The notes under the pieces: generated by a model | What the model saw: only the letters and a program-made list of their open reading frames with translations | Database searches by the model: none | What the model was told of the DNA's origin: nothing | Shown here: piece after piece, positions 1 through 64,000 of the stretch | Position numbering within the stretch: position 1 is the first letter of the stretch | Layout: the number at the start of each line of letters is the position of its first letter | Origin: Pasteurellaceae bacterium Orientalotternb1 | Lineage (GTDB): Bacteria > Pseudomonadota > Gammaproteobacteria > Enterobacterales > Pasteurellaceae | Assembly: GCA_011455275.1 (NCBI GenBank) | Contig: CP015028.1 | Location: forward strand, 592,911-656,910 | Reading direction: 5' to 3' | Length of the DNA stretch: 64,000 bases | Program-made: the position numbers and the translations under genes

Positions 1-1
1 C

Positions 2-2242
2 TCTTATCAAACCCTGTTGGCATACTTGGTTCGCCGTTTGTTAGAAAACGGGGCGAACAGCTCCTTTGTGAACCAAATTGTCGATGAAAATTTAAGCATT
101 GACGATCTCGCCCAAGATCCTGTGGCGAAAGCGGCACAAACAAACGGCTTGATGCACCCGAAAATTCTATTGCCCGCCAAGCTATTCGGCGAGCAACGGC
201 AAAACTCCAAAGGCTACGATTTAACCGATGCGATCCACTTGCGTGATCTTGAAGAAAAGCTCAACGAACTTGCTAAACAGACCTACCACGCCGAACCGCA
301 GCTTGCAGACGGCACGACAAGCGGTCAGTTCTGCCGCAAAATTTGCAATCCCGCTTATGTGCAAGAGATTGTCGGCAAAGTGACTGATGCCACGGCAGAT
401 GATGTTGCTAAAGCCTTTGATGCAGCTGAAAAATTCCAAATCGAATGGCAAGCCACTTCGCCAGTCGCTCGTGCCGAAATGCTCGAAAAAATGGCTGATC
501 TTATGGAAGAAAATATGCCGCAACTGTTTGATTTAGCGGTGCGTGAAGCGGGTAAAACTCTGAATAATGCGATTGCAGAAGTGCGAGAAGCGGTCGATTT
601 CTGTCGTTATTATGCAAAAGAAGTGCGGTTCAACCCTGAAGGTTACCGCAATCCACGTGGCATTGTGGTGGCAATCAGCCCGTGGAATTTCCCATTGGCG
701 ATTTTCGTGGGTGAAGTTTCATCGGCATTAGTCGCAGGCAATGTGGTGTTGGCAAAACCAGCGGAGCAGACGTCATTGATGGCATATTATGCGGTGAGTT
801 TGTTCCACCAAGCGGGCGTGCCGAAAGCAGCATTGCAGTGTTTGTGCGGTAGCGGCAAAGTGGTTGGGGCGACTTTGGTTGCCGATCCTCGTGTAAACGG
901 CGTGATTTTTACTGGCTCAACCGATACAGCAAAGAACATTAACAGTAATCTACAAAAAAATGAAAAAATTATTCCGCTTGTTGCCGAAACGGGTGGACAG
1001 AATGCGATGATTGTTGACAGTTCCGCCTTGGGCGAGCAAGTGGTTGCCGATGTGCTGAATTCGGCATTCGATTCAGCAGGACAACGCTGTTCCGCCTTGC
1101 GAGTATTGTATGTGCAACGTGATGTTGCCGACCATATTCTGACGATGCTCAAAGGGGCGATGGCAGAATTGAAAGTGGGGCGTCCACAGCAACTCACTAC
1201 CGATGTTGGCCCTGTGATTGACCAAGTGGCACAAAAACGTTTGCTCGATCACATTGAAAATATCAAAAAATCGGCGAAAGATTGCTACCAAGTGGCGATC
1301 GATCCTGAAATCGCCCAAAACGGCATTTTCGTCCCCCCGACTTTGCTTGAAATTGGCCACATCAGTCAGCTCAAACACGAAGTATTCGGACCCGTGTTAC
1401 ACGTGATCCGTTTCGATGTGGAGCAACTGCCGCAAGTAATGGCGGATATCAACTCAACGGGCTTTGGCTTGACCAGTGGCTTGCATAGCCGTATTGATGA
1501 AACCGTCGATTTATGGCTTGACAGCATTCACGCCGGCAACTTGTATGTGAACCGCAACACTGTGGGGGCGGTGGTCGGTGTGCAGCCTTTCGGTGGAATG
1601 GGGTTGTCGGGAACGGGGCCAAAAGCAGGCGGACCGCTTTATCTGCAACGTCTCGTCAACCGCAGCGAATGGACGCTAGAGGGCTTATCAGGCGACGCAA
1701 AAGCTGTGGATACCCGCACACTCAAAGCGGGCATTCAAGCGGTGCTTTCTGGCACAGAATTGCAAGATGCGTTGGATCTCATCACCAGCCTCGTACGTCA
1801 ATCGCCACTTGGCAAAGTGTTCAAAATGCAAGGCATTACGGGTGAAAACAATCTAATGCGATTAGAAGCTCGCCCAGCGATCGCCATCGGCAACGGCTCA
1901 CGTTATCAGCAAATCCAAGCCTTGATCGCCGTGGTGTTGTGTGGTAGCAAAGCGGTAGTACAACGTGAAAGCGAACTTGCCAAACACGCAGCCCAATTTG
2001 ACGGCTTAGTCAGCGTAGCGGACGACTTCAACAAAGTCGAAAAACTCAGCGTAATGATTGTGCTTGATCCGCTTTCTGCAGATCAAAAAGCCCACTATGC
2101 TGAACGTGTAGGGGCAATTTTGACTTATGTTGAAAGTTTGGATTTAGCCTTATCGCTACTGCCACTGGTTCACGAAAAAGCCATCAGTATCAACACTGCA
2201 GCCGCAGGCGGCAACGCAAGTTTGATGAGTGAAATGGATTAA
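2..2242 (+). CDS. putA: Bifunctional proline dehydrogenase / 1-pyrroline-5-carboxylate dehydrogenase, C-terminal part (5'-truncated by window edge)
   Basis: 741-aa ORF whose reading frame runs to the window edge. It has the typical PutA C-terminal aldehyde dehydrogenase domain with the ETGGQN, SAFDSAGQRCSA and PFGGMGLSGTGPKAGG motifs. An inverted USS pair terminator follows. Confidence 0.85.
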   Translation, partial: SYQTLLAYLVRRLLENGANSSFVNQIVDENLSIDDLAQDPVAKAAQTNGLMHPKILLPAKLFGEQRQNSKGYDLTDAIHLRDLEEKLNELAKQTYHAEPQLADGTTSGQFCRKICNPAYVQEIVGKVTDATADDVAKAFDAAEKFQIEWQATSPVARAEMLEKMADLMEENMPQLFDLAVREAGKTLNNAIAEVREAVDFCRYYAKEVRFNPEGYRNPRGIVVAISPWNFPLAIFVGEVSSALVAGNVVLAKPAEQTSLMAYYAVSLFHQAGVPKAALQCLCGSGKVVGATLVADPRVNGVIFTGSTDTAKNINSNLQKNEKIIPLVAETGGQNAMIVDSSALGEQVVADVLNSAFDSAGQRCSALRVLYVQRDVADHILTMLKGAMAELKVGRPQQLTTDVGPVIDQVAQKRLLDHIENIKKSAKDCYQVAIDPEIAQNGIFVPPTLLEIGHISQLKHEVFGPVLHVIRFDVEQLPQVMADINSTGFGLTSGLHSRIDETVDLWLDSIHAGNLYVNRNTVGAVVGVQPFGGMGLSGTGPKAGGPLYLQRLVNRSEWTLEGLSGDAKAVDTRTLKAGIQAVLSGTELQDALDLITSLVRQSPLGKVFKMQGITGENNLMRLEARPAIAIGNGSRYQQIQALIAVVLCGSKAVVQRESELAKHAAQFDGLVSVADDFNKVEKLSVMIVLDPLSADQKAHYAERVGAILTYVESLDLALSLLPLVHEKAISINTAAAGGNASLMSEMD

Positions 2243-2250
2243 GTGGCACA

Positions 2251-2297
2251 ACAAGCGGTTAGATTTTGCAAGTTTTTTGCAAAATGTGACCGCTTGT
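2251..2297. terminator. Inverted USS pair (ACAAGCGGTT ... GACCGCTTGT) forming a long hairpin downstream of putA
   Basis: Reverse-complementary 10-mers flank the palindromic spacer ttttgcaa-gtttt-ttgcaaaa, immediately after the putA stop. Confidence 0.55.
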
Positions 2298-2492
2298 AAC
2301 CACAACATCTTGTGCTTTGTTTGAAAGACAAACACAAGATGTTGCGTTGTGTTCTTCGCAAAAAATATTTTCCTTTAAAATCAAAATATTCTACGAACTA
2401 ATCAGCCCTGCCATTTTGTCAAGACTTGCTCTGTAAAAAAATATGGCTAGAATATGGGGTTATTCTGACAAATTTCTCGTGTAAGGTTCACT

Positions 2493-3470
2493 ATGTCCCG
2501 CAATATTTTCGAAAAACGCATTCAAATTAAGCCTTATGAGTATCCTGAATTGCTTGAGTTTAAAGATGCAATTCGCCATTCTTACTGGTTACATACCGAA
2601 TTCAACTTCACAGGTGATATTCAAGATTATCGAACCAATATCAACGATCACGAACGCCATGTGTTAACCCGCACGATGTTGGCAATTTCGCAAGTGGAAG
2701 TGAATGTGAAGCGTTTCTGGGGTGATTTGTATAAATATTTCCCAAAACCTGAAATTGATGATGTGGGCGGTACATTTGCAGAGTCAGAAGTTCGCCATAA
2801 AGATGCTTACTCATTTCTCCTTGAAAAGTTAGGCTTAAATGAGATGTTCTCGCAGATTAAAGAAATCAAGCCATTGATGAAACGGATTGAATATATGGAA
2901 GATTTTATGCGAGAGAAAGATGAAGGCAAAGGGCAGTTTGTATTGTCGCTAGTGCTTTTCTCGCTTTTCGTTGAGCATATTTCACTGTTTGGACAATTTC
3001 TAGTGATGATGTCGTTTAATAAACATCGCAACTTGTTCAAAGGTATTTCAAATGCGGTGGAAGCAACTTCCAAAGAAGAAGAAATCCACGGGCGTTTTGG
3101 GATTGCGTTATATGAAATTTTGCGTGATGAACATAGCGAATTGTTCACACCAGAATTCTATACAGAGCTGAAAGTGTTAGCTGATCAAGCTCTTGAAGCT
3201 GAACGTGGTATTTTGGATTGGATTTTTGAAGAAGGCGATTTGAGCTTTATTAGCCGTAAAACTGTAGAAAACTATATTATGAGCCGTTATAACAACTCGC
3301 TCACTACATTAGGTTTAGAACCGCCTTACGATATTGATCCAGATCTGTTGAAAGAAACCGAATGGTTTGATATTGAAATTATTTCAACCAAAGAAACGGA
3401 CTTCTTTAACAAGCGTAGTACTGATTACAGTAAAAAAATGAAGCAGATTACTGCTGACGACTTATTCTAA
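2493..3470 (+). CDS. nrdB: Class I ribonucleotide reductase small (radical-generating) subunit
   Basis: Ferritin-like R2 fold. Metal ligands E...EVRH and E...EEEIH are present, and the radical Tyr is at EVRHKDAY (E/H/Y spacing as in E. coli R2 E115/H118/Y122). The stop lies 2 bp before the alpha subunit start. Confidence 0.85.
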   Translation: MSRNIFEKRIQIKPYEYPELLEFKDAIRHSYWLHTEFNFTGDIQDYRTNINDHERHVLTRTMLAISQVEVNVKRFWGDLYKYFPKPEIDDVGGTFAESEVRHKDAYSFLLEKLGLNEMFSQIKEIKPLMKRIEYMEDFMREKDEGKGQFVLSLVLFSLFVEHISLFGQFLVMMSFNKHRNLFKGISNAVEATSKEEEIHGRFGIALYEILRDEHSELFTPEFYTELKVLADQALEAERGILDWIFEEGDLSFISRKTVENYIMSRYNNSLTTLGLEPPYDIDPDLLKETEWFDIEIISTKETDFFNKRSTDYSKKMKQITADDLF

Positions 3471-3472
3471 CT

Positions 3473-5209
3473 TTGACTTACATAGAACCGACACTGCCGA
3501 TGACTTACTCTAACTCTTATTACCAACCCAAGTTATTTGAACTTGGCTACACCGATGAAAAACGTCCTGATTTTGCTTGGCTAAATGACGACAGCAAACT
3601 GTTCTTACAGCGTGGTTACTTACTTGAAGGCACAACAGCATTAGAGCGGATCCGTTTTATTGCCGAACACGCTGAACGTAAACTTGGTATCGAAGGCTAT
3701 GCAGACAAGTTCTATTACTATATGGGACGTGGTTATTTTTCGCTTTCTTCGCCAATTTGGTCAAACTTCGGGTTAGATCGTGGTTTGCCAATTTCATGCT
3801 TTGGGAGTTACATCGGCGATTCCATTCATGAAATTATGGTGACGACGGCAGAAGTCGGTATGATGAGTAAGATTGGTGGTGGTACTTCGGCGTATTTTGG
3901 TGATATTCGCCCACGTGGTTCGGCGATCAAAAATAACGGCAAGTCAGATGGTTCTTTCAACTTTAGTAAACTATTCGATACCGTTATTGATGTGATTTCT
4001 CAAGGTACTTCTCGCAAAGGGCAGTTCGCAGGCTATATTGACATTGAACATGGCGATATTGATGAGTGGTTAGATATTCACACCGAGGGTAACCCAATTC
4101 AGTTGATGTACTACGGCGTATGCGTAGGACACGATTGGTTAGAGTCAATGAAAGCGGGCGACCCCTACAAGCGGCAACTTTGGGCAAAAATTTTGCAACG
4201 CAAAACGGAAACAGGGATTCCATACCTGTTCTTTAAAGACAATGCCAATGCAGGTCGCCCAGATGTTTATAAAGACAAAAATATGACTGTACACGCCTCA
4301 AACTTGTGTACGGAAATTATGTTGCCGTCTAACGAAGACGAAAGTTTTGTGTGCTGTTTATCTTCAATGAACTTGCTCTATTTTGATGAGTGGAAAGATA
4401 CCGATGCACCTGAAGTGTTAACTTACTTCTTAGATGTGGTGATGTCGGAATTTATTGAAAAAAGTGCTGAAATTCCATTCTTGGATCGGGCAAATCGCTT
4501 TGCGGTTCGTCATCGTGCATTAGGTTTAGGTGTGTTGGGTTGGCACAGCTATTTACAGGCGAATAACATTGCTTTTGATAGCTTTGAAGCGATGCAGAAG
4601 AACAATCTGATTTTCAAAACGTTACAAGAAAAAACTTTGAAAGCTTCGCAAGAGCTAGCCCAACGTTTTGGAGAGCCTGAATTGTTGAAAGGTTACGGTC
4701 GTCGTAATACCACTTTAATGAGTATCGCACCGACTAAATCCAGTAGTTTTATTTTAGGTAGCGTATCGCCATCGGTAGAGCCATTTAAATCGAATTACTA
4801 TGTCAAAGATTTAGCGAAGATCAAAACTGTTTATAAAAACCCATTCTTGGAAAAATTACTTCAAGAAAAAGGCTTAGATACAGAAGAAATTTGGGAAAGT
4901 ATTTTGCTGAGTGATGGTTCTGTCCAGCACTTAAAACAACTAACAGACCACGAAAAAGAAGTGTTCAAAACCTTCTCTGAAATCAGCCAGTTAAGTGTGA
5001 TCCAACAAGCGGCACAACGTCAAAAATACATTGACCAAGGGCAAAGTATCAACATTATGGTGCACCCGGCAACGCCAGCACGTGATTTAAACCAACTTTA
5101 TCTCACGGCGGAAGAGCTAGGTATTAAATCAATTTATTACCAATATTCAATGAGTGCCGCACAGGTATTTAACCGTAACTTGTTAAGCTGTAGTAGTTGT
5201 GAAGGCTAA
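3473..5209 (+). CDS. nrdA: Class I ribonucleotide reductase catalytic subunit, short form without N-terminal ATP cone
   Basis: 578 aa with the catalytic SNLCTEI motif and a C-terminal CSSCEG redox cysteine pair. There is no ATP-cone (VxKRDG) region. Confidence 0.85.
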   Translation: MTYIEPTLPMTYSNSYYQPKLFELGYTDEKRPDFAWLNDDSKLFLQRGYLLEGTTALERIRFIAEHAERKLGIEGYADKFYYYMGRGYFSLSSPIWSNFGLDRGLPISCFGSYIGDSIHEIMVTTAEVGMMSKIGGGTSAYFGDIRPRGSAIKNNGKSDGSFNFSKLFDTVIDVISQGTSRKGQFAGYIDIEHGDIDEWLDIHTEGNPIQLMYYGVCVGHDWLESMKAGDPYKRQLWAKILQRKTETGIPYLFFKDNANAGRPDVYKDKNMTVHASNLCTEIMLPSNEDESFVCCLSSMNLLYFDEWKDTDAPEVLTYFLDVVMSEFIEKSAEIPFLDRANRFAVRHRALGLGVLGWHSYLQANNIAFDSFEAMQKNNLIFKTLQEKTLKASQELAQRFGEPELLKGYGRRNTTLMSIAPTKSSSFILGSVSPSVEPFKSNYYVKDLAKIKTVYKNPFLEKLLQEKGLDTEEIWESILLSDGSVQHLKQLTDHEKEVFKTFSEISQLSVIQQAAQRQKYIDQGQSINIMVHPATPARDLNQLYLTAEELGIKSIYYQYSMSAAQVFNRNLLSCSSCEG

Positions 5210-5217
5210 GAGATAAC

Positions 5218-5249
5218 TAAAAAGCCATCGTTTTAAACGATGGCTTTTT
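5218..5249. terminator. Bidirectional rho-independent terminator between convergent nrdA and fabH
   Basis: aaaagccatcgtttt-aaa-acgatggcttttt: a perfect 12-bp stem with A/T runs on both sides. Confidence 0.6.
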
Positions 5250-5255
5250 GCTTTA

Positions 5256-6206
5256 TTAGAATCTAACTAATGCTGAACCCCAAGTCCAGCCGCCGCCGAA
5301 GGCTTCCAGTAGCAGTAGCTGACCACGTTGAATGCGTCCATCACGCACAGCTTCATCTAATGCAACAGGAATAGTCGCAGCACTCGTGTTGCCGTAGCGA
5401 TCAAGCGTAATCACTACTTGAGATAAATCCATTTCTAGTTTATCGGCAGTGGCGGTGATAATGCGTAAATTTGCTTGATGTGGCACAAGCCAATCAATCG
5501 CCGACTTATCTAATTGATTTTCCGATAAAGTTTCTTCCACAACATTGGCTAATTCACGCACTGCCAGTTTGAACGTTGCATTGCCTTGCATTTCAATGTA
5601 GCCTGACTTTTCCACGCCACGTTTTTCATTGGTGAGCAACAACCCATTGGTTTTATCTGGTGAAGAGTGTAAATGGGTGGAGATCACACCTTGTTCTTCG
5701 CTGGCTTCTAAAATGACCGCTCCAGCTCCGTCACCGAATAGCACCACGGTGCTTCGGTCAGTTTCATCTAATTTACGAGAGTTCAAATCTGAACCAATCA
5801 CTAACGCCTTTTTCACTTTACCTGAACGAATAAATTGATCGGCAACGCTTAACGCATAGACAAATCCTGTGCAAGCGGCGGCAACATCAAACGCGATGGC
5901 ATCTTCAATACCGAGCAATCCTTGCACTTGGCAGGCGGCACTTGGATAGGCGTGAGAATTGCTGGTGGTGCCGACAATCACTAAGTCGATAGATTGCGGA
6001 TCGCAAGCGGTCTGTTCAAAGCATTTTTTTGCCGCTTCAAAACCCATTGTTGCCACCGTCTCATCAGCTGCCGCTATACGGCGTTCCCTAATGCCAGAAC
6101 GCGTCACAATCCATTCATCGGAAGTATCTACCATTTTTTCAAGATCCGCATTAGTACGGATTTGCGATGGCATATAACTTCCCGTCGCTAAAATTTTACT
6201 GTACAT
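5256..6206 (-). CDS. fabH: 3-oxoacyl-ACP synthase III
   Basis: 316 aa. [14 protein letters not shown]-terminus, active-site Cys region (AAACTGF), His/Asn motifs, and GFGGG at the C-terminus. Confidence 0.9.
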
Positions 6207-6311
6207 AATTTATTCTCAATAATTTTCATTGGGGCGTATTATAACGCAAAAGCAAGCTATTGCGAAAAGCAAGGCAAGATTTGCAAAAAATTTGGCGGAA
6301 CTGACCGCTTG

Positions 6312-7337
6312 TTATTCCAACTTTTCCAATCCCCGAGAAATCCGCTCGGGGATTTTATTTTCAATTTGGGAAATGGCGTGGTCGATGGCGTAGAAAAAGG
6401 CGTTGCTACTTGCACCGCCGTGGCTTTTTACTACGACGGACGATAAACCGAGCAAGGTCGCACCGTTATGGCGGTCGGGGTTGATTTGCTGTAATTTGCG
6501 GTAGTAGCGGTAGAAAATCGCTCGCAATAATAACCGTTTGGTTTGGCGACAGAGGTTCGATTCTTCCGTTGGCTTTTTGAAAAACGACAAGATATTTTTC
6601 GCTGCACCTTCCATCGTTTTTAAGGCGATATTACCACTAAAGCCATCGCAGATAATCACATCGGCGATGCCATTCATCAGTTTATCCCCTTCAATAAAGC
6701 CTTGATAATTCAAATGGTTAGCTAATTTGAGTTGTTGGTGAGCTTCCCGAATTTGCGGGCTACCTTTATTTTCTTCTGTGCCGATATTGAGTAGCGATAA
6801 GCGGGGGAAAACCAAATCCAACATCACTTGGGCGAAAATGTTGCCCATTTCAGCAAATTGGCAAAGCAACGTGCTGTCGGCTTCGACATTTGCCCCTAAA
6901 TCCAACATTACGCTCGATTTGCCGTCCATTGTTGGGATCAACGAAGTCAATGCAGGGCGATCGATATTGGGTAACGGCTCAATCAACTGCTTCGCCAAGC
7001 CCATCAGTAAACCTGTGTTACCACCGCTTACGCAGCCTTGAGCTTCGCCGTTTGCAACCGCTTCAATCGCTAAACGCATTGAGGTACCTTTGCTTTGACG
7101 GATCGCTTGCAGGAAAGGCAAATCGCTGTTGAGCGTTTTTTCGGTGTGAATGAGTTGAAAACGGGATTGCAGTTTGCTATCCAAGCGGTCGGTTTGTGGG
7201 GAAATTTCAGCTTGATTGCCGAATAAAAGAAAATGCAGCCTTGGATTTTGTTCCAATGCCCTTTGTGCAGCGGGGATAGTAATACGGGGACCAAAGTCCC
7301 CGCCCATCACATCTAACGCAATGGTTAGACTGGTCAA
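6312..7337 (-). CDS. plsX: Phosphate acyltransferase PlsX
   Basis: 341 aa with LTIALDVMGGDFGP N-terminus. Canonical position between rpmF and fabH. Confidence 0.9.
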   Translation of the reverse strand: MTSLTIALDVMGGDFGPRITIPAAQRALEQNPRLHFLLFGNQAEISPQTDRLDSKLQSRFQLIHTEKTLNSDLPFLQAIRQSKGTSMRLAIEAVANGEAQGCVSGGNTGLLMGLAKQLIEPLPNIDRPALTSLIPTMDGKSSVMLDLGANVEADSTLLCQFAEMGNIFAQVMLDLVFPRLSLLNIGTEENKGSPQIREAHQQLKLANHLNYQGFIEGDKLMNGIADVIICDGFSGNIALKTMEGAAKNILSFFKKPTEESNLCRQTKRLLLRAIFYRYYRKLQQINPDRHNGATLLGLSSVVVKSHGGASSNAFFYAIDHAISQIENKIPERISRGLEKLE

Positions 7338-7362
7338 ATTATGCCTCGAGAGATAATTTGAA

Positions 7363-7533
7363 TTATTTGTTGATCACTTTACGACCACGATAGTAACCGT
7401 CAGCAGTAACGTGGTGACGTAAGTGAGTTTCACCAGTTACTTTATCTACTGATACTGCCGCAGTAGTTAATGCATCGTGTGAACGACGCATATCACGACG
7501 TGAACGAGATTTTTTATTTTGTTGAACAGCCAC
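7363..7533 (-). CDS. rpmF: 50S ribosomal protein L32 (GTG start)
   Basis: Hand translation of the minus strand gives [56 protein letters not shown] (56 aa). It is not in the ORF track because of the GTG start. Located between plsX and yceD. Confidence 0.85.
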
Positions 7534-7549
7534 GGGCTTTCTCCTAGAT

Positions 7550-8074
7550 CTAGTTTTTCTTTAAATTAGCTAATACGGCGAACGGATTCGGTTTGCTTGC
7601 CAGTTCTTCAGGCAATTCACCAAACACCTGTTCTGCCACGGACACTTCACAGTGTTCAGAGTTATGCATTGGCACAAGTGGCAGAGAGAGAATAAATTCA
7701 TCTTCGATCAAATCCACAATATTCACTTCACCAAACTCATTGAGTTCAATTGGCTCATAAATTTCGGGTAAATCGTCCGCTTGTTCCAGATTTTTCACAG
7801 GACTGAAAAGAAATTCGCAGTCGAGTGTTTGCGAAAATGGGTTACTACAACGTTGGCATTCGAGTTCCACTTCAACTTGTGCCGCACCTTTAATCACGGT
7901 GAGTTTCTGCGGGTCAACATACAACGAAAGCGTAACTTGTGCATCGCTTAGCACATTGCTCACTGATTCAGCTAAACGGCTAAGTAGGTTACTTGGCAGG
8001 TAACCTGCATAATCCATTCGACGTTGTGCGTCTTTATGTGGATCGAGTGTGAGCGGGAGTTTTACTTTTTGCAT
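7550..8074 (-). CDS. yceD: DUF177 protein YceD (23S rRNA accumulation protein)
   Basis: 174 aa with the CxxC...CQRC cysteine pattern and an acidic C-terminal half. Conserved position upstream of rpmF. Confidence 0.85.
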
Positions 8075-8281
8075 AGGGTGCGAATATTACCGATTGCAAG
8101 TAAAATAGTCAAAGGGAAAATCGGGATTTGCAAAATTTTCATCGAAACTGACCGCTTGTAAACCGACGTAATTGCTACCATAGGCAGAAACATTGATTTT
8201 GCTGATTTAAACGGTACTAATTCTGCGATGATTTGTTACAATGCGAGCAATTTTTTCTATTTAGACAGACAGGAGATGTAG

Positions 8282-9106
8282 ATGTCATTACAACAAATTA
8301 TCGAAGCAGCGTTTGAACGCCGTGCAGAAATCACCCCAAACAGCGTAGATGCGGAAACCAAAGCGGCAGTGCTTGAAGTGCTAGAAGGCTTAGACAGCGG
8401 CAAATACCGTGTAGCAGAAAAAATTGACGGCGAATGGGTGACACACCAATGGTTGAAAAAAGCGGTATTGCTTTCATTCCGCATCAACGACAACCAAATT
8501 ATTGACGGAGCGGAAACCAAATACTACGACAAAGTGCCACTTAAATTTGCTGACTATACCGAAGAGCGTTTCCAACAAGAAGGCTTCCGTGTGGTGCCAT
8601 CAGCAACCGTGCGTAAAGGGGCTTACATTGCGAAAAACACCGTGTTAATGCCATCTTATGTGAACATCGGGGCTTACGTGGGTGAAGGTACAATGGTGGA
8701 CACTTGGGCGACTGTGGGGTCTTGTGCTCAAATCGGGAAAAACGTTCACCTTTCAGGCGGTGTGGGCATTGGCGGCGTGCTAGAGCCATTGCAAGCGAAT
8801 CCAACTATTATCGGTGATAACTGCTTTATTGGGGCTCGTTCTGAAATTGTGGAAGGCGTGATCGTAGAAGACGGCTGTGTGATCTCAATGGGCGTATTCA
8901 TTGGTCAATCCACCAAAATTTACGATCGTGAAACAGGCGAAATCCACTACGGTCGTGTGCCAGCAGGTTCGGTGGTAGTTTCAGGCAGCTTGCCATCAAA
9001 ATGCGGCAAATATAACCTTTACTGTGCGGTGATCGTGAAGAAAGTGGACGAAAAAACCCGTGGTAAAGTGGGAATTAACGAGTTACTGCGTTCAATTGAA
9101 GAATAG
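8282..9106 (+). CDS. dapD: 2,3,4,5-tetrahydropyridine-2,6-dicarboxylate N-succinyltransferase
   Basis: 274 aa. Left-handed beta-helix hexapeptide repeats and the [20 protein letters not shown]-terminus typical of DapD. Confidence 0.9.
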
Positions 9107-9139
9107 TAAGCAGTAAAAAATCCACACTGAAGAAAAGTA

Positions 9140-9196
9140 ATCTGCACCCCAGAAGTTGGACTAAACAACCAACAGATTAAGGTGCAGATTTTTTAT
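9140..9196 (+). terminator. Probable terminator after dapD (stem atctgcacc/ggtgcagat plus T-run; structured 32-nt loop)
   Basis: A 9-bp inverted repeat followed by tttttta. The long loop contains its own sub-hairpin (gttgg/ccaac). Confidence 0.4.
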
Positions 9197-9207
9197 TTCA
9201 GGAAATG

Positions 9208-9306
9208 CTATTTCTTAGGTGGATTATTACCACGAGCTGGACCTGAAGGATTACCTGTTTTTGAAGGCCAGTTTGGATTTTGCTGACCTGTTCTATTTTC
9301 AGCCAT
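9208..9306 (-). CDS. Hypothetical 32-aa N/P/G/K-rich small protein (MAENRTGQQNPNWPSKTGNPSGPARGNNPPKK)
   Basis: Hand-translated minus-strand ORF with a strong AGGAG RBS 7 nt upstream of ATG. It is divergent from the XRE regulator. Low complexity, so the call is speculative. Confidence 0.25.
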   Translation of the reverse strand: MAENRTGQQNPNWPSKTGNPSGPARGNNPPKK

Positions 9307-9463
9307 ATAAATACTCCTAATAATGTTTACTAATTCCAATCTCTAGATATTTAGAGATTGTAAAACCATAAATGAATGATTTAAGTTAATTTTATTCTTT
9401 TATGTTGCTTCTTGCAAGTATGAAAATCACAAAAAATATGCCTTTATTGAATGATTTAGAGCA

Positions 9464-9811
9464 TTGCATATTATGGCAAAATTTACGCCAACAGATATTG
9501 ATAGGCTCATTGGGCAGAGAATCCAACAAAAGCGGCGTGAAAAAGGCTATTCTGCTGAAAGACTTTCGGAATATGTGGATATTTCACAGCCACAACTTTC
9601 ACGTTATGAGCGGGGAACAAATAAAATCAATGTAGCCCATTTAGTTGCTATCGCTACCTTTTTAAAAACGCCGATTAGCTACTTTTTTGCTGATTGTATG
9701 GAAGGAGCTGAATGGAATAATGATGAGTTAGATCGACATTGGCAAGAGCTTAGCTATTCGCAGAAGAGTTTGTTGGTGGAGTTTATTAACGAAATTCGTA
9801 AAGTTAAATAA
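9464..9811 (+). CDS. XRE/Cro-C1 family helix-turn-helix transcriptional regulator
   Basis: 115 aa with HTH signature QRIQQKRREKGYSAERLSEYVDISQPQLSRYERG. The start could alternatively be the ATG at 9473. Confidence 0.7.
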   Translation: MHIMAKFTPTDIDRLIGQRIQQKRREKGYSAERLSEYVDISQPQLSRYERGTNKINVAHLVAIATFLKTPISYFFADCMEGAEWNNDELDRHWQELSYSQKSLLVEFINEIRKVK

Positions 9812-9887
9812 CATGCGGTCAGATCCATTGAATTTTTTGCAAATAAGTTGCAAAATTTTTGCCGAGTCTGACCGCTTGTTTTATGGG

Positions 9888-11918
9888 TTAGGAAATACCT
9901 TTATGGCGGAGTAATGCATCAAGGGTTGGTTTACGCCCACGGAAGCGTTCGAATAACACCATCGGTTCTTCTGAACCGCCACGGGTGAGAATGTTTTGTA
10001 AGAACGATTCGCCCACTTCACGGCTGAAAATGCCTTCTTCTTCAAAACGTGAGAACGCATCGGCAGAGAGCACTTCTGCCCATAAGTAGCTGTAATAGCC
10101 CGCCGCATAACCGCCTGCGAAGATATGCCCAAAGCTGTGCGGGGTGCGGACGAAGGTTGGAATTTCGACCACGGCCACCTGTTTTTTCACTTCACGCAAC
10201 ACGTCCATCACGATATTTTCACGAGGTTCGCTCATATGTAAGCGGAAGTCGAAAATACCAAATTCCAACTGACGTAACACGAACATCGCCGCTTGGTAGT
10301 TTTTCGCTTTGAGTAATTGGGTGAGTTTCTCTTTCGGTAATGGCTCGCCTGTTTGGTAATGTCCTGAAATGAACGCTAGAGCTTCTTCTTCCCAGCACCA
10401 GTTTTCAAGGAATTGACTTGGTAATTCGACAGCGTCCCACGCCACGCCGTTGATCCCCGCCACATCACCGACATCAATTTCGGTGAGCATATGGTGAATG
10501 CCGTGTCCGAATTCGTGGAATAGGGTGGTAACTTCTTCCATGGTGAACATCGCAGGCTTGTCGCCGATAGGTTTGTTGAAGTTACAGGTGAGATAAGCGA
10601 CAGGTTTTTGTAACGAACCGTCCGCTAACCGTTTTTGGCTGATGCAGTCGTCCATCCACGCCCCGCCACGCTTGTGTTCACGGGCGTATAAGTCAAGATA
10701 GAATGAGCCACGCAAGCGGTCGGTTTCATCGAAAATATCGAAAAAGCGAACGCTCTCGTGGTAGGTTTCCACATCAAAACGTTCCACCACTTTCATACCG
10801 AAAATGCGGTTGAGTAATTCGTATAAGCCTGAAAGTACTCGCTCTTCTGGGAAATATGGGCGGAGTTCTTCATCGTTGATCGCATACAACGCTTGTTTTT
10901 GTTTTTCGCTGTAAAAGGCGATGTCCCACGGTTGCAGGTCGTTCATACCGAATTCTTTGGCGGCAAAGGCTTTGAGTTCAGCCAACTCTTTTTCGCCTTG
11001 AGCCTTGGAACGGTTGGCTAAACCTTCAAGGAAATCGACCACTTGTTTCGGGCTTTCTGCCATTTTGGTGGCAAGGGAATAATCGGCGTAGGTTTCAAAG
11101 CCAAGCAAGTGGGCGAGTTCTTGGCGAAGTTTAAGGGTTTCCGCCATAATCCCCGAGTTATCCCATTTACCAGCGTTTACGCCTTGGTCGGAGGCACGGG
11201 TGTTATAGGCTTCGTACATTTGCTGGCGAAGCTCACGGTTTTCGCAGTAGGTCATCACAGGCAAATAGCTTGGAAATTCAAGGGTGAAGCGGTAGCCCGT
11301 TTTGCCTTTGCTTTCAGCATCAAGTTTTGCCGCTTCTAATGCGGACTCTGGCAAGCCTTTGAGTTCGTCCGCATTGTCGATCACCACGTCCCAACCCATT
11401 GTGGCATCAAGCACGTTGTTGCTAAATTGTGAGCTGAGTTCGGATAAACGCATTGAAATTTCGCCGTAGCGTTTTTGTTTTTCCGCTGGTAATGAGATGC
11501 CCGACAATTCAAAATCACGCAGGCTATTTTCTACCGCTTTTTTTTGTGAGAGAGAGTAAGTGGCAAATTCAGGGCTATTTTTAAGTTTGACATAGCCTTG
11601 ATACAAACCTTGATGTTGTCCCGCCCAAGTGCTGTATTCCGACAATAACGGCAAACAGGCTTGATAAGCTTCACGCAATTCAGGGCTGTTTTTCACCGCA
11701 TTTAAATGCCCGACGGGCGACCACGCACGAGCCAGTTTATCCCCCGACATCGCTTGTGGCATATAGAAATTATCCCACGTTGGATTTTCGATTTGAGCGA
11801 CCTGTTCGATGGTGTTGCGACAATCTTGCAATAATTGCGTGATGGCAGGTTGAATGTGTTCAGGTTTGATTTGTGAAAATTTTGGTAAGCCAGTGGCATT
11901 TAACAATGGATTTGACAT
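9888..11918 (-). CDS. prlC: Oligopeptidase A (M3 family zinc metallopeptidase)
   Basis: 676 aa. HEFGHGIHH zinc-binding motif and full-length similarity to the OpdA/PrlC architecture. Confidence 0.9.
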   Translation of the reverse strand: MSNPLLNATGLPKFSQIKPEHIQPAITQLLQDCRNTIEQVAQIENPTWDNFYMPQAMSGDKLARAWSPVGHLNAVKNSPELREAYQACLPLLSEYSTWAGQHQGLYQGYVKLKNSPEFATYSLSQKKAVENSLRDFELSGISLPAEKQKRYGEISMRLSELSSQFSNNVLDATMGWDVVIDNADELKGLPESALEAAKLDAESKGKTGYRFTLEFPSYLPVMTYCENRELRQQMYEAYNTRASDQGVNAGKWDNSGIMAETLKLRQELAHLLGFETYADYSLATKMAESPKQVVDFLEGLANRSKAQGEKELAELKAFAAKEFGMNDLQPWDIAFYSEKQKQALYAINDEELRPYFPEERVLSGLYELLNRIFGMKVVERFDVETYHESVRFFDIFDETDRLRGSFYLDLYAREHKRGGAWMDDCISQKRLADGSLQKPVAYLTCNFNKPIGDKPAMFTMEEVTTLFHEFGHGIHHMLTEIDVGDVAGINGVAWDAVELPSQFLENWCWEEEALAFISGHYQTGEPLPKEKLTQLLKAKNYQAAMFVLRQLEFGIFDFRLHMSEPRENIVMDVLREVKKQVAVVEIPTFVRTPHSFGHIFAGGYAAGYYSYLWAEVLSADAFSRFEEEGIFSREVGESFLQNILTRGGSEEPMVLFERFRGRKPTLDALLRHKGIS

Positions 11919-11935
11919 AGTTCCTTCCTTTTAGT

Positions 11936-12023
11936 GTAGGGTGGGTCTTGACCCACCATTTGTAAAATTTTTCCAAAAAGTAACCGCTTGTAAATAACAA
12001 AGGTGGGGCAAGCCCCACCCTAC
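11936..12023. repeat. MITE-like palindromic element, family B copy 1 (GTAGGGTGGGTCTTGACCCACC ... USS ... GGTGGGGCAAGCCCCACCCTAC)
   Basis: The termini are inverted repeats of each other, and each terminus is itself a hairpin. There is an internal AACCGCTTGT USS. A second copy lies at 60135..60227. Confidence 0.6.
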
Positions 12024-12033
12024 AAGGTATGAT

Positions 12034-13707
<1,674 letters not shown>

Positions 13708-13776
13708 TCAGGAATGGTGTAAAACCATCAGGACGGGAGCATAGTCTACAGCAATTTACCGCTGATGACTAGGGCT

Positions 13777-13847
13777 GCAAGCGGTCAGATCCAGTAAAAG
13801 TTTTGCAAAAGGCATTTGCAAAAAAATGTCGTAAACCGACCGCTTGT
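13777..13847. terminator. Inverted USS pair hairpin between pyrG start region and malT end
   Basis: GCAAGCGGTCAGAT...AAAAGTTTTGCAAAAGGCATTTGCAAAAAAA...GACCGCTTGT. Confidence 0.45.
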
Positions 13848-13851
13848 CTTC

Positions 13852-16566
13852 TCAATGATAGCCCATCATTCGCAACAAACTGCGGGTATATTCAATCGCT
13901 TCGCTGCGGTTGGCAACGCCGATTTTTTGATAGAGATTGCGGATATGGGTTTTGATGGTAGTCATTGCCACTACCAGTTCTTGGGAAATTTGTTCGTTGC
14001 TGTAACCCGAGTAGATCAGCCCGAGCACTTGCCATTCCCGTTGGGTGAGTGGGCTGATTTTGAGCAGCTCTGGCACTTGCGGATTTTCCAGCAAACTTTT
14101 CACAAATTCTTCATCGAAATGGGCGGTTTTGTGGCGGTTGTGCTGGTTGATGCTACGTAAAATAAATTGAGCTTTATGGGTGGACAATTCGTCCAACACA
14201 TTGAGCTGCAACAGTTGGCGGATCTGCTGGGCGATCAAATCCCCTTCAATCACAAATGCACTGATGAAATTAGTTTGTTGGCTCAAATTAAGTGCTTGGA
14301 TCAGATCTCGCTGTGCCAAATCTTTTTTGCCTTGTAGATAATGCAGGCGATTTCGCAGAATCAACGCCCGTTGGCTATCGCTCACCAAGTTAAAAATTGC
14401 GGTGGTTTTCAGCAGACTATTGAGAATTTTCAACGCTTGTTCGTAATCTTCTTGCAGCAAATAGCAGCGCGCGATATTCCGCCATTGCCGTTGGGTGAAG
14501 TGATTATGCTCTTGGCTTGGGAAATTCGCCTGTGCCAACCAGCTTTCAAGCGGTGCGGTTTCGCCTTTCATTTGCCAATAGATTAGCTGCACTTCATCCA
14601 AGGCAGTGATCCAATCTTTATGCGGCGAGCTACGAGTGAGCAAGGCTCGGCAGCGGTCGATCAGGCGTTCGGCGTTGTTTAAATCGCCTTTAGTCAAAGA
14701 CGTTTTCGCCAGCAACGCCAAACATTGAATTTGCTCTTCTTCGTTGTCCAACACTTCAATGCCCGCATTTGCCATCGCTTCTGCTTGATCGAGATGGTGC
14801 CATTCCCACAAAATTTGCCCTTTTAACCGCAACAAAAATTCGTTCATCGGAATTTGACGAAATTCGTGAGTTTGTTGAGTCGTTTCTTTGAGTAAGTCGT
14901 ACGCCGATTGCCAAAAGCCTTGAGCAGAAAGGATTTCTGACTGCTGCAAGCGAGACCATAACCAGTGGTGATAAGCACGTTGAGTGGTTGCTAGTTTTTC
15001 CACCTGTTGCATCAACGCCAAACCTTCTTTCAAATAGCCTCGGCAATGTTGGGCTTCGCCAATCACGGATTTCGCCACGATTTGAGCGTAGCCAAACTGA
15101 CTTGGCAGATTCCGTAAGGCTTGATTAGCAAGCAAATACGCCTGTTCTTCATCTCCTGCATTGATTGCCACTTGGGCTTTGAGGGCATCAAAACGCCCTT
15201 GTAGGCTTTCGGTAAGCGGTTGTTTTGGCTGGAATTTTTGTAAAATGCCGCTCACTTCTTGGTGACGGTGCTGACTCTGTGCCAACCACGCTTTGAGCAA
15301 TACCAAATTTTCATCTTGCCATAGTTGCTCCGCAGGTAGATGATTCAAACAATCTTCAATCAATTTGAGCTGTCCTTGGTGGAACAGCGACCAGCCGTGT
15401 TCTTGCAGAATTTGATAGAGTGTGGTTGGGTTGTCCAACATTTGAGCGTGATACAACGCCTCCGAACCGTAGCCCAGCTTCAACCACATCATCGCTGCGG
15501 TTTGGTGCAGTTGCTGCCATTCATTTGGCAATTCTAAGCGGCAACTTTGCGACAAGTAAGAGGCTAAAATCGGGTGAAATTTCCACCAAAGTTCGCCATC
15601 ATCCTGTTGCAATCGCTGAATAAACAGCCCTTGTTTTTCCAGCTCATCGAGCTTTTTCACCCCATTTTCATCTTGAGTGAGAGCAAGCACCAGTTTTTCA
15701 TTCATCGAACGTAAAATCGCACAGCGTTGCATAAACTGTTTGATCGCAGGATCGACATAATGGAACACTTCTTCGTTCAGATAATCGGCGATATGTTGTT
15801 GATTTAATTTGGTAAATAACTTTTCTGGGAACTGTAACAATTCGGCATTTTGGCGAATGGTGAAAATCATCAATTGTAACGCTGTTGCCCAGCCTTCGAC
15901 CCGATCACAAAGGGCAAACACCGTTTCATCGCTTAAGGTTTGATGAAGTTTCTGTTCAAAAAATTGACGGGCTTCGCTGGGGCTAAAGGCAAGCTGATGG
16001 ACATCAATTTCCAACAGTTTTTCGTGAATACGTAGATTCGTAATGCTCAGCGGCGGCACAAGACGAGAGAGCAACACAAGACTCATCGTGCGAGGTTGAT
16101 GTTTCAGCCAAAAACGCAGGGCATCGTGGATTTCACTGTTGTCGATGAGGTGGTAGTCGTCAATGATCAGATAAAAATGCTCATTGACATCGTGCAGCCG
16201 CACTAATAATTGCCCAAAGTAATCGATTAGGTCGTTTTGATAGTTAATGCCTTGCAGTGAAATGCCTGTTGCCTTGGCAAGTGCGGTGGAAAAATAGTGA
16301 GAAAATTGCTCCGCTTTGTTATCGCTTTCATCTAGGGTGAACCACGCAAGCGGCGTATTTTCCGCCAGTAAACGGGCTTTCCATTGCAGCACCAAGGTAG
16401 TTTTGCCATAGCCTGCAGGTGCCGTGATCAATGTCAACGGATAAGCTTTTGCTTGTTCTAAGACCCGCAACAACGCGCCCCGTTCCACGCCCTGTTTATC
16501 ACGTGGTTCACTCGGATTGTTGCTAAAAATCAGCTTTGTGGGGATTAACTTTGTAACAACTTGCAT
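13852..16566 (-). CDS. malT: Maltose regulon transcriptional activator MalT (ATP-dependent LuxR family)
   Basis: 904 aa. N-terminal P-loop ITAPAGYGKTTL, and C-terminal LuxR HTH (LTQREWQVLGLIYSGYSNEQISQELVVAMTTIKTHIRNLYQKIG). Confidence 0.9.
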   Translation of the reverse strand: MQVVTKLIPTKLIFSNNPSEPRDKQGVERGALLRVLEQAKAYPLTLITAPAGYGKTTLVLQWKARLLAENTPLAWFTLDESDNKAEQFSHYFSTALAKATGISLQGINYQNDLIDYFGQLLVRLHDVNEHFYLIIDDYHLIDNSEIHDALRFWLKHQPRTMSLVLLSRLVPPLSITNLRIHEKLLEIDVHQLAFSPSEARQFFEQKLHQTLSDETVFALCDRVEGWATALQLMIFTIRQNAELLQFPEKLFTKLNQQHIADYLNEEVFHYVDPAIKQFMQRCAILRSMNEKLVLALTQDENGVKKLDELEKQGLFIQRLQQDDGELWWKFHPILASYLSQSCRLELPNEWQQLHQTAAMMWLKLGYGSEALYHAQMLDNPTTLYQILQEHGWSLFHQGQLKLIEDCLNHLPAEQLWQDENLVLLKAWLAQSQHRHQEVSGILQKFQPKQPLTESLQGRFDALKAQVAINAGDEEQAYLLANQALRNLPSQFGYAQIVAKSVIGEAQHCRGYLKEGLALMQQVEKLATTQRAYHHWLWSRLQQSEILSAQGFWQSAYDLLKETTQQTHEFRQIPMNEFLLRLKGQILWEWHHLDQAEAMANAGIEVLDNEEEQIQCLALLAKTSLTKGDLNNAERLIDRCRALLTRSSPHKDWITALDEVQLIYWQMKGETAPLESWLAQANFPSQEHNHFTQRQWRNIARCYLLQEDYEQALKILNSLLKTTAIFNLVSDSQRALILRNRLHYLQGKKDLAQRDLIQALNLSQQTNFISAFVIEGDLIAQQIRQLLQLNVLDELSTHKAQFILRSINQHNRHKTAHFDEEFVKSLLENPQVPELLKISPLTQREWQVLGLIYSGYSNEQISQELVVAMTTIKTHIRNLYQKIGVANRSEAIEYTRSLLRMMGYH

Positions 16567-16748
16567 AGTGTTTCGCTCCGCATCATCGACAAGCGATCAA
16601 ATTTTAGCAAATTTTCTTTAAAAATGGAGAAAAAAGCATAGATGTTTTTGCTAACTATATTAAGAGGTTAAATAAAAATAAGGGGAGATTTTCCAGTCCA
16701 ATTAATCATCACGTGATCTTGCACATTTGAGCCAGCCTTGTGGAAAAA

Positions 16749-16772
16749 CGAGTACGAAAAGGTTCGTACTCG
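16749..16772 (-). terminator. Rho-independent terminator of malK-lamB-malM operon
   Basis: Perfect 10-bp stem cgagtacgaa/ttcgtactcg with a 4-nt loop. On the minus strand it is followed by TTTTTCC. Confidence 0.5.
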
Positions 16773-16819
16773 TCTAATTTACTACTACAAGCGGTCAGAT
16801 TCTTGGCTTTTTTTGCAAA

Positions 16820-17677
16820 TTATTTGGCAGAAACGTGTTTGATGAAAATTTGTCTTGGCTGTTTTAAACCAAGCTGTTCAGCTTCATTGACCAAATTCAT
16901 CGCTTTGTTGATGTCGTTGTTTTTCAAGGCTTGTTTCACTGCGTTGTTGAAATACTGTTCTGTGCTAGATTCCACTGGCTGTGTCGCTTTGCTTGCGGTT
17001 TTTTCGGTTTTGGCAACGGCTTGTGTGCCGACCACTTTGGGGGCAGGCTGCTTGCTTTCAAATAATGGTCCAGTTAAACCGATAAATTGGCTCGATTGCA
17101 CGCCGTCCACTTCCACAATTACTTTGCCTTGGTTGCGATGCACCACTTCAATATCAGCAATCGCAGGCGGTTGGTTGCCTTTTGCTTTGGCAAGCATTTT
17201 TGCTGGGTGGGTCATAATGGTTTTGCCTTGGAGATCTTGCTCGGTGGTGTAGATCAACAAATAGATAAAATCTTGATTTGGCGTTGGCGTTAGGCTCAAC
17301 TCCGCTTGATATTGTGCTCCAGACAAGCCTCGTTCTTCGGCAAACTGAAATTGTTTGGCGGGGTAAGTTAATGACGGGGTGAAATGGCTATCTAGCACCA
17401 GCACATTTGGCACAAATACGCTGTTGTCTTTTTGCACAGGACTTTTAATTTGAATTTTCACTGCACCTTGATTCGCAGGAATTTTATAGCCAACCACGGC
17501 ACCGCTAACGCCTTGAATCGTTGGCATTGCTTGAGCAGCGACTGTTGCTGTCTGTTGTTGGTTTAAATTGAGATTTTGCCATTGCACGTTGGCAAGTTCA
17601 TTTTGATTTGGGCTTAAGGCTTGAACAGACAGGCTGAACAAGAGAGCGGATAAACAGAGTGCGATTTTGCTTTTCAT
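16820..17677 (-). CDS. malM: Maltose operon periplasmic protein MalM
   Basis: MKSKIALCLSALLFSLSVQA signal peptide, and position downstream of lamB. The ORF-track start (17734, TTG) is probably too far upstream. The internal ATG coordinate is approximate to within 1 nt. Confidence 0.8.
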   Translation of the reverse strand: MKSKIALCLSALLFSLSVQALSPNQNELANVQWQNLNLNQQQTATVAAQAMPTIQGVSGAVVGYKIPANQGAVKIQIKSPVQKDNSVFVPNVLVLDSHFTPSLTYPAKQFQFAEERGLSGAQYQAELSLTPTPNQDFIYLLIYTTEQDLQGKTIMTHPAKMLAKAKGNQPPAIADIEVVHRNQGKVIVEVDGVQSSQFIGLTGPLFESKQPAPKVVGTQAVAKTEKTASKATQPVESSTEQYFNNAVKQALKNNDINKAMNLVNEAEQLGLKQPRQIFIKHVSAK

Positions 17678-17795
17678 AAATTCTCCGAAAGAGAGTAAAA
17701 GGACGCCAAAAAGGCGTCCAATGTGTAACAGCAAGCGGTCACTTTCGGCAAAAATTTTGCAAATTTTTTAGCAGAACTGACCGCTTGTAGGGGGA

Positions 17796-19112
<1,317 letters not shown>

Positions 19113-19253
19113 CTATGAAACTAAAATTCATTTAAAAATCAAATGGTTATTGATTTTTTATGTGCATCATCTATAATGCACAAGTGCTTTTTTTACACAT
19201 AAAAAAAGCGTGTATTCTGCTAAAACTTTTCGGTTATTGTCAGCTGAATCGAA

Positions 19254-20393
19254 TTACACTCCCAACTCTTTAAACAACCGTCTGCACGCAGTACCGTCTT
19301 CTTTGAATAAGTGACAACGGTTTGGATTGATACCTACAGACATTTCATCGCCTTCTTGTACGAGCACGATGTCGTTTTGGCGGTAAACCAAACTCTGTTT
19401 GATTGGCGGCATTTCGATATAAACTTGGGTTTCGTTACCGAGCTGTTCTACCACTTTTACGGATCCTTTAATGCAGACTTCGCTTTGATCGCAAGGCAAT
19501 AAATGTTCAGGACGAATGCCGAGTGAGAGATTGTCGCCCACTTTCACGCCTTTGCCTTCCACAGGTATCCAGAAGGTGAGATGGGTCGAGTCTGGCATTT
19601 CGATTTTGACGGCATCTTGTTTCACTTCCACCACACGCACAGGGATAAAATTCATTTTCGGTGAGCCAATAAACCCAGCCACAAAACGGTTGGCAGGGTA
19701 GTGGTAGAGTTCAAGTGGTTTGCCGACTTGTGCGACGTTGGAGGTGATATTTGGATTGTTGCCGAGAGCTTGTAATACCACGATTTTGTCGGCAAGCGTC
19801 ATCGCTTCTACTTGGTCGTGGGTAACATAAATCATCGTTCTGCCTAGTTTTTTGTGCAGCTTGGAAATCTCCACTCGCATTTGCACCCGCAATGCCGCAT
19901 CTAAGTTAGAAAGTGGTTCATCGAGCAAAAATACTTCGGGTTGTGAAACGAGTGTACGACCGATTGCTACACGTTGGCGTTGTCCACCAGAAAGCTCTTT
20001 CGGTTTGCGTTGTAAGAGGTGAGCGAGTTGTAAAATTTCGGCGACTTGATTGACACGTTGCTCGATTTCGTCTTTCTTTTTACCTGCGAGTTTCATCCCA
20101 AAAGACATATTTTCTGCCACGTTTAAATGTGGATAGAGAGCATAAGATTGGAACACCATACCAATGTTGCGTTTGGCAGGTGGAATGTCGTTCATACGCG
20201 TATCACCAATAAATAAATCGCCCGATGTGATCTCTTCTAACCCTGCGATCATACGCAATACGGTGGATTTTCCACAGCCAGATGGGCCAACAAAGACGAC
20301 AAATTCACCTTCTTTGATGTCGAGGTTGATATTTTTTGAAATATGTACATCGCCATAAGATTTGTTGATGCCTGTTAATTTTACATCTGCCAT
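19254..20393 (-). CDS. malK: Maltose/maltodextrin ABC transporter ATP-binding protein
   Basis: Walker [13 protein letters not shown] signature LSGGQRQR, and the C-terminal MalK regulatory (TOBE) domain. The start is taken at MADVKLTG, with a GGAGA RBS. Confidence 0.9.
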
Positions 20394-20518
20394 ATTGATT
20401 CTCCGCAAAACAAATTTACGGTAGAGAGTACGCTCTTTTGTTTATATTGGCATCATCCTCTGGTAATAAAAATGAGTGGGCGATTTGTAAATTTTTAGTC
20501 GGAAGTGACCGCTTGTTT

Positions 20519-20534
20519 TGTGAGTGAGATCACA
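20519..20534. promoter_or_regulatory. Consensus CRP binding site 1 (TGTGA-gtgaga-TCACA) in malK/malE divergent control region
   Basis: Perfect match to both CRP half-sites with 6-bp spacing. Confidence 0.6.
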
Positions 20535-20551
20535 AAAATGGAGTGATTTTT

Positions 20552-20567
20552 TGTGACCCACTTCACA
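20552..20567. promoter_or_regulatory. Consensus CRP binding site 2 (TGTGA-cccact-TCACA)
   Basis: Perfect half-sites, centred 33 bp from site 1. MalT-box-like GGATGA/GGGGAATGA motifs are nearby (about 20452 and 20617-20641). Confidence 0.6.
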
Positions 20568-20706
20568 AATTTAGTATGGGAATTCAAAAATGAGAACTAG
20601 ATCACGAATTTCTTGATGGGGTATGAGAAGGGGGAATGATGCTTCTTGTGATGTAATAAATAAAGATACCGCTGAAAAATTCCATTTACTTAATGAGGAA
20701 CATACA

Positions 20707-21891
20707 ATGAAAAAATTAACGAACACAGCTTTAGCCGTTCTTGCAGGTTTATTTGTCGCACAAGGCGTAAGTGCAAAAATTGTAGAAGGGCAATTAAATA
20801 TTTGGATTAATGCAGATAAAGGCTACAACGGCTTAGCCGAAGTAGGTAAGCAATTTGAAGCGGAAACGGGTGTGAAAGTGGTAGTTGAACACCCGAGTAA
20901 GTTAGAAGAACTTTATCCGCAAGTTGCGTCAACAGGTGATGGTCCAGATATCATTATTTTCGCTCACGACCGTTTCGGTGGTTATGCACAAGCAGGCTTA
21001 TTAGCCGAAGTGCAGCCGTCTGCAGAATTTAAAGCGAAATTGTCTGACATCGGTTGGGAAGCAACCAAATACAAAGGTAAACAAATTGCTTATCCAATTG
21101 CAATTGAATCCCTTTCTTTAATTTACAACAAAGACTTGGTGCCAACTCCACCGAAAACTTGGGAAGAAGTAGAAAAATTAGATAAAGAATTGCGTGCCAA
21201 AGGCAAAACCGCCATTATGTGGAACTTAGCAGAGCCATATTTCACTTGGCCAATCGTGTCATCACAAGGGGCTTATGCGTTCAAAATGACGCCAAATGGT
21301 TATGATGCGAAAGACATTGGCGTAAACAACGATGCGGCACAAAAAGGCTTACAATTTGTGGTTGATTTGGTGAAAAATAAAGTGATCAGTGCCGATATGG
21401 ATTACTCTGTAGCTGAAGCATCATTCAACAAAGGTAACACGGCAATGACGATTAACGGTCCTTGGTCTTGGGCAAATATCGAGAAAAGCGGCATTAACTA
21501 TGGCGTGGCGGTATTACCAACCTTAAACGGCAAAGCGTCTAAACCATTCGTTGGCGTACTTAGTGCAGGGGTGAACTCGGCTAGTCCGAACCAAGATCTT
21601 GCGAAAGAGTTCTTAGAAAACCACTTGCTGACGGATATGGGGTTAGAAACCGTGAATAAAGATGCTCCACTTGGTGCCGTAGCATTAAAAAGCTATCAGG
21701 CGAAATTAGCATCTGATCCACGTATTGCAGCAACTATGCAAAATGCAGAAAACGGTGAAGTGATGCCAAATATCCCGCAAATGAGCCGTTTCTGGTACTC
21801 TGAAAAAGCGGCAATCAATGCGGCGGTAACAGGTCGTCAGTCAGTGAAAGCTGCACTTGATGAAGCTCAAGCAAAAATTGAGAAAGAGTAA
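20707..21891 (+). CDS. malE: Maltose/maltodextrin-binding periplasmic protein
   Basis: Signal peptide [23 protein letters not shown] then [28 protein letters not shown], highly similar to MalE. GAGGA RBS. The ORF-track start at 20623 is an upstream extension. Confidence 0.9.
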
Positions 21892-21897
21892 AATATA

Positions 21898-22037
21898 ATT
21901 CTGCCCCGCTTTAGCGGGGGAAGTGGTTGAGCGGAGCGAAACCGAAGGGGGAAAATTGCAAAATTTTTTGAAAATCTGACCGCTTGTTCCCCCTACCCTG
22001 CCTACGGCAGTACCTCCCCCGCAAGCGGGGGCAGAAT
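21898..22037. repeat. MITE-like element family A copy 1 (ATTCTGCCCCGCTTTAGCGGGGGAAG ... internal USS ... CCCCCGCAAGCGGGGGCAGAAT)
   Basis: The terminal inverted repeats are the same as those flanking the DUF559 gene at 63500..63978. The right half matches the long 54-bp TIR. Lies between malE and malF. Confidence 0.7.
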
Positions 22038-22106
22038 GTATTCTTACAAGCGGTTATTTTCCCAATAAATTCCATTCCTACCAGCAGTAAACAAAAGGAA
22101 CATTCG

Positions 22107-23663
22107 ATGTTATCCATGACCCAACTAACACTCTCGCCCGCTCAAGTTTGGAGCAAAAGAGCTTTTGTGGGGCTGCTCTATTTTATTTCGTTTTATCTTG
22201 TTTTCACTATTTATCTGCAAGGTGAAATTCTTTTCGCATTGTTAGCGTTGGTTGTAGTGACGTCGGGTATTTATATTTTTAGCAATCAAAAAACTTACCG
22301 CTGGCGTTATCTCTACCCAGGTGTTGCTGCAATTGGCATTTTTGTAGTGTTTCCATTACTTTGTACGGTAGTGATTGCCTTTACCAATTACAGCGGTACG
22401 AACCAATTAAGCTATGAACAGGTGCTTAAACAGCTGCAAAGCCAACGTTATTCTGCAGGTGAGAAGTTTGAGTTCAAACTGTTTGATGCAGGTAATGGGC
22501 AATACCAATTAGCATTTAGTAATCCAAAATCACAAAAAAATTACCTTTCTGAACCGCTTGCAGTAGAAAATTTGGCAGGTGATGTGGCGGTGAAAGAGAG
22601 TGAATCTCTGCCAACTTCTGCGGTTGCACCACTAAAAGTGATTACCCAGAACCGTACCAAATTACAAGGCATTACCGTTGGGTTGCCAACGGGCGAAAGC
22701 TTATCAATGAGTGGGTTACGACAGTTTGCGGAACTCAAACCACGCTATAAATTTGAAGATAGCCTAGAAGAACTCACCAATATGGAAACGGGCAAAGTTT
22801 ACCGCCCGAATAATGATATCGGCTTCTTCCAAGAGATTGATTCTCAAGGTAATTTTGTTGGTGAACGTTTAGAGCCTGGTTATACCGTGGTGACTGGCTG
22901 GCAAAATTTTGTGAAAATCGTAACTAATAAAGGTGTGCAGGGGCCGTTCATTAAAATCTTTATCTGGACGGTGACATTCGCCTTTTTAACGGTGATTTTC
23001 ACTACGCTACTTGGTATGATTTTTGCCTCCTTAGTGCAATGGGAACCGTTGAAAGGCAAAGCCACTTACCGCTTGTTACTGATTTTGCCGTATGCTGTTC
23101 CTGGCTTTATCTCTATTTTGGTATTCAAAGGTTTGTTCAACCAAAGTTTCGGGGAAATCAACCTAATCTTAAATAACTTGTTTGGTATCCGTCCTGAGTG
23201 GTTTAACGATCCGACCTTAGCGAAAATGATGTTGTTGATTGTTAATACGTGGTTGGGATATCCGTATATGATGATCGTTTGTATGGGCTTGCTCAAGGCA
23301 ATTCCACAAGACTTATATGAAGCTTCGGCGATTGACGGTGCGACCGTTTGGCAAAACTTCACCCGCATTACAATGCCATTATTGATTAAACCATTAATGC
23401 CGTTGATGATCGCCAGTTTCGCCTTTAACTTTAACAATTTCGTATTGATTCAATTATTAACCGTGGGTGGACCGAATATGGTTGGCACCACTACACCAGC
23501 AGGACATACTGACTTGTTAGTGAGCTATACCTACCGCATTGCCTTTGAAGGTAGCGGTACTCAAGATTTCGGCTTAGCCGCAGCGATTTCAGTGATTATC
23601 TTCTTACTGGTCAGTGCGTTAGCCTTGTTCCAAATCCGTTTGACGAAGTTGTCGAATGAGTAA
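22107..23663 (+). CDS. malF: Maltose ABC transporter permease MalF
   Basis: 518 aa from the ATG at 22107. Has the large periplasmic P2 loop and the EAA motif region (EASAIDGATVWQNFTRITMPLL). Confidence 0.9.
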   Translation: MLSMTQLTLSPAQVWSKRAFVGLLYFISFYLVFTIYLQGEILFALLALVVVTSGIYIFSNQKTYRWRYLYPGVAAIGIFVVFPLLCTVVIAFTNYSGTNQLSYEQVLKQLQSQRYSAGEKFEFKLFDAGNGQYQLAFSNPKSQKNYLSEPLAVENLAGDVAVKESESLPTSAVAPLKVITQNRTKLQGITVGLPTGESLSMSGLRQFAELKPRYKFEDSLEELTNMETGKVYRPNNDIGFFQEIDSQGNFVGERLEPGYTVVTGWQNFVKIVTNKGVQGPFIKIFIWTVTFAFLTVIFTTLLGMIFASLVQWEPLKGKATYRLLLILPYAVPGFISILVFKGLFNQSFGEINLILNNLFGIRPEWFNDPTLAKMMLLIVNTWLGYPYMMIVCMGLLKAIPQDLYEASAIDGATVWQNFTRITMPLLIKPLMPLMIASFAFNFNNFVLIQLLTVGGPNMVGTTTPAGHTDLLVSYTYRIAFEGSGTQDFGLAAAISVIIFLLVSALALFQIRLTKLSNE

Positions 23664-23673
23664 TTAGATCATA

Positions 23674-23806
23674 ATTCTGCCCCCGCTTTGCGGAGAAGTA
23701 CCTTGCGAAGCAGGAGGCAGACAAGCGGTCAGATTAAAGTAAAATTTTACAAATGCCCCCTTCGGCTCGTTTCACTCGCCACTTCCCCCGCAAGCGGGGG
23801 CAGAAT
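23674..23806. repeat. MITE-like element family A copy 2 (malF|malG intergenic)
   Basis: ATTCTGCCCCCGCTTTGCGGAGAAGTACC ... GACAAGCGGTCAGATTAAAGTAAAATTTTACAAA ... CCACTTCCCCCGCAAGCGGGGGCAGAAT. Confidence 0.7.
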
Positions 23807-23826
23807 GAAATAAAAAGGATACTACT

Positions 23827-24716
23827 ATGGCAATTGTCCAACCCAAATCAATGAAAGTGCGGTTATTTGCCACCCACTTTTTTCTTATCACCTTTTGTGT
23901 GTTGATTATGTTCCCATTATTTATGATTTTGGGTATTTCCCTTCGCCCTGGGAACTTAGCCTTAGGGGAACTGATCCCTAGCCAAATTTCCTTTGAACAC
24001 TGGAAATTAGCTCTCGGTTTTAGCGTCACCAACCCTGACGGTACTGTGACCCCCCACCATTTCCTGTTTTATTATGGCTGTGGAATTCAGTAAAAGTAGC
24101 AGGTATCACTGCGTCGATTATTCTAGTTTTATCCACTACAGCCGCCTACGCTTTTGCTCGTTTCCGTTTTGCGGGCAAAAAAGTGTTAATGCAGAGTATG
24201 TTGATTTTCCAAATGTTCCCTGCGGTACTTTCCTTAGTGGCGTTATATGCGTTGTTTGACCGCTTGAGCGATTATATTCCGTTCTTGGGCTTAAATACTC
24301 ACGGCGGTGTGATTTTCGCTTACTTGGGAGGGATTGCTATGCACGTTTGGACGATCAAAGGTTATTTTGAGACGATCGACAACTCTCTTGAAGAAGCAGC
24401 AGCCCTAGACGGTGCAACCCCGTGGCAGACTTTCCGTTTGATTTTATTACCACTTTCCGTACCGATTTTGGCGGTAGTGTTTATTCTTGCTTTCATCGCC
24501 GCTATCATCGAAGTGCCAGTCGCATCGCTCTTATTGCGTGATGTGGATAACTACACCCTAGCCGTGGGAATGCAGCAATATCTCCACCCACAAAACTACC
24601 TGTGGGGTGACTTCGCTGCCGCTGCGATTCTTTCTGCAATCCCAATCACCGTAGTGTTTATCATCGCACAACGCTGGCTAGTTGGCGGTTTAACCGCTGG
24701 TGGGGTGAAGGGCTAA
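23827..24716 (+). pseudogene. malG: malG (maltose ABC permease) interrupted by a -1 frameshift in a C6 tract
   Basis: N-terminal 74 codons match MalG ([14 protein letters not shown]...DGTVTP). The frame is lost at CCCCCC (24050-24055), where an in-frame MalG needs C7 ([12 protein letters not shown]). The remainder of MalG (…[41 protein letters not shown]… to GGVKG) continues in the -1 frame to 24716. Confidence 0.7.
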
Positions 24717-24724
24717 AAGAACAG

Positions 24725-24862
24725 ATTCTGCCCCCGCTTTGCGGGGGAAGTACCTTGCGAAGCAAGGGATTGGGGGAGCAAGCGGTCAGATTAAAGTAAA
24801 ATTTTACAAATGCCCCCTTCGGCTCGTTTCACTCGCCACCCCCCCGCAAGCGGGGGCAGAAT
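24725..24862. repeat. MITE-like element family A copy 3 (malG|malQ intergenic)
   Basis: Near-identical to copy 2, including the internal extended USS. Confidence 0.7.
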
Positions 24863-24901
24863 TAAACTATTTTGTATTAAATCATATAAAGAGCAGTAAC
24901 A

Positions 24902-26893
24902 ATGAACCAACAACACCCATTTATCAATCCCTACTTTATTGATGAACACGGCGAGAAAGTTCGCCCAGAGCCTGAAGTTTATGCCAAAATCGCAGAGCTA
25001 TTAGGTGAGCCGAAAGCAGTTGGCGTTTTACCGCCAGTAAAAGTCGCACAACAAGGCGAAGCGGTGGCGTTCACCTTGCCAAAAAACAGCACAAAAAGCT
25101 GGCAGCTTACCCTTGAAAAAGGTCAAGTTTTAACAGGGAAATGCAAAAAAGATCAGCTTACATTGCCATCGGATTTACCCCTTGGCTACCACCAACTCAA
25201 TTTTGACGGTGCGGTTTGCCGTGTGATTATCACCCCTGAAACCGCTTTCCAACCTGTTGAATTACAACAGAAAAAGAAATTATGGGGATCGATTTTACAG
25301 CTTTACACCCTACGTTCTGAGCAAAACTGGGGGATCGGTGATTTCGGTGATTTGCAACAATTCTTAGTTAAACTGGCGGAAAAAGGCGGTGATTTTGTTG
25401 GTTTAAACCCAATTCACTCCCTTTTTCCAGCTAATCCTGAAGGGGCAAGCCCGTATAGCCCGTCTTCTCGTTTATGGCAAAACATCATCTACATCAACGT
25501 GCCAGCTATTGACGCTTTCCGCCAAAGTGCTGAAGCAACAGCGTGGTTCTATTCCGATGCGATCCAGCAACAGCTAAAAGACGCTCGCCAAAAAGATTAT
25601 GTCGATTATTCGCAGGTGATGTGGCTGAAATTAGCGGGCTTACGCTTTGCTTATAAACAGTTCAAATTGCAAGATCAAACCGCTTTCGAGCAATTTATCG
25701 CCGAAAATGGCGAATCGCTCAAGGTGCAGGCGACTTTTGATGCCTTGCACGAATGGCTTTCTTCCCAATTTACTGATCAATATGGTTGGTCTTCGTGGGA
25801 AGCAAAATTCCAAGATTATCAGACCGCTTGTGTTGCTGAATTCCAAAATGATCAAGCAGAATTAGTTCGCTTCCATATGTGGCTACAATTTGTCGCACAG
25901 CAACAGCTCAAAACCTGTAATGAACTGGCGAAACAGCTACAAATGCCAATCGGTTTCTACCGCGATTTAGCCGTTGGCGTGGCAGATAACGGGGCAGAAA
26001 CTTGGGCGGACAAAGAGCTTTATGTGCTCGGGGCATCGGTGGGGGCACCGCCAGATATTTTGGCTCCACAAGGACAGAACTGGGGCTTGTCGCCAATGCA
26101 CCCTGAAGTGCTTGCTGAGCGTGGCTATCAGCCGTTTATCGACTTATTGCGTGCCAATATGAAAGATTGTGGGGCGTTGCGTATCGACCATATTCTTGGC
26201 TTTGCGAGAATGTGGTGGGTGCCAAAAGGCGACTCGGCGAAAAATGGTGTGTATGTGAAATATCCGTTGGAAGATTTGCTTTCGATCTTGGCATTAGAAA
26301 GCCAACGCCATCAATGTTTGATCATCGCCGAAGCTCTCGGAACCGTGCCAGATGGAATGTTGGAATCCCTTGAAAGCAAAGGCATTTTAGCCTACAACAT
26401 TTTCTATTTTGAGTATGAAGAGGGCGAAAGCAAACCGCTAGCGAACTACCCATACCAAGCGATGACCACCCTTAGCACCCACGATTTACCCACGGTGCAA
26501 GGCTACTGGAAAACCTACGATTTTGAGTTAGGGCAGCGTTTTGATGTCTATCCAAACCCTGAAGTGCTTGAACAGCTCTACAAAACTCGCCACGAAAACA
26601 AACTGAAAATTCGTGCAGCGGTGGAAGCGGTACAAGAACTGGAGCCAGATTATTATGGCATTACCCAAAACTTCAATCACCAGCTACAAAGCTATGTGGC
26701 AGACACCAACAGTGTGCTATTTGGTACACAACCAGAGGATTGGCTAAATATGTTGGAACCAGTGAATATCCCTGGCACTAGCACCGAATATCCAAACTGG
26801 CGACGTAAACTCAGCCGTACCGTCAGTGACATTTTTGCCGACGAATCGGTACAAAAATTGCTTGAAACAATTGAGCAAAAACGCAATCCGTAA
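24902..26893 (+). CDS. malQ: 4-alpha-glucanotransferase (amylomaltase)
   Basis: 663 aa, GH77 family, with conserved regions including IDHILGFARMWWVP. Confidence 0.9.
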   Translation: MNQQHPFINPYFIDEHGEKVRPEPEVYAKIAELLGEPKAVGVLPPVKVAQQGEAVAFTLPKNSTKSWQLTLEKGQVLTGKCKKDQLTLPSDLPLGYHQLNFDGAVCRVIITPETAFQPVELQQKKKLWGSILQLYTLRSEQNWGIGDFGDLQQFLVKLAEKGGDFVGLNPIHSLFPANPEGASPYSPSSRLWQNIIYINVPAIDAFRQSAEATAWFYSDAIQQQLKDARQKDYVDYSQVMWLKLAGLRFAYKQFKLQDQTAFEQFIAENGESLKVQATFDALHEWLSSQFTDQYGWSSWEAKFQDYQTACVAEFQNDQAELVRFHMWLQFVAQQQLKTCNELAKQLQMPIGFYRDLAVGVADNGAETWADKELYVLGASVGAPPDILAPQGQNWGLSPMHPEVLAERGYQPFIDLLRANMKDCGALRIDHILGFARMWWVPKGDSAKNGVYVKYPLEDLLSILALESQRHQCLIIAEALGTVPDGMLESLESKGILAYNIFYFEYEEGESKPLANYPYQAMTTLSTHDLPTVQGYWKTYDFELGQRFDVYPNPEVLEQLYKTRHENKLKIRAAVEAVQELEPDYYGITQNFNHQLQSYVADTNSVLFGTQPEDWLNMLEPVNIPGTSTEYPNWRRKLSRTVSDIFADESVQKLLETIEQKRNP

Positions 26894-26902
26894 ATGTAAA
26901 AA

Positions 26903-26929
26903 ACCGCACTGATGTGCGGTTTTTTGTGT
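26903..26929. terminator. Bidirectional terminator between convergent malQ and accC
   Basis: aaaaaccgcac-tgat-gtgcggtttttt. Confidence 0.6.
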
Positions 26930-26932
26930 CTA

Positions 26933-28276
26933 TTATTTCAATCCTAATTTTTTCTCGAGATAGTGGATATTGGTGCCACCTGCTCGGAAGTTTTCATCGG
27001 AGAGAATTTGTTGATGAAGTGGAATATTGGTTTTGATACCTTCTACAATCGTTTCGCTTAAGGCATTTTCCATACGGCGAATCGCAATTTCACGCGTTTC
27101 CCCGTAAGTGATGAGTTTCGCAATCATTGAATCGTAGTGTGGCGGAACGGCATAACCTGAATAAATATGCGAATCCCAACGCACGCCTAAACCACCTGGA
27201 ACGTGCAAGCGTCCGATTTTGCCTGGTGAAGGTAAGAAAGTTTTGGAATCTTCTGCGTTGATACGGCACTCAATAGCGTGTCCACGCACTTTGATGTCTT
27301 CTTGCTTAATCGACAGCGGTAAACCAGCGGCAATACGCAACTGTTCTTTCACCAAATCTACGCCAGTGATCATTTCAGTCACAGGGTGTTCCACTTGGAT
27401 ACGGGTGTTCATTTCAATGAAATAAAATTCACCGTTTTCGTATAAAAATTCAAAAGTACCTGCACCACGATAACCGATTTCGATACACGCATTGGCACAA
27501 CGTTCGCCGATGGATTTACGCAATTCATCGCTAATACCTGGTGCTGGGGCTTCTTCCACCACTTTTTGGTGGCGACGTTGCATTGAGCAATCACGCTCCG
27601 CTAAGTAAACCGCATTACCGTGCGTATCCGCAAGCACTTGGATTTCGATATGGCGTGGGTTTTCAAGGTATTTTTCCATATACACCATATCGTTATTGAA
27701 TGCCGCTTTCGCTTCCGCTTTGGTCATTGCGATTGATTCTTCCAAATCTTTCTCCTGATGAACCACACGCATTCCACGACCGCCGCCGCCGCCAGATGCT
27801 TTGATAATCACTGGGTAGCCGATTTTCTTTGCGATCTCTTTATTTTTTGCCACATCGTTACCGACTGGGCCATCTGAACCTGGTACGCACGGTACACCCG
27901 CTTTTTTCATTGCAGTGATCGCCGAGACTTTATCACCCATTAAGCGAATCACATCGGCAGTTGGACCGATAAAGACTAAGCCTGACGCTTCCACTTGCTC
28001 CGCAAAATTGGCATTTTCAGATAAAAATCCGTAACCTGGGTGAATAGCGTCCGCTCCCGTCACTTCTGCCGCAGCAATAATCGCTGGAATGTTTAAGTAG
28101 CTTTTGGTAGATGGGGCAGGACCGATACAGATGGTTTCGTCAGAGAGAAGAACGTGTTTAAGTTCACGGTCTGCGGTTGAGTGTACCGCAACGGTTTTGA
28201 TGCCGAGTTCTTTACAGGCACGCAGAATGCGTAATGCAATTTCGCCACGATTGGCAATGACAACTTTTTCTAACAT
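26933..28276 (-). CDS. accC: Acetyl-CoA carboxylase biotin carboxylase subunit
   Basis: 447 aa. [33 protein letters not shown] and ATP-grasp motifs. Confidence 0.95.
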
Positions 28277-28295
28277 GAGTTTGTCCTTTGGTGAG

Positions 28296-28366
28296 ACAAG
28301 CGGTCAGATTTTAGAAAAATTTTGCAAATCAGATTTGCAAAACTTTTTGAGAATCTCACCGCTTGT
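28296..28366. repeat. Inverted USS pair hairpin inside the accB-accC intercistronic gap
   Basis: ACAAGCGGTCAGATTTTAGAAAAATTTTGCAAATCAGATTTGCAAAACTTTTTGAGAATCTCACCGCTTGT, within the 98-bp gap between accB and accC. Confidence 0.5.
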
Positions 28367-28374
28367 AGAAGAAA

Positions 28375-28839
28375 TTATTCGATGATGAAGAGTTTTTGGT
28401 CAAATTCAACGGCTTCGCCGTCATTAACTAAAATGGCTTTAATTACGCCAGCTTTGTCTGACTCGATACGGTTCATCATTTTCATTGCTTCCACGATGCA
28501 AAGTGTATCGCCTACTTTTACTGTTTTACCCACTTCAACAAATGGTGGAGCATCTGGGCTTGGACTGCGGTAGAAAGTTCCCACCATCGGTGAAAGCACA
28601 GCGTGACCGCTTACGTCTGCAGTTGCGGCTGGGGCAGGTGTGGCTGCTGGTGCTGGTGTTGCAACAGGAGCTGGTGCCACTGGGGCCTGTGGTGCTGCAA
28701 CATATTGCACTGCAGCAGGAGTAGCAACAGGTGCCGCACGACTAATGCGAACTGTACCTTCTTCTTCAGAAACTTCTAATTCGGTGATGCCTGATTCTTC
28801 AACAAGCTCGATAAGTTTTTTGATTTTGCGAATATCCAT
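28375..28839 (-). CDS. accB: Acetyl-CoA carboxylase biotin carboxyl carrier protein
   Basis: 154 aa with an Ala/Pro-rich linker and the biotinylation motif EAMKMMN. Confidence 0.9.
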
Positions 28840-28992
28840 AGTGAGATCCGTTTTAAATGTGAATAGAATAACGACAATGCCCGAATAAAACAGGGCAAAA
28901 AAACTGGTGCGTAGATTACCTGAATTTCGTCAAATTTGCGATGAAAATCTTACAAAATTGGCGAAAATCGCTTGGTTTTAGCACTGATCCAA

Positions 28993-29442
28993 TCAGTTTG
29001 CTTGGCGGTTTTTAAGAAAATGGATAGCGTAATCTAACGCATAATCGTAGCCTTTTGCTCCTAAGCCGCAGATCACTCCTTTGGCGATGTCGCTTAAATA
29101 GGAATGGTGGCGAAACGGTTCGCGGCTGTGTACATTCGACAAGTGAACTTCAACAAATGGAATTGCTACTGCCAACAACGCATCTCGCAATGCGACACTA
29201 GTGTGGGTGAATGCAGCAGGGTTGATGATGATAAAATCGGTATTTTGAAAGGCTTGGTGAATGCGTTCAATCAAAGGTTGTTCACCATTCGCTTGAAAAT
29301 ACGCTAGCTGAAAACCTTGTGCTGTGGCTTGTTGTTGCAGATGTTGTTCAATATCCGCCAAGGTTTGCGAGCCATAAATATGTGGTTCACGTTTGCCCAA
29401 CATATTCAGATTGGGGCCGTTTAGAAGTAGGATTTTTTTCAT
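28993..29442 (-). CDS. aroQ: 3-dehydroquinate dehydratase type II
   Basis: 149 aa. [24 protein letters not shown] is typical of AroQ, and the gene sits upstream of accBC as in many bacteria. Confidence 0.9.
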
Positions 29443-29497
29443 TTTGATGCCTTAGCTTACGTTACAAGCGGTCACTTTTTTCGAATTTTTTGCAAAT

Positions 29498-29839
29498 TTA
29501 TAATAATTCCTTCACCAACTCAGGTGGTCTGCAAAATTTTGTGCCTTTTTGACCGCTTGCGAAGGGGCGGTTGAGTAGCCGTGGGTGAGCTGCCATCAAG
29601 GCGATGATTTCGTTGTCGCTCAAAGCTTTGCCGGCAATAAATTGTTGATATTCTTCAACATCGGTGCGTAACGCTTGTGCGAGGCTCACGCCGCTTTCAG
29701 TGATCAATTTCGCAATCAATTCAGCCGAAAGAGGCGTTACTAAATATTCGATAATCGTTGGTTCAACGCCCGATTCACGCAGAATAGCTAAGGTTTCTCG
29801 AGATTTGCTGCATTTTGGGTTGTGGTAAAGGGTAATCAT
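29498..29839 (-). CDS. ArsC/Spx-family thioredoxin-fold protein (arsenate reductase-like, YffB/ArsC type)
   Basis: 113 aa with the N-terminal YHNPKCSKSR catalytic Cys motif. The C-terminus NRPFASGQKGTKFCRPPELV aligns with the ArsC tail. Confidence 0.75.
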   Translation of the reverse strand: MITLYHNPKCSKSRETLAILRESGVEPTIIEYLVTPLSAELIAKLITESGVSLAQALRTDVEEYQQFIAGKALSDNEIIALMAAHPRLLNRPFASGQKGTKFCRPPELVKELL

Positions 29840-31140
29840 AAGCCTTCCTGTGGGAGATCTTTACGCAACGACACCATTAGCTGATCGATTTTCAGATTTT
29901 CGGTGTCGATAATTTCAAATTTATAGCGGTCATATAACACAAAATCGGTTTTTTTCGGGATTTTGCGTAGCATATACATCATAAAACCGCCGATAGTTTC
30001 GTAGTTTTCTTGGTTAGGAAATTCGATAATATCCAATGCTCGCATTACGTCTTCCAGCGGTGTGGAGCCATCAATCAGCCACGAATCTTGGTCACGGCGG
30101 ACAATCTGTTCTTCTTCGTTAGATACCAACTCACCCATCACAATGCTCATCACATCATTGAGCGTTACAATGCCGACCACCAACGCATATTCATTGATAA
30201 TCACCGCAAAATCTTCACCCGACGACTTAAACAGCTCCAACACTTCATACAACGAAAGGGTATCAGGAATGTACAACGCCTTGCGTAACACACGATTGTC
30301 GGTGAGCGAGACTTTTTCTTCCTGCAAAAAGAGTGTCAGCAAGGTGTGCGATTCCACATAGCCGATGATTTTATCGATGCTGCCGTCCGAAATCAGCAAT
30401 TTTGAGTGTGAATTTTGTTGTAAGGTTTCGAAAATTTGCTGACGGGTGAAGGATTTATCCAAAAATACAATATTTTCACGGGTAGTCATTGTCGACGTGA
30501 CGGTACGTTGCTGCATATCAAGAATGTTTTCGATCAGATAATGTTCTTGAGTTTTCAGCACGCCTGCTTCCGCCCCCGCATCTACCATTGCGATAATATC
30601 TTCAGGGGTCATATTGTCTTGGCGAACGGTGGAAATGCGGAACAGGCGAAACAGTCCGTTGGCGATCGCATCAAACAGCAACACGAACGGTTTGAACAGC
30701 AAAATGGTTAAGCTCATCACACCGACTAATTTCAATGCCACTTTTTCAGGATTTGCCATCGCCAACCGCTTGGGCATTAAATCCGCCAGTAAAATAAAGG
30801 AAATCGTCACCAACGCAAATGACAACCACGACGCTGCACTCTCTAACCATTCTGCTTGACTATATTTGGCAAGGAATTGATGTACATAAGGCGTGATCGA
30901 TCCTTCGCCAATCATACCACCTAGAATCGCTACCATATTCAGCCCAATTTGCACCACGGTAATAAATTGTCCTGGTTGTTCCTGCAATTCCAATACTTTT
31001 TGGGCTTTTTGATCGCCCTCGTTGGCTAAATTTTGCAATTTGAGCTTTCTCGCTCCAGCCAACGAAATTTCCGCCGATGAAATTACCGCACTGACTACAA
31101 TCAGCACGCCAATAATCAAGATCGATTCAAATAATCCCAT
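29836..31140 (-). CDS. CNNM/TlyC-family membrane protein (DUF21 + CBS pair + CorC_HlyC domains)
   Basis: 434 aa with 4 N-terminal TM helices and tandem CBS domains. Overlaps the arsC-like gene by 4 bp. Confidence 0.8.
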   Translation of the reverse strand: MGLFESILIIGVLIVVSAVISSAEISLAGARKLKLQNLANEGDQKAQKVLELQEQPGQFITVVQIGLNMVAILGGMIGEGSITPYVHQFLAKYSQAEWLESAASWLSFALVTISFILLADLMPKRLAMANPEKVALKLVGVMSLTILLFKPFVLLFDAIANGLFRLFRISTVRQDNMTPEDIIAMVDAGAEAGVLKTQEHYLIENILDMQQRTVTSTMTTRENIVFLDKSFTRQQIFETLQQNSHSKLLISDGSIDKIIGYVESHTLLTLFLQEEKVSLTDNRVLRKALYIPDTLSLYEVLELFKSSGEDFAVIINEYALVVGIVTLNDVMSIVMGELVSNEEEQIVRRDQDSWLIDGSTPLEDVMRALDIIEFPNQENYETIGGFMMYMLRKIPKKTDFVLYDRYKFEIIDTENLKIDQLMVSLRKDLPQEGL

Positions 31141-31286
31141 TTTTACCTTAATGTTGCCCGAAAATACGAAAAATTGCGGTGATTATAACAAAGGCAGAAT
31201 GAGACGCAAAAATTTGCAAAATTTTTGTAAAAAGTGACCGCTTGTTTGCTAAAATTGCACGGTCTATTTTATATAAGGAGCAAAAA

Positions 31287-32714
31287 ATGGAGCTTTATTA
31301 CTTTATTGGTGGGAGTGCAGTAGTTGGCTTGTTGATCTTAAGTTTGATCATCGCCTTAATGTTCCGTCGCGTGGTAAAAACAAACGAAGTGCATATTGTA
31401 CAATCAGGCGGCAAAACTACTTCTTATGGTAAAGACACTGGCAATGGTAACGTTTATTATGCTTTTCCTTCTTGGCTTCCTGTCATTGGGGTGAGCACCA
31501 TTGTGTTGCCTGTATCAGTGTTCTCAATCAAAATTGATAACTACGAAGCCTACGATTTAGAGCGTTTACCTTTTGTAGTGGATTTGACGGCATTCTTCCG
31601 TATTTCAGATTCTAACTTAGCAGCACAACGTGTGTCAGATTTTCGTGATATGAATGCACAACTTGTTGATATTATTCAAGGTTCTGTTCGTTCTATTCTT
31701 TCTAGCCGTAACCTTAACGATATTTTACAAGTTCGTTCAGAGTTGGGCGATGATTTCACCACGGCAGTAAAAGAGCAGTTAAAAAATTGGGGTATTGAAC
31801 CCGTTAAAACCATTGAGTTAATGGATATTCGTGACAGTGGCAACTCTCACGTGATTCTCAATATTATGGAAATCAAGAAATCCTTTATTGAAAAAGAGAG
31901 CCGTGTTGAAGTTGCTCGTAACCAAAAAGAAGCTCAAATTGCAGAAATTGAAGCGAAAAAAGAATCCGATGTGAAACAGCAAGAAGCGGAAAAAGAAGTG
32001 GGTTTGAAAACCGTGGAAAATCAGCGAGAAGTAGCAATTTCCAATGAGCAAGCTCAACAGCGTGTAAAAGAGCAGGAAAAAATCACCAAAGAGCGTGAAA
32101 TGGACGTTAAACGGGTGGCGGAAGTGAAGCAGGCGGAGATTGCGAAAGATGTGCAAATCGTCAAAGCAGATCAAGACAAACGTACGCAAGAAATTAAGGC
32201 AGAAGCTAACCGCAATGCCTTGATCATCGACTCTGAAGCCGAGAAACAGCACCAAATTTTGGTGGCGGAAGGGGAAAAACAGAAAGCTTTCTTAGCCGCA
32301 GAAGCGTTGCTTGAAACGAAAGATAAGGAAGCTCAAGGTATCGCAAAAATTGGTACTGCGGAAGCAGATGCGAAACAGAAACTCGAAATTTCTTTGGTTT
32401 CTGGTCAAATTGAATTAGCGAAAGAGATTGGTAGTAACGTGGGCTATCAGCAGTATCTTGTGAGCATTCGCCAAATCGAAGCGAATCAAGCAATTGGTAT
32501 CGAACAAGCCAAAGCCCTTGCGAATTCAGATATGAAATTCATCATCAATGAAGCGAAGGTGGACAAAGGTATTGAGCGTGTTGGCGAGCTGTTTAGCTCT
32601 ACAGGCGGTACGAAATTAGCCGCAACGTTAGAAGGATTGAATCAGTCAGAGCTTGGTAAGGCGTTGATTGGTAAATTCCTTGGTAATAACGACCAAGAGA
32701 AGCCAAAAGCCTAA
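31287..32714 (+). CDS. Flotillin-like SPFH/band-7 protein (YqiK-like)
   Basis: An N-terminal TM segment, an SPFH domain, then a long E/A/K/Q-rich coiled-coil. AAGGAG RBS before the ATG at 31287. Confidence 0.75.
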   Translation: MELYYFIGGSAVVGLLILSLIIALMFRRVVKTNEVHIVQSGGKTTSYGKDTGNGNVYYAFPSWLPVIGVSTIVLPVSVFSIKIDNYEAYDLERLPFVVDLTAFFRISDSNLAAQRVSDFRDMNAQLVDIIQGSVRSILSSRNLNDILQVRSELGDDFTTAVKEQLKNWGIEPVKTIELMDIRDSGNSHVILNIMEIKKSFIEKESRVEVARNQKEAQIAEIEAKKESDVKQQEAEKEVGLKTVENQREVAISNEQAQQRVKEQEKITKEREMDVKRVAEVKQAEIAKDVQIVKADQDKRTQEIKAEANRNALIIDSEAEKQHQILVAEGEKQKAFLAAEALLETKDKEAQGIAKIGTAEADAKQKLEISLVSGQIELAKEIGSNVGYQQYLVSIRQIEANQAIGIEQAKALANSDMKFIINEAKVDKGIERVGELFSSTGGTKLAATLEGLNQSELGKALIGKFLGNNDQEKPKA

Positions 32715-32719
32715 TGGCT

Positions 32720-32777
32720 GCAAGCGGTCAGTTCCCGAGAATTTTTTGCAAATTTTCTGACCGAACTGACCGCTTGT
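32720..32777. terminator. Inverted USS pair between the convergent flotillin-like gene and hemH
   Basis: GCAAGCGGTCAGTTCCCGAGAATTTTTTGCAAATTTTCTGACCGAACTGACCGCTTGT. Confidence 0.5.
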
Positions 32778-32779
32778 TA

Positions 32780-33739
32780 TTAGCATTTTTCTTCAATCAG
32801 TTTAATCAATAACTGAATATGATCATCGCTTGCATTTAATGCTGGAATGTAGCGATAGTTTTTCCCACCTGCGTTCATAAAATTCTCTCGATTTTCTTCA
32901 GCAATTTCTTCAAGTGTTTCTAAACAATCTGCCGAAAATCCAGGGCAGATCACGGCAACATTTTTGACATCATTCGTTGGAAATTTTCGCAAGGTTTCAT
33001 CTGTGTAAGGTTGTAACCACTCTTCATCGCCGAAGCGAGATTGAAATGAGATAAACCATTGATTTTGTTGTAAACCGAGCTTTTCCACAACTAAGTGAGC
33101 AGTGGCTCGGCAATGATCGGCATAGAAATCGCCTTCTGTTTCATAGCGTTGTGGAATGCCGTGGAACGAGAAAAGTAACAGTTCATCTTCTGCGAGTTGA
33201 GCGGTATTTGCAAGGGCTTGAATATAAAGTGGGTGGTCGTGGTAGCTATGAATAAATTCAAATGGCACCATTTTTTTGTGCATTTGTAACGCACGAGCAA
33301 ACGCATCAAATACTGAAGCGGTAGTACTTGAGCTATATTGTGGATACAGCGGCAATACAATAATTTTTTCCACACCTTGATTGAGCAAGCTCTCCACCGC
33401 TTTTTCAATACTTGGATTACCGTAGCTCATGCCTAATTCAACAACAACGTTGTGGTGATGGCTATCAAAATACGCTTGTACCGCTTTTTGTTGCTGGCGA
33501 GAGATGGCAAGTAAAGGAGAACCTTCGTTTGACCAAATTGCTTTATAGGCTTCCGCCACTTTGGGCGAGCGTTTTGGTAGGACAACAAGGTGGAGGATCG
33601 GCAACCATTTTAGACGAGGAAGATCGATTACTCTCGGATCGCTTAAAAATTGGCGTAAATAGCGTTTAACGGCGGGTGTTGTCGGTTCATCGGGTGTACC
33701 AAGGTTAGCAAGGAGTACACCGATTTTAGTTTGGGTCAT
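32780..33739 (-). CDS. hemH: Ferrochelatase
   Basis: MTQTKIGVLLANLGTPDEPT N-terminus typical of HemH. The ORF-track start at 33805 is an upstream extension. Confidence 0.9.
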   Translation of the reverse strand: MTQTKIGVLLANLGTPDEPTTPAVKRYLRQFLSDPRVIDLPRLKWLPILHLVVLPKRSPKVAEAYKAIWSNEGSPLLAISRQQQKAVQAYFDSHHHNVVVELGMSYGNPSIEKAVESLLNQGVEKIIVLPLYPQYSSSTTASVFDAFARALQMHKKMVPFEFIHSYHDHPLYIQALANTAQLAEDELLLFSFHGIPQRYETEGDFYADHCRATAHLVVEKLGLQQNQWFISFQSRFGDEEWLQPYTDETLRKFPTNDVKNVAVICPGFSADCLETLEEIAEENRENFMNAGGKNYRYIPALNASDDHIQLLIKLIEEKC

Positions 33740-33929
33740 GGATAATTCCTTAATAAAGGCTGAAAATTGCCAATCATTATAGTGAATTTCCTTGTTCGGT
33801 GCCATGTATCAGAGCAAAAGGAAGAGCGGTAAATAGCTTGACATTGGGTAATAATTACTCTAGAATTCGCCGTCCTTTCGTCTATGAAAGGGCATTTTTA
33901 ATTATTTTTTATTTTTAACTGGAGCTTAA

Positions 33930-34307
<378 letters not shown>

Positions 34308-34422
34308 TGGATCTCCGTTAAGTAAGGCCAAACGTCTAATTTTTTAAAAAATTACCACAAACTCCAGTTCCTGTAAGGCTTGCCTTACATTAGAGTTTTG
34401 GAAAATCCTGAAGATTTTATAA

Positions 34423-34908
<486 letters not shown>

Positions 34909-35003
34909 TAAGCTTTTGATTTTTGTAGGCTTCATCTCAAAATCTGTGATGAAGCCTATTACATATATAAATTCACATTAGATTACAAAATAAGGTAAGA
35001 ATA

Positions 35004-37106
35004 ATGGCTCGTACAACTCCTATTGAGCGATATCGTAACATCGGTATCAGTGCTCACATCGACGCAGGTAAAACAACTACCTCTGAGCGTATCCTTTTCT
35101 ATACAGGTAAAAGCCATAAATTAGGCGAAGTGCACGATGGTGCAGCAACAATGGACTGGATGGAACAAGAGCAAGAGCGTGGTATCACAATTACTTCTGC
35201 GGCTACTACAGCATTCTGGTCTGGTATGTCAAAACAATACCCAGAACACCGTATCAACGTTATTGATACTCCAGGACACGTTGACTTTACTATCGAAGTA
35301 GAACGTTCAATGCGTGTTCTTGACGGTGCAGTAATGGTTTACTGTGCAGTAGGTGGTGTTCAACCACAATCTGAAACCGTATGGCGTCAAGCAAACAAAT
35401 ATGAAGTGCCACGTGTTGCATTCGTAAACAAAATGGACCGTACTGGTGCAAACTTCTTACGTGTTGTTGAACAAATCAAAACTCGTTTAGGCGGTAATGC
35501 GGTTGCATTGCAACTTCCAATTGGTTCAGAAGAGAGCTTTAAAGGTGTTGTTGACCTTATCAAAATGAAAGCGATCAACTGGAATGATGCTGACCAAGGT
35601 ATGACGTTCACTTATGAAGATATTCCAGCAGATATGTTAGACGCCTGTCAAGAACGTCGTGAAATGTTAGTTGAAGCAGCTGCTGAAGCATCTGAAGAGT
35701 TAATGGAAAAATTCTTCGCAGGCGAAGAATTAACAGAAGAAGAAATCAAATCTGCATTACGTCAACGTGTATTAGCAGGTGAAGTAATTCCTGTATGCTG
35801 TGGTTCAGCATTTAAAAACAAAGGTGTTCAAGCAATGCTTGATGCAGTAATTGATTATTTGCCAGCACCAACAGATATCCCTGCAATTAAAGGTATCAAC
35901 GAAGACGAAACAGAAGGTGAGCGTCACGCAAGTGATGATGAGCCGTTCTCTTCATTAGCATTTAAAATTGCAACTGATCCATTCGTAGGTAACTTAACCT
36001 TCTTCCGTGTGTACTCAGGTGTAATCAATTCAGGCGATACTGTATTGAACTCGGTGAAACAAAAACGTGAGCGTTTTGGTCGTATCGTACAGATGCACGC
36101 TAACAAACGTGAAGAGATCAAAGAAGTTCGTGCAGGCGACATTGCTGCAGCAATTGGCTTGAAAGATGTTGGTACTGGTGACACATTATGTGCACTTGAT
36201 GCACCAATCATCCTTGAGCGTATGGAATTCCCTGAACCAGTAATCTCTGTTGCGGTTGAGCCGAAAACTAAAGCTGACCAAGAGAAAATGGGCTTGGCAT
36301 TAGGTCGTTTAGCACAAGAAGACCCTTCATTCCGTGTTCACACTGATGAAGAATCTGGCGAGACCATCATCTCTGGTATGGGTGAGTTACACTTAGACAT
36401 CATCGTTGATCGTATGAAACGTGAGTTCAAAGTGGAAGCAAACATCGGTAAACCACAAGTATCTTACCGTGAAACTATCCGCACCACAGTTAAAGATGTT
36501 GAAGGTAAACACGCAAAACAATCTGGTGGTCGTGGTCAATACGGTCACGTTGTTATCGACTTATACCCATTAGACCCAGAAGGTCCTGGCTATGAGTTCG
36601 TAAACGAAATCAAAGGTGGTGTAATCCCTGGTGAATATATCCCTGCAGTTGACAAAGGTATCCAAGAACAACTTAAATCTGGTCCATTAGCGGGTTACCC
36701 AGTAGTAGATTTAGGTGTGCGTTTACACTTCGGTTCATACCACGATGTTGACTCATCTGAATTAGCGTTTAAACTTGCAGCGTCATTGGCATTTAAAGCG
36801 GCGTTCGCAAAAGCAAACCCAGTTCTACTTGAGCCAATTATGAAAGTTGAAGTAGAAACTCCACCAGATTACGTTGGTGACGTAATAGGCGATTTAAGCC
36901 GTCGTCGTGCTATGGTAAACGGTCAAGAAGCAAACGAATTTGTTGTTAAAATCAATGCAGAAGTTCCACTTTCAGAAATGTTTGGTTACGCAACAGATCT
37001 TCGTTCACAAACTCAAGGTCGTGCATCATATTCAATGGAACCGTTAAAATATGCTGAAGCACCTTCAAGTGTTGCAGCAGCTGTTATTGAAGCACGTAAA
37101 AAGTAA
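35004..37106 (+). CDS. fusA: Elongation factor G
   Basis: 700 aa with the GTPase G1-G5 motifs (AHIDAGKTT). Confidence 0.97.
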
Positions 37107-37157
37107 TTTGATTTAATCAATTTCCGTAGTGCATTTCGCACTACGGGGCTTACATAG

Positions 37158-38354
<1,197 letters not shown>

Positions 38355-38389
38355 TTAATCGCAGTTAATTACTTGAAAGCATAAAGAAA

Positions 38390-38416
38390 GGCGTATCGAA
38401 AGGTACGCCTTTTGGT
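38390..38416 (+). terminator. tufA rho-independent terminator (GGCGUAUC-GAAA-GGUACGCC + U-run)
   Basis: An 8-bp stem with a GNRA tetraloop, followed by ttttggttttg. The identical sequence recurs inverted at 39712..39740 after tufB. Confidence 0.6.
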
Positions 38417-38477
38417 TTTGGGCAGCCGCAAGCGGTCACTTTATGATAAAATTTTGCAAGTTGACATTTGCAAAATA

Positions 38478-39662
38478 TTACTGGGAACTGACCGCTTGTA
38501 GATTAAGCCTTTTTCTTGAATGAAGAAAGAATACCAATGCTACAGCACCACTTAAACAAGAAATCCCAAAGGCAAACAAAGAGAGTTTCTGAACCATAAA
38601 ATAGCCAATCAGGTACAACATTGGTAATGAAAAGAGAGAATCAAAAGCTGACATAATTGATTCAGATGTTGCTCTAGTTTCTTGCTTGATATTATCGTGG
38701 AAATTCGCACTGAAAAATATACTAAGTAACCCTACGCAAAAAACATGAGCCATAAGCAATAGCGATAGAATCCACATTGAGCTTGTAAATACTGGCATTA
38801 ATATCATTGCAGCGATGTTTATTAGCATCACCCTTACTCGCTGCTTTTCCGTAAATTTCATTACTCGAACAAATTTTCCTGCACTGAGCATTGCTATTTG
38901 TAACATTAAATACCCACATTCAATGCCATAAGGAAACTGTTTGAAAAGATGTTGCCAGAGTAAAAATGGTGCGAGTGCTGATGAAGCATAAAAGACACTC
39001 GCCCAGAAAAATGATTGACGGCTGAGCGTGGCAATCAGCGGCAAAATTGAATGAACTTGCAGCCTCTCTTTGCTTTCAAATAGATAATCTTTTCGATAAT
39101 AAAATAAGATCACTGCAGAGATGGTATAGGCAAGAGCGGAATAGATCCAAGGGTATTGGTTATTATGTTTGAACAAATAATAGGCACCCATTCCACCAAG
39201 AATAGCTCCAGCACTTCGATAGGTTACACTTAATGAAAAGAGTTTTTCGGTTGAACCTTTAAAGGAAGATTTCAACCCCACTAAAACGGCATTCGCTGCC
39301 CCTGAAATCAAAGAAAGTCCGATACCATAAGTGATCATTGAGCTTTCCAATCCATAAGAAAAGTTGGATAACAATAAGAGTCTTGAGCCGATAATTATCA
39401 GTAATCCTATTACAACCGCATTGATGGGCTTGATTTTATCTGTTAAAAAGCCCGTCGGGATTTCACAAATTAAGATGAACAAATTGAGCAGAATAAACAG
39501 AATGGAAATGGTCTGGAAATTCAATCCTTTATCTAAAAAGTACAAAACGTTCACCGCAGCATAAGCCCCATAGCCTATGGCGGAAAATAAAATGGTGTAG
39601 AGATAACGTTGGATCTGAATTGGCATAAAATTATTGCTTACTGTCTTTAAATAATTTTTCAT
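38478..39662 (-). CDS. Major-facilitator-superfamily-like permease, low-GC gene between the two tuf copies
   Basis: 394 aa, about 12 predicted TM segments, with an MFS-like loop motif (EIPTGFLTDKIKP). Codon usage is very AT-rich compared with its neighbours. The last 7 codons run through a USS. Confidence 0.6.
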   Translation of the reverse strand: MKNYLKTVSNNFMPIQIQRYLYTILFSAIGYGAYAAVNVLYFLDKGLNFQTISILFILLNLFILICEIPTGFLTDKIKPINAVVIGLLIIIGSRLLLLSNFSYGLESSMITYGIGLSLISGAANAVLVGLKSSFKGSTEKLFSLSVTYRSAGAILGGMGAYYLFKHNNQYPWIYSALAYTISAVILFYYRKDYLFESKERLQVHSILPLIATLSRQSFFWASVFYASSALAPFLLWQHLFKQFPYGIECGYLMLQIAMLSAGKFVRVMKFTEKQRVRVMLINIAAMILMPVFTSSMWILSLLLMAHVFCVGLLSIFFSANFHDNIKQETRATSESIMSAFDSLFSLPMLYLIGYFMVQKLSLFAFGISCLSGAVALVFFLHSRKRLNLQAVSSQ

Positions 39663-39775
39663 TTCTCAATTTGCAAAATTTTATCATAAAGTGACCGCTT
39701 GCTGTTGCCCAAAACAAAAAGGCGTACCTTTCGATACGCCTTTCTTTATGCTTTCAAGTAATTAACTGCGATTAA

Positions 39776-40987
<1,212 letters not shown>

Positions 40988-41080
40988 TTACGATGGTACG
41001 TTACCACATTAACCTAATGTAGAAATGAATACGATTGTTTCTGTATGTTTACTAAGGAAAAGATGAAGCTAGAAAGGAAG

Positions 41081-41156
41081 TGGTGCTGATAGGCGGATTT
41101 GAACCGCCGACCTCACCCTTACCAAGGGTGCGCTCTACCAACTGAGCTATATCAGC
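41081..41156 (-). tRNA. thrT: tRNA-Thr (anticodon GGU)
   Basis: The reverse complement folds as GCTGATATAGCTCAGTTGGTAGAGCGCACCCTTGGTAAGGGTGAGGTCGGCGGTTCAAATCCGCCTATCAGCACCA. Confidence 0.9.
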
Positions 41157-41159
41157 GTT

Positions 41160-41234
<75 letters not shown>

Positions 41235-41274
41235 TGTTCTAAATTCGTCTGTCCCATAGAATTCAATTAAGAGA

Positions 41275-41361
41275 TGGTGGAGGGAGAAGGATTCGAACCT
41301 TCGAAGGCTGAGCCAACAGATTTACAGTCTGCCCCCTTTGGCCGCTCGGGAATCCCTCCAC
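41275..41361 (-). tRNA. tyrU: tRNA-Tyr (anticodon GUA), long variable arm
   Basis: GTGGAGGGATTCCCGAGCGGCCAAAGGGGGCAGACTGTAAATCTGTTGGCTCAGCCTTCGAAGGTTCGAATCCTTCTCCCTCCACCA. Confidence 0.9.
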
Positions 41362-41392
41362 ATTAATTGAATGCTTGATTACTTTGGCGAGA

Positions 41393-41468
<76 letters not shown>

Positions 41469-41497
41469 GTTGCGTTGTCGTAAGCAAGTGATGCGCA

Positions 41498-41524
41498 TTA
41501 TAGGGTTTTCGAAAAACCTTGCAA
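41498..41524 (-). promoter_or_regulatory. Sigma70 promoter of thrU-tyrU-glyT-thrT-tufB operon (-35 TTGCAA, 16-bp spacer, -10 TATAAT, GC-rich discriminator GCGC, upstream A/T UP-like tract)
   Basis: Minus-strand reading: cTTGCAAggtttttcgaaaacccTATAATgcgcatcac, about 25 bp upstream of thrU. Confidence 0.5.
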
Positions 41525-41714
41525 GTGTTTTTTTCAAAAAATTTAAAAAATCCGTTTTTTCGACTGCAAAACAGTCAAAGTGATGATTTTTTACATATTT
41601 TTGGTTGTTTTTATTGGATTATCTGCCCTATTTAGTCATTTATATTGTATATTTTACACCACTCACTAAACACTATTTTACTTATTAAATGAAGTAAAGC
41701 CTGAGACAATCACA

Positions 41715-42665
41715 ATGTTTTCTACAGAAACGCCTAAAATTAGTCCATTTTTAACTTTTGACCGTCAGCAGTGGGCGGCACTTCGGAAGTCTGTTCCGTT
41801 AACATTGACGGAAAAAGATCTTAAACCTTTACTAAGTTTCAATGAAGATCTCTCTTTAGATGAAGTTAGGGCAATTTATTTACCCCTAGTTCGTTTAATT
41901 AATTACTACATTGATGAGAATATCAAACGTCAGCAGGTGCTTCATAAGTTTCTTGATGTTGAAGCACCGAAAGTGCCTTACATTATTAGTATTGCTGGGA
42001 GCGTTTCTGTTGGGAAGAGCACATCTGCACGGATTTTACAGGCACTATTATCTAGTTGGCCTGAAGAGCGTAAGGTGTCCTTAATTACCACTGACGGTTT
42101 TCTTTATCCTTTATCTGTTTTAGAAGAAAAAAATATTCTTAACCGAAAAGGTTTCCCTGAATCTTACGATATTCATCGTTTGATTCAGTTTGTGTCGGAC
42201 ATTAAATCAGGTAAACGATATGTTAAAGCCCCTATTTACTCACATTTGACCTATGACATCATTCCTGATCAATTTAACGAAGTTGATCAACCTGATATTG
42301 TTATTTTAGAAGGTCTAAATGTGCTGCAAAGTGGAATGAATTATCCCGCCAGCCCACATAATGTATTTTTGTCAGATTTTGTTGATTTTTCTGTGTACGT
42401 AGATGCGGAAGAAGAATTATTGCTGAAATGGTACATTAATCGTTTTCTCAAATTTCGCCGTAGTGCGTTTACTGATCCAAATTCTTACTTTCACCATTAT
42501 TCTAAGTTATCGGAGCAGGAAGCGATTGAAACAGCAACAAGAATTTGGAATGAAATCAATGGGTTGAATTTGCGTAAAAATATTCTGCCAAGTCGTGATC
42601 GTGCCAATTTGATTCTAGTAAAAGGCGAAGATCATGCAATCCAAACGATTAAATTGAGAAAATAG
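41715..42665 (+). CDS. coaA: Type I pantothenate kinase
   Basis: 316 aa with the P-loop [19 protein letters not shown]. Divergent from the thrU operon, as in E. coli. Confidence 0.9.
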
Positions 42666-43370
42666 ATGGCAACTGGTTTTCAGTTTAAGTCCTTTTTCAT
42701 TGCCCATGATCAATGTGCAATGAAAGTGAATACAGATGGTATTTTATTGGGGGCAATTGCGGATGTCACAAACAGTCGGAGATTGCTTGATTTAGGCACG
42801 GGAACTGGGTTAATTGCGATTATGTTGGCTCAACGGGCGGCATCTGATGCTGAAATTATCGGGGTTGAGCTAGATAGGATTGCATACCTACAAGCACAAC
42901 AGAATGTGCGTAATAGCCCGTGGGCAGCGAAAATTCAGATCCAACAAGCGGATATTTTCTCGCTAAACTTTGCAATTCCGTTTGATTTGATTGTGACTAA
43001 CCCGCCTTATTTTGAACACTCTCTTGCGAGTCGTACACCGCAGCGTGATCTTGCTCGAACAGTTGTGAAAAGCCACTTTGAGTGGCTTAAACAAGCTAAA
43101 GATTGGCTGGCACCAGCGGGCAAAATTAGTCTGATTTTGCCTTTTATAGCAGGTGAAAAGTTGATCGAACAAGCTGCAGATCTTGAACTATTTTGTTTAG
43201 AAAAATGGAAAATCTGTACCAAGGCAGGCAAGCCGCCGAAAAGAGTGATTGTCACCTTTGGGCTAGAAGAGTGCCCTTTTGTGGAAAAATCGTTAGATAT
43301 CTGTGACCTTGAAAATCAATATACTGCAGAATTTAAAGCACTTACTCGTGACTTTTATTTGAATTTTTAG
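42666..43370 (+). CDS. tRNA1(Val) (adenine37-N6)-methyltransferase (YfiC/TrmN6-like)
   Basis: 234 aa. SAM-binding LDLGTGTGLIAIMLAQR and the catalytic NPPY motif (VTNPPYFEH). Confidence 0.8.
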   Translation: MATGFQFKSFFIAHDQCAMKVNTDGILLGAIADVTNSRRLLDLGTGTGLIAIMLAQRAASDAEIIGVELDRIAYLQAQQNVRNSPWAAKIQIQQADIFSLNFAIPFDLIVTNPPYFEHSLASRTPQRDLARTVVKSHFEWLKQAKDWLAPAGKISLILPFIAGEKLIEQAADLELFCLEKWKICTKAGKPPKRVIVTFGLEECPFVEKSLDICDLENQYTAEFKALTRDFYLNF

Positions 43371-43423
43371 ACAAAAATCAGACAAAAAGAAGGGCGGATA
43401 ATTATTTACACCGCCCAATACTT

Positions 43424-43915
43424 TTACTCACTATCTAAATCTAAGAGTTCAGGAGAAAGAATAATGCCTGTTAGGTCGGCATAAATATAATCTTCTGGAA
43501 GGAAGCTTACACCACCGAAATTGACAGGCGTGTCAACTTCACCAATAGTGGTATCGTCTGCACCAACAGGGATTGGGGCAAGTGCCTGAATCCCAATATC
43601 TAAGGTTTCTAAAACATCTAACTGTCGCACGGCACCGTTTACAATGATGCCTTCCCAGCCATTATCCACAGCAAGCTGTGCTAAATCGGCATCAATCAAC
43701 GCACGACGCACAGCCCCACCTCCGTCGATAAGCAATACTCGTCCTTGACCTTCTTCTTCCAAAACTTCCGCAATGAGTCCGTTACTTTCAAAGCATTTCA
43801 CGGTGGTGATTTTGCCAAAAAAAGATGAGCACCCGCCGAAGCTCGAAAAAATTGGTTCGACGACATCGACTTGGTCGGAATAGAGATCACAGAGTTCAGA
43901 AGTATCAATACGCAT
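43424..43915 (-). CDS. rraA: Regulator of RNase E activity A (RraA/MenG family)
   Basis: 163 aa from [12 protein letters not shown]. The ORF-track start at 43975 is an upstream extension. Confidence 0.85.
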
Positions 43916-44040
43916 AATTGCTCCCAGTTTTGTTTTATTGGTGCGAAAGTATAACCCTTTGTGCGAAATTTGCAAAAAATTCCCTAAATCTGACCGCTTG
44001 TTGGGTACAAGATCAGATTAAAATAGGCAGCTTCAATTCG

Positions 44041-45147
44041 CTATTGGCAGATAATTTCACTTAGGGAAACTTTACGATTTTCATAGCGTGATCTCGTACA
44101 AGCATCGGCGGTGGCAATAGCGGCACGAGCGGCTTCGCCAGTTAGAAGCTTGATGAACTCTTCGCTTGGCTGCATTCCGTGCATAATGTCGTTAAGGTAC
44201 TTCATTTCTTTTTTCATTACTGAACTGAGCCACATCGGGGTGCGTTTGCCTGGTTTTCCGTATTGAATTGCACCGTCCATTTCTGTGCTGGTGTAAATAC
44301 GGGTGCGGTCGTCATCTTCTTCTTGGGTCTCGTGGATCAAGAAGTGACTGTCTTTGCCATCTACTCGTAACGTTCCTTTGCAGTGATACATATCTAATTT
44401 AATTGCACCTTTTTCTCCTTGAATAAGCACATAGTGTTCTCCCCAACGGAACGCAGATCCCCACTCGAGTACAGCAAAACGACCATCGTCATATTCCATA
44501 CTGACAAATAGCATATCGTCTTCATCGCCAAATTTTTCACTTTGGTGAGCGAGGTTGCCTGCCATCATCATGACATTTTGGGGCATTCCTCCCATGAGAA
44601 ACTGAACACAATCAAGCTCGTGAATGTGGTGATAGAGATGCCCACCTGATTTTTCACGGATTTTTTTCCAAGAAATGCTAGGTTGTTCATCTTCCCATCC
44701 GTTGCGTGCAGTATGGCAGTAGAGAATTTTCCCGATCACGCCTTGGTTAATCAGCTCTTTGGCATGGTGAACACCGTTAAAGAAGTTCATAATATGACCA
44801 GCCATAAAGGTAACACCGTTTTCTTCACAGGCTTTGACCATTTCATCACAATCTTGATAACTTAATGCGATAGGTTTTTCGCAGAAAACGTGTTTTTTAT
44901 GTTGCGCGGCAAGAATGACAGGCTCTTTGTGTAAGTAGTTTGGCGTAGCCACGATCACGCAATCTACCTGAGGACTACTTACCAGCTGTTCTAGGTTCTG
45001 TGCTGCAACGCAGTTTAGCTCTTGGGCAATGGTTTCACCATTTTCTGGATCATAAACCATTGTGACTTGGGCATTTTCATTTTCGTTCATAAAGCGGGCT
45101 AAATCTGCACCGAAATAGCCAACGCCCACCACACCATATTTCATCAT
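44041..45147 (-). CDS. Gfo/Idh/MocA-family NAD(P)-dependent oxidoreductase (canonical EKP motif)
   Basis: N-terminal Rossmann GVVGVGYFG, the EKP catalytic motif (HVFCEKPIALS), and a C-terminal alpha/beta domain. Last gene of the ABC transporter operon. Confidence 0.8.
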   Translation of the reverse strand: MMKYGVVGVGYFGADLARFMNENENAQVTMVYDPENGETIAQELNCVAAQNLEQLVSSPQVDCVIVATPNYLHKEPVILAAQHKKHVFCEKPIALSYQDCDEMVKACEENGVTFMAGHIMNFFNGVHHAKELINQGVIGKILYCHTARNGWEDEQPSISWKKIREKSGGHLYHHIHELDCVQFLMGGMPQNVMMMAGNLAHQSEKFGDEDDMLFVSMEYDDGRFAVLEWGSAFRWGEHYVLIQGEKGAIKLDMYHCKGTLRVDGKDSHFLIHETQEEDDDRTRIYTSTEMDGAIQYGKPGKRTPMWLSSVMKKEMKYLNDIMHGMQPSEEFIKLLTGEAARAAIATADACTRSRYENRKVSLSEIICQ

Positions 45148-45179
45148 TTGATGTCTCCTTACTTAAGTTGATATTGAAT

Positions 45180-46013
45180 TTATTTCACAGAGCCTTCAGA
45201 AAGCCCACTGGTAATTTTGTTTTGAATAAAGCAAAAGAATAGAACGGATGGGAGTACTACAAGTACTGATGCTGCCATCATATCGCCCCAGTCTAATATT
45301 TCAGCTCCATTGAGTGATCTTAGAGCCACAGCAACAGTCATTTTGCTCGTATCGTTTACTAAAATCAGTGCATATAAGAACTCATTCCACGCATTGATAA
45401 AGGTATAAATAGCAGTAGCGACAATGCCTGGAGCAACTAGTGGTAATACAATTTTGAAGAAGATCGTGAATTTGTTTGCCCCATCAATTTTGGCTGCTTC
45501 TTCAATTTCAATTGGCACGGTTTGGAAAAAGCCCACTAATAACCACACGGCATAAGGCACACTGAAGGATAAATAGACGATAATCAGACCGCTTGTGGTA
45601 TTGGTAAGTCCTACTTTTGCCATCGCAATCGAATAAGGAATTGCAAGCAAAATCGGTGGGAAAATGTAGGTGGTAACAAGTAATTTCGACATAATCGATC
45701 CCAATTTGGGGAAAAATCGAACAATGCCGTAAGCGGCCATGGCAGAGATGGTGATGGCGATGACGGTTGTGATTAGTGAAATGAATAAGCTATTTTTGAT
45801 ATTCACAATGAAGTTGAGATCATTGATGACGTGTTCAAAGTAATCTAATGTGAGTATTTTGGGCCAAAAACGAGTGGGTTCACTGGTAAGTTCGCCTTTT
45901 CCTTTCACTGATGAGATAAAAATCCATACTAAAGGGAACACTGCCACGATCGTCGTGATAATCAGGAAGACATGCGAAATAATGTCGCCCAAAAGTGTTG
46001 ATTTCTTTTTCAT
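45180..46013 (-). CDS. CUT1-family sugar ABC transporter permease (MalG-type)
   Basis: 277 aa, 6 TM segments, EAA loop (EEAAKIDGANKFTIFFKIVLPL). Confidence 0.85.
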   Translation of the reverse strand: MKKKSTLLGDIISHVFLIITTIVAVFPLVWIFISSVKGKGELTSEPTRFWPKILTLDYFEHVINDLNFIVNIKNSLFISLITTVIAITISAMAAYGIVRFFPKLGSIMSKLLVTTYIFPPILLAIPYSIAMAKVGLTNTTSGLIIVYLSFSVPYAVWLLVGFFQTVPIEIEEAAKIDGANKFTIFFKIVLPLVAPGIVATAIYTFINAWNEFLYALILVNDTSKMTVAVALRSLNGAEILDWGDMMAASVLVVLPSVLFFCFIQNKITSGLSEGSVK

Positions 46014-46014
46014 T

Positions 46015-46899
46015 TTATTTACTCTCCTTTTCCCAACGATTGATAATAGCGAAGTAGATAAAACAGATAGTCAGTAGGAAGATAAATAAAAGTACAGTTA
46101 CGGCAGATGAACGTCCTAATAGTTTACTTCCCCAGCCCATATCGTAAGCGTAGATTGGTAATGTCATAGTGGCATTTGCAGGACCGCCACCTGTAATTAA
46201 GTAGATAATATCGAAATTGTTGAAGACCCAAATGGTTCTTAGGACGACCAATAAACCAACAACTAATTTGATATGTGGCAAGGTGATATAGCGGAAAATT
46301 TGCCACGCACTTGCTCCGTCAATTTTTGCCGCTTCATATTGGTCGGCTGGAACGGTTTGTAGAGCAGAAAGCACATTGACCATAATCATAGGTGCCCCAA
46401 ACCAAATGTTAATAAAGACTAAGCAGATAAATGCCCAAGTGCGATCAGATAAGAAATTCGGTGCAATATCCATTAGACCTAATTCCACTAACATATTAGG
46501 TAAATAGCCATATACACCATTAAGAATCCATTGCCAAGAAAATGCGATAACGATAGTTGGGAATGCCCAAGGAATAATGAGTAAAATTTTATAGAGCCAT
46601 TTGAAACGTTTAACTCGATTTAACGCTAGAGCAAGAAAGAAGCCCATTAGTACTTGACCTACCAGCGAAAGCACAGTCCACTTCAATGAGTTAAAGAAGG
46701 ACATCCAGAAATTTGGATCAGCTAGTACAGCCTGATAATTAGCAAATCCAACAAAACTATAATTTGGCATTATCAGGTTTTTGTTGGTAAAGCTATAAAA
46801 AATACTGGATAAAAATGGATAGATAAAAAGCACAGAGACGACTAGCAATGCAGGTAATACAAATATCCATCTTGTATAGTTATGTTGTCGATAATACAT
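46015..46899 (-). CDS. CUT1-family sugar ABC transporter permease (MalF-type)
   Basis: 294 aa, EAA loop (YEAAKIDGASAWQIFRYITLPHI). Confidence 0.85.
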   Translation of the reverse strand: MYYRQHNYTRWIFVLPALLVVSVLFIYPFLSSIFYSFTNKNLIMPNYSFVGFANYQAVLADPNFWMSFFNSLKWTVLSLVGQVLMGFFLALALNRVKRFKWLYKILLIIPWAFPTIVIAFSWQWILNGVYGYLPNMLVELGLMDIAPNFLSDRTWAFICLVFINIWFGAPMIMVNVLSALQTVPADQYEAAKIDGASAWQIFRYITLPHIKLVVGLLVVLRTIWVFNNFDIIYLITGGGPANATMTLPIYAYDMGWGSKLLGRSSAVTVLLFIFLLTICFIYFAIINRWEKESK

Positions 46900-47017
46900 A
46901 AGGAAAACCCCTTACTTCATTATTTGTGGCTAATTTACTGAATTTTTGGCAAAAATCCCCTAATGCTTATTTCCATAAACATATTGAATAATAAGATTAG
47001 GGGAGACCCAGAGAAGT

Positions 47018-48370
47018 CTATTTTGCGGAGATGATATCGAGTAGGTTATTTAGTTCTTTTTCCGCTTTTTGTGCTGCTACCATTGGATCAGTTCCATTAA
47101 TCACAATATCTTGAAACATTTTTTCAATGATGTGCTGGTTAGTAATTACCCCTGCCTGAACATTTGGGCCGTGTTCATAGCCGATTGCGGTGCCTCGCTG
47201 AACCGCATCAGCAATGATGGTTTCTGCGTGTTTGAATTGTGTTACTAATGGATCATCTCTATAGGCACTCTCTTCAGAGATACCTTTGATTGCAGGTAAC
47301 ATTCCAACAGGAACAGCTTTTAAGAAAGTGATATAGCGATCTTTATCGTATAAGGTTTTCATAAATGCTTTTGCAACATCTGGGTGTTTTGAATTTTTCC
47401 ATACCACCATGGGTATATTCGAAGTTTCTAAAGCAGGGGTTGGATCATTTTCATTGATTTTGGGTACAGGATAAGCATCAATCATATCGAGGAGTTGAGG
47501 GGAGTTCGCTTTTACGCCACCAATTTGGAATCCTGAGTTAAAATCGAAGGCGGTTTTTCCTTGATAATAAAGTGTTGCTTGCTGCAGAACATTGTAGTTT
47601 ACGGAGTCTTTTGGTGACGTTTCTTTATACATCTTCACCCAATATTTGATTCCATCTTGCACTAGTGGACTAGTTAGATCAACCTTGAGATCTTTTGTTA
47701 GTAAACTGCCGCCACCACTACGAACATAAAGGTTTAAAAAGCGGGTAGCCATTAAATCATTACTGCCCATCGGCACCGACAATCCATATACGCCCTCTTT
47801 CGTGAGCATTTTTGCTGTCGTGTATAGTTCATCCCACGTTTTCGGTACAGGTAAGTTATGTTTCTGCAACAAATCTTTACGTACCCACATCACTTGAGCG
47901 TGTGAATACAATGGAATGGAATAATTCTTCCCTCCGACAGAACCTTCATTGATAGAAGCTTCAGCAAATTTGTCTCGTCCAATGCTATCGATCAGATCAT
48001 CTAGTGGCTGCAATGCACCAAAATTGATCATTTCCACAACGTGATTAGGAAGTGCGGTACTTAAGTCAGGCACATTGCCCGAAGAAAGCCCTGTAGTCCA
48101 TTTGGTATAGAAGTCATTCCAAGAAAAGGTTTCAATTTTAATTTTGACTTTTGGGTGCTTTTGCTCAAACTCTTGGGCCGCTTTTTGAATAACCTCTAAA
48201 CGCGGACCTTGTGTAAATGAATGCCAAAATGTGATGTTACCTACTAGCTCTTGCCCATCTTTTGGCATCGTGGTATTGACATTTTTATTGCTTTCTTCAT
48301 TACAGCCTGTCAACACGGAAGCACCTGTAATGATCGGCAATAACAAAGAAAAGAATTTTTTGAGTTTCAT
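47018..48370 (-). CDS. Extracellular solute-binding protein family 1 lipoprotein (sugar ABC substrate-binding)
   Basis: 450 aa with the lipoprotein signal MKLKKFFSLLLPIITGASVLTGC. Confidence 0.85.
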   Translation of the reverse strand: MKLKKFFSLLLPIITGASVLTGCNEESNKNVNTTMPKDGQELVGNITFWHSFTQGPRLEVIQKAAQEFEQKHPKVKIKIETFSWNDFYTKWTTGLSSGNVPDLSTALPNHVVEMINFGALQPLDDLIDSIGRDKFAEASINEGSVGGKNYSIPLYSHAQVMWVRKDLLQKHNLPVPKTWDELYTTAKMLTKEGVYGLSVPMGSNDLMATRFLNLYVRSGGGSLLTKDLKVDLTSPLVQDGIKYWVKMYKETSPKDSVNYNVLQQATLYYQGKTAFDFNSGFQIGGVKANSPQLLDMIDAYPVPKINENDPTPALETSNIPMVVWKNSKHPDVAKAFMKTLYDKDRYITFLKAVPVGMLPAIKGISEESAYRDDPLVTQFKHAETIIADAVQRGTAIGYEHGPNVQAGVITNQHIIEKMFQDIVINGTDPMVAAQKAEKELNNLLDIISAK

Positions 48371-48391
48371 AGCTTTCTCCTTGTATTTGTA

Positions 48392-49495
48392 TTAGAGAGT
48401 TAAAAGTGATTTTTCGGTTTTGGGATCAAAAAAATGGGCGTATTTCATATCGAATACGAGATCTAATGTTTGCCCCATTTTGATGTTTTGGCGCGAATGA
48501 ACAATCGCTTTTACTGCTTGACCATCAATATCGGTATGCAAAATATATTCTGCACCCAATAATTCAGCAACATTGATATGGGCTTTGATAATAGAATGTT
48601 GATAGATCCCCAATAACATGGGCTCATTTGAAATATTCTCTGGGCGAATACCTAGAATGATTTCTTTGTCATCGAACCCTTTTTCTTTTATGAGTGCATA
48701 GTGTGCTTCAGGAATTGCCAATGCGGTTTTGGATGTGACAAATTTTCCATTTTCGACTTTTCCGTTGATGAAATTCATCGTTGGTGCACCAATGAACCCT
48801 GCAACAAACAGATTATTTGGACGATTATAAATTTCTTTTGGGGTACCAATCTGTTGTACTACTCCTGCTTTCATCACTACGATGCGATCCGCCATTGTCA
48901 TCGCTTCAGTTTGATCATGGGTAACGTAAATGGTCGTCGCATTCAAATTTTTATGGATACGGATAATTTCTGCTCGCATATTGCCGCGCAATTTGGCATC
49001 AAGGTTAGAAAGTGGTTCGTCCATTAAGAAAACTTTTGGAGAGCGTACAATGGTGCGACCTAGGGCTACTCGTTGACGTTGTCCGCCTGATAAGGCTTTG
49101 GGTTTACGTTCCAATAATGTTTCTAATCCTAAAATGTTGGCAGCCTCACGCACTTTTTGATCAATTTTTTCTTGAGGAAATTTACGCAGTTTGAGTGCAA
49201 ATGCCATATTGTCGTACACTGTCATATGCGGATAAAGTGCATAAGATTGGAATACCATTGCGATATCCCGATCTTTGGCTTCAACATCATTAACTAGACG
49301 ATCATCAATATAAAATTCACCACTAGAAATATCTTCCAGTCCAGCGATCATTCGTAATAATGTTGATTTACCGCAGCCAGACGGACCAACTAGTGCAATA
49401 AATTCTTGATCTTCAACGTTGAGATTAAAATTTTTTACTGCTTCGAAGCCGTTGTCATAGCGTTTATTAATTTGATTCAGTGATAACGTTGCCAT
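48392..49495 (-). CDS. Sugar ABC transporter ATP-binding protein (MalK/UgpC-like with C-terminal TOBE domain)
   Basis: Walker [10 protein letters not shown] and signature LSGGQRQR. First gene of the operon. Confidence 0.9.
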   Translation of the reverse strand: MATLSLNQINKRYDNGFEAVKNFNLNVEDQEFIALVGPSGCGKSTLLRMIAGLEDISSGEFYIDDRLVNDVEAKDRDIAMVFQSYALYPHMTVYDNMAFALKLRKFPQEKIDQKVREAANILGLETLLERKPKALSGGQRQRVALGRTIVRSPKVFLMDEPLSNLDAKLRGNMRAEIIRIHKNLNATTIYVTHDQTEAMTMADRIVVMKAGVVQQIGTPKEIYNRPNNLFVAGFIGAPTMNFINGKVENGKFVTSKTALAIPEAHYALIKEKGFDDKEIILGIRPENISNEPMLLGIYQHSIIKAHINVAELLGAEYILHTDIDGQAVKAIVHSRQNIKMGQTLDLVFDMKYAHFFDPKTEKSLLTL

Positions 49496-49608
49496 AGATA
49501 TCCACCTTACAGTAATATATGTGAAGATTGTGCTAACTTTGTTCAGACATATGATGTCCTATATCTAATAAAAAATAAAGAGATCTAGATCACATAATTG
49601 AGAAATCT

Positions 49609-50301
49609 ATGGAAAAGTTGACTAAAAAAGCAGCATCACTTGCATTGCAAGAAAGAATTAAGCGGCTAATCATTGACAGAAAGATGAAGTCGGGAGATTT
49701 AATGCCTACGGAAAATGAGCTTATTGACCTATTTGGGGTTAGCCGTTCAAGCCTTCGTGAAGCAATAAAATCACTGGAAGCCCTAAATATTATAGAAATT
49801 CGCCATGGCATTGGGACTTTTGTGGGGACATCATCACTTACACCAATGATCAGTGGGTTGACCTTCTATGCCCAACTACGATTACAAGAAAATTTAAAAA
49901 GCATTCTTGATATTTTAGATATTCGGGAAATTCTGCAATACGGTTTTGCCTCATTGGCTTTAGAAAAAATTCAACAAGCTGAAGTTGATGAGTTGCAGCA
50001 GTTAGTGAAGGTGATAGAAGAGCAAGCTCAACAAGGGGAATTTTCTATCCAAGAAGAGCATCAAATCCATCTTCTTATTTATCACGCCATACAAAATCAT
50101 TTACTCACTCAATATCTCGACGCATTTTGGCAAATTTATCAACAAGTCAAAGACGATCTTCCTCCTCTGCAAGTGACACCTCAAGAGCAGGCAATCCAGT
50201 ACCGAGAATTGGTAGATGCTGTTGAAGCTCGAGATTTAGAGCGGCTCCAGCGTGCTATTTTGTACTATTTCCAAACCATCAGAAAAAGTTTAGTTCTCTA
50301 A
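49609..50301 (+). CDS. GntR-family transcriptional regulator (FadR/FCD subfamily)
   Basis: N-terminal winged HTH (LMPTENELIDLFGVSRSSLREAIKSLEALNIIEIRHGIGTFV) plus a C-terminal all-helical FCD domain. Confidence 0.8.
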   Translation: MEKLTKKAASLALQERIKRLIIDRKMKSGDLMPTENELIDLFGVSRSSLREAIKSLEALNIIEIRHGIGTFVGTSSLTPMISGLTFYAQLRLQENLKSILDILDIREILQYGFASLALEKIQQAEVDELQQLVKVIEEQAQQGEFSIQEEHQIHLLIYHAIQNHLLTQYLDAFWQIYQQVKDDLPPLQVTPQEQAIQYRELVDAVEARDLERLQRAILYYFQTIRKSLVL

Positions 50302-50317
50302 AATAAGGAAGATCACT

Positions 50318-51385
50318 ATGCAGAAAATCAACGTGGCTTTAATTGGTTGTGGTTTCTTCGGTCAGCAGCTCGCATTGGGTTTTACCAAAGCTGGGGCAAA
50401 TCTAGTTGGAGTCACAGATGTTTCTTCTCGCTTTTCCGAAGCACTTGCAGATAAGTTCAACACCAAAACCTATCCTGATATTGAACAACTACTCCATGAT
50501 ACGCAGCCAGATTTAGTATTGATCGCAACGCCAAACTATGCACATAAACTGCCCGCACTTTCCGCATTAAAACGGCAATGTCATATTTTCATTGAAACAC
50601 CATTTAGTATTCATCAAGCCGATTGTGAGGAAATTATTGCTGTAGCCGAGCGTTACGGTCAATCCGTCTTTGTTGGGCATTTACTTAGAACTTTACCAGG
50701 TTTAATTAAAGCGAAAGAATTGATTGAGCAAGGGACACTAGGCAAAATTACTGTCGCACGGGCGACTCGCCAGCGTTGGATTGACTCGTTTGAAGACAAA
50801 AATTGGTGGAAGAACGATGTAAATCTTACGGGAGGTAAGCTCTTTAATGAAATTCACGAATTGGATTTGCTCTGCTGGCTACTTGGCGAGATTAGCTCTG
50901 TGTACGCCCAATCGACAAACCGTTCTCACACTGATACGCCAGATAATCACGATATTATCCAGCTGTTATTGCAGTTCAAAAATGGTGTGTTTGCCTCTCT
51001 TGAAATGGGAACGGCTTATCGTTTACATGAATGGGGAATAACTATTCATGGTGAATGTGGGGCACTTGTCATCAATTTCTTCACATCGACAATGACGCTT
51101 ACACTGGCGGATGGCAGCCGAGAGCAGTTTAATCTTTATAATGAGTTTGAAGCGGATCTTTCCTTACGTGAAAGCGGAAAGGCAACGCAAAAATACAACC
51201 TGCCAGATAGTCTACCGCCGTTTTGGCTAAGCCGAGCAGTGGAAATTGAAGCGGAAATGGTGATACAGCATCTTAAACATCGTGAAATGCCCTGCATTCT
51301 CAGTGAAAAAATCAGTGATGCGGTGATTGTTGCAGCCGCAGCAAAAAAATCAATACAAAATAAACAACGTATTGAATTAGGGTGA
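50318..51385 (+). CDS. Gfo/Idh/MocA-family oxidoreductase paralog (ETP variant of EKP motif)
   Basis: Rossmann ALIGCGFFG. The EKP position reads HIFIETPFS (Lys replaced by Thr). Shares the IHELD motif with the 44041 paralog. Confidence 0.8.
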   Translation: MQKINVALIGCGFFGQQLALGFTKAGANLVGVTDVSSRFSEALADKFNTKTYPDIEQLLHDTQPDLVLIATPNYAHKLPALSALKRQCHIFIETPFSIHQADCEEIIAVAERYGQSVFVGHLLRTLPGLIKAKELIEQGTLGKITVARATRQRWIDSFEDKNWWKNDVNLTGGKLFNEIHELDLLCWLLGEISSVYAQSTNRSHTDTPDNHDIIQLLLQFKNGVFASLEMGTAYRLHEWGITIHGECGALVINFFTSTMTLTLADGSREQFNLYNEFEADLSLRESGKATQKYNLPDSLPPFWLSRAVEIEAEMVIQHLKHREMPCILSEKISDAVIVAAAAKKSIQNKQRIELG

Positions 51386-51398
51386 TTTGCAAAAAATC

Positions 51399-52643
51399 CT
51401 ACGGATCCGACAGCTTGTTGTGTTCTCGATGAATCCGCCACAGCATTCGGGCGTCGAGATTGGACGATGAAATCATCGTTAGGAATACGGCTGCACCGAA
51501 ATAGAACGCCGCATCACCCACGGAGAAGCTGATAATTTGCCCGCGTTCGACTAGCGACATCATCAGTGCGAGTACAAACAGATCTAACATCGACCAACGC
51601 CCGACAAAGTGGACGTAATGTAGCAATTTCATTTGCCAATGAATTGGGTGCTTCCAGCGATAATGAATGGCAAGTAGCAAGTACAAAATGATCGCCACTT
51701 TGCTGAATGGCACAGCAATACTGGCGATAAACACGATGGCTGCTACCGCATAGCTTCCCATAGAAAGAAACAGCAACACGCCGCTCATGAGTGAGTCGGC
51801 GGAAGTTGCCCCAGCAAATTCCGTAGTAGAAATCGGTAAAATATTGGCGGGGATCATCATCACCACACCTGCGATAAGCGTTGCCCAAACTCGTTGTAGC
51901 TTGATTTTGTCGGGAATGTCTAAATTGCTTTCGCAACGTGGGCAGCGATGGCGACCTTTGCCATCAATGATGCGTTCATCAAAAGTATATTCACACTCAG
52001 GGCAAAGTGTTGGATTGCTTGGGTGATCGGGAGCTAACGAATGATATTCAGGATAAAATTCGTTCCATAACCGTTTAGGATCGATTTTGATAAATAGCAG
52101 AATCGTCAAAATGGTGGTGAGCACAAAGGGAAGTAAATAAACATCAAACGATAGCGGGGCATAATCACGCACTTTAAATGCAGCAACCGCCAACGCAATT
52201 AAATAGACGTCTAACATCACCCATTGTTTGACTTTATTGAGAAAAATTAACGTATAGCGTGGGCGATGCTGAAGCCACTTCTGCCCCCAAATCGTGAGAA
52301 CCAACAACGCAAAGGAAAATGGCATCACCACAGAGCAAAGCAAAATCATAAAAGCGGTGTAGGGAAAGCCTTGTGTTGCCATTTTCCACACGCCGCCCCA
52401 AACCGAAGCGTGAATTTTTACGCCAAGCAAATCAATGTTCATCAATGGTAAGAACAAGGCAAACGGCAATAAAATCAGAATCGAAATTGCGATAATGGCA
52501 CAGCGACGTAAATTCCAACGATTACCGGGTTGAAGAATTTCGTCGCAGTTTGGGCAACAAGCGGTCTGATTCGGCAAATTTTTTGCAATGTCGACCACTG
52601 TGTCACATTCTAAACAGCGTTGGAGATAGCGTTGTTGTTTCAT
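51399..52643 (-). CDS. PqiA-family integral membrane protein (paraquat-inducible protein A-like), no adjacent pqiB
   Basis: 414 aa. Two tandem repeats, each with CxxC...CxxC zinc-ribbon-like motifs (CLECD...CPNCD; CPECE...CPRCE) followed by TM helices. Confidence 0.8.
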
Positions 52644-53230
52644 TTAATGCTTAATACTTTTGCGACTGGGGCGAAACTTTTTCGGTGTTGCGGCGTGGCA
52701 CCGAGTTCCGCCAGTTTTTCAAGATGCAGTTTGGTTGGATAGCCTTTGTGTTTGGCGAATTGATAGTCTGGGTAGCGTTTGTCGAGTTCGCCCATTTCCT
52801 GATCCCGTGCAACTTTTGCCAAAATCGATGCCGCACTGATTTCAGCGACTAAACTATCGCCTTTTACCACCGCTTGAGCCGTCATTGGTAACTTAGGAAT
52901 GCGATTGCCATCGACCAACACAAAATCAGGCTGAATACGTAGCCCTGCCACTGCTCGCTGCATGGCTAACATTGTGGCGTGCAGAATGTTGAGTTCATCA
53001 ATTTCGTGCGGTTCGGCACGCCCAAGCGACCAGCACAATGCTTTGGCTTTGATCTCTTCAGCAAGGGCAAGGCGACGTTTTTCCGACAATTTTTTGGAAT
53101 CCGCTAAGCCTTCAATTTTTTGATTCGGATCGAGAATCACCGCTGCCGTTACCACTGCACCGACCAATGGTCCTCGCCCCACTTCGTCCACGCCAGCAAT
53201 CAATTTCGCATCAGGGTAAATAAAGTCCAT
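52640..53230 (-). CDS. rnhB: Ribonuclease HII
   Basis: 196 aa with [17 protein letters not shown] and DSK catalytic motifs. Confidence 0.9.
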
Positions 53231-54096
53231 TAGTGTTCGTCCAAAGAATAAGGCAGCTTAAAAAGTTGCAATGGAATTTGTCCCACTCTGAAAGTGGCAT
53301 CAGGTTCTATCTCTTTATTTAATACCACTTGCAGCCAAAGGTGATTGTCTTGCACCACTCGGCTTAAAATAAGCCCTGTAGATTTCCAGTGTTCGCCAAT
53401 TTGCCTCTCAATTGCTCCAGCAATTTCAGGCAGCTCACAGCCGTTTAATTCACCAACAAAGGTAAACATTGCCCGTTTATTTGCCCCCCGATATTTTGCT
53501 CTTGCGACCGTTTCCTGCCCGATGTAACAGCCTTTGGTAAAGGAGATCGCTTGATCCAAACACTGTAAATTGACGGCTTGTGGAATCAATTCGAATTGGT
53601 TCGATTTATGCAAAATAGGCACACCATTTTGAATATCCAATAAATCCCACATTTCACTTGCGTGATTGGTGTCAAGTTCCATATTTCCCCAAAAGAGATG
53701 GCGAGTTGGCGTGCCAGTTAGGGTACAAGCGGTCACTTTCTCGCAAAATTTTGCAAGGATCTTACCGCTTGTCGTACCGAAAATAGTGGTGTCTAATTCG
53801 GTGAACGTGACTTTAGAAAATACGGCGTATTTTTTAAGCTGAACCAAGGCATCGGGTAGCAGCTCGCGTCGAACAATCACAAAAAACTGCGTTGCCGTTT
53901 TGCGGTATAACCGAAAGAGTGAACTCATTTTACCTTTCGGATCACAATGGCAAGTCAACGTTTGCTCGCCATCGGCGAGTTTAGAGACATCGCAAGTCAA
54001 TTGCCCTTGGAGATATTTTTCGGCATCAATGCCGTTGATTTCAATTAAGCGATATTGATCTAACTGAATCAATAAATTTGGCTGGATTTTACACAT
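53230..54096 (-). CDS. ygfZ: Folate-binding tRNA-modification protein YgfZ-like
   Basis: 288 aa. [17 protein letters not shown] matches the YgfZ N-terminus. Contains the KGCY(I)GQE motif. Confidence 0.8.
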
Positions 54097-54176
54097 AGTG
54101 AGTTTCGAAATAGGGTGAAAATTTGATCGAAATCATACACCCATTTTGCAAAATTTTATAGTAAACCGACCGCTTG

Positions 54177-54635
54177 TTAGCCCAATCTTTCTTGCAAATA
54201 GCGATCATAATCAGGGATGTCGACTTCAACGTCCCGTTCAAATAGTGGTGAATAAAGCAAGAAATCCGCACTGGCTTGGTTGATCGCAACGGGAATGTTC
54301 CAAACGGTGGCGATTCGCATCAACGCTTTCACATCGGGATCGTGCGGTGCTGCATTCATTGGATCCCAAAAGAAGATCAACATATCAATTTTTTTCTCCG
54401 CAATAAGAGCACCTAGTTGTTGATCGCCGCCCATTGGTCCGCTTAACAGGGCGGTAATTTCCAAGCCTGTTTTTTGGGCTAATAAATTTCCTGTTGTGCC
54501 TGTGGCATAGAGTTTATGGGAAGAGAGTGCGGGGCAGTGTTTTTGTGTCCATTCGACTAAACTCTGTTTACAGCTATCGTGAGCGACCAGAGCAATCTGT
54601 TTACAGGTTGGGATTGTGCGAGTAGTGCTATACAT
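54177..54635 (-). CDS. mgsA: Methylglyoxal synthase
   Basis: 152 aa with [11 protein letters not shown] and GTTG motifs. Confidence 0.9.
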
Positions 54636-54685
54636 TTTTTCTCCTTTGCAAAAGTGTTTTATGGCGTGATCTTACCGCTTTTCTA

Positions 54686-54713
54686 TTGACTAACAAAGGG
54701 GAATGGCTACAAT
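54686..54713 (+). promoter_or_regulatory. Candidate sigma70 promoter for thrC (-35 TTGACT, 16 bp, -10 TACAAT)
   Basis: Near-consensus hexamers about 40 bp upstream of the thrC ATG. Confidence 0.45.
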
Positions 54714-54752
54714 CAAAAAATTTTTACGATTCTAAATAATAAAGGACAATAA

Positions 54753-56030
54753 ATGAACTTATACAACATCAAACATCCTGAAGAACAAGTCAATTTTGCC
54801 CAAGCAGTGCGTCAAGGGTTGGGAAAAAATCAAGGGCTGTTTTTCCCTGAACTTATTCCGACCTTAAGCAACATTGATGAGCTGCTTGAGCTGCCATTCG
54901 TTGAGCGTAGCCAGAAAATTTTAGCAGCGTTAATTGGCGAAGAACTGCCTGCTGAAACCCTAAATCAAATGGTGGCGAATGCCTTTACCTTCCCTGCTCC
55001 GCTTGCCCAAGTGAATGATGATATTTATGCCTTAGAACTTTTCCACGGTCCAACCCTTGCGTTTAAAGATTTCGGCGGACGCTTTATGGCTCAAGCCTTG
55101 AGTGCGGTGCGTGGTGACGGCAAAATCACCATTTTAACGGCGACTTCGGGCGATACAGGTGCGGCGGTGGCTCACGCATTCTATGGTTTAGAAAATATCA
55201 ATGTGGTAATTTTGTATCCAAAAGGTAAAATCAGCCCACTACAAGAAAAATTATTCTGTACCCTTGGCGGTAACATTCGCACGGTGGCGATTGAATCTGA
55301 CTTCGATGCTTGCCAAGCCCTTGTGAAGCAAGCCTTTGATGATGTTGAGTTGCGTGAAGCGATCGGCTTAAATTCCGCAAACTCAATTAATATCAGCCGC
55401 TTACTTGCTCAAGTTTGCTACTATTTTGAAGCCGTAGCTCAACTACCAAAAGCGAAACGCAGCGAGGTGGTAGTATCGGTACCAAGTGGCAACTTTGGTA
55501 ACTTAACTGCGGGTTTGATCGCCAAAACTCTCGGCTTACCAATCAAACGTTTTATCGCCTCAACCAATGCCAACGACACTGTGCCACGCTATTTGCGTTC
55601 AGGAAAATGGGAGCCAAATGCGACTGTGGCGACGTTATCCAACGCAATGGACGTTAGCCGCCCAAACAACTGGCCACGAGTGGAAGAGCTGTTCAAACGT
55701 AACAGTTGGAGTTTGGCGGATTTAGGTTCCGATGCCTTGAATGATGCCGAAACCGAACAAGCACTCAAAGCCCAATATGCCGAAGGTTATTTATGTGAAC
55801 CGCACGGGGCGATTGCTTACCAAGTGTTGAAAGATCAGCTCCAAGCGGGCGAAACAGGTATCTTCCTTTGCACCGCACACCCTGCGAAATTTAAAGAGAG
55901 CGTTGAGCGAATTTTGGATCTCGAATTACCATTGCCAGAAGCCTTAGACAAACACAACAAATTGCCACTGCTTTCTGATGTGATGGAAAATGATTTTGCT
56001 AAGTTAAGAGCCTATTTGCTTGCGAAGTAA
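54753..56030 (+). CDS. thrC: Threonine synthase
   Basis: 425 aa. The PLP-lysine region FKDFGGRFMAQ is present. Confidence 0.9.
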   Translation: MNLYNIKHPEEQVNFAQAVRQGLGKNQGLFFPELIPTLSNIDELLELPFVERSQKILAALIGEELPAETLNQMVANAFTFPAPLAQVNDDIYALELFHGPTLAFKDFGGRFMAQALSAVRGDGKITILTATSGDTGAAVAHAFYGLENINVVILYPKGKISPLQEKLFCTLGGNIRTVAIESDFDACQALVKQAFDDVELREAIGLNSANSINISRLLAQVCYYFEAVAQLPKAKRSEVVVSVPSGNFGNLTAGLIAKTLGLPIKRFIASTNANDTVPRYLRSGKWEPNATVATLSNAMDVSRPNNWPRVEELFKRNSWSLADLGSDALNDAETEQALKAQYAEGYLCEPHGAIAYQVLKDQLQAGETGIFLCTAHPAKFKESVERILDLELPLPEALDKHNKLPLLSDVMENDFAKLRAYLLAK

Positions 56031-56073
56031 GATTGCAAGGTGATGAGAAATTGACTATACTTGAGCTAATAAA

Positions 56074-56105
56074 AGAGTAGTAATTTTACTGCTCTTTTTC
56101 TTTTT
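56074..56105 (+). terminator. Rho-independent terminator after thrC
   Basis: aaagagtagtaa-ttt-tactgctcttt followed by tttcttttt. Confidence 0.5.
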
Positions 56106-56118
56106 ATTGAGAAAATAG

Positions 56119-56865
56119 ATGTTAGAAAAAGTAACTTTTGCCGACAAAAAACGTAAAACTGTCGAGCAAGCCGAATTTACCGAAGATGGTCGCTATTTGC
56201 GTAAAATTCGCAGTTTTGTGTTGCGAACGGGGCGGCTGAGTGATTATCAACGGGATATGATGAATCATAATTGGGCGAATTTGGGGCTGGATTATCAAAA
56301 CACGCCGTTTGATTTTGTCGCAATTTTTGGCAACCACAATCCCGTTGTGTTAGAAATTGGCTTCGGAATGGGCAAGTCACTGGTTGAAATGGCAGCGGCA
56401 AATCCTGACCGCAACTATATCGGTATTGAGGTGCATACCCCTGGCGTTGGGGCATGTATTGCCTATGCACTCGAAAAAGGTGTGAAAAATTTACGGGTGA
56501 TCTGCCACGATGCGACTGAAATTTTACGAGATGCCATCGCAGATGAAAGCCTTGGCGGGTTGCAGCTCTATTTTCCCGATCCTTGGCAGAAAGCGAAACA
56601 CCATAAACGCCGCATTGTACAGCCCGCTTTTGTGGAGCGAGTGTTAAGCAAATTGCAAGTGGGCGGTTTTATCCATATGGCGACAGACTGGGAAAACTAT
56701 TCCGAACATATGCTTGACGTGTTGCGTCAATTCCCGCAACTTCATAACCAATCGCCAAGCAACGATTTTATCCCTCGTCCTGAATTTCGTCCTTTAACGA
56801 AATTTGAAGAGCGTGGACACAAACTCGGGCATGGCGTTTGGGATCTTTATTTTATTAAAAACTAA
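56119..56865 (+). CDS. trmB: tRNA (guanine46-N7)-methyltransferase
   Basis: 248 aa with [12 protein letters not shown] motif and YFPDPW. Confidence 0.9.
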
Positions 56866-56881
56866 CTTTTCGAGGTGAACT

Positions 56882-57334
56882 ATGAAAACCAAAATGTTAC
56901 TTTCCACTCTTTTATTTGCCAGCCACATTGCGTTAGCAAATAGCGACAACTCTCAACCTCAAGTATTTGAAAGCAAATATGATTTTCAAAAAACGGTATC
57001 AGTTTTAACGGACACGTTTAAAGAGAAGGGGATGACCATATTCGCTCATATCGATCACCAAAAAGCGGCTAAAGAAGCAGGGTTAGATATGCAGCCTGCG
57101 ACTGTGATTGTTTACGGAACGCCGAAAGCGGGTACGCCGCTAATGGTAAAAGATCCTTCATTAGCATTACAATTACCACTTAAAGTTTTGGTAACACAAA
57201 CAGAAGCAAATCGTGTTGATGTGATGTTGAATACCGCAGAACAAGTGGTTAGCCGTTCAAAAACAGATTATTCTGCGGTCGAAAACAGTTTAGCAAAAGC
57301 AGAAAAACTGATTAAAGCCACGGTCTCTAAATAG
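56882..57334 (+). CDS. Secreted DUF302-domain protein
   Basis: 150 aa with signal peptide MKTKMLLSTLLFASHIALA. Inserted between trmB and yggL. Confidence 0.6.
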   Translation: MKTKMLLSTLLFASHIALANSDNSQPQVFESKYDFQKTVSVLTDTFKEKGMTIFAHIDHQKAAKEAGLDMQPATVIVYGTPKAGTPLMVKDPSLALQLPLKVLVTQTEANRVDVMLNTAEQVVSRSKTDYSAVENSLAKAEKLIKATVSK

Positions 57335-57360
57335 CGACAATAGATTAAGAGGAATACAAA

Positions 57361-57708
57361 ATGTCACAACCAAATCGTAATCGCAGACAACGTAAAAAAA
57401 TGCATTTAGCAGAGTTTCAAGAACTCGGCTTTTTAGTGAAATTCCAATTTGCCGAAGGCACGGGCATTGACCAAATCGATACTGTGGTTGATCGCTTCAT
57501 TGATGAAGTGATCCGCCCGAACGGCTTAGCCTACGAAGGCAGCGGCTATTTACATTGGGAAGGTTTAGTTTGCTTAGAAAAATTAGGCAAATGCGATGAA
57601 TCCCACCGCCAATTAGTACAAAAATGGCTAGCGGATAATGGCTTAATTGAAATTGAAGTGAGCGAGTTATTCGACATTTGGTGGGATTTACCAATTCACC
57701 AAGCGTAA
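57361..57708 (+). CDS. yggL: DUF469 protein YggL
   Basis: 115 aa. N-terminal NRRQRKKMHLAEFQELGF is typical of YggL. Conserved downstream of trmB. Confidence 0.8.
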   Translation: MSQPNRNRRQRKKMHLAEFQELGFLVKFQFAEGTGIDQIDTVVDRFIDEVIRPNGLAYEGSGYLHWEGLVCLEKLGKCDESHRQLVQKWLADNGLIEIEVSELFDIWWDLPIHQA

Positions 57709-57790
57709 GACTGGCAAGCGGTTGGATTTGCAAAAAATGTTGCAGATCTGACCGCTTGTTGCTTATTGCGAAAATCAGAGAGAGAAAAGA

Positions 57791-58324
57791 ATGGAATTTT
57801 TAGCCCCGATTATTTCAATTGTTGTCGGTTTCTTTAATTTTATGTTAGTGCTGCGTGCGTGGTTCCAGTTCTGTCGTGTTGATCCATATTTACCGATTTC
57901 CCAAACGTTAATGCGATTGACTAATCCAATTATCAATCCCGTCAGCAGTGTGCTCCCAACGATCAAAGGCATTAACTTTGCAGCCTTACTCTTAGCCGCT
58001 GCGATCGTCGCCTTGCAATTTATTTTATTTGGCTTGAGCGTACCCACGGCGGTATTGATCGGCTTATTGAGCGTACTCAAAACCTTCGGGCAAGTGCTAT
58101 TTTTCACAACCTTAATCCGAGCGTTAATGAGCTGGGTTACGCAGGGTAATCACCCGTTGGATTATACCGTGGCACAAATCACCGAGCCTGTGCTAGGCTT
58201 AATCCGCAAAATGTTACCAAAAACGGGGATGCTTGATTTTTCTGTGATGGTGCTGGGCTTCGGCTTAATTTTGTTGAATAGCCTTTTACTCAGCGTCTTC
58301 GGACGACTTTGGGCGTTGGCGTAA
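57791..58324 (+). CDS. yggT: YggT-family membrane protein
   Basis: 177 aa, two YGGT repeats, 4 TM segments. Confidence 0.75.
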
Positions 58325-58626
58325 TGCAAGCGGTTGAATGTTGTGAAAATCCGCAAGGCATTCGTTTGCGGATTTTTTTACAGCCTAAAGCAAGTCGAGA
58401 TCAAATTGTCGGTTTGCATGACAATGAACTCAAAATCGCTATCACCGCCCCGCCAGTCGATGGACAAGCCAATGCTCACTTGCTGAAATTTTTGAGCAAA
58501 CTGTTCAAAGTCCCCAAAAGCAGTATTCAGATCGAAAAAGGCGAACTGCAACGACATAAACAGATTTTTGTGCCAGCACCGAAGCAAATCCCAAGTGACA
58601 TTGCACAGTTATTGAAGACGCTCTAA
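58324..58626 (+). CDS. yggU: DUF167 protein YggU
   Basis: [63 protein letters not shown] matches YggU. Start taken at the ATG overlapping the yggT stop (TAATG). Confidence 0.75.
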
Positions 58627-58899
58627 GGCTGTGTGATAGGCTTCCAACCGCTCTCTTTTACCAATAGCTAACACTAACACGGTGATTTCACCCTCATTGA
58701 CTTCGTAAACTAAACGATAGCCTGCCGTGCGGAGTTTGATTTTATACACTGGCAGTGTGCTGCCTTTCAGCCGATCCCCAATCACATGGGGATTTTCCAA
58801 ACGTTCTGTGAGCTTCTTTTTAAACTGTGTTTTAAGTGGTTCCGCTAATTTTTGCCACTCTTTTAGGGCTTTTTCGTGAAAGCGAAGTTTATAGCTCAT
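58609..58899 (-). CDS. RelE/ParE-family type II toxin
   Basis: 96 aa. RelE/StbE-like sequence (KEWQKL...[28 protein letters not shown]). Its 3' end overlaps the yggU 3' end convergently. Confidence 0.8.
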
Positions 58900-59146
58900 C
58901 TAAATCGATCTCAATAAATTGCCCGCTGGCTTTGCGTTCTGCCGCTAATTTGGCAAGTTTTAAGTCTTCGGCTAACTCTTGGAAATATTCAAACATTTCT
59001 GGGGTTACGCAGTAAAAAGCGGGTTCATTGTGGTTAAGAATAGCAATGGCTCCCGTTTCTGTTGCTCCGCTTTTGATAACCCCCATAGGATCTCGTTTCA
59101 GAGCGGTAATACTTGCTACATTTTCGGTTAATACTTGGTGGATCAT
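58889..59146 (-). CDS. Cognate antitoxin (Phd/YefM/StbD-like)
   Basis: 85 aa, immediately upstream of the toxin with an 11-bp overlap. The ASITALKRDPMGVI...AILNHNEPAFYCV pattern is typical of YefM/StbD antitoxins. Confidence 0.7.
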   Translation of the reverse strand: MIHQVLTENVASITALKRDPMGVIKSGATETGAIAILNHNEPAFYCVTPEMFEYFQELAEDLKLAKLAAERKASGQFIEIDLDEL

Positions 59147-59323
59147 TGTGGCTCCTTTGTGATTATAAAACGATGTAAATATAGCACTATAAAAAGTCTT
59201 TTTAAAACCTTTTTCTGTTCAAGCAAAGACTAAATCACAAAATTTTGATATAGAGCGTAGCCAATCTTCCCGAAAACTGCTAATTTAATGCCTATTGAAA
59301 ACCATTCTTATTGAGCGATAAAA

Positions 59324-60100
59324 ATGTTATTTGCCATTCTTGCGATTTGCACTTATCTCGGAGCATTGTTGTGGATCACCCCAACTCTTGCTCACCTTGA
59401 AGCCAATAAAAAACCGAATATCAAAGCCGTATTGGGACTCGGCGGTTTTGCCGTGTTATGTCATATGATTGATATTTCCCAGCATCTTTTTGTTGGAAAC
59501 GGGCAGAATTTCACCATTGTGAACGTTGGCTCGCTATTTAGTGTGGCAATGAGTGCTTTAGCGACAATCGCATTAACTCGCTGGAGAACAATTTGGCTGC
59601 CGCTGTCGGTGATTTATGTGCTAGGTATTGTGAGTGTGGCATTATCGAATTTCGTTGAAGGCAATTTCGTCAAGCAGTTAGCGGAAAATACGGGGCTGAT
59701 GTTCCATTTAGCGATGGCAATTTTTTCTTACGCACTGTTCTTTATTGCGTTACTGTATGCGGTTCAACTGAAATGGCTCGATAGCCGTTTGAAAGCGAAA
59801 AAAATCCCGTTTTCGCCTGTTTTACCGCCGTTGATGACAGTGGAACGCCATTTCTTTACCATAACCCTTGCAGCACAAGGCTTGCTGACGATTACTCTCG
59901 TAACAGGGATGATTTACCTGCACAATTTCTTTGCTCCCGAACAGATTCATAAAGCTATTTTTTCCTTTATCGCATGGATTATTTACAGTTTCTTGTTGCT
60001 CGGGCAGTGGAAGCTGCACTGGCGAGGAAATCGTGTGCTAATTTATTCAATTTCAGGTATGATGTTGCTCACTATTGCCTATTTTGGCAGTCGAATTTAG
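59324..60100 (+). CDS. Inner membrane protein YpjD-like (cytochrome c assembly/CcsA-like family)
   Basis: 258 aa, 8 TM segments. Conserved position upstream of corB/yfjD. Confidence 0.7.
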   Translation: MLFAILAICTYLGALLWITPTLAHLEANKKPNIKAVLGLGGFAVLCHMIDISQHLFVGNGQNFTIVNVGSLFSVAMSALATIALTRWRTIWLPLSVIYVLGIVSVALSNFVEGNFVKQLAENTGLMFHLAMAIFSYALFFIALLYAVQLKWLDSRLKAKKIPFSPVLPPLMTVERHFFTITLAAQGLLTITLVTGMIYLHNFFAPEQIHKAIFSFIAWIIYSFLLLGQWKLHWRGNRVLIYSISGMMLLTIAYFGSRI

Positions 60101-60134
60101 GAAATCTCTCCTTACTATCAATCTGGAATCTTTA

Positions 60135-60227
60135 TGTAGGGTGGGGATTGACCCACCATTGTGATTTGCAAAACTTTCGCAGAATCTGACCGCTTGTTTT
60201 GCTCTCGGTGGGGCAAGACCCACCCTA
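60135..60227. repeat. MITE-like palindromic element, family B copy 2
   Basis: GTAGGGTGGGGATTGACCCACCATT ... GACCGCTTGT ... GGTGGGGCAAGACCCACCCTAC. Same architecture as 11936..12023. Confidence 0.6.
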
Positions 60228-60276
60228 CCAGTTTAGTTTGAGAGATTTAGTTTTCAATCAACACAGGAATCACACT

Positions 60277-61539
60277 TTGGAAAGTATCCCCCTGAGTAGC
60301 TTATTTATTGCTCTTGCTATTCTTCTCGTGCTATCCGCATTCTTCTCTAGCTCTGAAACGGGGCTGATGTCTTTAAACCGCTACCGTATGAGGCACCTTG
60401 CTGAAAATGGGCATCGTGGGGCGAAACAAGCCGAAAAATTGCTTGCCAAAACCGATGTACTACTCAGCCTGATTTTAATCTGTAATAACTTGGTCAATAT
60501 CGCTGCCTCCGCCATTGCGACAATGATCGGGATGCAGCTTTCGGGCGAAGCGGGCGTGGCGATTGCCACGGGGTTGTTGACCTTTGTGATGTTGGTTTTT
60601 GCGGAAATTCTACCGAAAACTATCGCAGCGATTTACCCAGAGAAAGTCGGATTTTTCGCTAGTTATATTCTTACTCCGCTGAAAAAAATCTTAATGCCGT
60701 TGGTGTTTTTGATGAACATCATCATCAAATCGCTAATGAAATTATTACGCATTCGCAAGTCGGAAAAAACAGGGTTAAGTGCTGAAGAGTTGCGTGGCGT
60801 GGTGTTAGAAGCGGGGCGTTATATTCCGAGTTCGCACCAAGAGATGCTGATTTCGATTTTGGATATGGAAAAAGTGACCGTGGATGACATTATGGTGCCA
60901 CGCAACGATATCGGCGGCATTGATATTGATGACGACTGGAAAGCGATTATGCGACAGCTCACCAGTGCCGCCCACGCTCGAGTTGTGATTTACAAAGGCA
61001 ATATGGACAAAAGCATTTTGGGTATGTTGCGTGTGCGGGAAGCTTTCCGACTGATGCTCGAACGCAACGAATTCACCAAAGAGATGTTGGTGAGAGCCGT
61101 TGATGAAGCCTATTTCATTCCCGAAGGTACGCCGCTTACCACTCAGCTGATGAACTTCAAAAATAACAAAGAGCGGATTGGTTTGGTGGTGGATGAATAT
61201 GGCGATATCAAAGGTTTGATCACTTTGGAAGATATTTTAGAAGAGATTGTTGGCGAATTTACCACCTCTGCGGCCCCCACTTTAGATGATGAAGTCAAAC
61301 CGCAATCAGATGGCTCGGTGCTGATCGAAGGTTCGGCAAATTTGCGGGATTTGAACAAGCTGTTTAACTGGAACTTGCCGTCCGATGAAGTGCGAACGTT
61401 CAACGGTTTGATTGTGGAACACTTGGAAAAAATCCCCGATGAAGATACGCAATTCACTTTGTTTAAGCTCAACGTTACCGTGCTAGAAGTTGGCGATAAT
61501 ATGGTGAAATTGGCACGGGTGGAGCCAGTGAGAGAGTAA
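60277..61539 (+). CDS. corB: CNNM-family Mg/Co efflux protein CorB (YfjD-like)
   Basis: DUF21 + CBS pair + CorC_HlyC. The N-terminus (M)ESIPLSSLFIALAILLVLSAFFSSSETGLMSLNRYRMRHL aligns with E. coli YfjD. Start assigned to TTG 7 nt after AGGAA. The ORF-track start at 60199 lies inside the repeat element. Confidence 0.7.
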   Translation: MESIPLSSLFIALAILLVLSAFFSSSETGLMSLNRYRMRHLAENGHRGAKQAEKLLAKTDVLLSLILICNNLVNIAASAIATMIGMQLSGEAGVAIATGLLTFVMLVFAEILPKTIAAIYPEKVGFFASYILTPLKKILMPLVFLMNIIIKSLMKLLRIRKSEKTGLSAEELRGVVLEAGRYIPSSHQEMLISILDMEKVTVDDIMVPRNDIGGIDIDDDWKAIMRQLTSAAHARVVIYKGNMDKSILGMLRVREAFRLMLERNEFTKEMLVRAVDEAYFIPEGTPLTTQLMNFKNNKERIGLVVDEYGDIKGLITLEDILEEIVGEFTTSAAPTLDDEVKPQSDGSVLIEGSANLRDLNKLFNWNLPSDEVRTFNGLIVEHLEKIPDEDTQFTLFKLNVTVLEVGDNMVKLARVEPVRE

Positions 61540-61571
61540 CGGTGATTTTTTTGAATGCCTAGGGAGTTACG

Positions 61572-62384
61572 ATGAAGCATTACCGACCATTATTTTTCTT
61601 TAGTTTTTCATTGTTAGTTCCTTGGGCATTATGGTTTGCTGCGGCTTACTTAAGTCACCGTTCTGATGCCCAACATTATCAACAACTTCAATTAGGATTA
61701 AGTTTGCTCGGTTTAATTTCCCCCGCTTTGCTGGCAGGTTATTTACTTTTGCAAAATCCATCATTAAACCGAAAGCTTTTTTCTCGTCTTTTTTCTTTTC
61801 GTACAATTCCAACACGCTATTTCATTATGGCGATATTGCTGTTACCTGCGTCATTAATTTTGGCTCAACTCTTATCGCTTTTATTAGGCTATAGCACTGA
61901 ACAATTTGTCATTTCAGGTTCGCCTTCTTTTACATCGGTGCTGTTATCGCCTTGGATTATGTTAATTTCAGCCGCTGTAGTTGAAGAATTGGCTTGGCAC
62001 TCTTATGGTACAGATGCACTACTATCTCGCTTTAGTTTATTTACGACTTCAATCATTTTTACCCTATATTGGGCGATTTGGCATTTACCTTTAGCTTTTA
62101 TCAAAGGCTACTATCACAGCGAGTTAGTGCAACAAGGTGCCGTTTATATCATCAATTTTGTGTTGAGTATGGTGGTGTTTATTCTGTTAATGAATTGGTT
62201 ATATATGAAATGTGGCCGCAGTATTTTAATAGCGATGTTATTTCATTTAAGTGCGAATTTAGGCAATGAAATTTTCGCTACTCACCCAGACAGCAAAATA
62301 ATTCAAACCTTGTTATTAGTGATTTTAACCACGTGGGTTGTATGTAAAGAGAGATTTCTCTTTTTCCAAACAAATCATCTTTGA
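61572..62384 (+). CDS. CPBP-family (CAAX protease/Abi, PF02517) intramembrane metalloprotease-like protein
   Basis: 270 aa, about 7 TM segments. Motifs EELAWH (EExxxR-like), AIWHL (FxxxH) and FHLSANLGNE (HxxxN). Low GC. Confidence 0.7.
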   Translation: MKHYRPLFFFSFSLLVPWALWFAAAYLSHRSDAQHYQQLQLGLSLLGLISPALLAGYLLLQNPSLNRKLFSRLFSFRTIPTRYFIMAILLLPASLILAQLLSLLLGYSTEQFVISGSPSFTSVLLSPWIMLISAAVVEELAWHSYGTDALLSRFSLFTTSIIFTLYWAIWHLPLAFIKGYYHSELVQQGAVYIINFVLSMVVFILLMNWLYMKCGRSILIAMLFHLSANLGNEIFATHPDSKIIQTLLLVILTTWVVCKERFLFFQTNHL

Positions 62385-62507
62385 TAGAAATAGCCTCTTT
62401 TTGCAAAATTTAGCTCGAATCTGACCGCTTGCAGACATTCTTACTTTGAACCCATCGGCACATTCAGGTAAAATCTCGCCATATTTTGCATTGAAAACGA
62501 TAATCTA

Positions 62508-63488
62508 ATGACACAATTTACCCTTGACCAAATTTCCGCCCTTGCCAAAAATGATATGCAAGCGGTCGATACCGCTATTCTTGCCCAACTCAATTCTGAT
62601 GTGGTGCTGATCAATCAGCTCGGGCATTATATTATCAGTGGTGGCGGCAAGCGAATTCGCCCGTTGATTGCCGTACTTGCGGCAAGAGCCTTGGGCTATC
62701 AAGGGCAGGAACACATCACCTGTGCAGCCTTTGTCGAGTTTATTCATACGGCAACGTTGCTACACGATGACGTGGTGGACGAGTCCGATATGCGGCGGGG
62801 TAAGGAAACAGCGAATGCTCGTTTTGGCAATGCGGCAAGCGTGTTGGTTGGCGATTTTATCTACACCCGAGCCTTCCAAATGATGACCAGCCTTAACTCG
62901 TTGCCTGTGTTGAAAGTGATGTCGGACGCCACCAACGTGATTGCCGAAGGTGAAGTCCAACAGCTGATGAATATCAACGACCCTGACACCACCGAAGAGA
63001 GCTATATGCAGGTGATTTACAGCAAAACCGCCCGCTTGTTTGAAGCCGCCACCCAATGTGCGGCGTTGGTGGCGAATGCGAGCGAAGCGGAAGTGGTAGC
63101 CTTGCAGAATTATGGTCGCTATCTCGGCACGGCGTTCCAGTTGGTTGACGATATTTTAGATTACAGTGCCAATGCGGAGAAACTTGGCAAAAATATCGGC
63201 GATGATTTAGCCGAAGGCAAGCCAACGTTACCGCTACTGCACGCAATGCGAAACGGCACCCCGCAACAAGCCGCCCTAATTCGTGAAGCGATTGAGCAAG
63301 GCGGAAAACGTGATTCGCTTGATGAAATTTTAGCGATTATGGCAGAGCAAAAATCTCTAGATTACACGATGCAACGAGCCAAACAAGAAGCTCAAAAAGC
63401 CGTTGATGCCATTGCAATGTTGCCAGAGAGTGAGTTTAAGACAGCGTTGACATCGTTGGCGTATTTGTCGGTGGATAGAAATTACTAG
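62508..63488 (+). CDS. ispB: Octaprenyl-diphosphate synthase
   Basis: 326 aa with the two aspartate-rich motifs DDVVDESDMRRG and DDILD. Confidence 0.9.
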   Translation: MTQFTLDQISALAKNDMQAVDTAILAQLNSDVVLINQLGHYIISGGGKRIRPLIAVLAARALGYQGQEHITCAAFVEFIHTATLLHDDVVDESDMRRGKETANARFGNAASVLVGDFIYTRAFQMMTSLNSLPVLKVMSDATNVIAEGEVQQLMNINDPDTTEESYMQVIYSKTARLFEAATQCAALVANASEAEVVALQNYGRYLGTAFQLVDDILDYSANAEKLGKNIGDDLAEGKPTLPLLHAMRNGTPQQAALIREAIEQGGKRDSLDEILAIMAEQKSLDYTMQRAKQEAQKAVDAIAMLPESEFKTALTSLAYLSVDRNY

Positions 63489-63499
63489 TTTGAACTAAA

Positions 63500-63978
63500 A
63501 TTCTGCCCCCGCTTGCGGGGGAAGTACCGCCGAAGGCGGGGTAGGGGGTAAAATGAAAAATTTCAGAAAAGCTGAAACAGAAACCCTAATCCATTACCAA
63601 AAATTTCTACGCAAAAATATGACTTTTGAAGAAGTTCTGTTATGGCAGGAAATTCGTAAAGGTCGTTTAAGTCGCTTTCGAATACGGCGACAAGCCATTG
63701 TTGCAGGATACATTGTTGATTTTGCTTGCTTGCCTGCAAAGCTGATTATTGAAGTGGACGGTGAACAGCATTTTGATCCCGAAATACTTAAATATGATGA
63801 AAATCGAACACTAACTTTAAACCAATTAGGATTTCAAGTACTACGGTTTACCAATAGCGAAATTAAAACACAACTAGATAACGTATTAGATGAGATCTAT
63901 TTCCATCTGAATAATAAAACCTAATTTTGCCCCCTACCCCGCCTTCGGTGGTACTTCCCCCGCAAGCGGGGGCAGAAT
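63500..63978 (+). mobile_element. Compact TIR-bounded cassette: 53-bp TIR-L / DUF559 nuclease gene / 54-bp TIR-R
   Basis: TIR-L (63500..63552) ATTCTGCCCCCGCTTGCGGGGGAAGTACCGCCGAAGGCGGGGTAGGGGGTAAA is the near-perfect reverse complement of TIR-R (63925..63978) TTTTGCCCCCTACCCCGCCTTCGGTGGTACTTCCCCCGCAAGCGGGGGCAGAAT. The ORF fills the interval exactly from start to stop codon. Confidence 0.75.
63553..63924 (+). CDS. DUF559 (PF04480) Vsr-like / PD-(D/E)xK endonuclease-fold protein
   Basis: 123 aa with a conserved core YIVDFACLPAKLIIEVDGEQH (D...ExD...H) typical of DUF559. Low GC. Confidence 0.75.
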   Translation: MKNFRKAETETLIHYQKFLRKNMTFEEVLLWQEIRKGRLSRFRIRRQAIVAGYIVDFACLPAKLIIEVDGEQHFDPEILKYDENRTLTLNQLGFQVLRFTNSEIKTQLDNVLDEIYFHLNNKT

Positions 63979-64000
63979 TTTCTTTATTAGCAAATTATAA

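Follow-up and report, generated by a model that had tools for sequence, protein, structure and literature searches.

The genes of the mal operon of Pasteurellaceae bacterium Orientalotternb1 are separated by odd intergenic blocks, and the question raised by this locus is what these blocks are and how they came to be there. Within the window (the whole 64,000-nt stretch of DNA analysed here), NCBIfam equivalog matches place malE at 20623-21891 (NF007011, 1.3e-204), malF at 22107-23663 (NF008232, 1.9e-246), malG at 23827-24716 and malQ at 24902-26893, all on the plus strand. With the genes so placed, it follows that each gap holds an element, as an earlier note on this DNA had claimed: c1 between malE and malF (21898-22037, 140 nt), c2 between malF and malG (23674-23806, 133 nt) and c3 between malG and malQ (24725-24862, 138 nt). 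They begin 6, 10 and 8 nt downstream of the respective stop codons, and at 133-140 nt none contains an ORF of note. In malG a C-run near 24048-24053 has lost 1 nt and the reading frame is split, which would make it either a pseudogene or a homopolymer error. An exact look-up gave no record of the MalE of the window.

The coordinates and termini given for the three elements in that note were confirmed, as was the finding that their ends are those of a DUF559 gene cassette (63500-63978) lying 39 kb from the mal elements. Allowing up to three mismatches, CCCCGCAAGCGGGGGCAGAAT occurs at six sites in the window against 0.00 expected, and all six are accounted for by the three elements and both ends of the cassette. 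The left arm of the cassette (63500-63553, plus strand) has the order ATTCTG, P1, AAGT, A hairpin, GTA, G5, and the right arm (63925-63978, minus strand) is its inverted copy, the 58-nt arms being 97% complementary to each other. A longer arm interior had been reported in c1, and it is indeed there: over 54 nt, the right arm of c1 is 87% identical to the cassette right arm and 89% complementary to the left arm.

Two features of the elements had escaped the earlier note. Their arms are unlike, with an 'A' hairpin on one side facing a 'B' hairpin on the other, and the inverted repeat is perfect for only about 26 nt at the ends, the A and B hairpins lying further in. In addition, c1 lies inverted with respect to c2 and c3, its canonical A-to-B order being on the minus strand. 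Read on the plus strand, c1 comprises a P1 hairpin (21904-21920), B module (21925-21943) and G5 tract (21944-21951) on the left, and a reverse-complemented uptake signal sequence (USS; 21978-21987), C5 tract (21988-21995), A hairpin (21996-22014) and P1' (22016-22031) on the right. On the plus strand, c2 has a left terminal hairpin, P1, that is damaged (GCGGAG; 23680-23695), followed by the A hairpin (23701-23714), USS (23721-23730), C5 (23755-23765), B module (23764-23780) and P1' (23785-23800); it lacks the G5 tract. Also on the plus strand, c3 runs from P1 (24731-24747) through the A hairpin (24753-24767), G5 (24771-24778), a USS-like site (24778-24787), C5 (24812-24822) and the B module (24821-24837) to P1' (24839-24856). 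Because c1 is of a different A/B subtype and in the opposite orientation, its arrival is separate from that of c2 and c3. The identity of c2 and c3, previously put at about 95%, is 91.4% over the full length when indels are counted, rising to 97% in the right 67 nt. The sequence of c2 is a mosaic in which GGCAGACAAGCGG is common to c2 and its orthologue in a relative, and the right 85 nt are c3-like, almost identical to c3; this pattern fits the gene conversion that had been suggested, or local copying.

Between the arms, the centres of the elements are variable, and in the source genome they carry USS. Defined by the 9-mer ACAAGCGGT, the core is of the Apl type, with exact copies in c1 (21979-21987, minus strand) and c2 (23721-23729); of the USS attributed to both c2 and c3, the core is exact in c2, and c3 has one mismatch (GCAAGCGGT). 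The window as a whole has 30 USS where 0.44 would be expected. Taken together with the cores in the elements, this abundance would suit elements that are USS vehicles, retained for the help they give in the uptake of mal DNA. We consider that highly improbable, since copies in U. arcticus lack USS at the centre, several MAG copies have USS-like variants only, and it is the arms, not the centre, that are conserved.

Looking beyond the mal operon, the elements belong to a dispersed family present in at least three Pasteurellaceae genomes, with 19 distinct two-ended copies of one architecture in three genomes. The members are gene-less composite palindromic repeats of about 120-155 nt with invariant termini, ATTCTG...CAGAAT. 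Each end bears a terminal GC hairpin, P1 (CCCCCGCTTGCGGGGG), and each arm has one further hairpin of one of two types: A, a simple stem closed by a GNA loop, or B, which combines a stem, a tandem G.A internal loop, a 2-bp stem and a triloop; G5 and C5 tracts are also part of the design. The same arms bracket a single DUF559 gene. In other words, termini, arm identity and copies elsewhere bear out the idea of a polymorphic, dispersed family of gene-less relatives of the cassette arms, and this family accounts for the odd blocks of the mal operon.

The hairpins are maintained by compensatory changes. For P1, B and P1', 97.8% of cells are paired and 17 are double-change cells, and 0/500 shuffles reach the score. 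For the A hairpin cores the values are 98.7%, 13 and 0/500, in an alignment that leans towards structure because the cores were trimmed by hand (MAFFT put the A hairpin out of register). The predicted RNA folds of c1, c2 and c3 range from -57 to -71 kcal/mol (-67.2, -56.7 and -71.0 kcal/mol, with z -5.3, -5.6 and -5.7), and RNA and both DNA strands fold far better than shuffles (z -4.7 to -6.4). Compensatory changes in three hairpins could be read as the mark of structured non-coding RNA or riboswitch genes, or parts of them. This reading has next to no chance of being right: one DNA strand folds as well as the other, conservation does not extend to the centre, and the copies lie in both orientations in unrelated operons. 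At gathering level, Rfam models match only tRNAs in the window and nothing at c1-c3; at E<=1, five loci with family members yield tRNAs and glycine riboswitches and nothing at the elements.

The position of the family is as consistent as its structure. Each of the 18 classifiable copies sits just 3' of a stop codon, with co-directional genes on its two sides (by crude ORF calls), and the typical site is the spacer from stop codon to RBS within many unrelated operons. GC-rich hairpins directly 3' of stop codons might suggest intrinsic terminators or attenuators between the mal genes, an explanation to which we give hardly any credence, because no T-run follows any element and the same elements occur in either orientation. 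A terminator and promoter scan found nothing at c1-c3, and the only terminator-like site of the operon comes after malQ (26894-26929). Relative to transcription, the two orientations occur at about 12:4, which is not significant (again by crude ORF calls); therefore any RNA role must be orientation-independent.

Even close relatives differ in which copies they have, and a copy may be no more than a 30-nt solo hairpin. In a relative that is about 91% identical, c1 is absent, c2 is decayed (its decayed orthologue is seen at loci L052 and L155) and c3 is represented by a 30-nt solo hairpin (L155), with identical flanks. The comparison of relatives thus shows real turnover in the mal gaps, and change at a c3-type site is a collapse to, or growth from, the solo hairpin. 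Further afield the mal gaps of relatives hold other palindromic families, a point missed previously: every relative examined has a stable palindrome of some kind there, from at least four unrelated families, and true GTAG REPs occur in relatives' mal gaps and elsewhere in the window. Competing repeat families thus settle time and again in the spacers inside operons, and through them close relatives can come to differ in mRNA structure and gene dosage.

Could the mal elements instead be mainly selected, cis-acting parts of the mal mRNA, namely stabilisers or processing sites that set the ratio of MalE to MalF/G, with the likeness to the DUF559 arms reflecting origin only? Arguing for this are the recurrence of some palindrome in the gaps of each relative, the very stable folds, and the start of the elements 6-10 nt past the stop codons, which leaves the next ribosome-binding site free. 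There is also the precedent of the E. coli malE-malF REP of Newbury et al. 1987, reportedly the classical mRNA stabiliser. Counter to this, the malF-malG gap of U. arcticus and U. maritimus is an empty 16 nt, the sister lineage tolerates decayed and solo versions, and the family occupies many unrelated operons in both orientations. We therefore regard selection for a mal-specific role as unlikely to be the main explanation.

The cassette provides the other line of evidence. Its ORF (63553-63924, plus strand) encodes a 123-aa protein of the Vsr-fold PD-(D/E)XK nuclease family, assigned to PF04480 (DUF559) with E 1.1e-35 and 122 bits against a cutoff of 20.6; the match to PDB 3HRL has E 4.2e-23, and D56, E67, D69 and H73 are invariant across 16 diverse homologues. 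The ORF sits exactly at the element centre, where it replaces the central segment; it is co-directional with an ispB-like gene (62508-63488), and the G5 tract of the left arm, 4 nt upstream of its ATG, is Shine-Dalgarno-like. The cassette was found at four loci in four species, always with its arms: after ispB in the window and at L066, beside a queH-like gene in a MAG, between PTS and beta-galactosidase genes in U. arcticus, and between pilA and pilB in G. parasuis. There is one cassette per genome in the fetched data, and all G. parasuis strains have it at one locus. Neither the cassette nor c3 matched the plasmid and phage collections searched.

This arrangement extends well beyond the Pasteurellaceae. 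Inverted hairpin arms bracket 51/63 metagenomic DUF559 genes (81%), compared with 2/173 shifted controls and 4/156 control ORFs (1-3%), and individual cases were checked in Roseiarcus, Mucilaginibacter, Ca. Taylorbacteria, Prevotella and Glaesserella. Sequence suggests that the G5 tract acts as ribosome-binding site in distant lineages also.

We thus propose that c1-c3 are probably non-autonomous repeats paired with the DUF559 nuclease in a REPIN/RAYT-like manner, and that they probably act as mRNA stem-loops too. The nuclease would act in trans on hairpin or cruciform arms, and copies would then arise as breaks are repaired or templates switched, the P1 hairpins offering short homology. Because each copy is transcribed inside an operon, it would form a very stable stem-loop, which probably delays 3'-to-5' degradation of the message upstream of it, an effect that REPs have at E. 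coli malE-malF. A REP-like role for the mal elements in mRNA is plausible from their stable folds, their start just past stop codons, the lack of T-runs and the co-directional setting of the whole family. The E. coli malE-malF REP (BIME) occupies the same junction, with a stable stem-loop just after malE, although its sequence is unrelated, and in our case the malF-malG and malG-malQ gaps are filled too. REP RNA is still in use as a structured exonuclease substrate.

The parallel with REPIN-RAYT systems is broad. It includes hairpin units in inverted pairs of about 100-150 nt, many gene-less copies with one repeat-bracketed gene per genome, extragenic yet transcribed locations (18/18 copies) and hairpins kept through compensatory changes. 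Unlike RAYT, a Y1 HUH tyrosine transposase, the bracketed gene here encodes a PD-(D/E)XK nuclease. REP ends carry a GTAG or CGTC tag (PMC3733652), whereas the termini of this family, ATTCTG/CAGAAT, have neither, and each arm has two or three hairpins.

The earlier description of the elements as MITE-like stands in part. Like Correia/NEMIS, ERIC/IRU and RUP, they are small and non-coding, have terminal inverted repeats, would give long RNA hairpins if transcribed, insert inside operons and are polymorphic in presence, with dispersed copies. Unlike MITEs, they show no target-site duplication and have no known transposase-encoding parent: their ends are shared with the DUF559 cassette, and DUF559 is not known as a transposase. 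No direct repeat was found beside any of 23 copies, and the full and solo forms of c3 have identical flanks and no duplication. No sequence relationship to Correia/NEMIS, ERIC/IRU or RUP was found. The absence of duplication also weighs against pairing with DUF559, and we know of no strand-transfer activity in Vsr-type nucleases.

Alternatively, the repeats may have spread by other means (replication slippage, host recombination, transformation or another enzyme), with DUF559 a passenger or homing-type selfish gene at the centre of one copy and the gene-less copies its potential targets, not its derivatives. A homing endonuclease is listed among the members of the DUF559/Vsr clade (table in PMC3424549). 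Such a gene lies between the halves of its target, and a palindromic target would also yield inverted flanks; the exact central position of the ORF and the existence of solo hairpins agree with this. Yet a homing gene with many identical targets would be expected to occupy several, which contrasts with the single cassette per genome in the fetched data, and ORF and arms are tightly integrated, with G5 as ribosome-binding site in distant lineages. On balance a passenger seems distinctly unlikely. The Vsr-fold homing endonuclease I-Bth0305I and the Vsr mismatch nickase belong to the nuclease clade of DUF559 and set a precedent for the fold in both site- or structure-specific cutting and selfish behaviour, although neither is known with bracketing hairpin repeats or gene-less satellites.

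Returning to the pairing of repeats with DUF559, bracketing across phyla points, on sequence grounds, to a protein partner for the BoxC-like repeat class. To our knowledge, BoxC/PIT repeats have been recognized since the 1990s in both E. coli and H. influenzae, but neither a function nor an associated enzyme has been assigned to them. BoxC/PIT/TM (intrastrand triplex motif) repeats occur in E. coli, H. influenzae and Synechocystis (Holder et al. 2015, PMC4666352) and are tied to local genome instability; according to the same survey, the most recent one, no mobility gene has ever been found near BoxC/PIT repeats (PMC4666352). They resemble the present arms in having a G/C-rich hairpin, a 2-3-nt spacer and a G tract, and in occurring singly or as inverted pairs (PMC4666352). 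In E. coli, TM #9 is 168 nt from ycjD. The strict TM consensus, CCCTCNCCC-N3-6-GGGNGAGGG-N3-GGGNGAGGG, has 0 matches in the window. A relaxed definition (homopyrimidine/homopurine hairpin with an adjacent G tract, giving triplex potential) fits 40/51 metagenomic DUF559 arms against 2/120 controls; it also fits the element in the malG-malQ gap of RH1A, a TM that is built on the P1 hairpin of the window family, and does not fit the arms in the window and in G. parasuis. Unlike TM, the window arms have mixed C/G stems in place of homopyrimidine ones, and the window family has extra A/B hairpins and fixed ATTCTG termini.

We tentatively suggest, at somewhat less than even chances, that small DUF559 (YcjD-type, Vsr-fold) nucleases are the missing partners of BoxC/PIT/TM-type repeats. 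This would be a second REPIN-RAYT-like system across phyla, made up of one nuclease gene in inverted hairpin arms and many gene-less paired or solo arms, in which extruded hairpins would be cut by the nuclease, and elements would be copied or collapse during the repair that follows. Within it, the ATTCTG family of the Pasteurellaceae, c1-c3 included, would form a more elaborate branch specialised for operon spacers from stop codon to RBS. Counter to this pairing, Dialister has the terminal 22-mer in at least 16 copies, and neither tblastn nor a profile search detected DUF559 in the fetched Dialister loci. The Dialister unit was also considered as tRNA-like; ARAGORN was negative, and the unit is not unusually stable. 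We found no literature linking DUF559, Vsr-like proteins or ycjD to inverted or palindromic repeats. The bracketing thus offers a concrete, testable enzyme candidate for BoxC/PIT repeats, and with it a likely role for an 'unknown' protein family that is very common. The source record names the DUF559 gene of the window 'DNA methyltransferase', a label that should serve as a warning to annotators.

The elements in the gaps of the maltose operon are DNA repeats with conserved hairpins, and they have their ends in common with a mobile DUF559 cassette. c1 (21898-22037), c2 (23674-23806) and c3 (24725-24862) are present exactly where an earlier note had placed them. Allowing at most 3 mismatches, the 21-mer terminus occurs at 6 sites in 64 kb against none expected, and all 6 belong to c1, c2, c3 or the two cassette ends. 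NCBIfam equivalog models identify malE, malF, malG and malQ (plus strand) and lamB and malK (minus strand). Because these gene calls surround c1-c3, each of the three gaps holds one element: c1 in malE-malF, c2 in malF-malG and c3 in malG-malQ, starting 6, 10 and 8 nt, respectively, after the upstream TAA.

The earlier description required correction: c2 and c3 are oriented alike and c1 is their reverse complement, and the symmetry of the ends is limited to about 26 nt, comprising ATTCTG, the terminal hairpin CCCCCGCTTGCGGGGG and AAGT. Inward of this, one arm carries hairpin A (a simple stem closed by a loop of the GAA type, then GTA-GGGGG) and the opposite arm carries module B, in which a stem (GGC/GCC or GGTT/AACC) is followed by a 2x2 internal loop and then by a second stem of 2 bp capped with a triloop. 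Elements c2 and c3, reported as about 95% identical, share 91% identity over the full length and approach complete identity only in the right two-thirds. A complete uptake signal sequence (USS) had been attributed to both; its core is exact in c2 and differs at one base in c3. The core is also exact in c1 (21979-21987), and a second USS lies just outside that element in inverted orientation (22046-22054). Over the window there are 30 exact Apl-type cores (ACAAGCGGT) versus 0.44 expected, and a 34-nt extended version, which ends in AAAATTTTGCAAAT, is present about 20 times.

The cassette itself (63500-63978, 479 nt) has 58-nt arms that are 97% complementary and encloses a 123-aa ORF that scores 122 bits to Pfam DUF559 and matches a solved Neisseria 'endonuclease-like protein' (3HRL). 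The source record calls this ORF (63553-63924) a 'DNA methyltransferase', which looks like a misannotation, given that the Pfam and PDB matches are to a Vsr-fold nuclease. The cassette locus varies among species, always with the arms present and, in four species, co-directional with its neighbours: it follows ispB in the window and a 78%-identical relative, adjoins a queH-like gene in the Pasteurellaceae MAG S17M_Sa_43, and lies between PTS and beta-galactosidase genes in Ursidibacter arcticus and in the pilA-pilB gap of Glaesserella parasuis. At the G. parasuis locus (L058-L065), the number of extra arm copies beside the cassette differs by strain, with upstream gaps of 174-340 nt and downstream gaps of 332-563 nt.

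Comparison of mal loci revealed gain, loss and collapse of elements among close relatives. Two of these (L052 and L155) have mal genes 90-92% identical in nucleotide sequence to those of the window. In both, c1 is absent and malE-malF holds a GTAG-type REP pair, and malF-malG holds a decayed c2 orthologue, 78% identical, with broken palindromes. The L052 contig stops inside malG; in L155, a 30-nt solo hairpin (AAGTCTGCCCCCACTAAAGCGGGGGCAGAAT, 5932-5961) occupies malG-malQ, and its flanks are identical to those of c3, which defines precise element boundaries. U. arcticus has an unrelated palindromic family in malE-malF, an empty malF-malG gap of 16 nt, and in malG-malQ a family member of opposite orientation with a different centre. 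In U. maritimus, these gaps contain the U. arcticus palindromic family with a degenerate left arm, an empty 16 nt, and a single GTAG REP. Strain RH1A carries other families in the first two gaps and, in malG-malQ, a BoxC/TM-like element based on the same CCCCCGCTTGCGGGGG hairpin, and MAG S17M_Sa_43 has other families in all three. Solo hairpins, of 27-30 nt, consist of ATTCTG, a single terminal hairpin and CAGAAT, and one also occurs in U. arcticus (L046, 7529-7555); they represent collapsed elements or else empty targets. Element c1 differs from c2 and c3 in A/B subtype and orientation, which implies two or more colonisations of the operon. c2 retains an orthology mark (GGCAGACAAGCGG) and is c3-like in its remaining sequence, a mosaic that fits gene conversion or local copying. 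To this extent, the suggestion of ongoing mobility or gene conversion is supported; the earlier interpretation as a whole held in part.

A terminus scan of one genome per species found many copies in MAG S17M_Sa_43, several in U. arcticus and, unexpectedly, some in Dialister. The Pasteurellaceae loci yielded 19 distinct gene-less copies with both ends, 119-155 nt long, and one further composite of 203 nt, with a common module order and a variable centre. Their hairpins are maintained by compensatory changes. In a 17-sequence alignment, the terminal hairpins and B are 97.8% paired with 17 double-change cells, a covariation score reached by 0 of 500 shuffles, and slid controls are only about 50% paired; A is 98.7% paired with 13 double-change cells across 15 distinct cores, in a hand-trimmed alignment biased towards structure. 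Shuffled sequences fold far less well than either DNA strand or the RNA, so structure alone does not decide between DNA and RNA as the selected form. On crude ORF calls, every one of the 18 gene-less copies that could be classified has co-directional neighbours, and none is in a convergent or divergent gap (probability about 0.002 if co-directional pairs are assumed to make up about 70% of adjacent genes). The copies are usually 0-21 nt past a stop codon and 12-40 nt ahead of the next start, and they are found in both orientations relative to transcription. Because copies and cassette alike favour co-directional gaps, the mal operon is one instance of the family's general habit.

The link between inverted arms and DUF559 is general. 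Arms of 38-83 nt surround distant homologues in Roseiarcus, Mucilaginibacter, Candidatus Taylorbacteria and Prevotella. Among 63 metagenomic DUF559 loci with enough flank, an inverted repeat across the gene scores at least 14 in 51 and at least 20 in 34. At the lower threshold the controls gave 2 hits in 173 shifted windows and 4 in 156 other small ORFs, and at the higher threshold none. A relaxed 'hairpin plus G-tract' triplex-motif (TM) definition fits 40 of the 51 DUF559 arms versus 2 of 120 control segments. This is the design of the BoxC/PIT/TM repeats described in E. coli, H. influenzae and Synechocystis, which also occur as inverted pairs, are tied to local instability, and for which the authors report that no transposase or integrase remnants were ever found close by (PMC4666352). 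In the region around the DUF559 gene ycjD of E. coli K-12 (NC_000913.3 1351041-1351840), TM #9 (Holder et al.) lies 168 nt downstream of the gene in inverted orientation, and a degenerate hairpin of the BoxC/TM type overlaps the stop codon of ycjD. Also at this locus are a duplicated fragment of the C-terminal coding sequence of ycjD downstream and, just upstream of its start, a perfect 17-nt palindrome with ATTCTG/CAGAAT. The window family is set apart from both known classes, as its arms match neither strict nor relaxed TM patterns and it lacks the GTAG tag and RAYT gene of REPs. Our search of the literature on DUF559, ycjD and REPIN/RAYT found no report tying the DUF559 protein family to repeats. 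The indication that DUF559 is the partner of BoxC-like repeats is the main reason for interest.

How the repeats spread can be read in more than one way. From the sequence, we give not quite even chances to a mechanism in which the DUF559 nuclease would recognise extruded hairpins or cruciforms and nick or cut them, with repair templated by another copy. The terminal hairpins would serve as short homologies, and such repair could fill solo hairpins or occupy new sites; slippage between direct CCCCCGC repeats could collapse full copies to solos. The chief alternative treats DUF559 as a homing-type passenger in a repeat that spreads by other means. As for a role in RNA, the REP in the E. coli malE-malF gap is an exonuclease barrier on mRNA. 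By analogy, the predicted stem-loops after malE, malF and malG (-57 to -71 kcal/mol) might be similar barriers, a reading we hold more tentatively. A terminator scan ruled out c1-c3 as terminators.

Other repeats were encountered. Dialister succinatiphilus and two Dialister MAGs (L007-L050, L022, L035, L038) contain at least 16 one-armed units with A- and B-like hairpins, set within long mosaics of UUCG-loop hairpin modules and ending in a 22-mer (CCCCCGCAAGCGGGGGCAGAAT) identical, across phyla, to the Pasteurellaceae terminus; a DUF559 gene, tRNA or Rfam match was looked for at these loci and none was found. GTAG-tagged REP-type palindromes (GTAGGGTGGGG... and similar) occur at 11988-12024 and 60135-60171, in malE-malF of L052 and L155 and in mal gaps of L054 and L156, and are a second, unrelated family competing for intergenic sites of the same kind. 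A third palindromic family (CTCCCCTCTTT..AAAGAGGGG-CAGGGGGAGATTTGA ... inverted) occupies malE-malF of U. arcticus, U. maritimus and RH1A (L051 5232-5401; L053 5760-6000; L156 2255-2383) and resembles DUF559-type arms in its hairpin plus G tract.

In the window, loss of one nucleotide from a C-run near 24048-24053 (GTGACCCCCCACC versus GTGACCCCTCCGCC in the closest relative) breaks malG (23827-24716) into one ORF at 23827-24093 and another at 24183-24716. Five relatives have an intact gene of 296 aa, and the break reflects either a pseudogene or a sequencing error in the homopolymer. Finally, a 1308-nt inverted repeat, 99% identical (37169-38476 and 39654-40961), represents two tuf copies, one after a fusA-like gene and the other adjoining four tRNA genes (41084-41468). 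The copies flank a 394-aa ORF (38478-39662), and the segment could therefore invert by recombination.

Follow-up and report, generated by a model that had tools for sequence, protein, structure and literature searches.

Island between rraA and pqiA

Between rraA (positions 43424-43975, minus strand) and pqiA (51399-52643, minus strand), in the 64-kb stretch of Pasteurellaceae DNA that we refer to at its full length as the window, lies an island of 7.4 kb with seven open reading frames. On the minus strand the gene for an ABC-type ATPase is followed by those for a solute-binding protein (SBP), two permeases and an oxidoreductase with an EKP motif, and divergent from these run, on the plus strand, a gntR-type gene and the gene of a second oxidoreductase in which this motif is ETP. 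An earlier note on this DNA had given the same positions, strands and operon anatomy, and both the list of open reading frames and the Pfam domains agree with its description. It was likewise right that the island holds no hydrolase, kinase or isomerase gene, and we found no homologues of NanA, NanK or NanE across the whole 64-kb window, nor in the 10 kb to either side of about 75 Pasteurellaceae loci. Low GC content, also claimed, holds in that the island has 40.0% against 43.6% in the remainder of the window and falls within the lowest 3% of 7.4-kb segments, but the difference is modest. No MCE/pqiB gene lies close to pqiA in its neighbourhood in the window; this solo pqiA is not to be read as a consequence of the island, as relatives that are free of the island also have pqiA directly followed by rraA.

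It is in such relatives that the accessory nature of the island is seen. The pqiA-rraA junction is empty in Ursidibacter maritimus and in two further loci, L086 and L087, whose PqiA is 96% identical, and hence the uninterrupted junction that the note had proposed to look for does exist. Moreover, the island is bounded by a 46-nt imperfect direct repeat (74% identity between copies, 7417 nt spacing), of which the left copy (43968-44013) overlaps the rraA promoter region, holds what is left of a pqiA 3' end and agrees with the sequence at the empty site of L086 and L087, and the right copy (51385-51430) overlaps both the stop codon of the ETP gene and the last codons of pqiA as it is now (NKLSDP and stop). 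These comparisons indicate that the island is a true insertion, which would have occurred immediately downstream of pqiA. It seems rather unlikely that the repeat is instead two copies of an abundant DNA-uptake signal that mark no insertion, the island being ancestral and lost in the relatives. The left copy does contain the uptake-signal core ACAAGCGGT (43993-44001), of which the window has 30 copies where 0.44 would be expected, and the identities to L090, where the island occupies the same site, are similar for island genes (79-97%) and flanking genes (64-93%), which fits co-inheritance at the site and a later deletion in the L086/L087 lineage. However, the similarity spans 46 nt, far past the 9-nt core, and falls precisely at both gene-free boundaries, and the junctions in L090 carry a perfect 20-nt repeat without the core. 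The island is also lower in GC than its flanks, and the module sits at unrelated chromosomal sites in other genera, suggesting that it has moved.

SatWXYZ-type transporter and NanOx/NanY

By orthology, the ABC system of the island is a SatWXYZ (ST7/SAT2) anhydro-sialic acid importer. Its solute-binding lipoprotein SatX (47018-48370, minus strand, 450 aa, Pfam SBP_bac_1), in which we recognized the lipobox LTGC by inspection, shares 70% identity with SBP P0110 of S. mitis, from a nanB/SAT2 sialic operon, and is followed by the permeases SatY (46015-46899, minus strand, 294 aa, MalF/UgpA-like) and SatZ (45180-46013, minus strand, 277 aa, MalG/UgpE-like), both with Pfam BPD_transp_1. The transporter proteins are 86-97% identical to those of a cluster in Haemophilus (now Canicola) haemoglobinophilus CCUG 3714 (locus L002), with 87% for SatX, 97% for SatY and 96% for SatZ, and that cluster has been classed as ST7 SatXYZ plus satW (Severi et al., PMC8461474; bioRxiv 10.1101/2021.03.01.433349; both in excerpt). 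The ligand specificity predicted for the SBP is carried over from the orthologous systems of R. gnavus and streptococci. The first gene, satW (48392-49495, minus strand, 367 aa, Pfam ABC_tran, OB_MalK and TOBE_2), encodes a dedicated MalK/UgpC-type ATPase that scores 489 bits against the NCBIfam UgpC subfamily (cut-off 432) and is 46% identical to the resident MalK (19254-20408). This ATPase-first order had been called atypical, but it is already published, under the name satW, as a recruited dedicated ATPase in the orthologous H. haemoglobinophilus cluster (excerpts of Severi 2021, PMC8461474, and of bioRxiv 10.1101/2021.03.01.433349).

The hairpin that the earlier note had placed between the SBP and permease genes is real as judged by folding. 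It consists of a stem-loop, TCCCCTAAT...ATTAGGGGA (46956-47004), and a U-run (46951-46955; whole element 46951-47004, minus strand), starts 13 nt past the satX stop codon and ends in UUUUU, with a folding energy of -21.8 kcal/mol (z = -1.96; an equally stable fold in 4 of 200 shuffles). All related ABC-type loci have a stem-loop at the equivalent position, conserved in structure while differing in sequence. It probably acts as a partial terminator or stabilises the mRNA, and would probably yield more binding protein relative to permease.

The EKP oxidoreductase (44041-45147, minus strand, 368 aa) is a member of the Gfo/Idh/MocA family with the motifs CEKP and HHIH. It matches the structures of Ruminococcus gnavus NanOx (RgNanOx; PDB 6Z3B/6Z3C, E = 1e-190 to 3e-190) and of YjhC (PDB 6O15, E = 1e-172 to 2.5e-172), and is 72.5% identical to RgNanOx without gaps, 66% identical to E. 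coli NanY and 90% identical to the NanOx of CCUG 3714, an enzyme that was purified and found active on 2,7-anhydro-Neu5Ac (PMC7535918, in excerpt). Mutation of any one of five residues of RgNanOx (K93, K163, H175, H176 and H178) abolished activity (same excerpt), and all five are kept here, as K91, K161, H173, H174 and H176. We assign this gene on sequence grounds as nanOx/nanY, encoding a NAD-dependent 2,7-anhydro-Neu5Ac oxidoreductase (hydratase). NanOx enzymes hydrate Neu5Ac2en too (PMC7315737), and the enzyme may therefore have substrates besides 2,7-anhydro-Neu5Ac.

These assignments replace the earlier proposal that the island is an incomplete module of the cyclitol or keto-sugar type (inositol, 3-keto-glycoside or levoglucosan oxidation) for an unknown sugar. 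Both oxidoreductases are indeed Gfo/Idh/MocA proteins that match the corresponding NCBIfam models weakly, and the transporter is of the CUT1 type. However, the EKP and ETP enzymes score only 132 and 94 bits against IolG (cut-off 355), 73 and 79 against levoglucosan dehydrogenase (LgdA; cut-off 650) and 37 and 52 against glycoside 3-dehydrogenase (cut-off 750), that is 3- to 20-fold under the curated cut-offs, and all three assignments were rejected. Considering also that the EKP enzyme resembles RgNanOx so closely and keeps its special HHxH catalytic set, that the SBP has its orthologue in streptococcal sialic-acid operons and that the NanOx of an orthologous cluster has been tested biochemically, the cyclitol or keto-sugar proposal is effectively refuted already.

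Regulator and ETP paralogue

The gntR-type gene (49609-50301, plus strand) encodes a GntR/FCD-family transcription regulator of 230 aa with Pfam GntR and FCD domains. It has the same two-domain architecture, a GntR helix-turn-helix plus FCD, as E. coli NanR, but is only 22% identical to it, and its best NCBIfam match, the NanR subfamily, gives 82.5 bits against a cut-off of 260, by which it is not an orthologue of NanR. NanR recognises GGTATA repeats, whereas the candidate operator in the divergent promoter region of the island is a 15-bp palindrome, AGACAT-ATG-ATGTCC (49545-49559). This is found once in the window and in one or two copies at the equivalent intergenic position in about 70 Pasteurellaceae loci, ABC-linked or NanX-linked, with just 2 copies elsewhere in 1.49 Mb; it is absent 5' of gntR from both loci arranged GntR->ETP<-NanOx (L016 and L019). 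By inspection for the CRP consensus we noted a candidate CRP-like site, AGAGA-TCTAGA-TCACA (49579-49594), and NanX-type loci have clearer ones, TGTGG-N6-TCACA, at the equivalent place. The GntR/FCD protein would probably repress both divergent operons through AGACAT-N3-ATGTCY, and the CRP-like site may add catabolite control.

The island as a whole is of a known kind; what stands out is its altered second oxidoreductase. This ETP paralogue (50318-51385, plus strand, 355 aa, Gfo/Idh/MocA, motif IETP) is 30% identical to the EKP enzyme, with IHELD common to both, so the two are paralogues as the earlier note had said, and 26-30% identical to NanOx. The conserved Lys reported missing is indeed replaced (T94), and two more NanOx residues are gone, N177 and E178 standing for the first two His of HHxH; three of the five catalytic residues (the equivalents of K93, H175 and H176) are thereby lost, and K165 and H180 are retained. 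The AF2 model (pLDDT 93) has RgNanOx as its best fold match in the PDB (TM 0.93, rmsd 2.0 Å). With dN/dS at 0.025, compared with 0.015 for NanOx, the gene is under strong purifying selection, and in Pasteurellaceae it always lies directly downstream of the GntR gene, in linkage with NanOx. One strain of Glaesserella parasuis has it frameshifted with the other six genes intact, so that it is dispensable at least there. We found no publication on this protein, and the excerpts of PMC7535918, PMC8461474 and bioRxiv 10.1101/2021.03.01.433349 discuss neither this oxidoreductase nor the hairpin nor an operator of the regulator.

Its function is conjecture, and the least certain part of our account. 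The modelled fold is that of NanOx, the Rossmann motif is kept, and both H180, the His of hydride transfer, and K165, the NAD/carboxylate Lys, are still in place, but the residues that NanOx requires to transfer protons at C3 and O7 are gone, which suggests a re-tooled enzyme and not a second NanOx. Our tentative best guess, held at somewhat under even odds, is a plain dehydrogenase or ketoreductase that has an exchangeable cofactor, takes a sialic-acid scaffold as its substrate and works with the co-transcribed regulator. Less probably it is a non-catalytic partner, either a Gal80-like ligand-sensing co-regulator acting with GntR or an inactive subunit in a dimer with NanOx. All three locus architectures have gntR->ETP as their constant pair (gaps of 4-30 nt or an overlap), the positions of NanOx and transporter varying around it, there is a weak Pfam match to Gal80p_C-like (E = 5.6e-4), and RgNanOx is a dimer (PMC7535918, in excerpt). 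Among the lost catalytic residues is moreover the Lys whose mutation in RgNanOx, K93A, abolished NAD+ binding (same excerpt), so the ETP protein might bind no cofactor at all. Yet the Rossmann GxGxxG, D34, an ATPN segment, K165 and H180 are invariant in the family, beyond what a scaffold needs, and the Lys-to-Thr change is confined to Pasteurellaceae, with distant relatives of the family retaining EKP and looking enzyme-like. Quite improbable is a second anhydro-sialic acid isozyme of shifted specificity, whose substrate might for instance be Neu5Ac2en or an anhydro-sialic acid with an N-glycolyl or other modification. The closeness of fold to RgNanOx, the constant linkage to NanOx and anhydro-sialic acid transporters, and a report of two YjhC homologues in S. 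pneumoniae, one by each sialidase type (PMC7315737), would agree with it, but the identity to NanOx is under the 49% or more by which NanOx orthologues have been defined, each of the missing residues is essential in RgNanOx (excerpt of PMC7535918), and position 178 varies even among Pasteurellaceae (E, L or Q).

Related systems and proposed role

Orthologous islands with a defined function do exist. The CCUG 3714 cluster (Bell et al. 2020, PMC7535918; Severi et al. 2021, PMC8461474, Fig. S11; both in excerpt) matches the island gene for gene, with all seven in identical order and orientation and proteins 79-97% identical, but occupies a different chromosomal site, with no rraA, pqiA or rnhB within 10 kb. 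The nan cluster of R. gnavus (SAT2 SatXYZ plus RgNanOx), from which the chemistry that we propose for NanOx is taken, similarly links a NanOx with shared catalytic residues to a transporter of the same CUT1 family. It has its own IT-sialidase and nanA/K/E and no dedicated ATPase (bioRxiv 10.1101/2021.03.01.433349, in excerpt), whereas the island is without IT-sialidase and nanA/K/E, and adds satW, the GntR/FCD regulator and the ETP paralogue. In the nanB (SAT2) operon of S. pneumoniae and S. mitis the lipoprotein SBP likewise has two permease genes and a NanOx-type gene behind it, and this gene order together with the SBP likeness points to transfer between Firmicutes and Pasteurellaceae; however, the streptococcal operon carries NanB sialidase, an esterase, DUF386/NanQ, NanE, NanA and a ROK kinase, and one Gfo/Idh/MocA gene where the island has two. 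E. coli nanXY (yjhBC) is a satellite of only a 2,7-anhydro-Neu5Ac transporter and NanY that feeds nanATEK encoded elsewhere. Unlike the island it relies on an MFS transporter, is under the control of NanR, which is encoded at another locus, and has neither a local regulator nor a second oxidoreductase. Loci of H. parainfluenzae, Aggregatibacter and Rodentibacter join the gntR-ETP-nanOx trio not to the ABC system but to an MFS transporter, and this transporter is a NanX orthologue (50-54% identity to E. coli NanX).

Taken together, the substrate that the earlier note had left unknown can be named with some assurance, and we suggest, with a probability of roughly 0.88, that the island serves as a satellite module by which anhydro-sialic acid is scavenged. 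Having no hydrolase or kinase, it would not be incomplete but, similar to nanXY, would hand Neu5Ac to a pathway encoded elsewhere. SatX would bind 2,7-anhydro-Neu5Ac, which neighbouring bacteria set free from host sialoglycans with their intramolecular trans-sialidases, and SatY and SatZ, driven by SatW, would import it. In the cytoplasm NanOx/NanY, with bound NAD+, would oxidise C4, open the 2,7-anhydro bridge via a 4-keto-2,3-dehydro intermediate, and then rehydrate and reduce it back to yield Neu5Ac, which may enter NanA/K/E catabolism or surface sialylation, functions that would be encoded outside the island.

A probable anhydro-sialic acid scavenging island

Between rraA on one side and pqiA-rnhB on the other (Pfam), the ORF listing and the Pfam/NCBIfam scans recover seven genes. 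The minus strand carries, in operon order, an ABC ATPase (48392-49495), an SBP (47018-48370), two permeases (46015-46899 and 45180-46013) and, last, a Gfo/Idh/MocA oxidoreductase with an EKP motif (44041-45147), while a GntR/FCD regulator (49609-50301) followed by a second Gfo/Idh/MocA protein with ETP (50318-51385) runs divergently on the plus strand. The two oxidoreductases are 30% identical and have IHELD in common, and the earlier note had both this anatomy and the paralogy right. Its functional reading, an incomplete cyclitol or keto-sugar oxidation module, is however wrong; the island is a further example of satWXYZ-nanOx anhydro-sialic acid scavenging, which is already known from a published orthologous cluster and enzyme.

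Among all PDB sequences, the best matches of the EKP enzyme are 6Z3B/6Z3C (E = 3e-190) and E. coli YjhC (6O15; E = 2.5e-172), and the one after these reaches only 1e-23. The 6Z3B/6Z3C entries are RgNanOx, the 2,7-anhydro-Neu5Ac oxidoreductase of Ruminococcus gnavus (PMC7535918), with which the EKP enzyme is 72.5% identical over 364 residues aligned without gaps, above both published limits for NanOx membership by identity to RgNanOx (at least 49%, Bell et al.; at least 60%, Wu et al.). Moreover, it is 66% identical to E. coli NanY (EcNanY) and 90% identical to the NanOx of Canicola (formerly Haemophilus) haemoglobinophilus CCUG 3714, whose contig NZ_MUXZ01000017 is also the nearest genomic relative of the locus as a whole. 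PMC7535918 reports that the RgNanOx mutants K93A, K163A, H175A, H176A and H178A were each inactive, and that Bell et al. cloned NanOx from strain CCUG 3714 itself and found it active on 2,7-anhydro-Neu5Ac. This catalytic set (EKP plus HHxH) is complete in the EKP enzyme as K91, K161, H173, H174 and H176, and its gene closes the satWXYZ operon, so that it is also linked to an anhydro-sialic acid transporter. Given the PDB matches, the catalytic residues and the 90% identity to an enzyme shown to be active, its assignment as NanOx/NanY is as secure as sequence evidence allows; the reaction itself, in which bound NAD+ serves to turn 2,7-anhydro-Neu5Ac reversibly into Neu5Ac, is known from the R. 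gnavus, E. coli and H. haemoglobinophilus orthologues only. A profile search against inositol, levoglucosan and glycoside dehydrogenases, as the earlier note had proposed, brings neither oxidoreductase to an NCBIfam cut-off: IolG scores 132 (EKP) and 94 (ETP) bits against 355, the levoglucosan dehydrogenase LgdA 73 and 79 against 650, and the glycoside 3-dehydrogenase BT_2158 37 and 52 against 750. We rejected cyclitol, levoglucosan, 3-keto-glycoside and UDP-sugar dehydrogenase assignments, as every NCBIfam score was far under its cut-off. NAD-dependent glycosidases with a Gfo/Idh/MocA fold exist (GH109-like and sulfoquinovosidase-like), and a hidden hydrolase of this sort was dropped on finding the NanOx match.

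The transporter fits the same assignment. In Severi et al. (PMC8461474), ST7 systems (SatXYZ, formerly SAT2) are NanOx-linked ABC importers of 2,7-anhydro-Neu5Ac, and H. haemoglobinophilus is singled out because its cluster has taken in a dedicated ATPase gene, satW (legend of Fig. S11), which explains the ATPase-first gene order that had been called atypical. The SBP, permeases and ATPase of the window are 86-97% identical to their CCUG 3714 counterparts, and by this and, for the SBP, by streptococcal identity the CUT1 SBP and the two permeases are orthologous to recognised ST7 systems; the linkage to NanOx/NanY is present in the island and in the orthologous loci. Binding of 2,7-anhydro-Neu5Ac but not Neu5Ac is established for the R. 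gnavus SBP only, and orthology to ST7 systems suggests that the window SBP probably has this specificity. Against solved structures, the SBP finds distant CUT1 relatives only (best E = 8e-25). Among the matches listed, the closest SBPs outside the Pasteurellaceae come for the most part from Firmicutes, above all streptococci (59-72% identity); the window SBP is 70% identical to S. mitis P0110, the SBP of a classical sialic operon made up of an esterase, DUF386, the SBP, two permeases, a NanB-type sialidase, a Gfo/Idh/MocA gene, NanE, a second ABC system, NanA and a ROK kinase. A lipoprotein signal with lipobox LTGC is found in the window SBP (N-terminus MKLKKFFSLLLPIITGASVLTGC), and its orthologues carry LVAC (streptococci) or LAGC and LNGC (other Pasteurellaceae); lipoboxes common to both groups are in keeping with the transporter genes having passed between Firmicutes and Pasteurellaceae. 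The window also holds a complete maltose regulon (13852-26893), in which malT, malM, lamB and malK run divergently from malE, malF and, beyond a gap, malQ. The MalK encoded there shares only 46% identity with SatW, which argues that the ATPase of the island was not borrowed from this regulon.

With E. coli NanA, NanK, NanE, NanT and NanQ as tblastn queries, we found zero matches in the window and, in about 75 Pasteurellaceae genomes, zero within 10 kb of the module. The same queries do match distant homologues in an actinobacterial locus, so the sensitivity of the search was adequate, and by Pfam the remainder of the window holds housekeeping genes and the mal regulon only. The absence of Nan homologues from the window and from these neighbourhoods makes the island, by analogy, a satellite locus in the manner of E. 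coli nanXY, which consists of a transporter and NanY only and needs nanATEK from elsewhere (PMC7535918).

An occupied and an empty insertion site

The island had also been described as low in GC, and at 40.0%, versus 43.6% for the rest of the window, it does fall in the lowest 3% of equal-sized windows, though the dip is small. GC reaches its minimum for this part of the window (34.5% over 1 kb) outside the island, at 41500-42500 in the coaA region just beyond rraA, which is conserved core sequence (98% protein identity in L087, a close relative). Further out, at 35004-41470, fusA-tufA (plus strand) are followed by an MFS gene (38478-39662, minus strand) and an inverted second tuf copy (39776-40981), such that the MFS gene is flanked by inverted tuf duplicates; four tRNA genes (41084-41468, minus strand) stand next to the second tuf copy. 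Rfam matches in the whole window are four tRNAs only, with zero in the island, and Pfam finds no integrase or transposase gene among the island genes.

A 46-nt imperfect direct repeat (74% identity) that duplicates the pqiA 3' end is present at both island ends (43968-44013 and 51385-51430), and the left copy is nearer to the empty-site sequence than the copy now joined to pqiA. The earlier note had suggested looking for uninterrupted rraA-pqiA junctions, and these were found in two close relatives (assemblies L086 and L087, PqiA 96% identical) and in Ursidibacter maritimus, where pqiA adjoins rraA too. In the two close relatives the order trmB-thrC-mgsA-ygfZ-rnhB-pqiA-rraA-methyltransferase-coaA matches the window gene for gene, with flanking proteins 86-98% identical, and rraA begins 69 nt past pqiA with the island missing (L086 6590-6720). 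In a metagenomic relative (L090, PqiA 83% identical) this site is occupied by the island, bounded by a perfect 20-nt junction repeat TTTGCTCAAATTTTTGCAAA (11198-11320, 18660-18850), and in Canicola and Glaesserella the module is found at other chromosomal sites. The empty site in a close relative, the boundary repeats and the atypical composition together mark the block as an insertion. Since the divergence of the island from L090 is similar to that of its flanks, the present distribution may reflect either gain or loss. The island did not split a pqiAB operon, as island-free relatives likewise have pqiA without pqiB. We note that pqiA (51399-52643) is the last gene of a ygfZ-rnhB-pqiA string in which rnhB and pqiA overlap by 4 nt, that neither the window organism nor the island-free relatives (L086-L089) have a pqiB/MCE gene beside it, and that this clade apparently carries a solitary PqiA/YebS-family gene. 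Natural transformation is a plausible route of entry because the boundary repeat includes ACAAGCGGT, which we take to be the core of the Actinobacillus-type DNA-uptake signal; it occurs at 30 sites in the window versus 0.44 expected (e.g. 43993-44001, 45588-45596 and 52557-52565), with only one copy inside the 7.4-kb island versus about 3.5 expected from window density. The Haemophilus-type core AAGTGCGGT occurs four times in the window, once in the island SBP gene (48050-48058).

A regulator and a NanOx-like paralogue that travel together

A pattern scan of one genome per species gave 79 loci, in which synteny mapping distinguishes three architectures of the module. Type A is the layout of the window (Canicola, Pasteurella canis, Bisgaardia, Gallibacterium, Avibacterium, Testudinibacter, Chelonobacter and Glaesserella); type B has nanX divergent from gntR-ETP-nanOx (H. 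parainfluenzae, Aggregatibacter and Rodentibacter), its MFS transporter being 50-54% identical to E. coli NanX; and type C has gntR-ETP facing a convergent nanOx, from which nanX diverges (Pasteurellaceae bacterium Macca, L016, and Lonepinella sp., L019). The transporter is thus the exchangeable part, while the gntR-ETP pair and its linkage to NanOx are constant.

The GntR/FCD protein is not a NanR orthologue (22% identity to E. coli NanR; 82.5 bits against an NCBIfam cut-off of 260). From the alignment of gntR upstream regions emerged a palindrome, AGAC(A/G)T-N3-ATGTCT, that occurs once in the window (49545-49559), halfway between the two divergent start codons, and in one or two copies at the corresponding position in about 70 type A and B loci; elsewhere in 1.49 Mb of fetched DNA it is seen only twice, and it is absent upstream of gntR in the type C loci. 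We regard it as a phylogenetic footprint, for which the adjacent GntR/FCD protein would be the obvious candidate binder. Adjoining it is a sequence that resembles the CRP consensus (AGAGA-TCTAGA-TCACA, 49579-49594), and such sites are clearer in type B loci (TGTGG-N6-TCACA). A scan with consensus promoters and terminators gave no more matches than in shuffled sequence. The hairpin proposed downstream of the SBP gene is real: a stem-loop (46956-47004; -21.8 kcal/mol, z = -1.96) and a U-run follow the SBP stop codon, and a stable stem-loop recurs at the same place in every type A locus, with unrelated stem sequences (e.g. GGGCGGT/GCCGCCC and GGGTCGAGGC/GCTTCGACCC). That structure is kept among these loci without sequence conservation supports a function, which may be differential stability or partial termination favouring the SBP over the permeases, which is how elements of this kind in ABC operons are usually explained. 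As to the regulator, Kentache et al. found that anhydro-sialic acids do not relieve repression by E. coli NanR (PMC7315737), and so a dedicated regulator makes biological sense.

For the ETP paralogue, RgNanOx and YjhC are again the best PDB sequence matches, at only E = 2e-39, and with 30% identity to the window NanOx, 28% to EcNanY and 26% to RgNanOx (structural alignment) it lies below the NanOx identity limits. Its AlphaFold2 model (29 homologues, pLDDT 93) nevertheless superposes on RgNanOx (6Z3C) with TM 0.93 and rmsd 2.0 Å, predicting a NanOx-type fold that includes the C-terminal helical region, versus TM of about 0.82 or less and rmsd mostly 3-7 Å for all other Gfo/Idh/MocA structures (next family, TM about 0.82 and rmsd >5 Å). 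Three of the five NanOx catalytic residues are lost (T94, K165, N177, E178 and H180 occupy these positions), the cofactor-binding motifs are conserved, and the protein is under strong constraint, with dN/dS of 0.025 versus 0.015 for NanOx and 0.018 for the regulator (21 H. parainfluenzae-group genomes; dS about 0.22). In all Pasteurellaceae members the catalytic Lys is missing (ETP, DTP or EVP), N or H stands at position 177 and E, L or Q at position 178, and the Rossmann GxGxxG, D34, K165 and H180 are invariant. A family profile search of 1.84 billion cluster representatives placed all Pasteurellaceae members in one 50% cluster, followed by about 15 further 50% clusters of an 'EKP + H-E-x-H' type (Ala/Arg-rich, probably actinobacterial), with true NanOx-type (HHxH) clusters scoring below these. 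Since the other clusters of this small NanOx sister clade keep EKP, the K-to-T change arose within its Pasteurellaceae branch. Four distant relatives that we examined each lie beside one or two more Gfo/Idh/MocA genes, three of them also beside ABC transporter genes; these EKP-keeping relatives (loci L078, L092, L093 and L094) form clusters of two or three tandem Gfo/Idh/MocA genes. In Rhodococcus sp. IEGM 1379 (L078 2802-10350) genes for a NanA-like protein, ROK, NanE, a GDSL esterase and an amidohydrolase come after the oxidoreductases, and a metagenomic contig has a DHDPS gene and an Opp-type ABC system, such that NanA-like (DHDPS) genes stand beside at least two clade members, one of them also with ROK (NanK-like) and NanE genes. 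The Rhodococcus-type cluster may represent an undescribed multi-oxidoreductase sialic acid pathway. Within the Pasteurellaceae, the ETP gene is dispensable in at least some strains, being frameshifted near residue 114-118 in Glaesserella parasuis CP005384 (L095 6942-7999), with the other six genes intact, and truncated at residue 118 by insertion-element-like sequence in the type strain CCUG 3712 (L079 5812-5994, 10001-10711), where only a C-terminal NanOx fragment is left of the other genes.

What might such a protein do? In the mechanism proposed for RgNanOx (PMC7535918), the proton at O7 falls to H176 and that at C3 to K93 or H175. With the equivalents of K93, H175 and H176 lost, the ETP paralogue presumably could not run the full NanOx cycle by this mechanism, and an isozyme of merely shifted specificity, which the shared fold might suggest, is improbable. 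The His coupled to hydride transfer and the Lys contacting NAD+ and the substrate carboxylate are kept, which points to a plain oxidation or reduction at C4 of an acid resembling sialic acid, and a re-tooled enzyme is the role that we tentatively prefer. By analogy with RgNanOx, where mutating the catalytic Lys abolished NAD+ binding, its loss here could make the cofactor exchangeable or abolish binding altogether. The latter would suit a non-catalytic sensor or partner, as would the constant pairing with the regulator and NanOx; the retained His and Lys suit it less, and we consider it rather unlikely, some other role accounting for what is left. We put at roughly 0.4 the probability that the gntR-ETP pair is an unrecognised component of bacterial anhydro-sialic acid metabolism, with the ETP protein a member of a small uncharacterised NanOx sister clade whose catalytic Lys was replaced uniquely in the Pasteurellaceae cluster. 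As such a component, the ETP protein would catalyse a sialic acid reaction of an undescribed kind, such as a net oxidation or reduction at C4 that uses an exchangeable cofactor; alternatively, it would be a ligand-sensing pseudo-enzyme that lets the dedicated repressor respond to anhydro-sialic acid, unlike E. coli NanR, which gives no such response. In the papers that we searched or read, the Severi 2021 main text among them, we found no discussion of the second oxidoreductase.

Implications for sialic acid use in the Pasteurellaceae

Judged by its strain name, the organism is otter-associated, and it can probably cross-feed on the 'private' form of sialic acid made by the IT-sialidases of other bacteria. 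This is the ordinary part of our findings, in that it extends a known colonisation trait to one more host-associated lineage. The NanOx-like paralogue with its regulator, the candidate operator and the insertion site with its empty-site relative appear to be undescribed so far, and together make a modest lead rather than a surprise. The lead is a constrained NanOx-like protein that has lost most NanOx catalytic residues and still travels with NanOx in pathogens and commensals alike (Pasteurella, Glaesserella, Gallibacterium, Avibacterium, Aggregatibacter and H. parainfluenzae), always paired, and presumably co-transcribed, with a dedicated putative repressor whose candidate operator has now been defined. 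Once the role of this protein is known, either sialic acid biochemistry would gain a reaction or the way in which bacteria sense anhydro-sialic acid would be explained.

What the first reader, a model, noticed from the sequence alone, without database searches (positions are those of the whole stretch)
63500..63978. DUF559 nuclease gene flanked exactly by 53/54-bp hairpin-forming terminal inverted repeats: a candidate minimal selfish element
The 123-aa DUF559 ORF (Vsr-like PD-(D/E)xK fold) is bounded at its ATG and stop codon by TIRs of 53 and 54 bp that are near-perfect reverse complements (about 3 mismatches). Each TIR is itself built from nested hairpins (CCCCCGC-TTG-CGGGGG; CCGCC-GAAG-GCGG) and contains a USS-core-like heptamer (CAAGCGG). 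Gene-less derivatives with the same ends occur three times in the mal operon (see separate finding). This architecture of one small nuclease inside long TIRs, with MITE copies elsewhere, is what an autonomous/non-autonomous mobile element pair looks like. A DUF559/Vsr-like nuclease is not a recognised transposase class, so this may be an undescribed mobilisation mechanism. USS-like termini would also favour spread by natural transformation.
Basis: partly seen in the sequence, partly recalled or inferred. Interest (0 to 1): 0.8.

Follow-up and report, generated by a model that had tools for sequence, protein, structure and literature searches.

The report
Small nuclease gene framed by hairpin repeats
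A 123-residue Vsr-like (DUF559) nuclease gene sits exactly between two inverted copies of a structured hairpin repeat that also occurs as gene-less pairs elsewhere in the genome; the same gene-plus-repeat arrangement recurs across bacterial phyla, which points to a nuclease/repeat partnership I could not find described in the papers I was able to search.

Summary
A 58-nt inverted repeat (2 mismatches) brackets a 123-aa DUF559 ORF from start codon to stop codon. Three gene-less 134-141 bp pairs with the same ends sit in the mal operon gaps. The protein is a confident Vsr-like fold with the conserved acidic and His residues. Its nearest solved relatives are NGO0050 and the homing endonuclease I-Bth0305I.

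The repeat unit has four parts: a C-run/G-run hairpin, a short linker, a second hairpin of variable sequence usually capped C-GNA-G, and a G-run that mirrors the first hairpin's purine arm.

The arrangement is not local:
- In 80 unrelated metagenomic DUF559 loci such units are 32-fold enriched beside the gene.
- 41 of 67 loci have flanking inverted repeats, against 0 of 108 controls.
- In many loci, gene plus repeats lie in frame inside aaRS, RecG, MetH or helicase genes.

The element is present or absent among close Frederiksenia relatives, and sits at a different locus in Glaesserella. It is under purifying selection (dN/dS about 0.1).

Best reading: a RAYT/REPIN-like partnership built on a PD-(D/E)xK nuclease, probably spreading by break-and-repair rather than transposition. 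The USS claim and the "transposase" label are not supported. The mechanism is inferred, not shown.

The parts
63497..63554 (+). Left repeat unit (left arm of the inverted repeat). Terminal AAAATTCTG; hairpin 1 CCCCCGC-TT-GCGGGGG (63506-63521); linker AAGT; hairpin 2 ACCGCC-GAAG-GCGGGGT (63526-63542); G-run AGGGGG (63543-63548), which mirrors the purine arm of hairpin 1 and lies at Shine-Dalgarno distance from the ATG.
63553..63924 (+). DUF559 ORF, 123 aa plus stop. Vsr-like/EDxHD-type PD-(D/E)xK nuclease with conserved D56, E67, D69, H73 and D82. GC is 34%, against 43% for the window.
63924..63981 (-). Right repeat unit, the reverse complement of the left unit with 2 mismatches. C-run 63930-63935; hairpin 1 at 63957-63972; terminal CAGAATTTT. 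Read on the + strand, hairpin 1 followed by the T-rich tail looks terminator-like by eye, but the terminator scan did not report it.
21897..22037 (.). Gene-less pair E1 (141 bp) in the malE-malF gap: two inverted units with different second hairpins. The right unit is 92% identical over 49 nt to the DUF559 arm. The centre carries a full uptake signal and aligns weakly with the first 27 nt of the DUF559-element interior. E1 is absent from the close relative L222.
23673..23806 (.). Gene-less pair E2 (134 bp) in the malF-malG gap. It shares the outer 26-30 nt with the DUF559 arms, and its centre carries a full uptake signal. The orthologous copy in L222 is clearly degraded while its flanks are identical.
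24725..24863 (.). Gene-less pair E3 (139 bp) in the malG-malQ gap. It has the same unit types as E2.

Best explanation
The 485-bp stretch 63497-63981 is one module: a single-copy DUF559 nuclease gene embedded between two inverted copies of its lineage's structured repeat unit. The gene-less pairs in the mal operon belong to the same repeat population. I read this as a partnership of the RAYT/REPIN type, built on a different enzyme, a Vsr-like/EDxHD-type PD-(D/E)xK nuclease.

Proposed working. The repeat units extrude as hairpins when single-stranded or under supercoiling. Hairpin 1 may in addition be clasped by the mirror G-run. The nuclease recognises and cuts this structure. The break is repaired by homologous recombination from another copy of the repeat. 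This homogenises and spreads the pairs, and it copies the gene into a pair whenever the gene-bearing copy is the template, which would amount to homing into a repeated target.

In this lineage the gene has become a long-term vertically inherited resident. It is probably co-transcribed with ispB and translated from the G-run acting as ribosome-binding site.

Shown: the anatomy, the family-wide association, inverted orientation of the flanking units, presence/absence polymorphism, purifying selection, intact catalytic residues, and structural kinship to a homing endonuclease. Inferred: that the protein cuts the units, that repair spreads them, and the triplex.
For: Anatomy: the arms abut the start and stop codons.

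The same module in relatives: L211 and L221 at ispB, with identical termini AAAATTCTGCCCCC...GGGGGCAGAATTTT; G. parasuis at pilA-pilB with the same hairpin 1, in arrays whose copy number varies between strains.

Family-wide association:
- In 80 metagenomic DUF559 loci, units of the form 'pyrimidine-arm hairpin plus mirror purine run' occur at 6.7 per kb within 200 nt of the gene, against 0.21 per kb more than 600 nt away. 63 of 69 loci have a unit on at least one side and 51 of 69 on both.
- Flanking inverted-repeat score is 14 or more in 41 of 67 loci, against 0 of 108 displaced controls.
- The two sides are inverted relative to each other in 15 of 16 unambiguous loci.
- 6 of 120 loci found by the repeat pattern alone carry a DUF559 gene, with the repeat unit within about 100 nt of it in most of them.

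Gene plus repeats move together: they are nested in frame inside IleRS, LeuRS, ValRS, RecG, MetH and UvrD-like ORFs.

Polymorphism: the element is absent from F. canicola L216-L220 but present in L211, whose ispB differs by dS 0.08. E1 is absent, and E2 decayed, in L222.

Functional gene: dN/dS about 0.06-0.12; invariant D56, E67, D69, H73 and D82; pLDDT 90.7.

Kinship: PDB 3HRL at E=3.5e-35 and I-Bth0305I (3R3P) at E=2.4e-6 by sequence. By fold, I-Bth0305I ranks above Vsr.

Structure under selection: 94 distinct second-hairpin sequences, of which 88 fold better than shuffles and 73 carry C-GNA-G, against 8 in a shuffled set. The mirror run covaries with hairpin 1.

Independent hint: DUF559 genes are 14-fold enriched among predicted inversion targets, that is, genes associated with inverted repeats (PMC9881135).
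Against: No biochemical or genetic evidence shows that any DUF559 protein cuts these repeats. The one functional study (Caulobacter VsrA, PMC12907096) links a DUF559 protein to DNA damage when a cytosine methyltransferase is deleted, and interprets it as a mismatch-repair nuclease.

Long vertical residence and strong purifying selection are not what a classical homing endonuclease cycle predicts.

No target-site duplication or clean empty site defines an insertion event.

The correlation between protein similarity and repeat similarity is confounded by shared ancestry.

A single unit folds only modestly better than shuffles (z about -2).

In 10-kb G. parasuis loci the units are seen only next to the gene, so a dispersed population is not demonstrated there.
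Confidence: 0.5

Rival explanations
1. Passenger in a hot spot. The palindromic pairs are an independent repeat family, mobilised by some other enzyme or by recombination. The DUF559 gene landed in the centre of one pair because such palindromes are preferred insertion or recombination sites, as REPs are for some insertion sequences. The nuclease acts on something else.
For: The mal gaps are occupied by different palindromic families in relatives: a GTAG-type REP in L222, and REPIN-like and other families in L223. So these gaps attract palindromes in general. The gene-less pairs have second hairpins different from those beside the gene, and two of three show no similarity to the gene-bearing interior. 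There are no target-site duplications.
Against: It does not explain why, across phyla and with unrelated repeat sequences, DUF559 genes specifically are framed by inverted units of the same architecture. It also does not explain why gene and repeats appear together in frame inside many different housekeeping genes. GTAG-type REPs next door are not associated with the gene.
Confidence: 0.2
2. Ordinary repair enzyme with coincidental repeats. The protein is a Vsr-like mismatch (T:G) endonuclease serving a cytosine methyltransferase encoded elsewhere. The flanking units are merely REP-like terminators or mRNA stabilisers, as in the classical malE-malF REP.
For: Caulobacter VsrA, a DUF559 protein, causes an SOS response when the unlinked methyltransferase ScmA is deleted (PMC12907096). 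The gene shows purifying selection and vertical inheritance. The right unit read on the + strand is a GC hairpin followed by a T-rich tail. The pairs sit in operon gaps where REPs are known to tune expression.
Against: The fold and sequence are closer to the homing endonuclease I-Bth0305I than to Vsr. No methyltransferase gene lies beside it here or in L221, where the neighbours are ispB and queH. The 32-fold local enrichment, the inverted orientation and the in-frame co-insertions are not expected of a housekeeping gene. The gene is missing from close relatives. GC of 34% against 50% for ispB suggests foreign origin.
Confidence: 0.15
3. Insulated or switchable toxic gene. The inverted units mainly control the nuclease. 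This could work by sequestering the ribosome-binding G-run in structure and terminating transcription, or by allowing RecA-mediated inversion of the 369-bp segment so that the gene is switched on or off relative to ispB read-through.
For: The G-run lies 5-10 nt before the ATG and can pair with the C-runs. DUF559 genes are enriched among predicted programmed-inversion targets. The 58-nt arms are long enough for homologous inversion.
Against: No invertase gene is seen next to it. Control of one gene does not explain the gene-less pairs elsewhere, or the in-frame insertions where the units are translated. The terminator scan did not score the right unit.
Confidence: 0.1

Closest known systems
RAYT/REPIN (REPtron) systems: REP-associated tyrosine transposases flanked by inverted REP sequences
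   Same: A single-copy, vertically inherited gene under purifying selection, framed by inverted copies of a short hairpin repeat that also occurs as dispersed inverted pairs in intergenic gaps. There are no target-site duplications. The repeat sequence is lineage-specific while the architecture is conserved.
   Different: The enzyme is a PD-(D/E)xK (Vsr-like) nuclease, not an HUH/Y1 transposase. The units lack a conserved 5' GTAG/CGTC tag and instead have hairpin, variable hairpin and mirror purine run. A hydrolytic nuclease cannot by itself carry out the covalent cut-and-paste chemistry of Y1 enzymes.
EDxHD homing endonucleases (I-Bth0305I, PDB 3R3P)
   Same: Detectable sequence similarity (E=2.4e-6) and fold similarity, with the same E..D..H..D catalytic constellation. 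The gene occupies the centre of a sequence that also exists without it. In other lineages it is inserted in frame inside conserved housekeeping genes, as intein-borne homing endonucleases are.
   Different: There is no intron or intein. The protein is only the roughly 105-residue catalytic core plus two N-terminal helices, with no separate DNA-binding domain. The putative target is a multi-copy structured repeat rather than a unique gene sequence. The element has been retained for a long time under purifying selection.
Vsr very-short-patch repair endonuclease, and Caulobacter VsrA (DUF559)
   Same: The same superfamily branch (Pfam clan; group 58 in PMC3424549). A DUF559 protein has been tied experimentally to DNA damage.
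   Different: Not adjacent to a cytosine methyltransferase. Vsr is a weaker structural match than I-Bth0305I. Repeat framing is not a known feature of vsr.
Rickettsia palindromic elements (RPEs) and REPs inserted in coding regions
   Same: In related metagenomic loci the units, with or without the nuclease gene, are inserted in frame in essential proteins and are apparently translated through.
   Different: RPEs carry no gene and have no associated enzyme. In this window all copies are intergenic.
MITE/autonomous transposon pairs (for example Correia elements)
   Same: Terminal inverted repeats, short gene-less versions, and insertion polymorphism between relatives.
   Different: No target-site duplication, no recognised transposase, and the gene-less pairs are not clear internal-deletion derivatives.

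Membership tests
DUF559 (PF04480) / Vsr-like PD-(D/E)xK nucleases | Significant match to the family profile over its full length | tested here: met
   Pfam E=1.1e-35, profile positions 6-108 of 109. The NCBIfam PRK09767 match is below its equivalog cut-off (81.5 against 218 bits), so this is not a YcjD orthologue.
DUF559 (PF04480) / Vsr-like PD-(D/E)xK nucleases | Conserved catalytic acidic and His residues and the restriction-endonuclease-like fold | tested here: met
   D56, E67, D69, H73 and D82 are invariant in 30 sequences. AlphaFold pLDDT is 90.7. Top fold matches are 3HRL, 3R3P and 1CW0.
EDxHD homing endonucleases | Catalytic-domain homology to I-Bth0305I | tested here: met
   Profile against PDB: 3R3P at E=2.4e-6. 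Foldseek E=1.4e-4, TM 0.60/0.74.
EDxHD homing endonucleases | Encoded within a self-splicing intron or intein, or free-standing beside its target gene | tested here: not met
   Intergenic between ispB and (in relatives) queH. No Rfam intron hit. No intein motifs in the flanking translated repeats of the in-frame cases.
EDxHD homing endonucleases | Cleaves the allele that lacks the element and is copied in by repair | not testable with these tools
   Only indirect evidence: gene-less pairs with the same arms exist, and there is presence/absence polymorphism.
RAYT/REPIN | Y1 (HUH) transposase of the IS200/IS605 type | tested here: not met
   The only families hit are DUF559 and MTES_1575.
RAYT/REPIN | Gene flanked by inverted copies of the genome's own dispersed hairpin repeat | tested here: met
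   the same holds in relatives.
RAYT/REPIN | Conserved GTAG or CGTC tetranucleotide at the 5' foot of the palindrome | tested here: not met
   The units start YYBCCCCC. GTAG appears only inside GGGGTAGGGGG in some copies and is replaced by GAAG, GATG or GGAG in others.
Transposon/MITE pair | Target-site duplications flanking each copy | tested here: not met
   The four elements have no shared or duplicated flanking bases.
Transposon/MITE pair | Gene-less copies are internal-deletion derivatives of the autonomous copy | tested here: inconclusive
   The centre of E1 aligns with the first 27 nt of the gene-bearing interior (19 of 500 shuffles reach the score). E2 and E3 do not.
Vsr repair system | Genetic linkage to a C5-cytosine methyltransferase | tested here: not met
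   The neighbours are ispB upstream and queH downstream in L221. Unlinked partners cannot be excluded.
Pasteurellaceae uptake signal sequence | Full 9-nt core ACAAGCGGT | tested here: not met
   The arms contain only CAAGCGG. Full cores are in the centres of E1 and E2 and just outside E1 (21979, 22046, 23721), not in the gene-flanking arms. Hairpin 1 is identical in non-Pasteurellaceae.

The most novel reading that the evidence does not exclude
DUF559 nucleases and their framing repeats are a previously unrecognised, very widespread class of selfish or domesticated DNA element (about 68,000 protein clusters at 50% identity). In this class a minimal PD-(D/E)xK nuclease recognises a folded repeat: a hairpin clasped by a mirror purine run, as an intramolecular triplex would require, plus a GNA-capped variable hairpin. 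It propagates both the repeat pairs and itself by break-induced copying. It does so in intergenic gaps, as here, and in frame inside essential genes such as aminoacyl-tRNA synthetases.
Probability: 0.3. Interest if true: 0.9.

Novelty: new variant of a known kind. Interest (0 to 1): 0.75.

Why it matters
If the nuclease really works on its framing repeats, three things follow.
- A very large domain of unknown function would get a role. The family has about 28,000 clusters at E<=1e-10.
- Bacterial palindromic repeats would gain a second, mechanistically different enzyme partner besides RAYTs.
- It would explain why DUF559 domains turn up nested inside tRNA synthetases and repair helicases.

It would also supply a natural system in which a tiny nuclease reads DNA structure, possibly a triplex, rather than sequence. 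That is of interest for genome stability and as a tool.

For this genome specifically, it shows that the mal operon gaps and the ispB-queH gap are actively remodelled by these elements.

Tried and rejected
Copy number in this genome and in F. canicola could not be counted.
- Exact look-up of the window's own protein found no record, so the sequence downstream of the window end was inferred from relatives.
- Rfam, with permissive thresholds, gave only noise for the arms and the pairs.
- Target-site duplications: none found.
- Clean empty-site comparison: the F. canicola ispB-queH gap holds an unrelated 210-nt sequence, and the L221/L216 comparison at a gene-less pair is too diverged to align.
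- MITE-as-deletion-derivative: weak support for E1 only.
- USS-driven spread: rejected.
- Terminator and promoter scan: nothing scored at the units.
- Single-unit folding gave ambiguous pairings, because the C-run can pair with any G-run. I relied on comparative evidence instead.
- Presence/absence of the G. parasuis copy could not be tested directly, because only window-encoded or search-returned proteins can be looked up.
- E. coli ycjD: it has only a degenerate unit downstream, so it is not a good model of the intact module.

Full report
**1. What is in the window**

The last 500 bases of the window hold a 123-codon ORF (63553-63924, + strand). It lies 65 nt downstream of ispB (62508-63488). 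The repeat finder returns a single inverted pair, 63497-63554 and 63924-63981, 58 nt long and 97% complementary. The left arm ends inside the ATG and the right arm starts at the last base of the stop codon. Sub-patterns of the arm do not occur by chance (0.00 expected).

Each arm reads, from outside to inside:
- AAAATTCTG
- hairpin 1, CCCCCGC-TT-GCGGGGG
- AAGT
- hairpin 2, ACCGCC-GAAG-GCGGGGT
- AGGGGG
- TAAA(ATG)

The G-run sits at ribosome-binding distance from the start codon.

Three gene-less elements of 134-141 bp lie in the three intergenic gaps of the mal operon: E1 21897-22037, E2 23673-23806 and E3 24725-24863. Each is a pair of inverted units with the same termini. They fold as long hairpins (z about -5). 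Their second hairpins differ from those beside the gene. Only E1's right unit is close to it (92% over 49 nt).

**2. The protein**

- Pfam DUF559 at E=1e-35.
- In an alignment of 30 homologues, D56, E67, D69, H73 and D82 are invariant.
- A profile search of PDB sequences finds N. gonorrhoeae NGO0050 (3HRL, E=3.5e-35). It then finds the catalytic domain of the homing endonuclease I-Bth0305I (3R3P, E=2.4e-6) and PvuRts1I.
- The AlphaFold model is confident (pLDDT 90.7). Foldseek ranks 3HRL, then I-Bth0305I, then Vsr.

The nearest characterised relative is a homing endonuclease rather than Vsr. The family is very large: 67,868 clusters at 50% identity with E<=1e-3.

**3. Relatives and polymorphism**

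The organism is 'Pasteurellaceae bacterium Orientalotternb1' (100% protein matches), close to Frederiksenia canicola.

The same module, with identical termini, follows ispB in a metagenomic contig (L211; protein 77% identical to the window's) and in a Pasteurellaceae MAG (L221, arranged ispB-DUF559-queH). F. canicola isolates and three further assemblies (L216-L220) have no DUF559 and no unit in that gap. They carry an unrelated 210-nt sequence instead. The ispB of L211 is 97.8% identical in DNA to F. canicola (dS 0.08). The module is therefore present or absent within one species or between sister species.

Between the three carriers the gene shows dN 0.07-0.19 and dS of 1.2 up to saturation. 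This is comparable to ispB dS (0.9-1.6), giving dN/dS of roughly 0.06-0.12. That is long vertical residence under purifying selection. Its GC is 34%, against 50% for ispB.

Hairpin 1 and the G-run are invariant among the orthologous copies, but hairpin 2 is completely different in each. This points to replacement by recombination with other copies rather than point mutation.

The next closest homologue (G. parasuis, 65%) lies at a different locus, between pilA and pilB. It is framed by inverted units with the same hairpin 1, arranged in arrays whose copy number differs between strains.

The gene-less pairs are also polymorphic. In a close relative (L222, MalF 96% identical), E1 is absent and a GTAG-type REP occupies the gap. 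E2 is present there but clearly degraded, while its flanks are identical. In 'Pasteurellaceae bacterium RH1A' (L223) the same three gaps hold other palindromic families, two of them with the same architecture.

**4. The arrangement is family-wide**

A pattern scan for hairpin 1 plus linker across one genome per species stopped at 120 stretches. Nearly all share the full unit: YYBCCCCCGC-TT-GCGGGGGARG-T, then a variable hairpin, then G(A/G/T)(A/T/G)GGGGG. They come from Caulobacterales, Hyphomonadaceae, Bradyrhizobium, Luteimonas, Chromatiaceae, Ruminococcus, Dialister, Flavobacteriaceae and others. Six of the 120 carry a DUF559 gene, with the unit ending within about 100 nt of it in most of them.

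Conversely, I examined 80 diverse DUF559 loci from metagenomes:
- Units defined generically (pyrimidine-arm hairpin plus mirror purine run) occur at 6.7 per kb within 200 nt of the gene, against 0.21 per kb further than 600 nt away.
- 63 of 69 loci have a unit on at least one side and 51 of 69 on both.
- 41 of 67 have a flanking inverted repeat scoring 14 or more, against 0 of 108 displaced controls.
- The two sides are mutually inverted in 15 of 16 unambiguous cases. Two polarities exist: the window's (hairpin outside, extra run inside) and the reverse.

The repeat sequence differs by lineage (for example CCCCTCCCC-AAAA-GGGAGGGG) and tracks protein similarity (Mantel-type permutation 1/500, though this is confounded by ancestry). 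Even E. coli ycjD retains a degenerate unit downstream.

An independent survey listed 'DUF559 domain-containing protein' as 14-fold enriched among genes associated with inverted repeats (PMC9881135).

**5. In-frame insertions**

In at least a dozen of the metagenomic loci, the DUF559 domain and its flanking units lie in frame inside long ORFs. Pfam confirms DUF559 nested within IleRS, LeuRS, ValRS, RecG, MetH and a UvrD-like helicase. The units are translated as short Pro/Gly-rich linkers (SPLNPPQGD ... SPPVGDLGG). Gene-less units occur in frame elsewhere in the same proteins. This is the strongest comparative sign that gene and repeats move as one unit into many different targets.

**6. Structure of the unit**

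Among units found by the hairpin-1 pattern there are 94 distinct second-hairpin sequences. Of these, 88 fold better than their shuffles, and 73 contain C-GNA-G, against 8 in a shuffled set. From general knowledge, GNA loops closed by C-G are the hallmark of unusually stable DNA mini-hairpins such as d(GCGAAGC).

The distal G-run is the mirror image, not the complement, of the purine arm of hairpin 1, and it covaries with it. GGGGGAAG goes with GAAGGGGG, GATGGGGG or GTAGGGGG. GGGGGAGG goes with GGAGGGGG or GGTGGGGG (19 of 32 and 60 of 76 in the expected class). G opposite G, and A or T opposite A, in antiparallel register, is what a purine-motif triplex needs. This is an inference from sequence only.

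**7. Interpretation**

The evidence extends it from one locus to a whole family.

The label 'transposon/MITE' is not supported. There are no target-site duplications, there is no strand-transfer enzyme, and only one weak sign of deletion derivation. The USS argument fails.

The best analogy is RAYT/REPIN: a single-copy, vertically inherited enzyme under purifying selection, framed by its genome's hairpin repeat. Here the enzyme is related to EDxHD homing endonucleases. I therefore propose structure-specific cleavage of the units, followed by recombinational repair from other copies. This would both homogenise the pairs and copy the gene into a pair.

Rival readings are scored in the report sections:
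- a passenger in a hot spot;
- an ordinary Vsr-like repair enzyme, as proposed for Caulobacter VsrA (PMC12907096);
- an insulated or invertible toxic gene.

None of them accounts for the family-wide, oriented framing and the in-frame co-insertions.

**8. Novelty**

Full-text searches found no paper connecting this family to repeats. The terms were DUF559, COG2852, YcjD and PF04480, the hairpin sequence itself, and REPIN/RAYT combined with Vsr or endonuclease. The literature available to me is limited to open-access papers, so prior description cannot be excluded. I rate it a new variant of a known kind: a repeat/enzyme partnership with a different enzyme class and a different repeat architecture. 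The mechanism is unproven.

Noticed in passing
L151, L161, L164, L168, L195 (LeuRS); L178, L207 (IleRS); L184 (ValRS); L183 (RecG); L148, L202 (MetH); L143, L154 (UvrD-like); L169 (Gmk); L208 (MeaB/IcmF-like): The DUF559 domain plus its flanking units is inserted in frame inside essential or repair genes, mostly in low-GC contigs that look like Bacteroidota. Gene-less units are also translated in frame in the same proteins (for example LPSPRGEGLGV in LeuRS).
   Followed up: partly
window 63506-63548, and 108 units in L011-L130: The distal G-run is the mirror image of the purine arm of hairpin 1 and covaries with it (A or T opposite A, G opposite G). This is the pattern an intramolecular purine-motif triplex would need.
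   Followed up: partly
window 23827-24716: malG is split into three overlapping ORFs (23827-24093, 24074-24259, 24183-24716). This means two frameshifts, so it is either a pseudogene or sequencing errors. It lies between the gene-less pairs E2 and E3.
   Followed up: no
L222 2252-2413 and 3965-4137; L223 3257-3503, 5049-5162, 6047-6300: The three mal intergenic gaps are occupied by different palindromic families in relatives: a GTAG-type REP in L222; a REPIN-like GTAG pair and two other hairpin-plus-mirror-run families in RH1A. The gaps seem to be recurrent landing sites.
   Followed up: partly
L222 3965-4137 against window 23661-23830: The orthologous copy of E2 has many substitutions that destroy its hairpins, while the 12 nt and 24 nt flanks are identical. 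Either L222's copy is decaying fast or the window's copy is kept uniform by conversion.
   Followed up: no
L215 4030-4430 (E. coli K-12 ycjD downstream, - strand): Downstream of ycjD there is a duplicated fragment of the gene's 3' end, followed by a degenerate unit (CCCCTCGCCCCTCTGGGGAGAGGGTTAGGGTGAGGGG).
   Followed up: no
L216 4982-5191; contig ends of L217-L220: The F. canicola ispB-queH gap holds another palindromic sequence of roughly 100 nt (GAATTTG..GGAAAAATTT / AAATTTTTCC..CAAATTC). Three short-read assemblies (L217-L219) break at one point inside it, which suggests a different multi-copy repeat.
   Followed up: no
L211 5042, L212 2078, L213 1807 (contig ends): Three independent assemblies end inside the right-hand unit just after the DUF559 stop codon, as expected if the unit is multi-copy in those genomes.
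   Followed up: no
window 63553-63924 (P0001): The public record names this 123-aa protein 'DNA methyltransferase'. It has no methyltransferase domain, so the name is an annotation error.
   Followed up: yes
window, whole: The Actinobacillus-type uptake signal ACAAGCGGT occurs 30 times in 64 kb (about 0.5 expected). Full copies sit in the centres of E1 and E2 and just outside E1.
   Followed up: yes
L001-L010 4700-5800: In G. parasuis the units around the DUF559 gene form arrays with a 106-nt period. Their copy number differs between strains: the pilA-to-gene and gene-to-pilB gaps vary by up to about 230 nt.
   Followed up: partly
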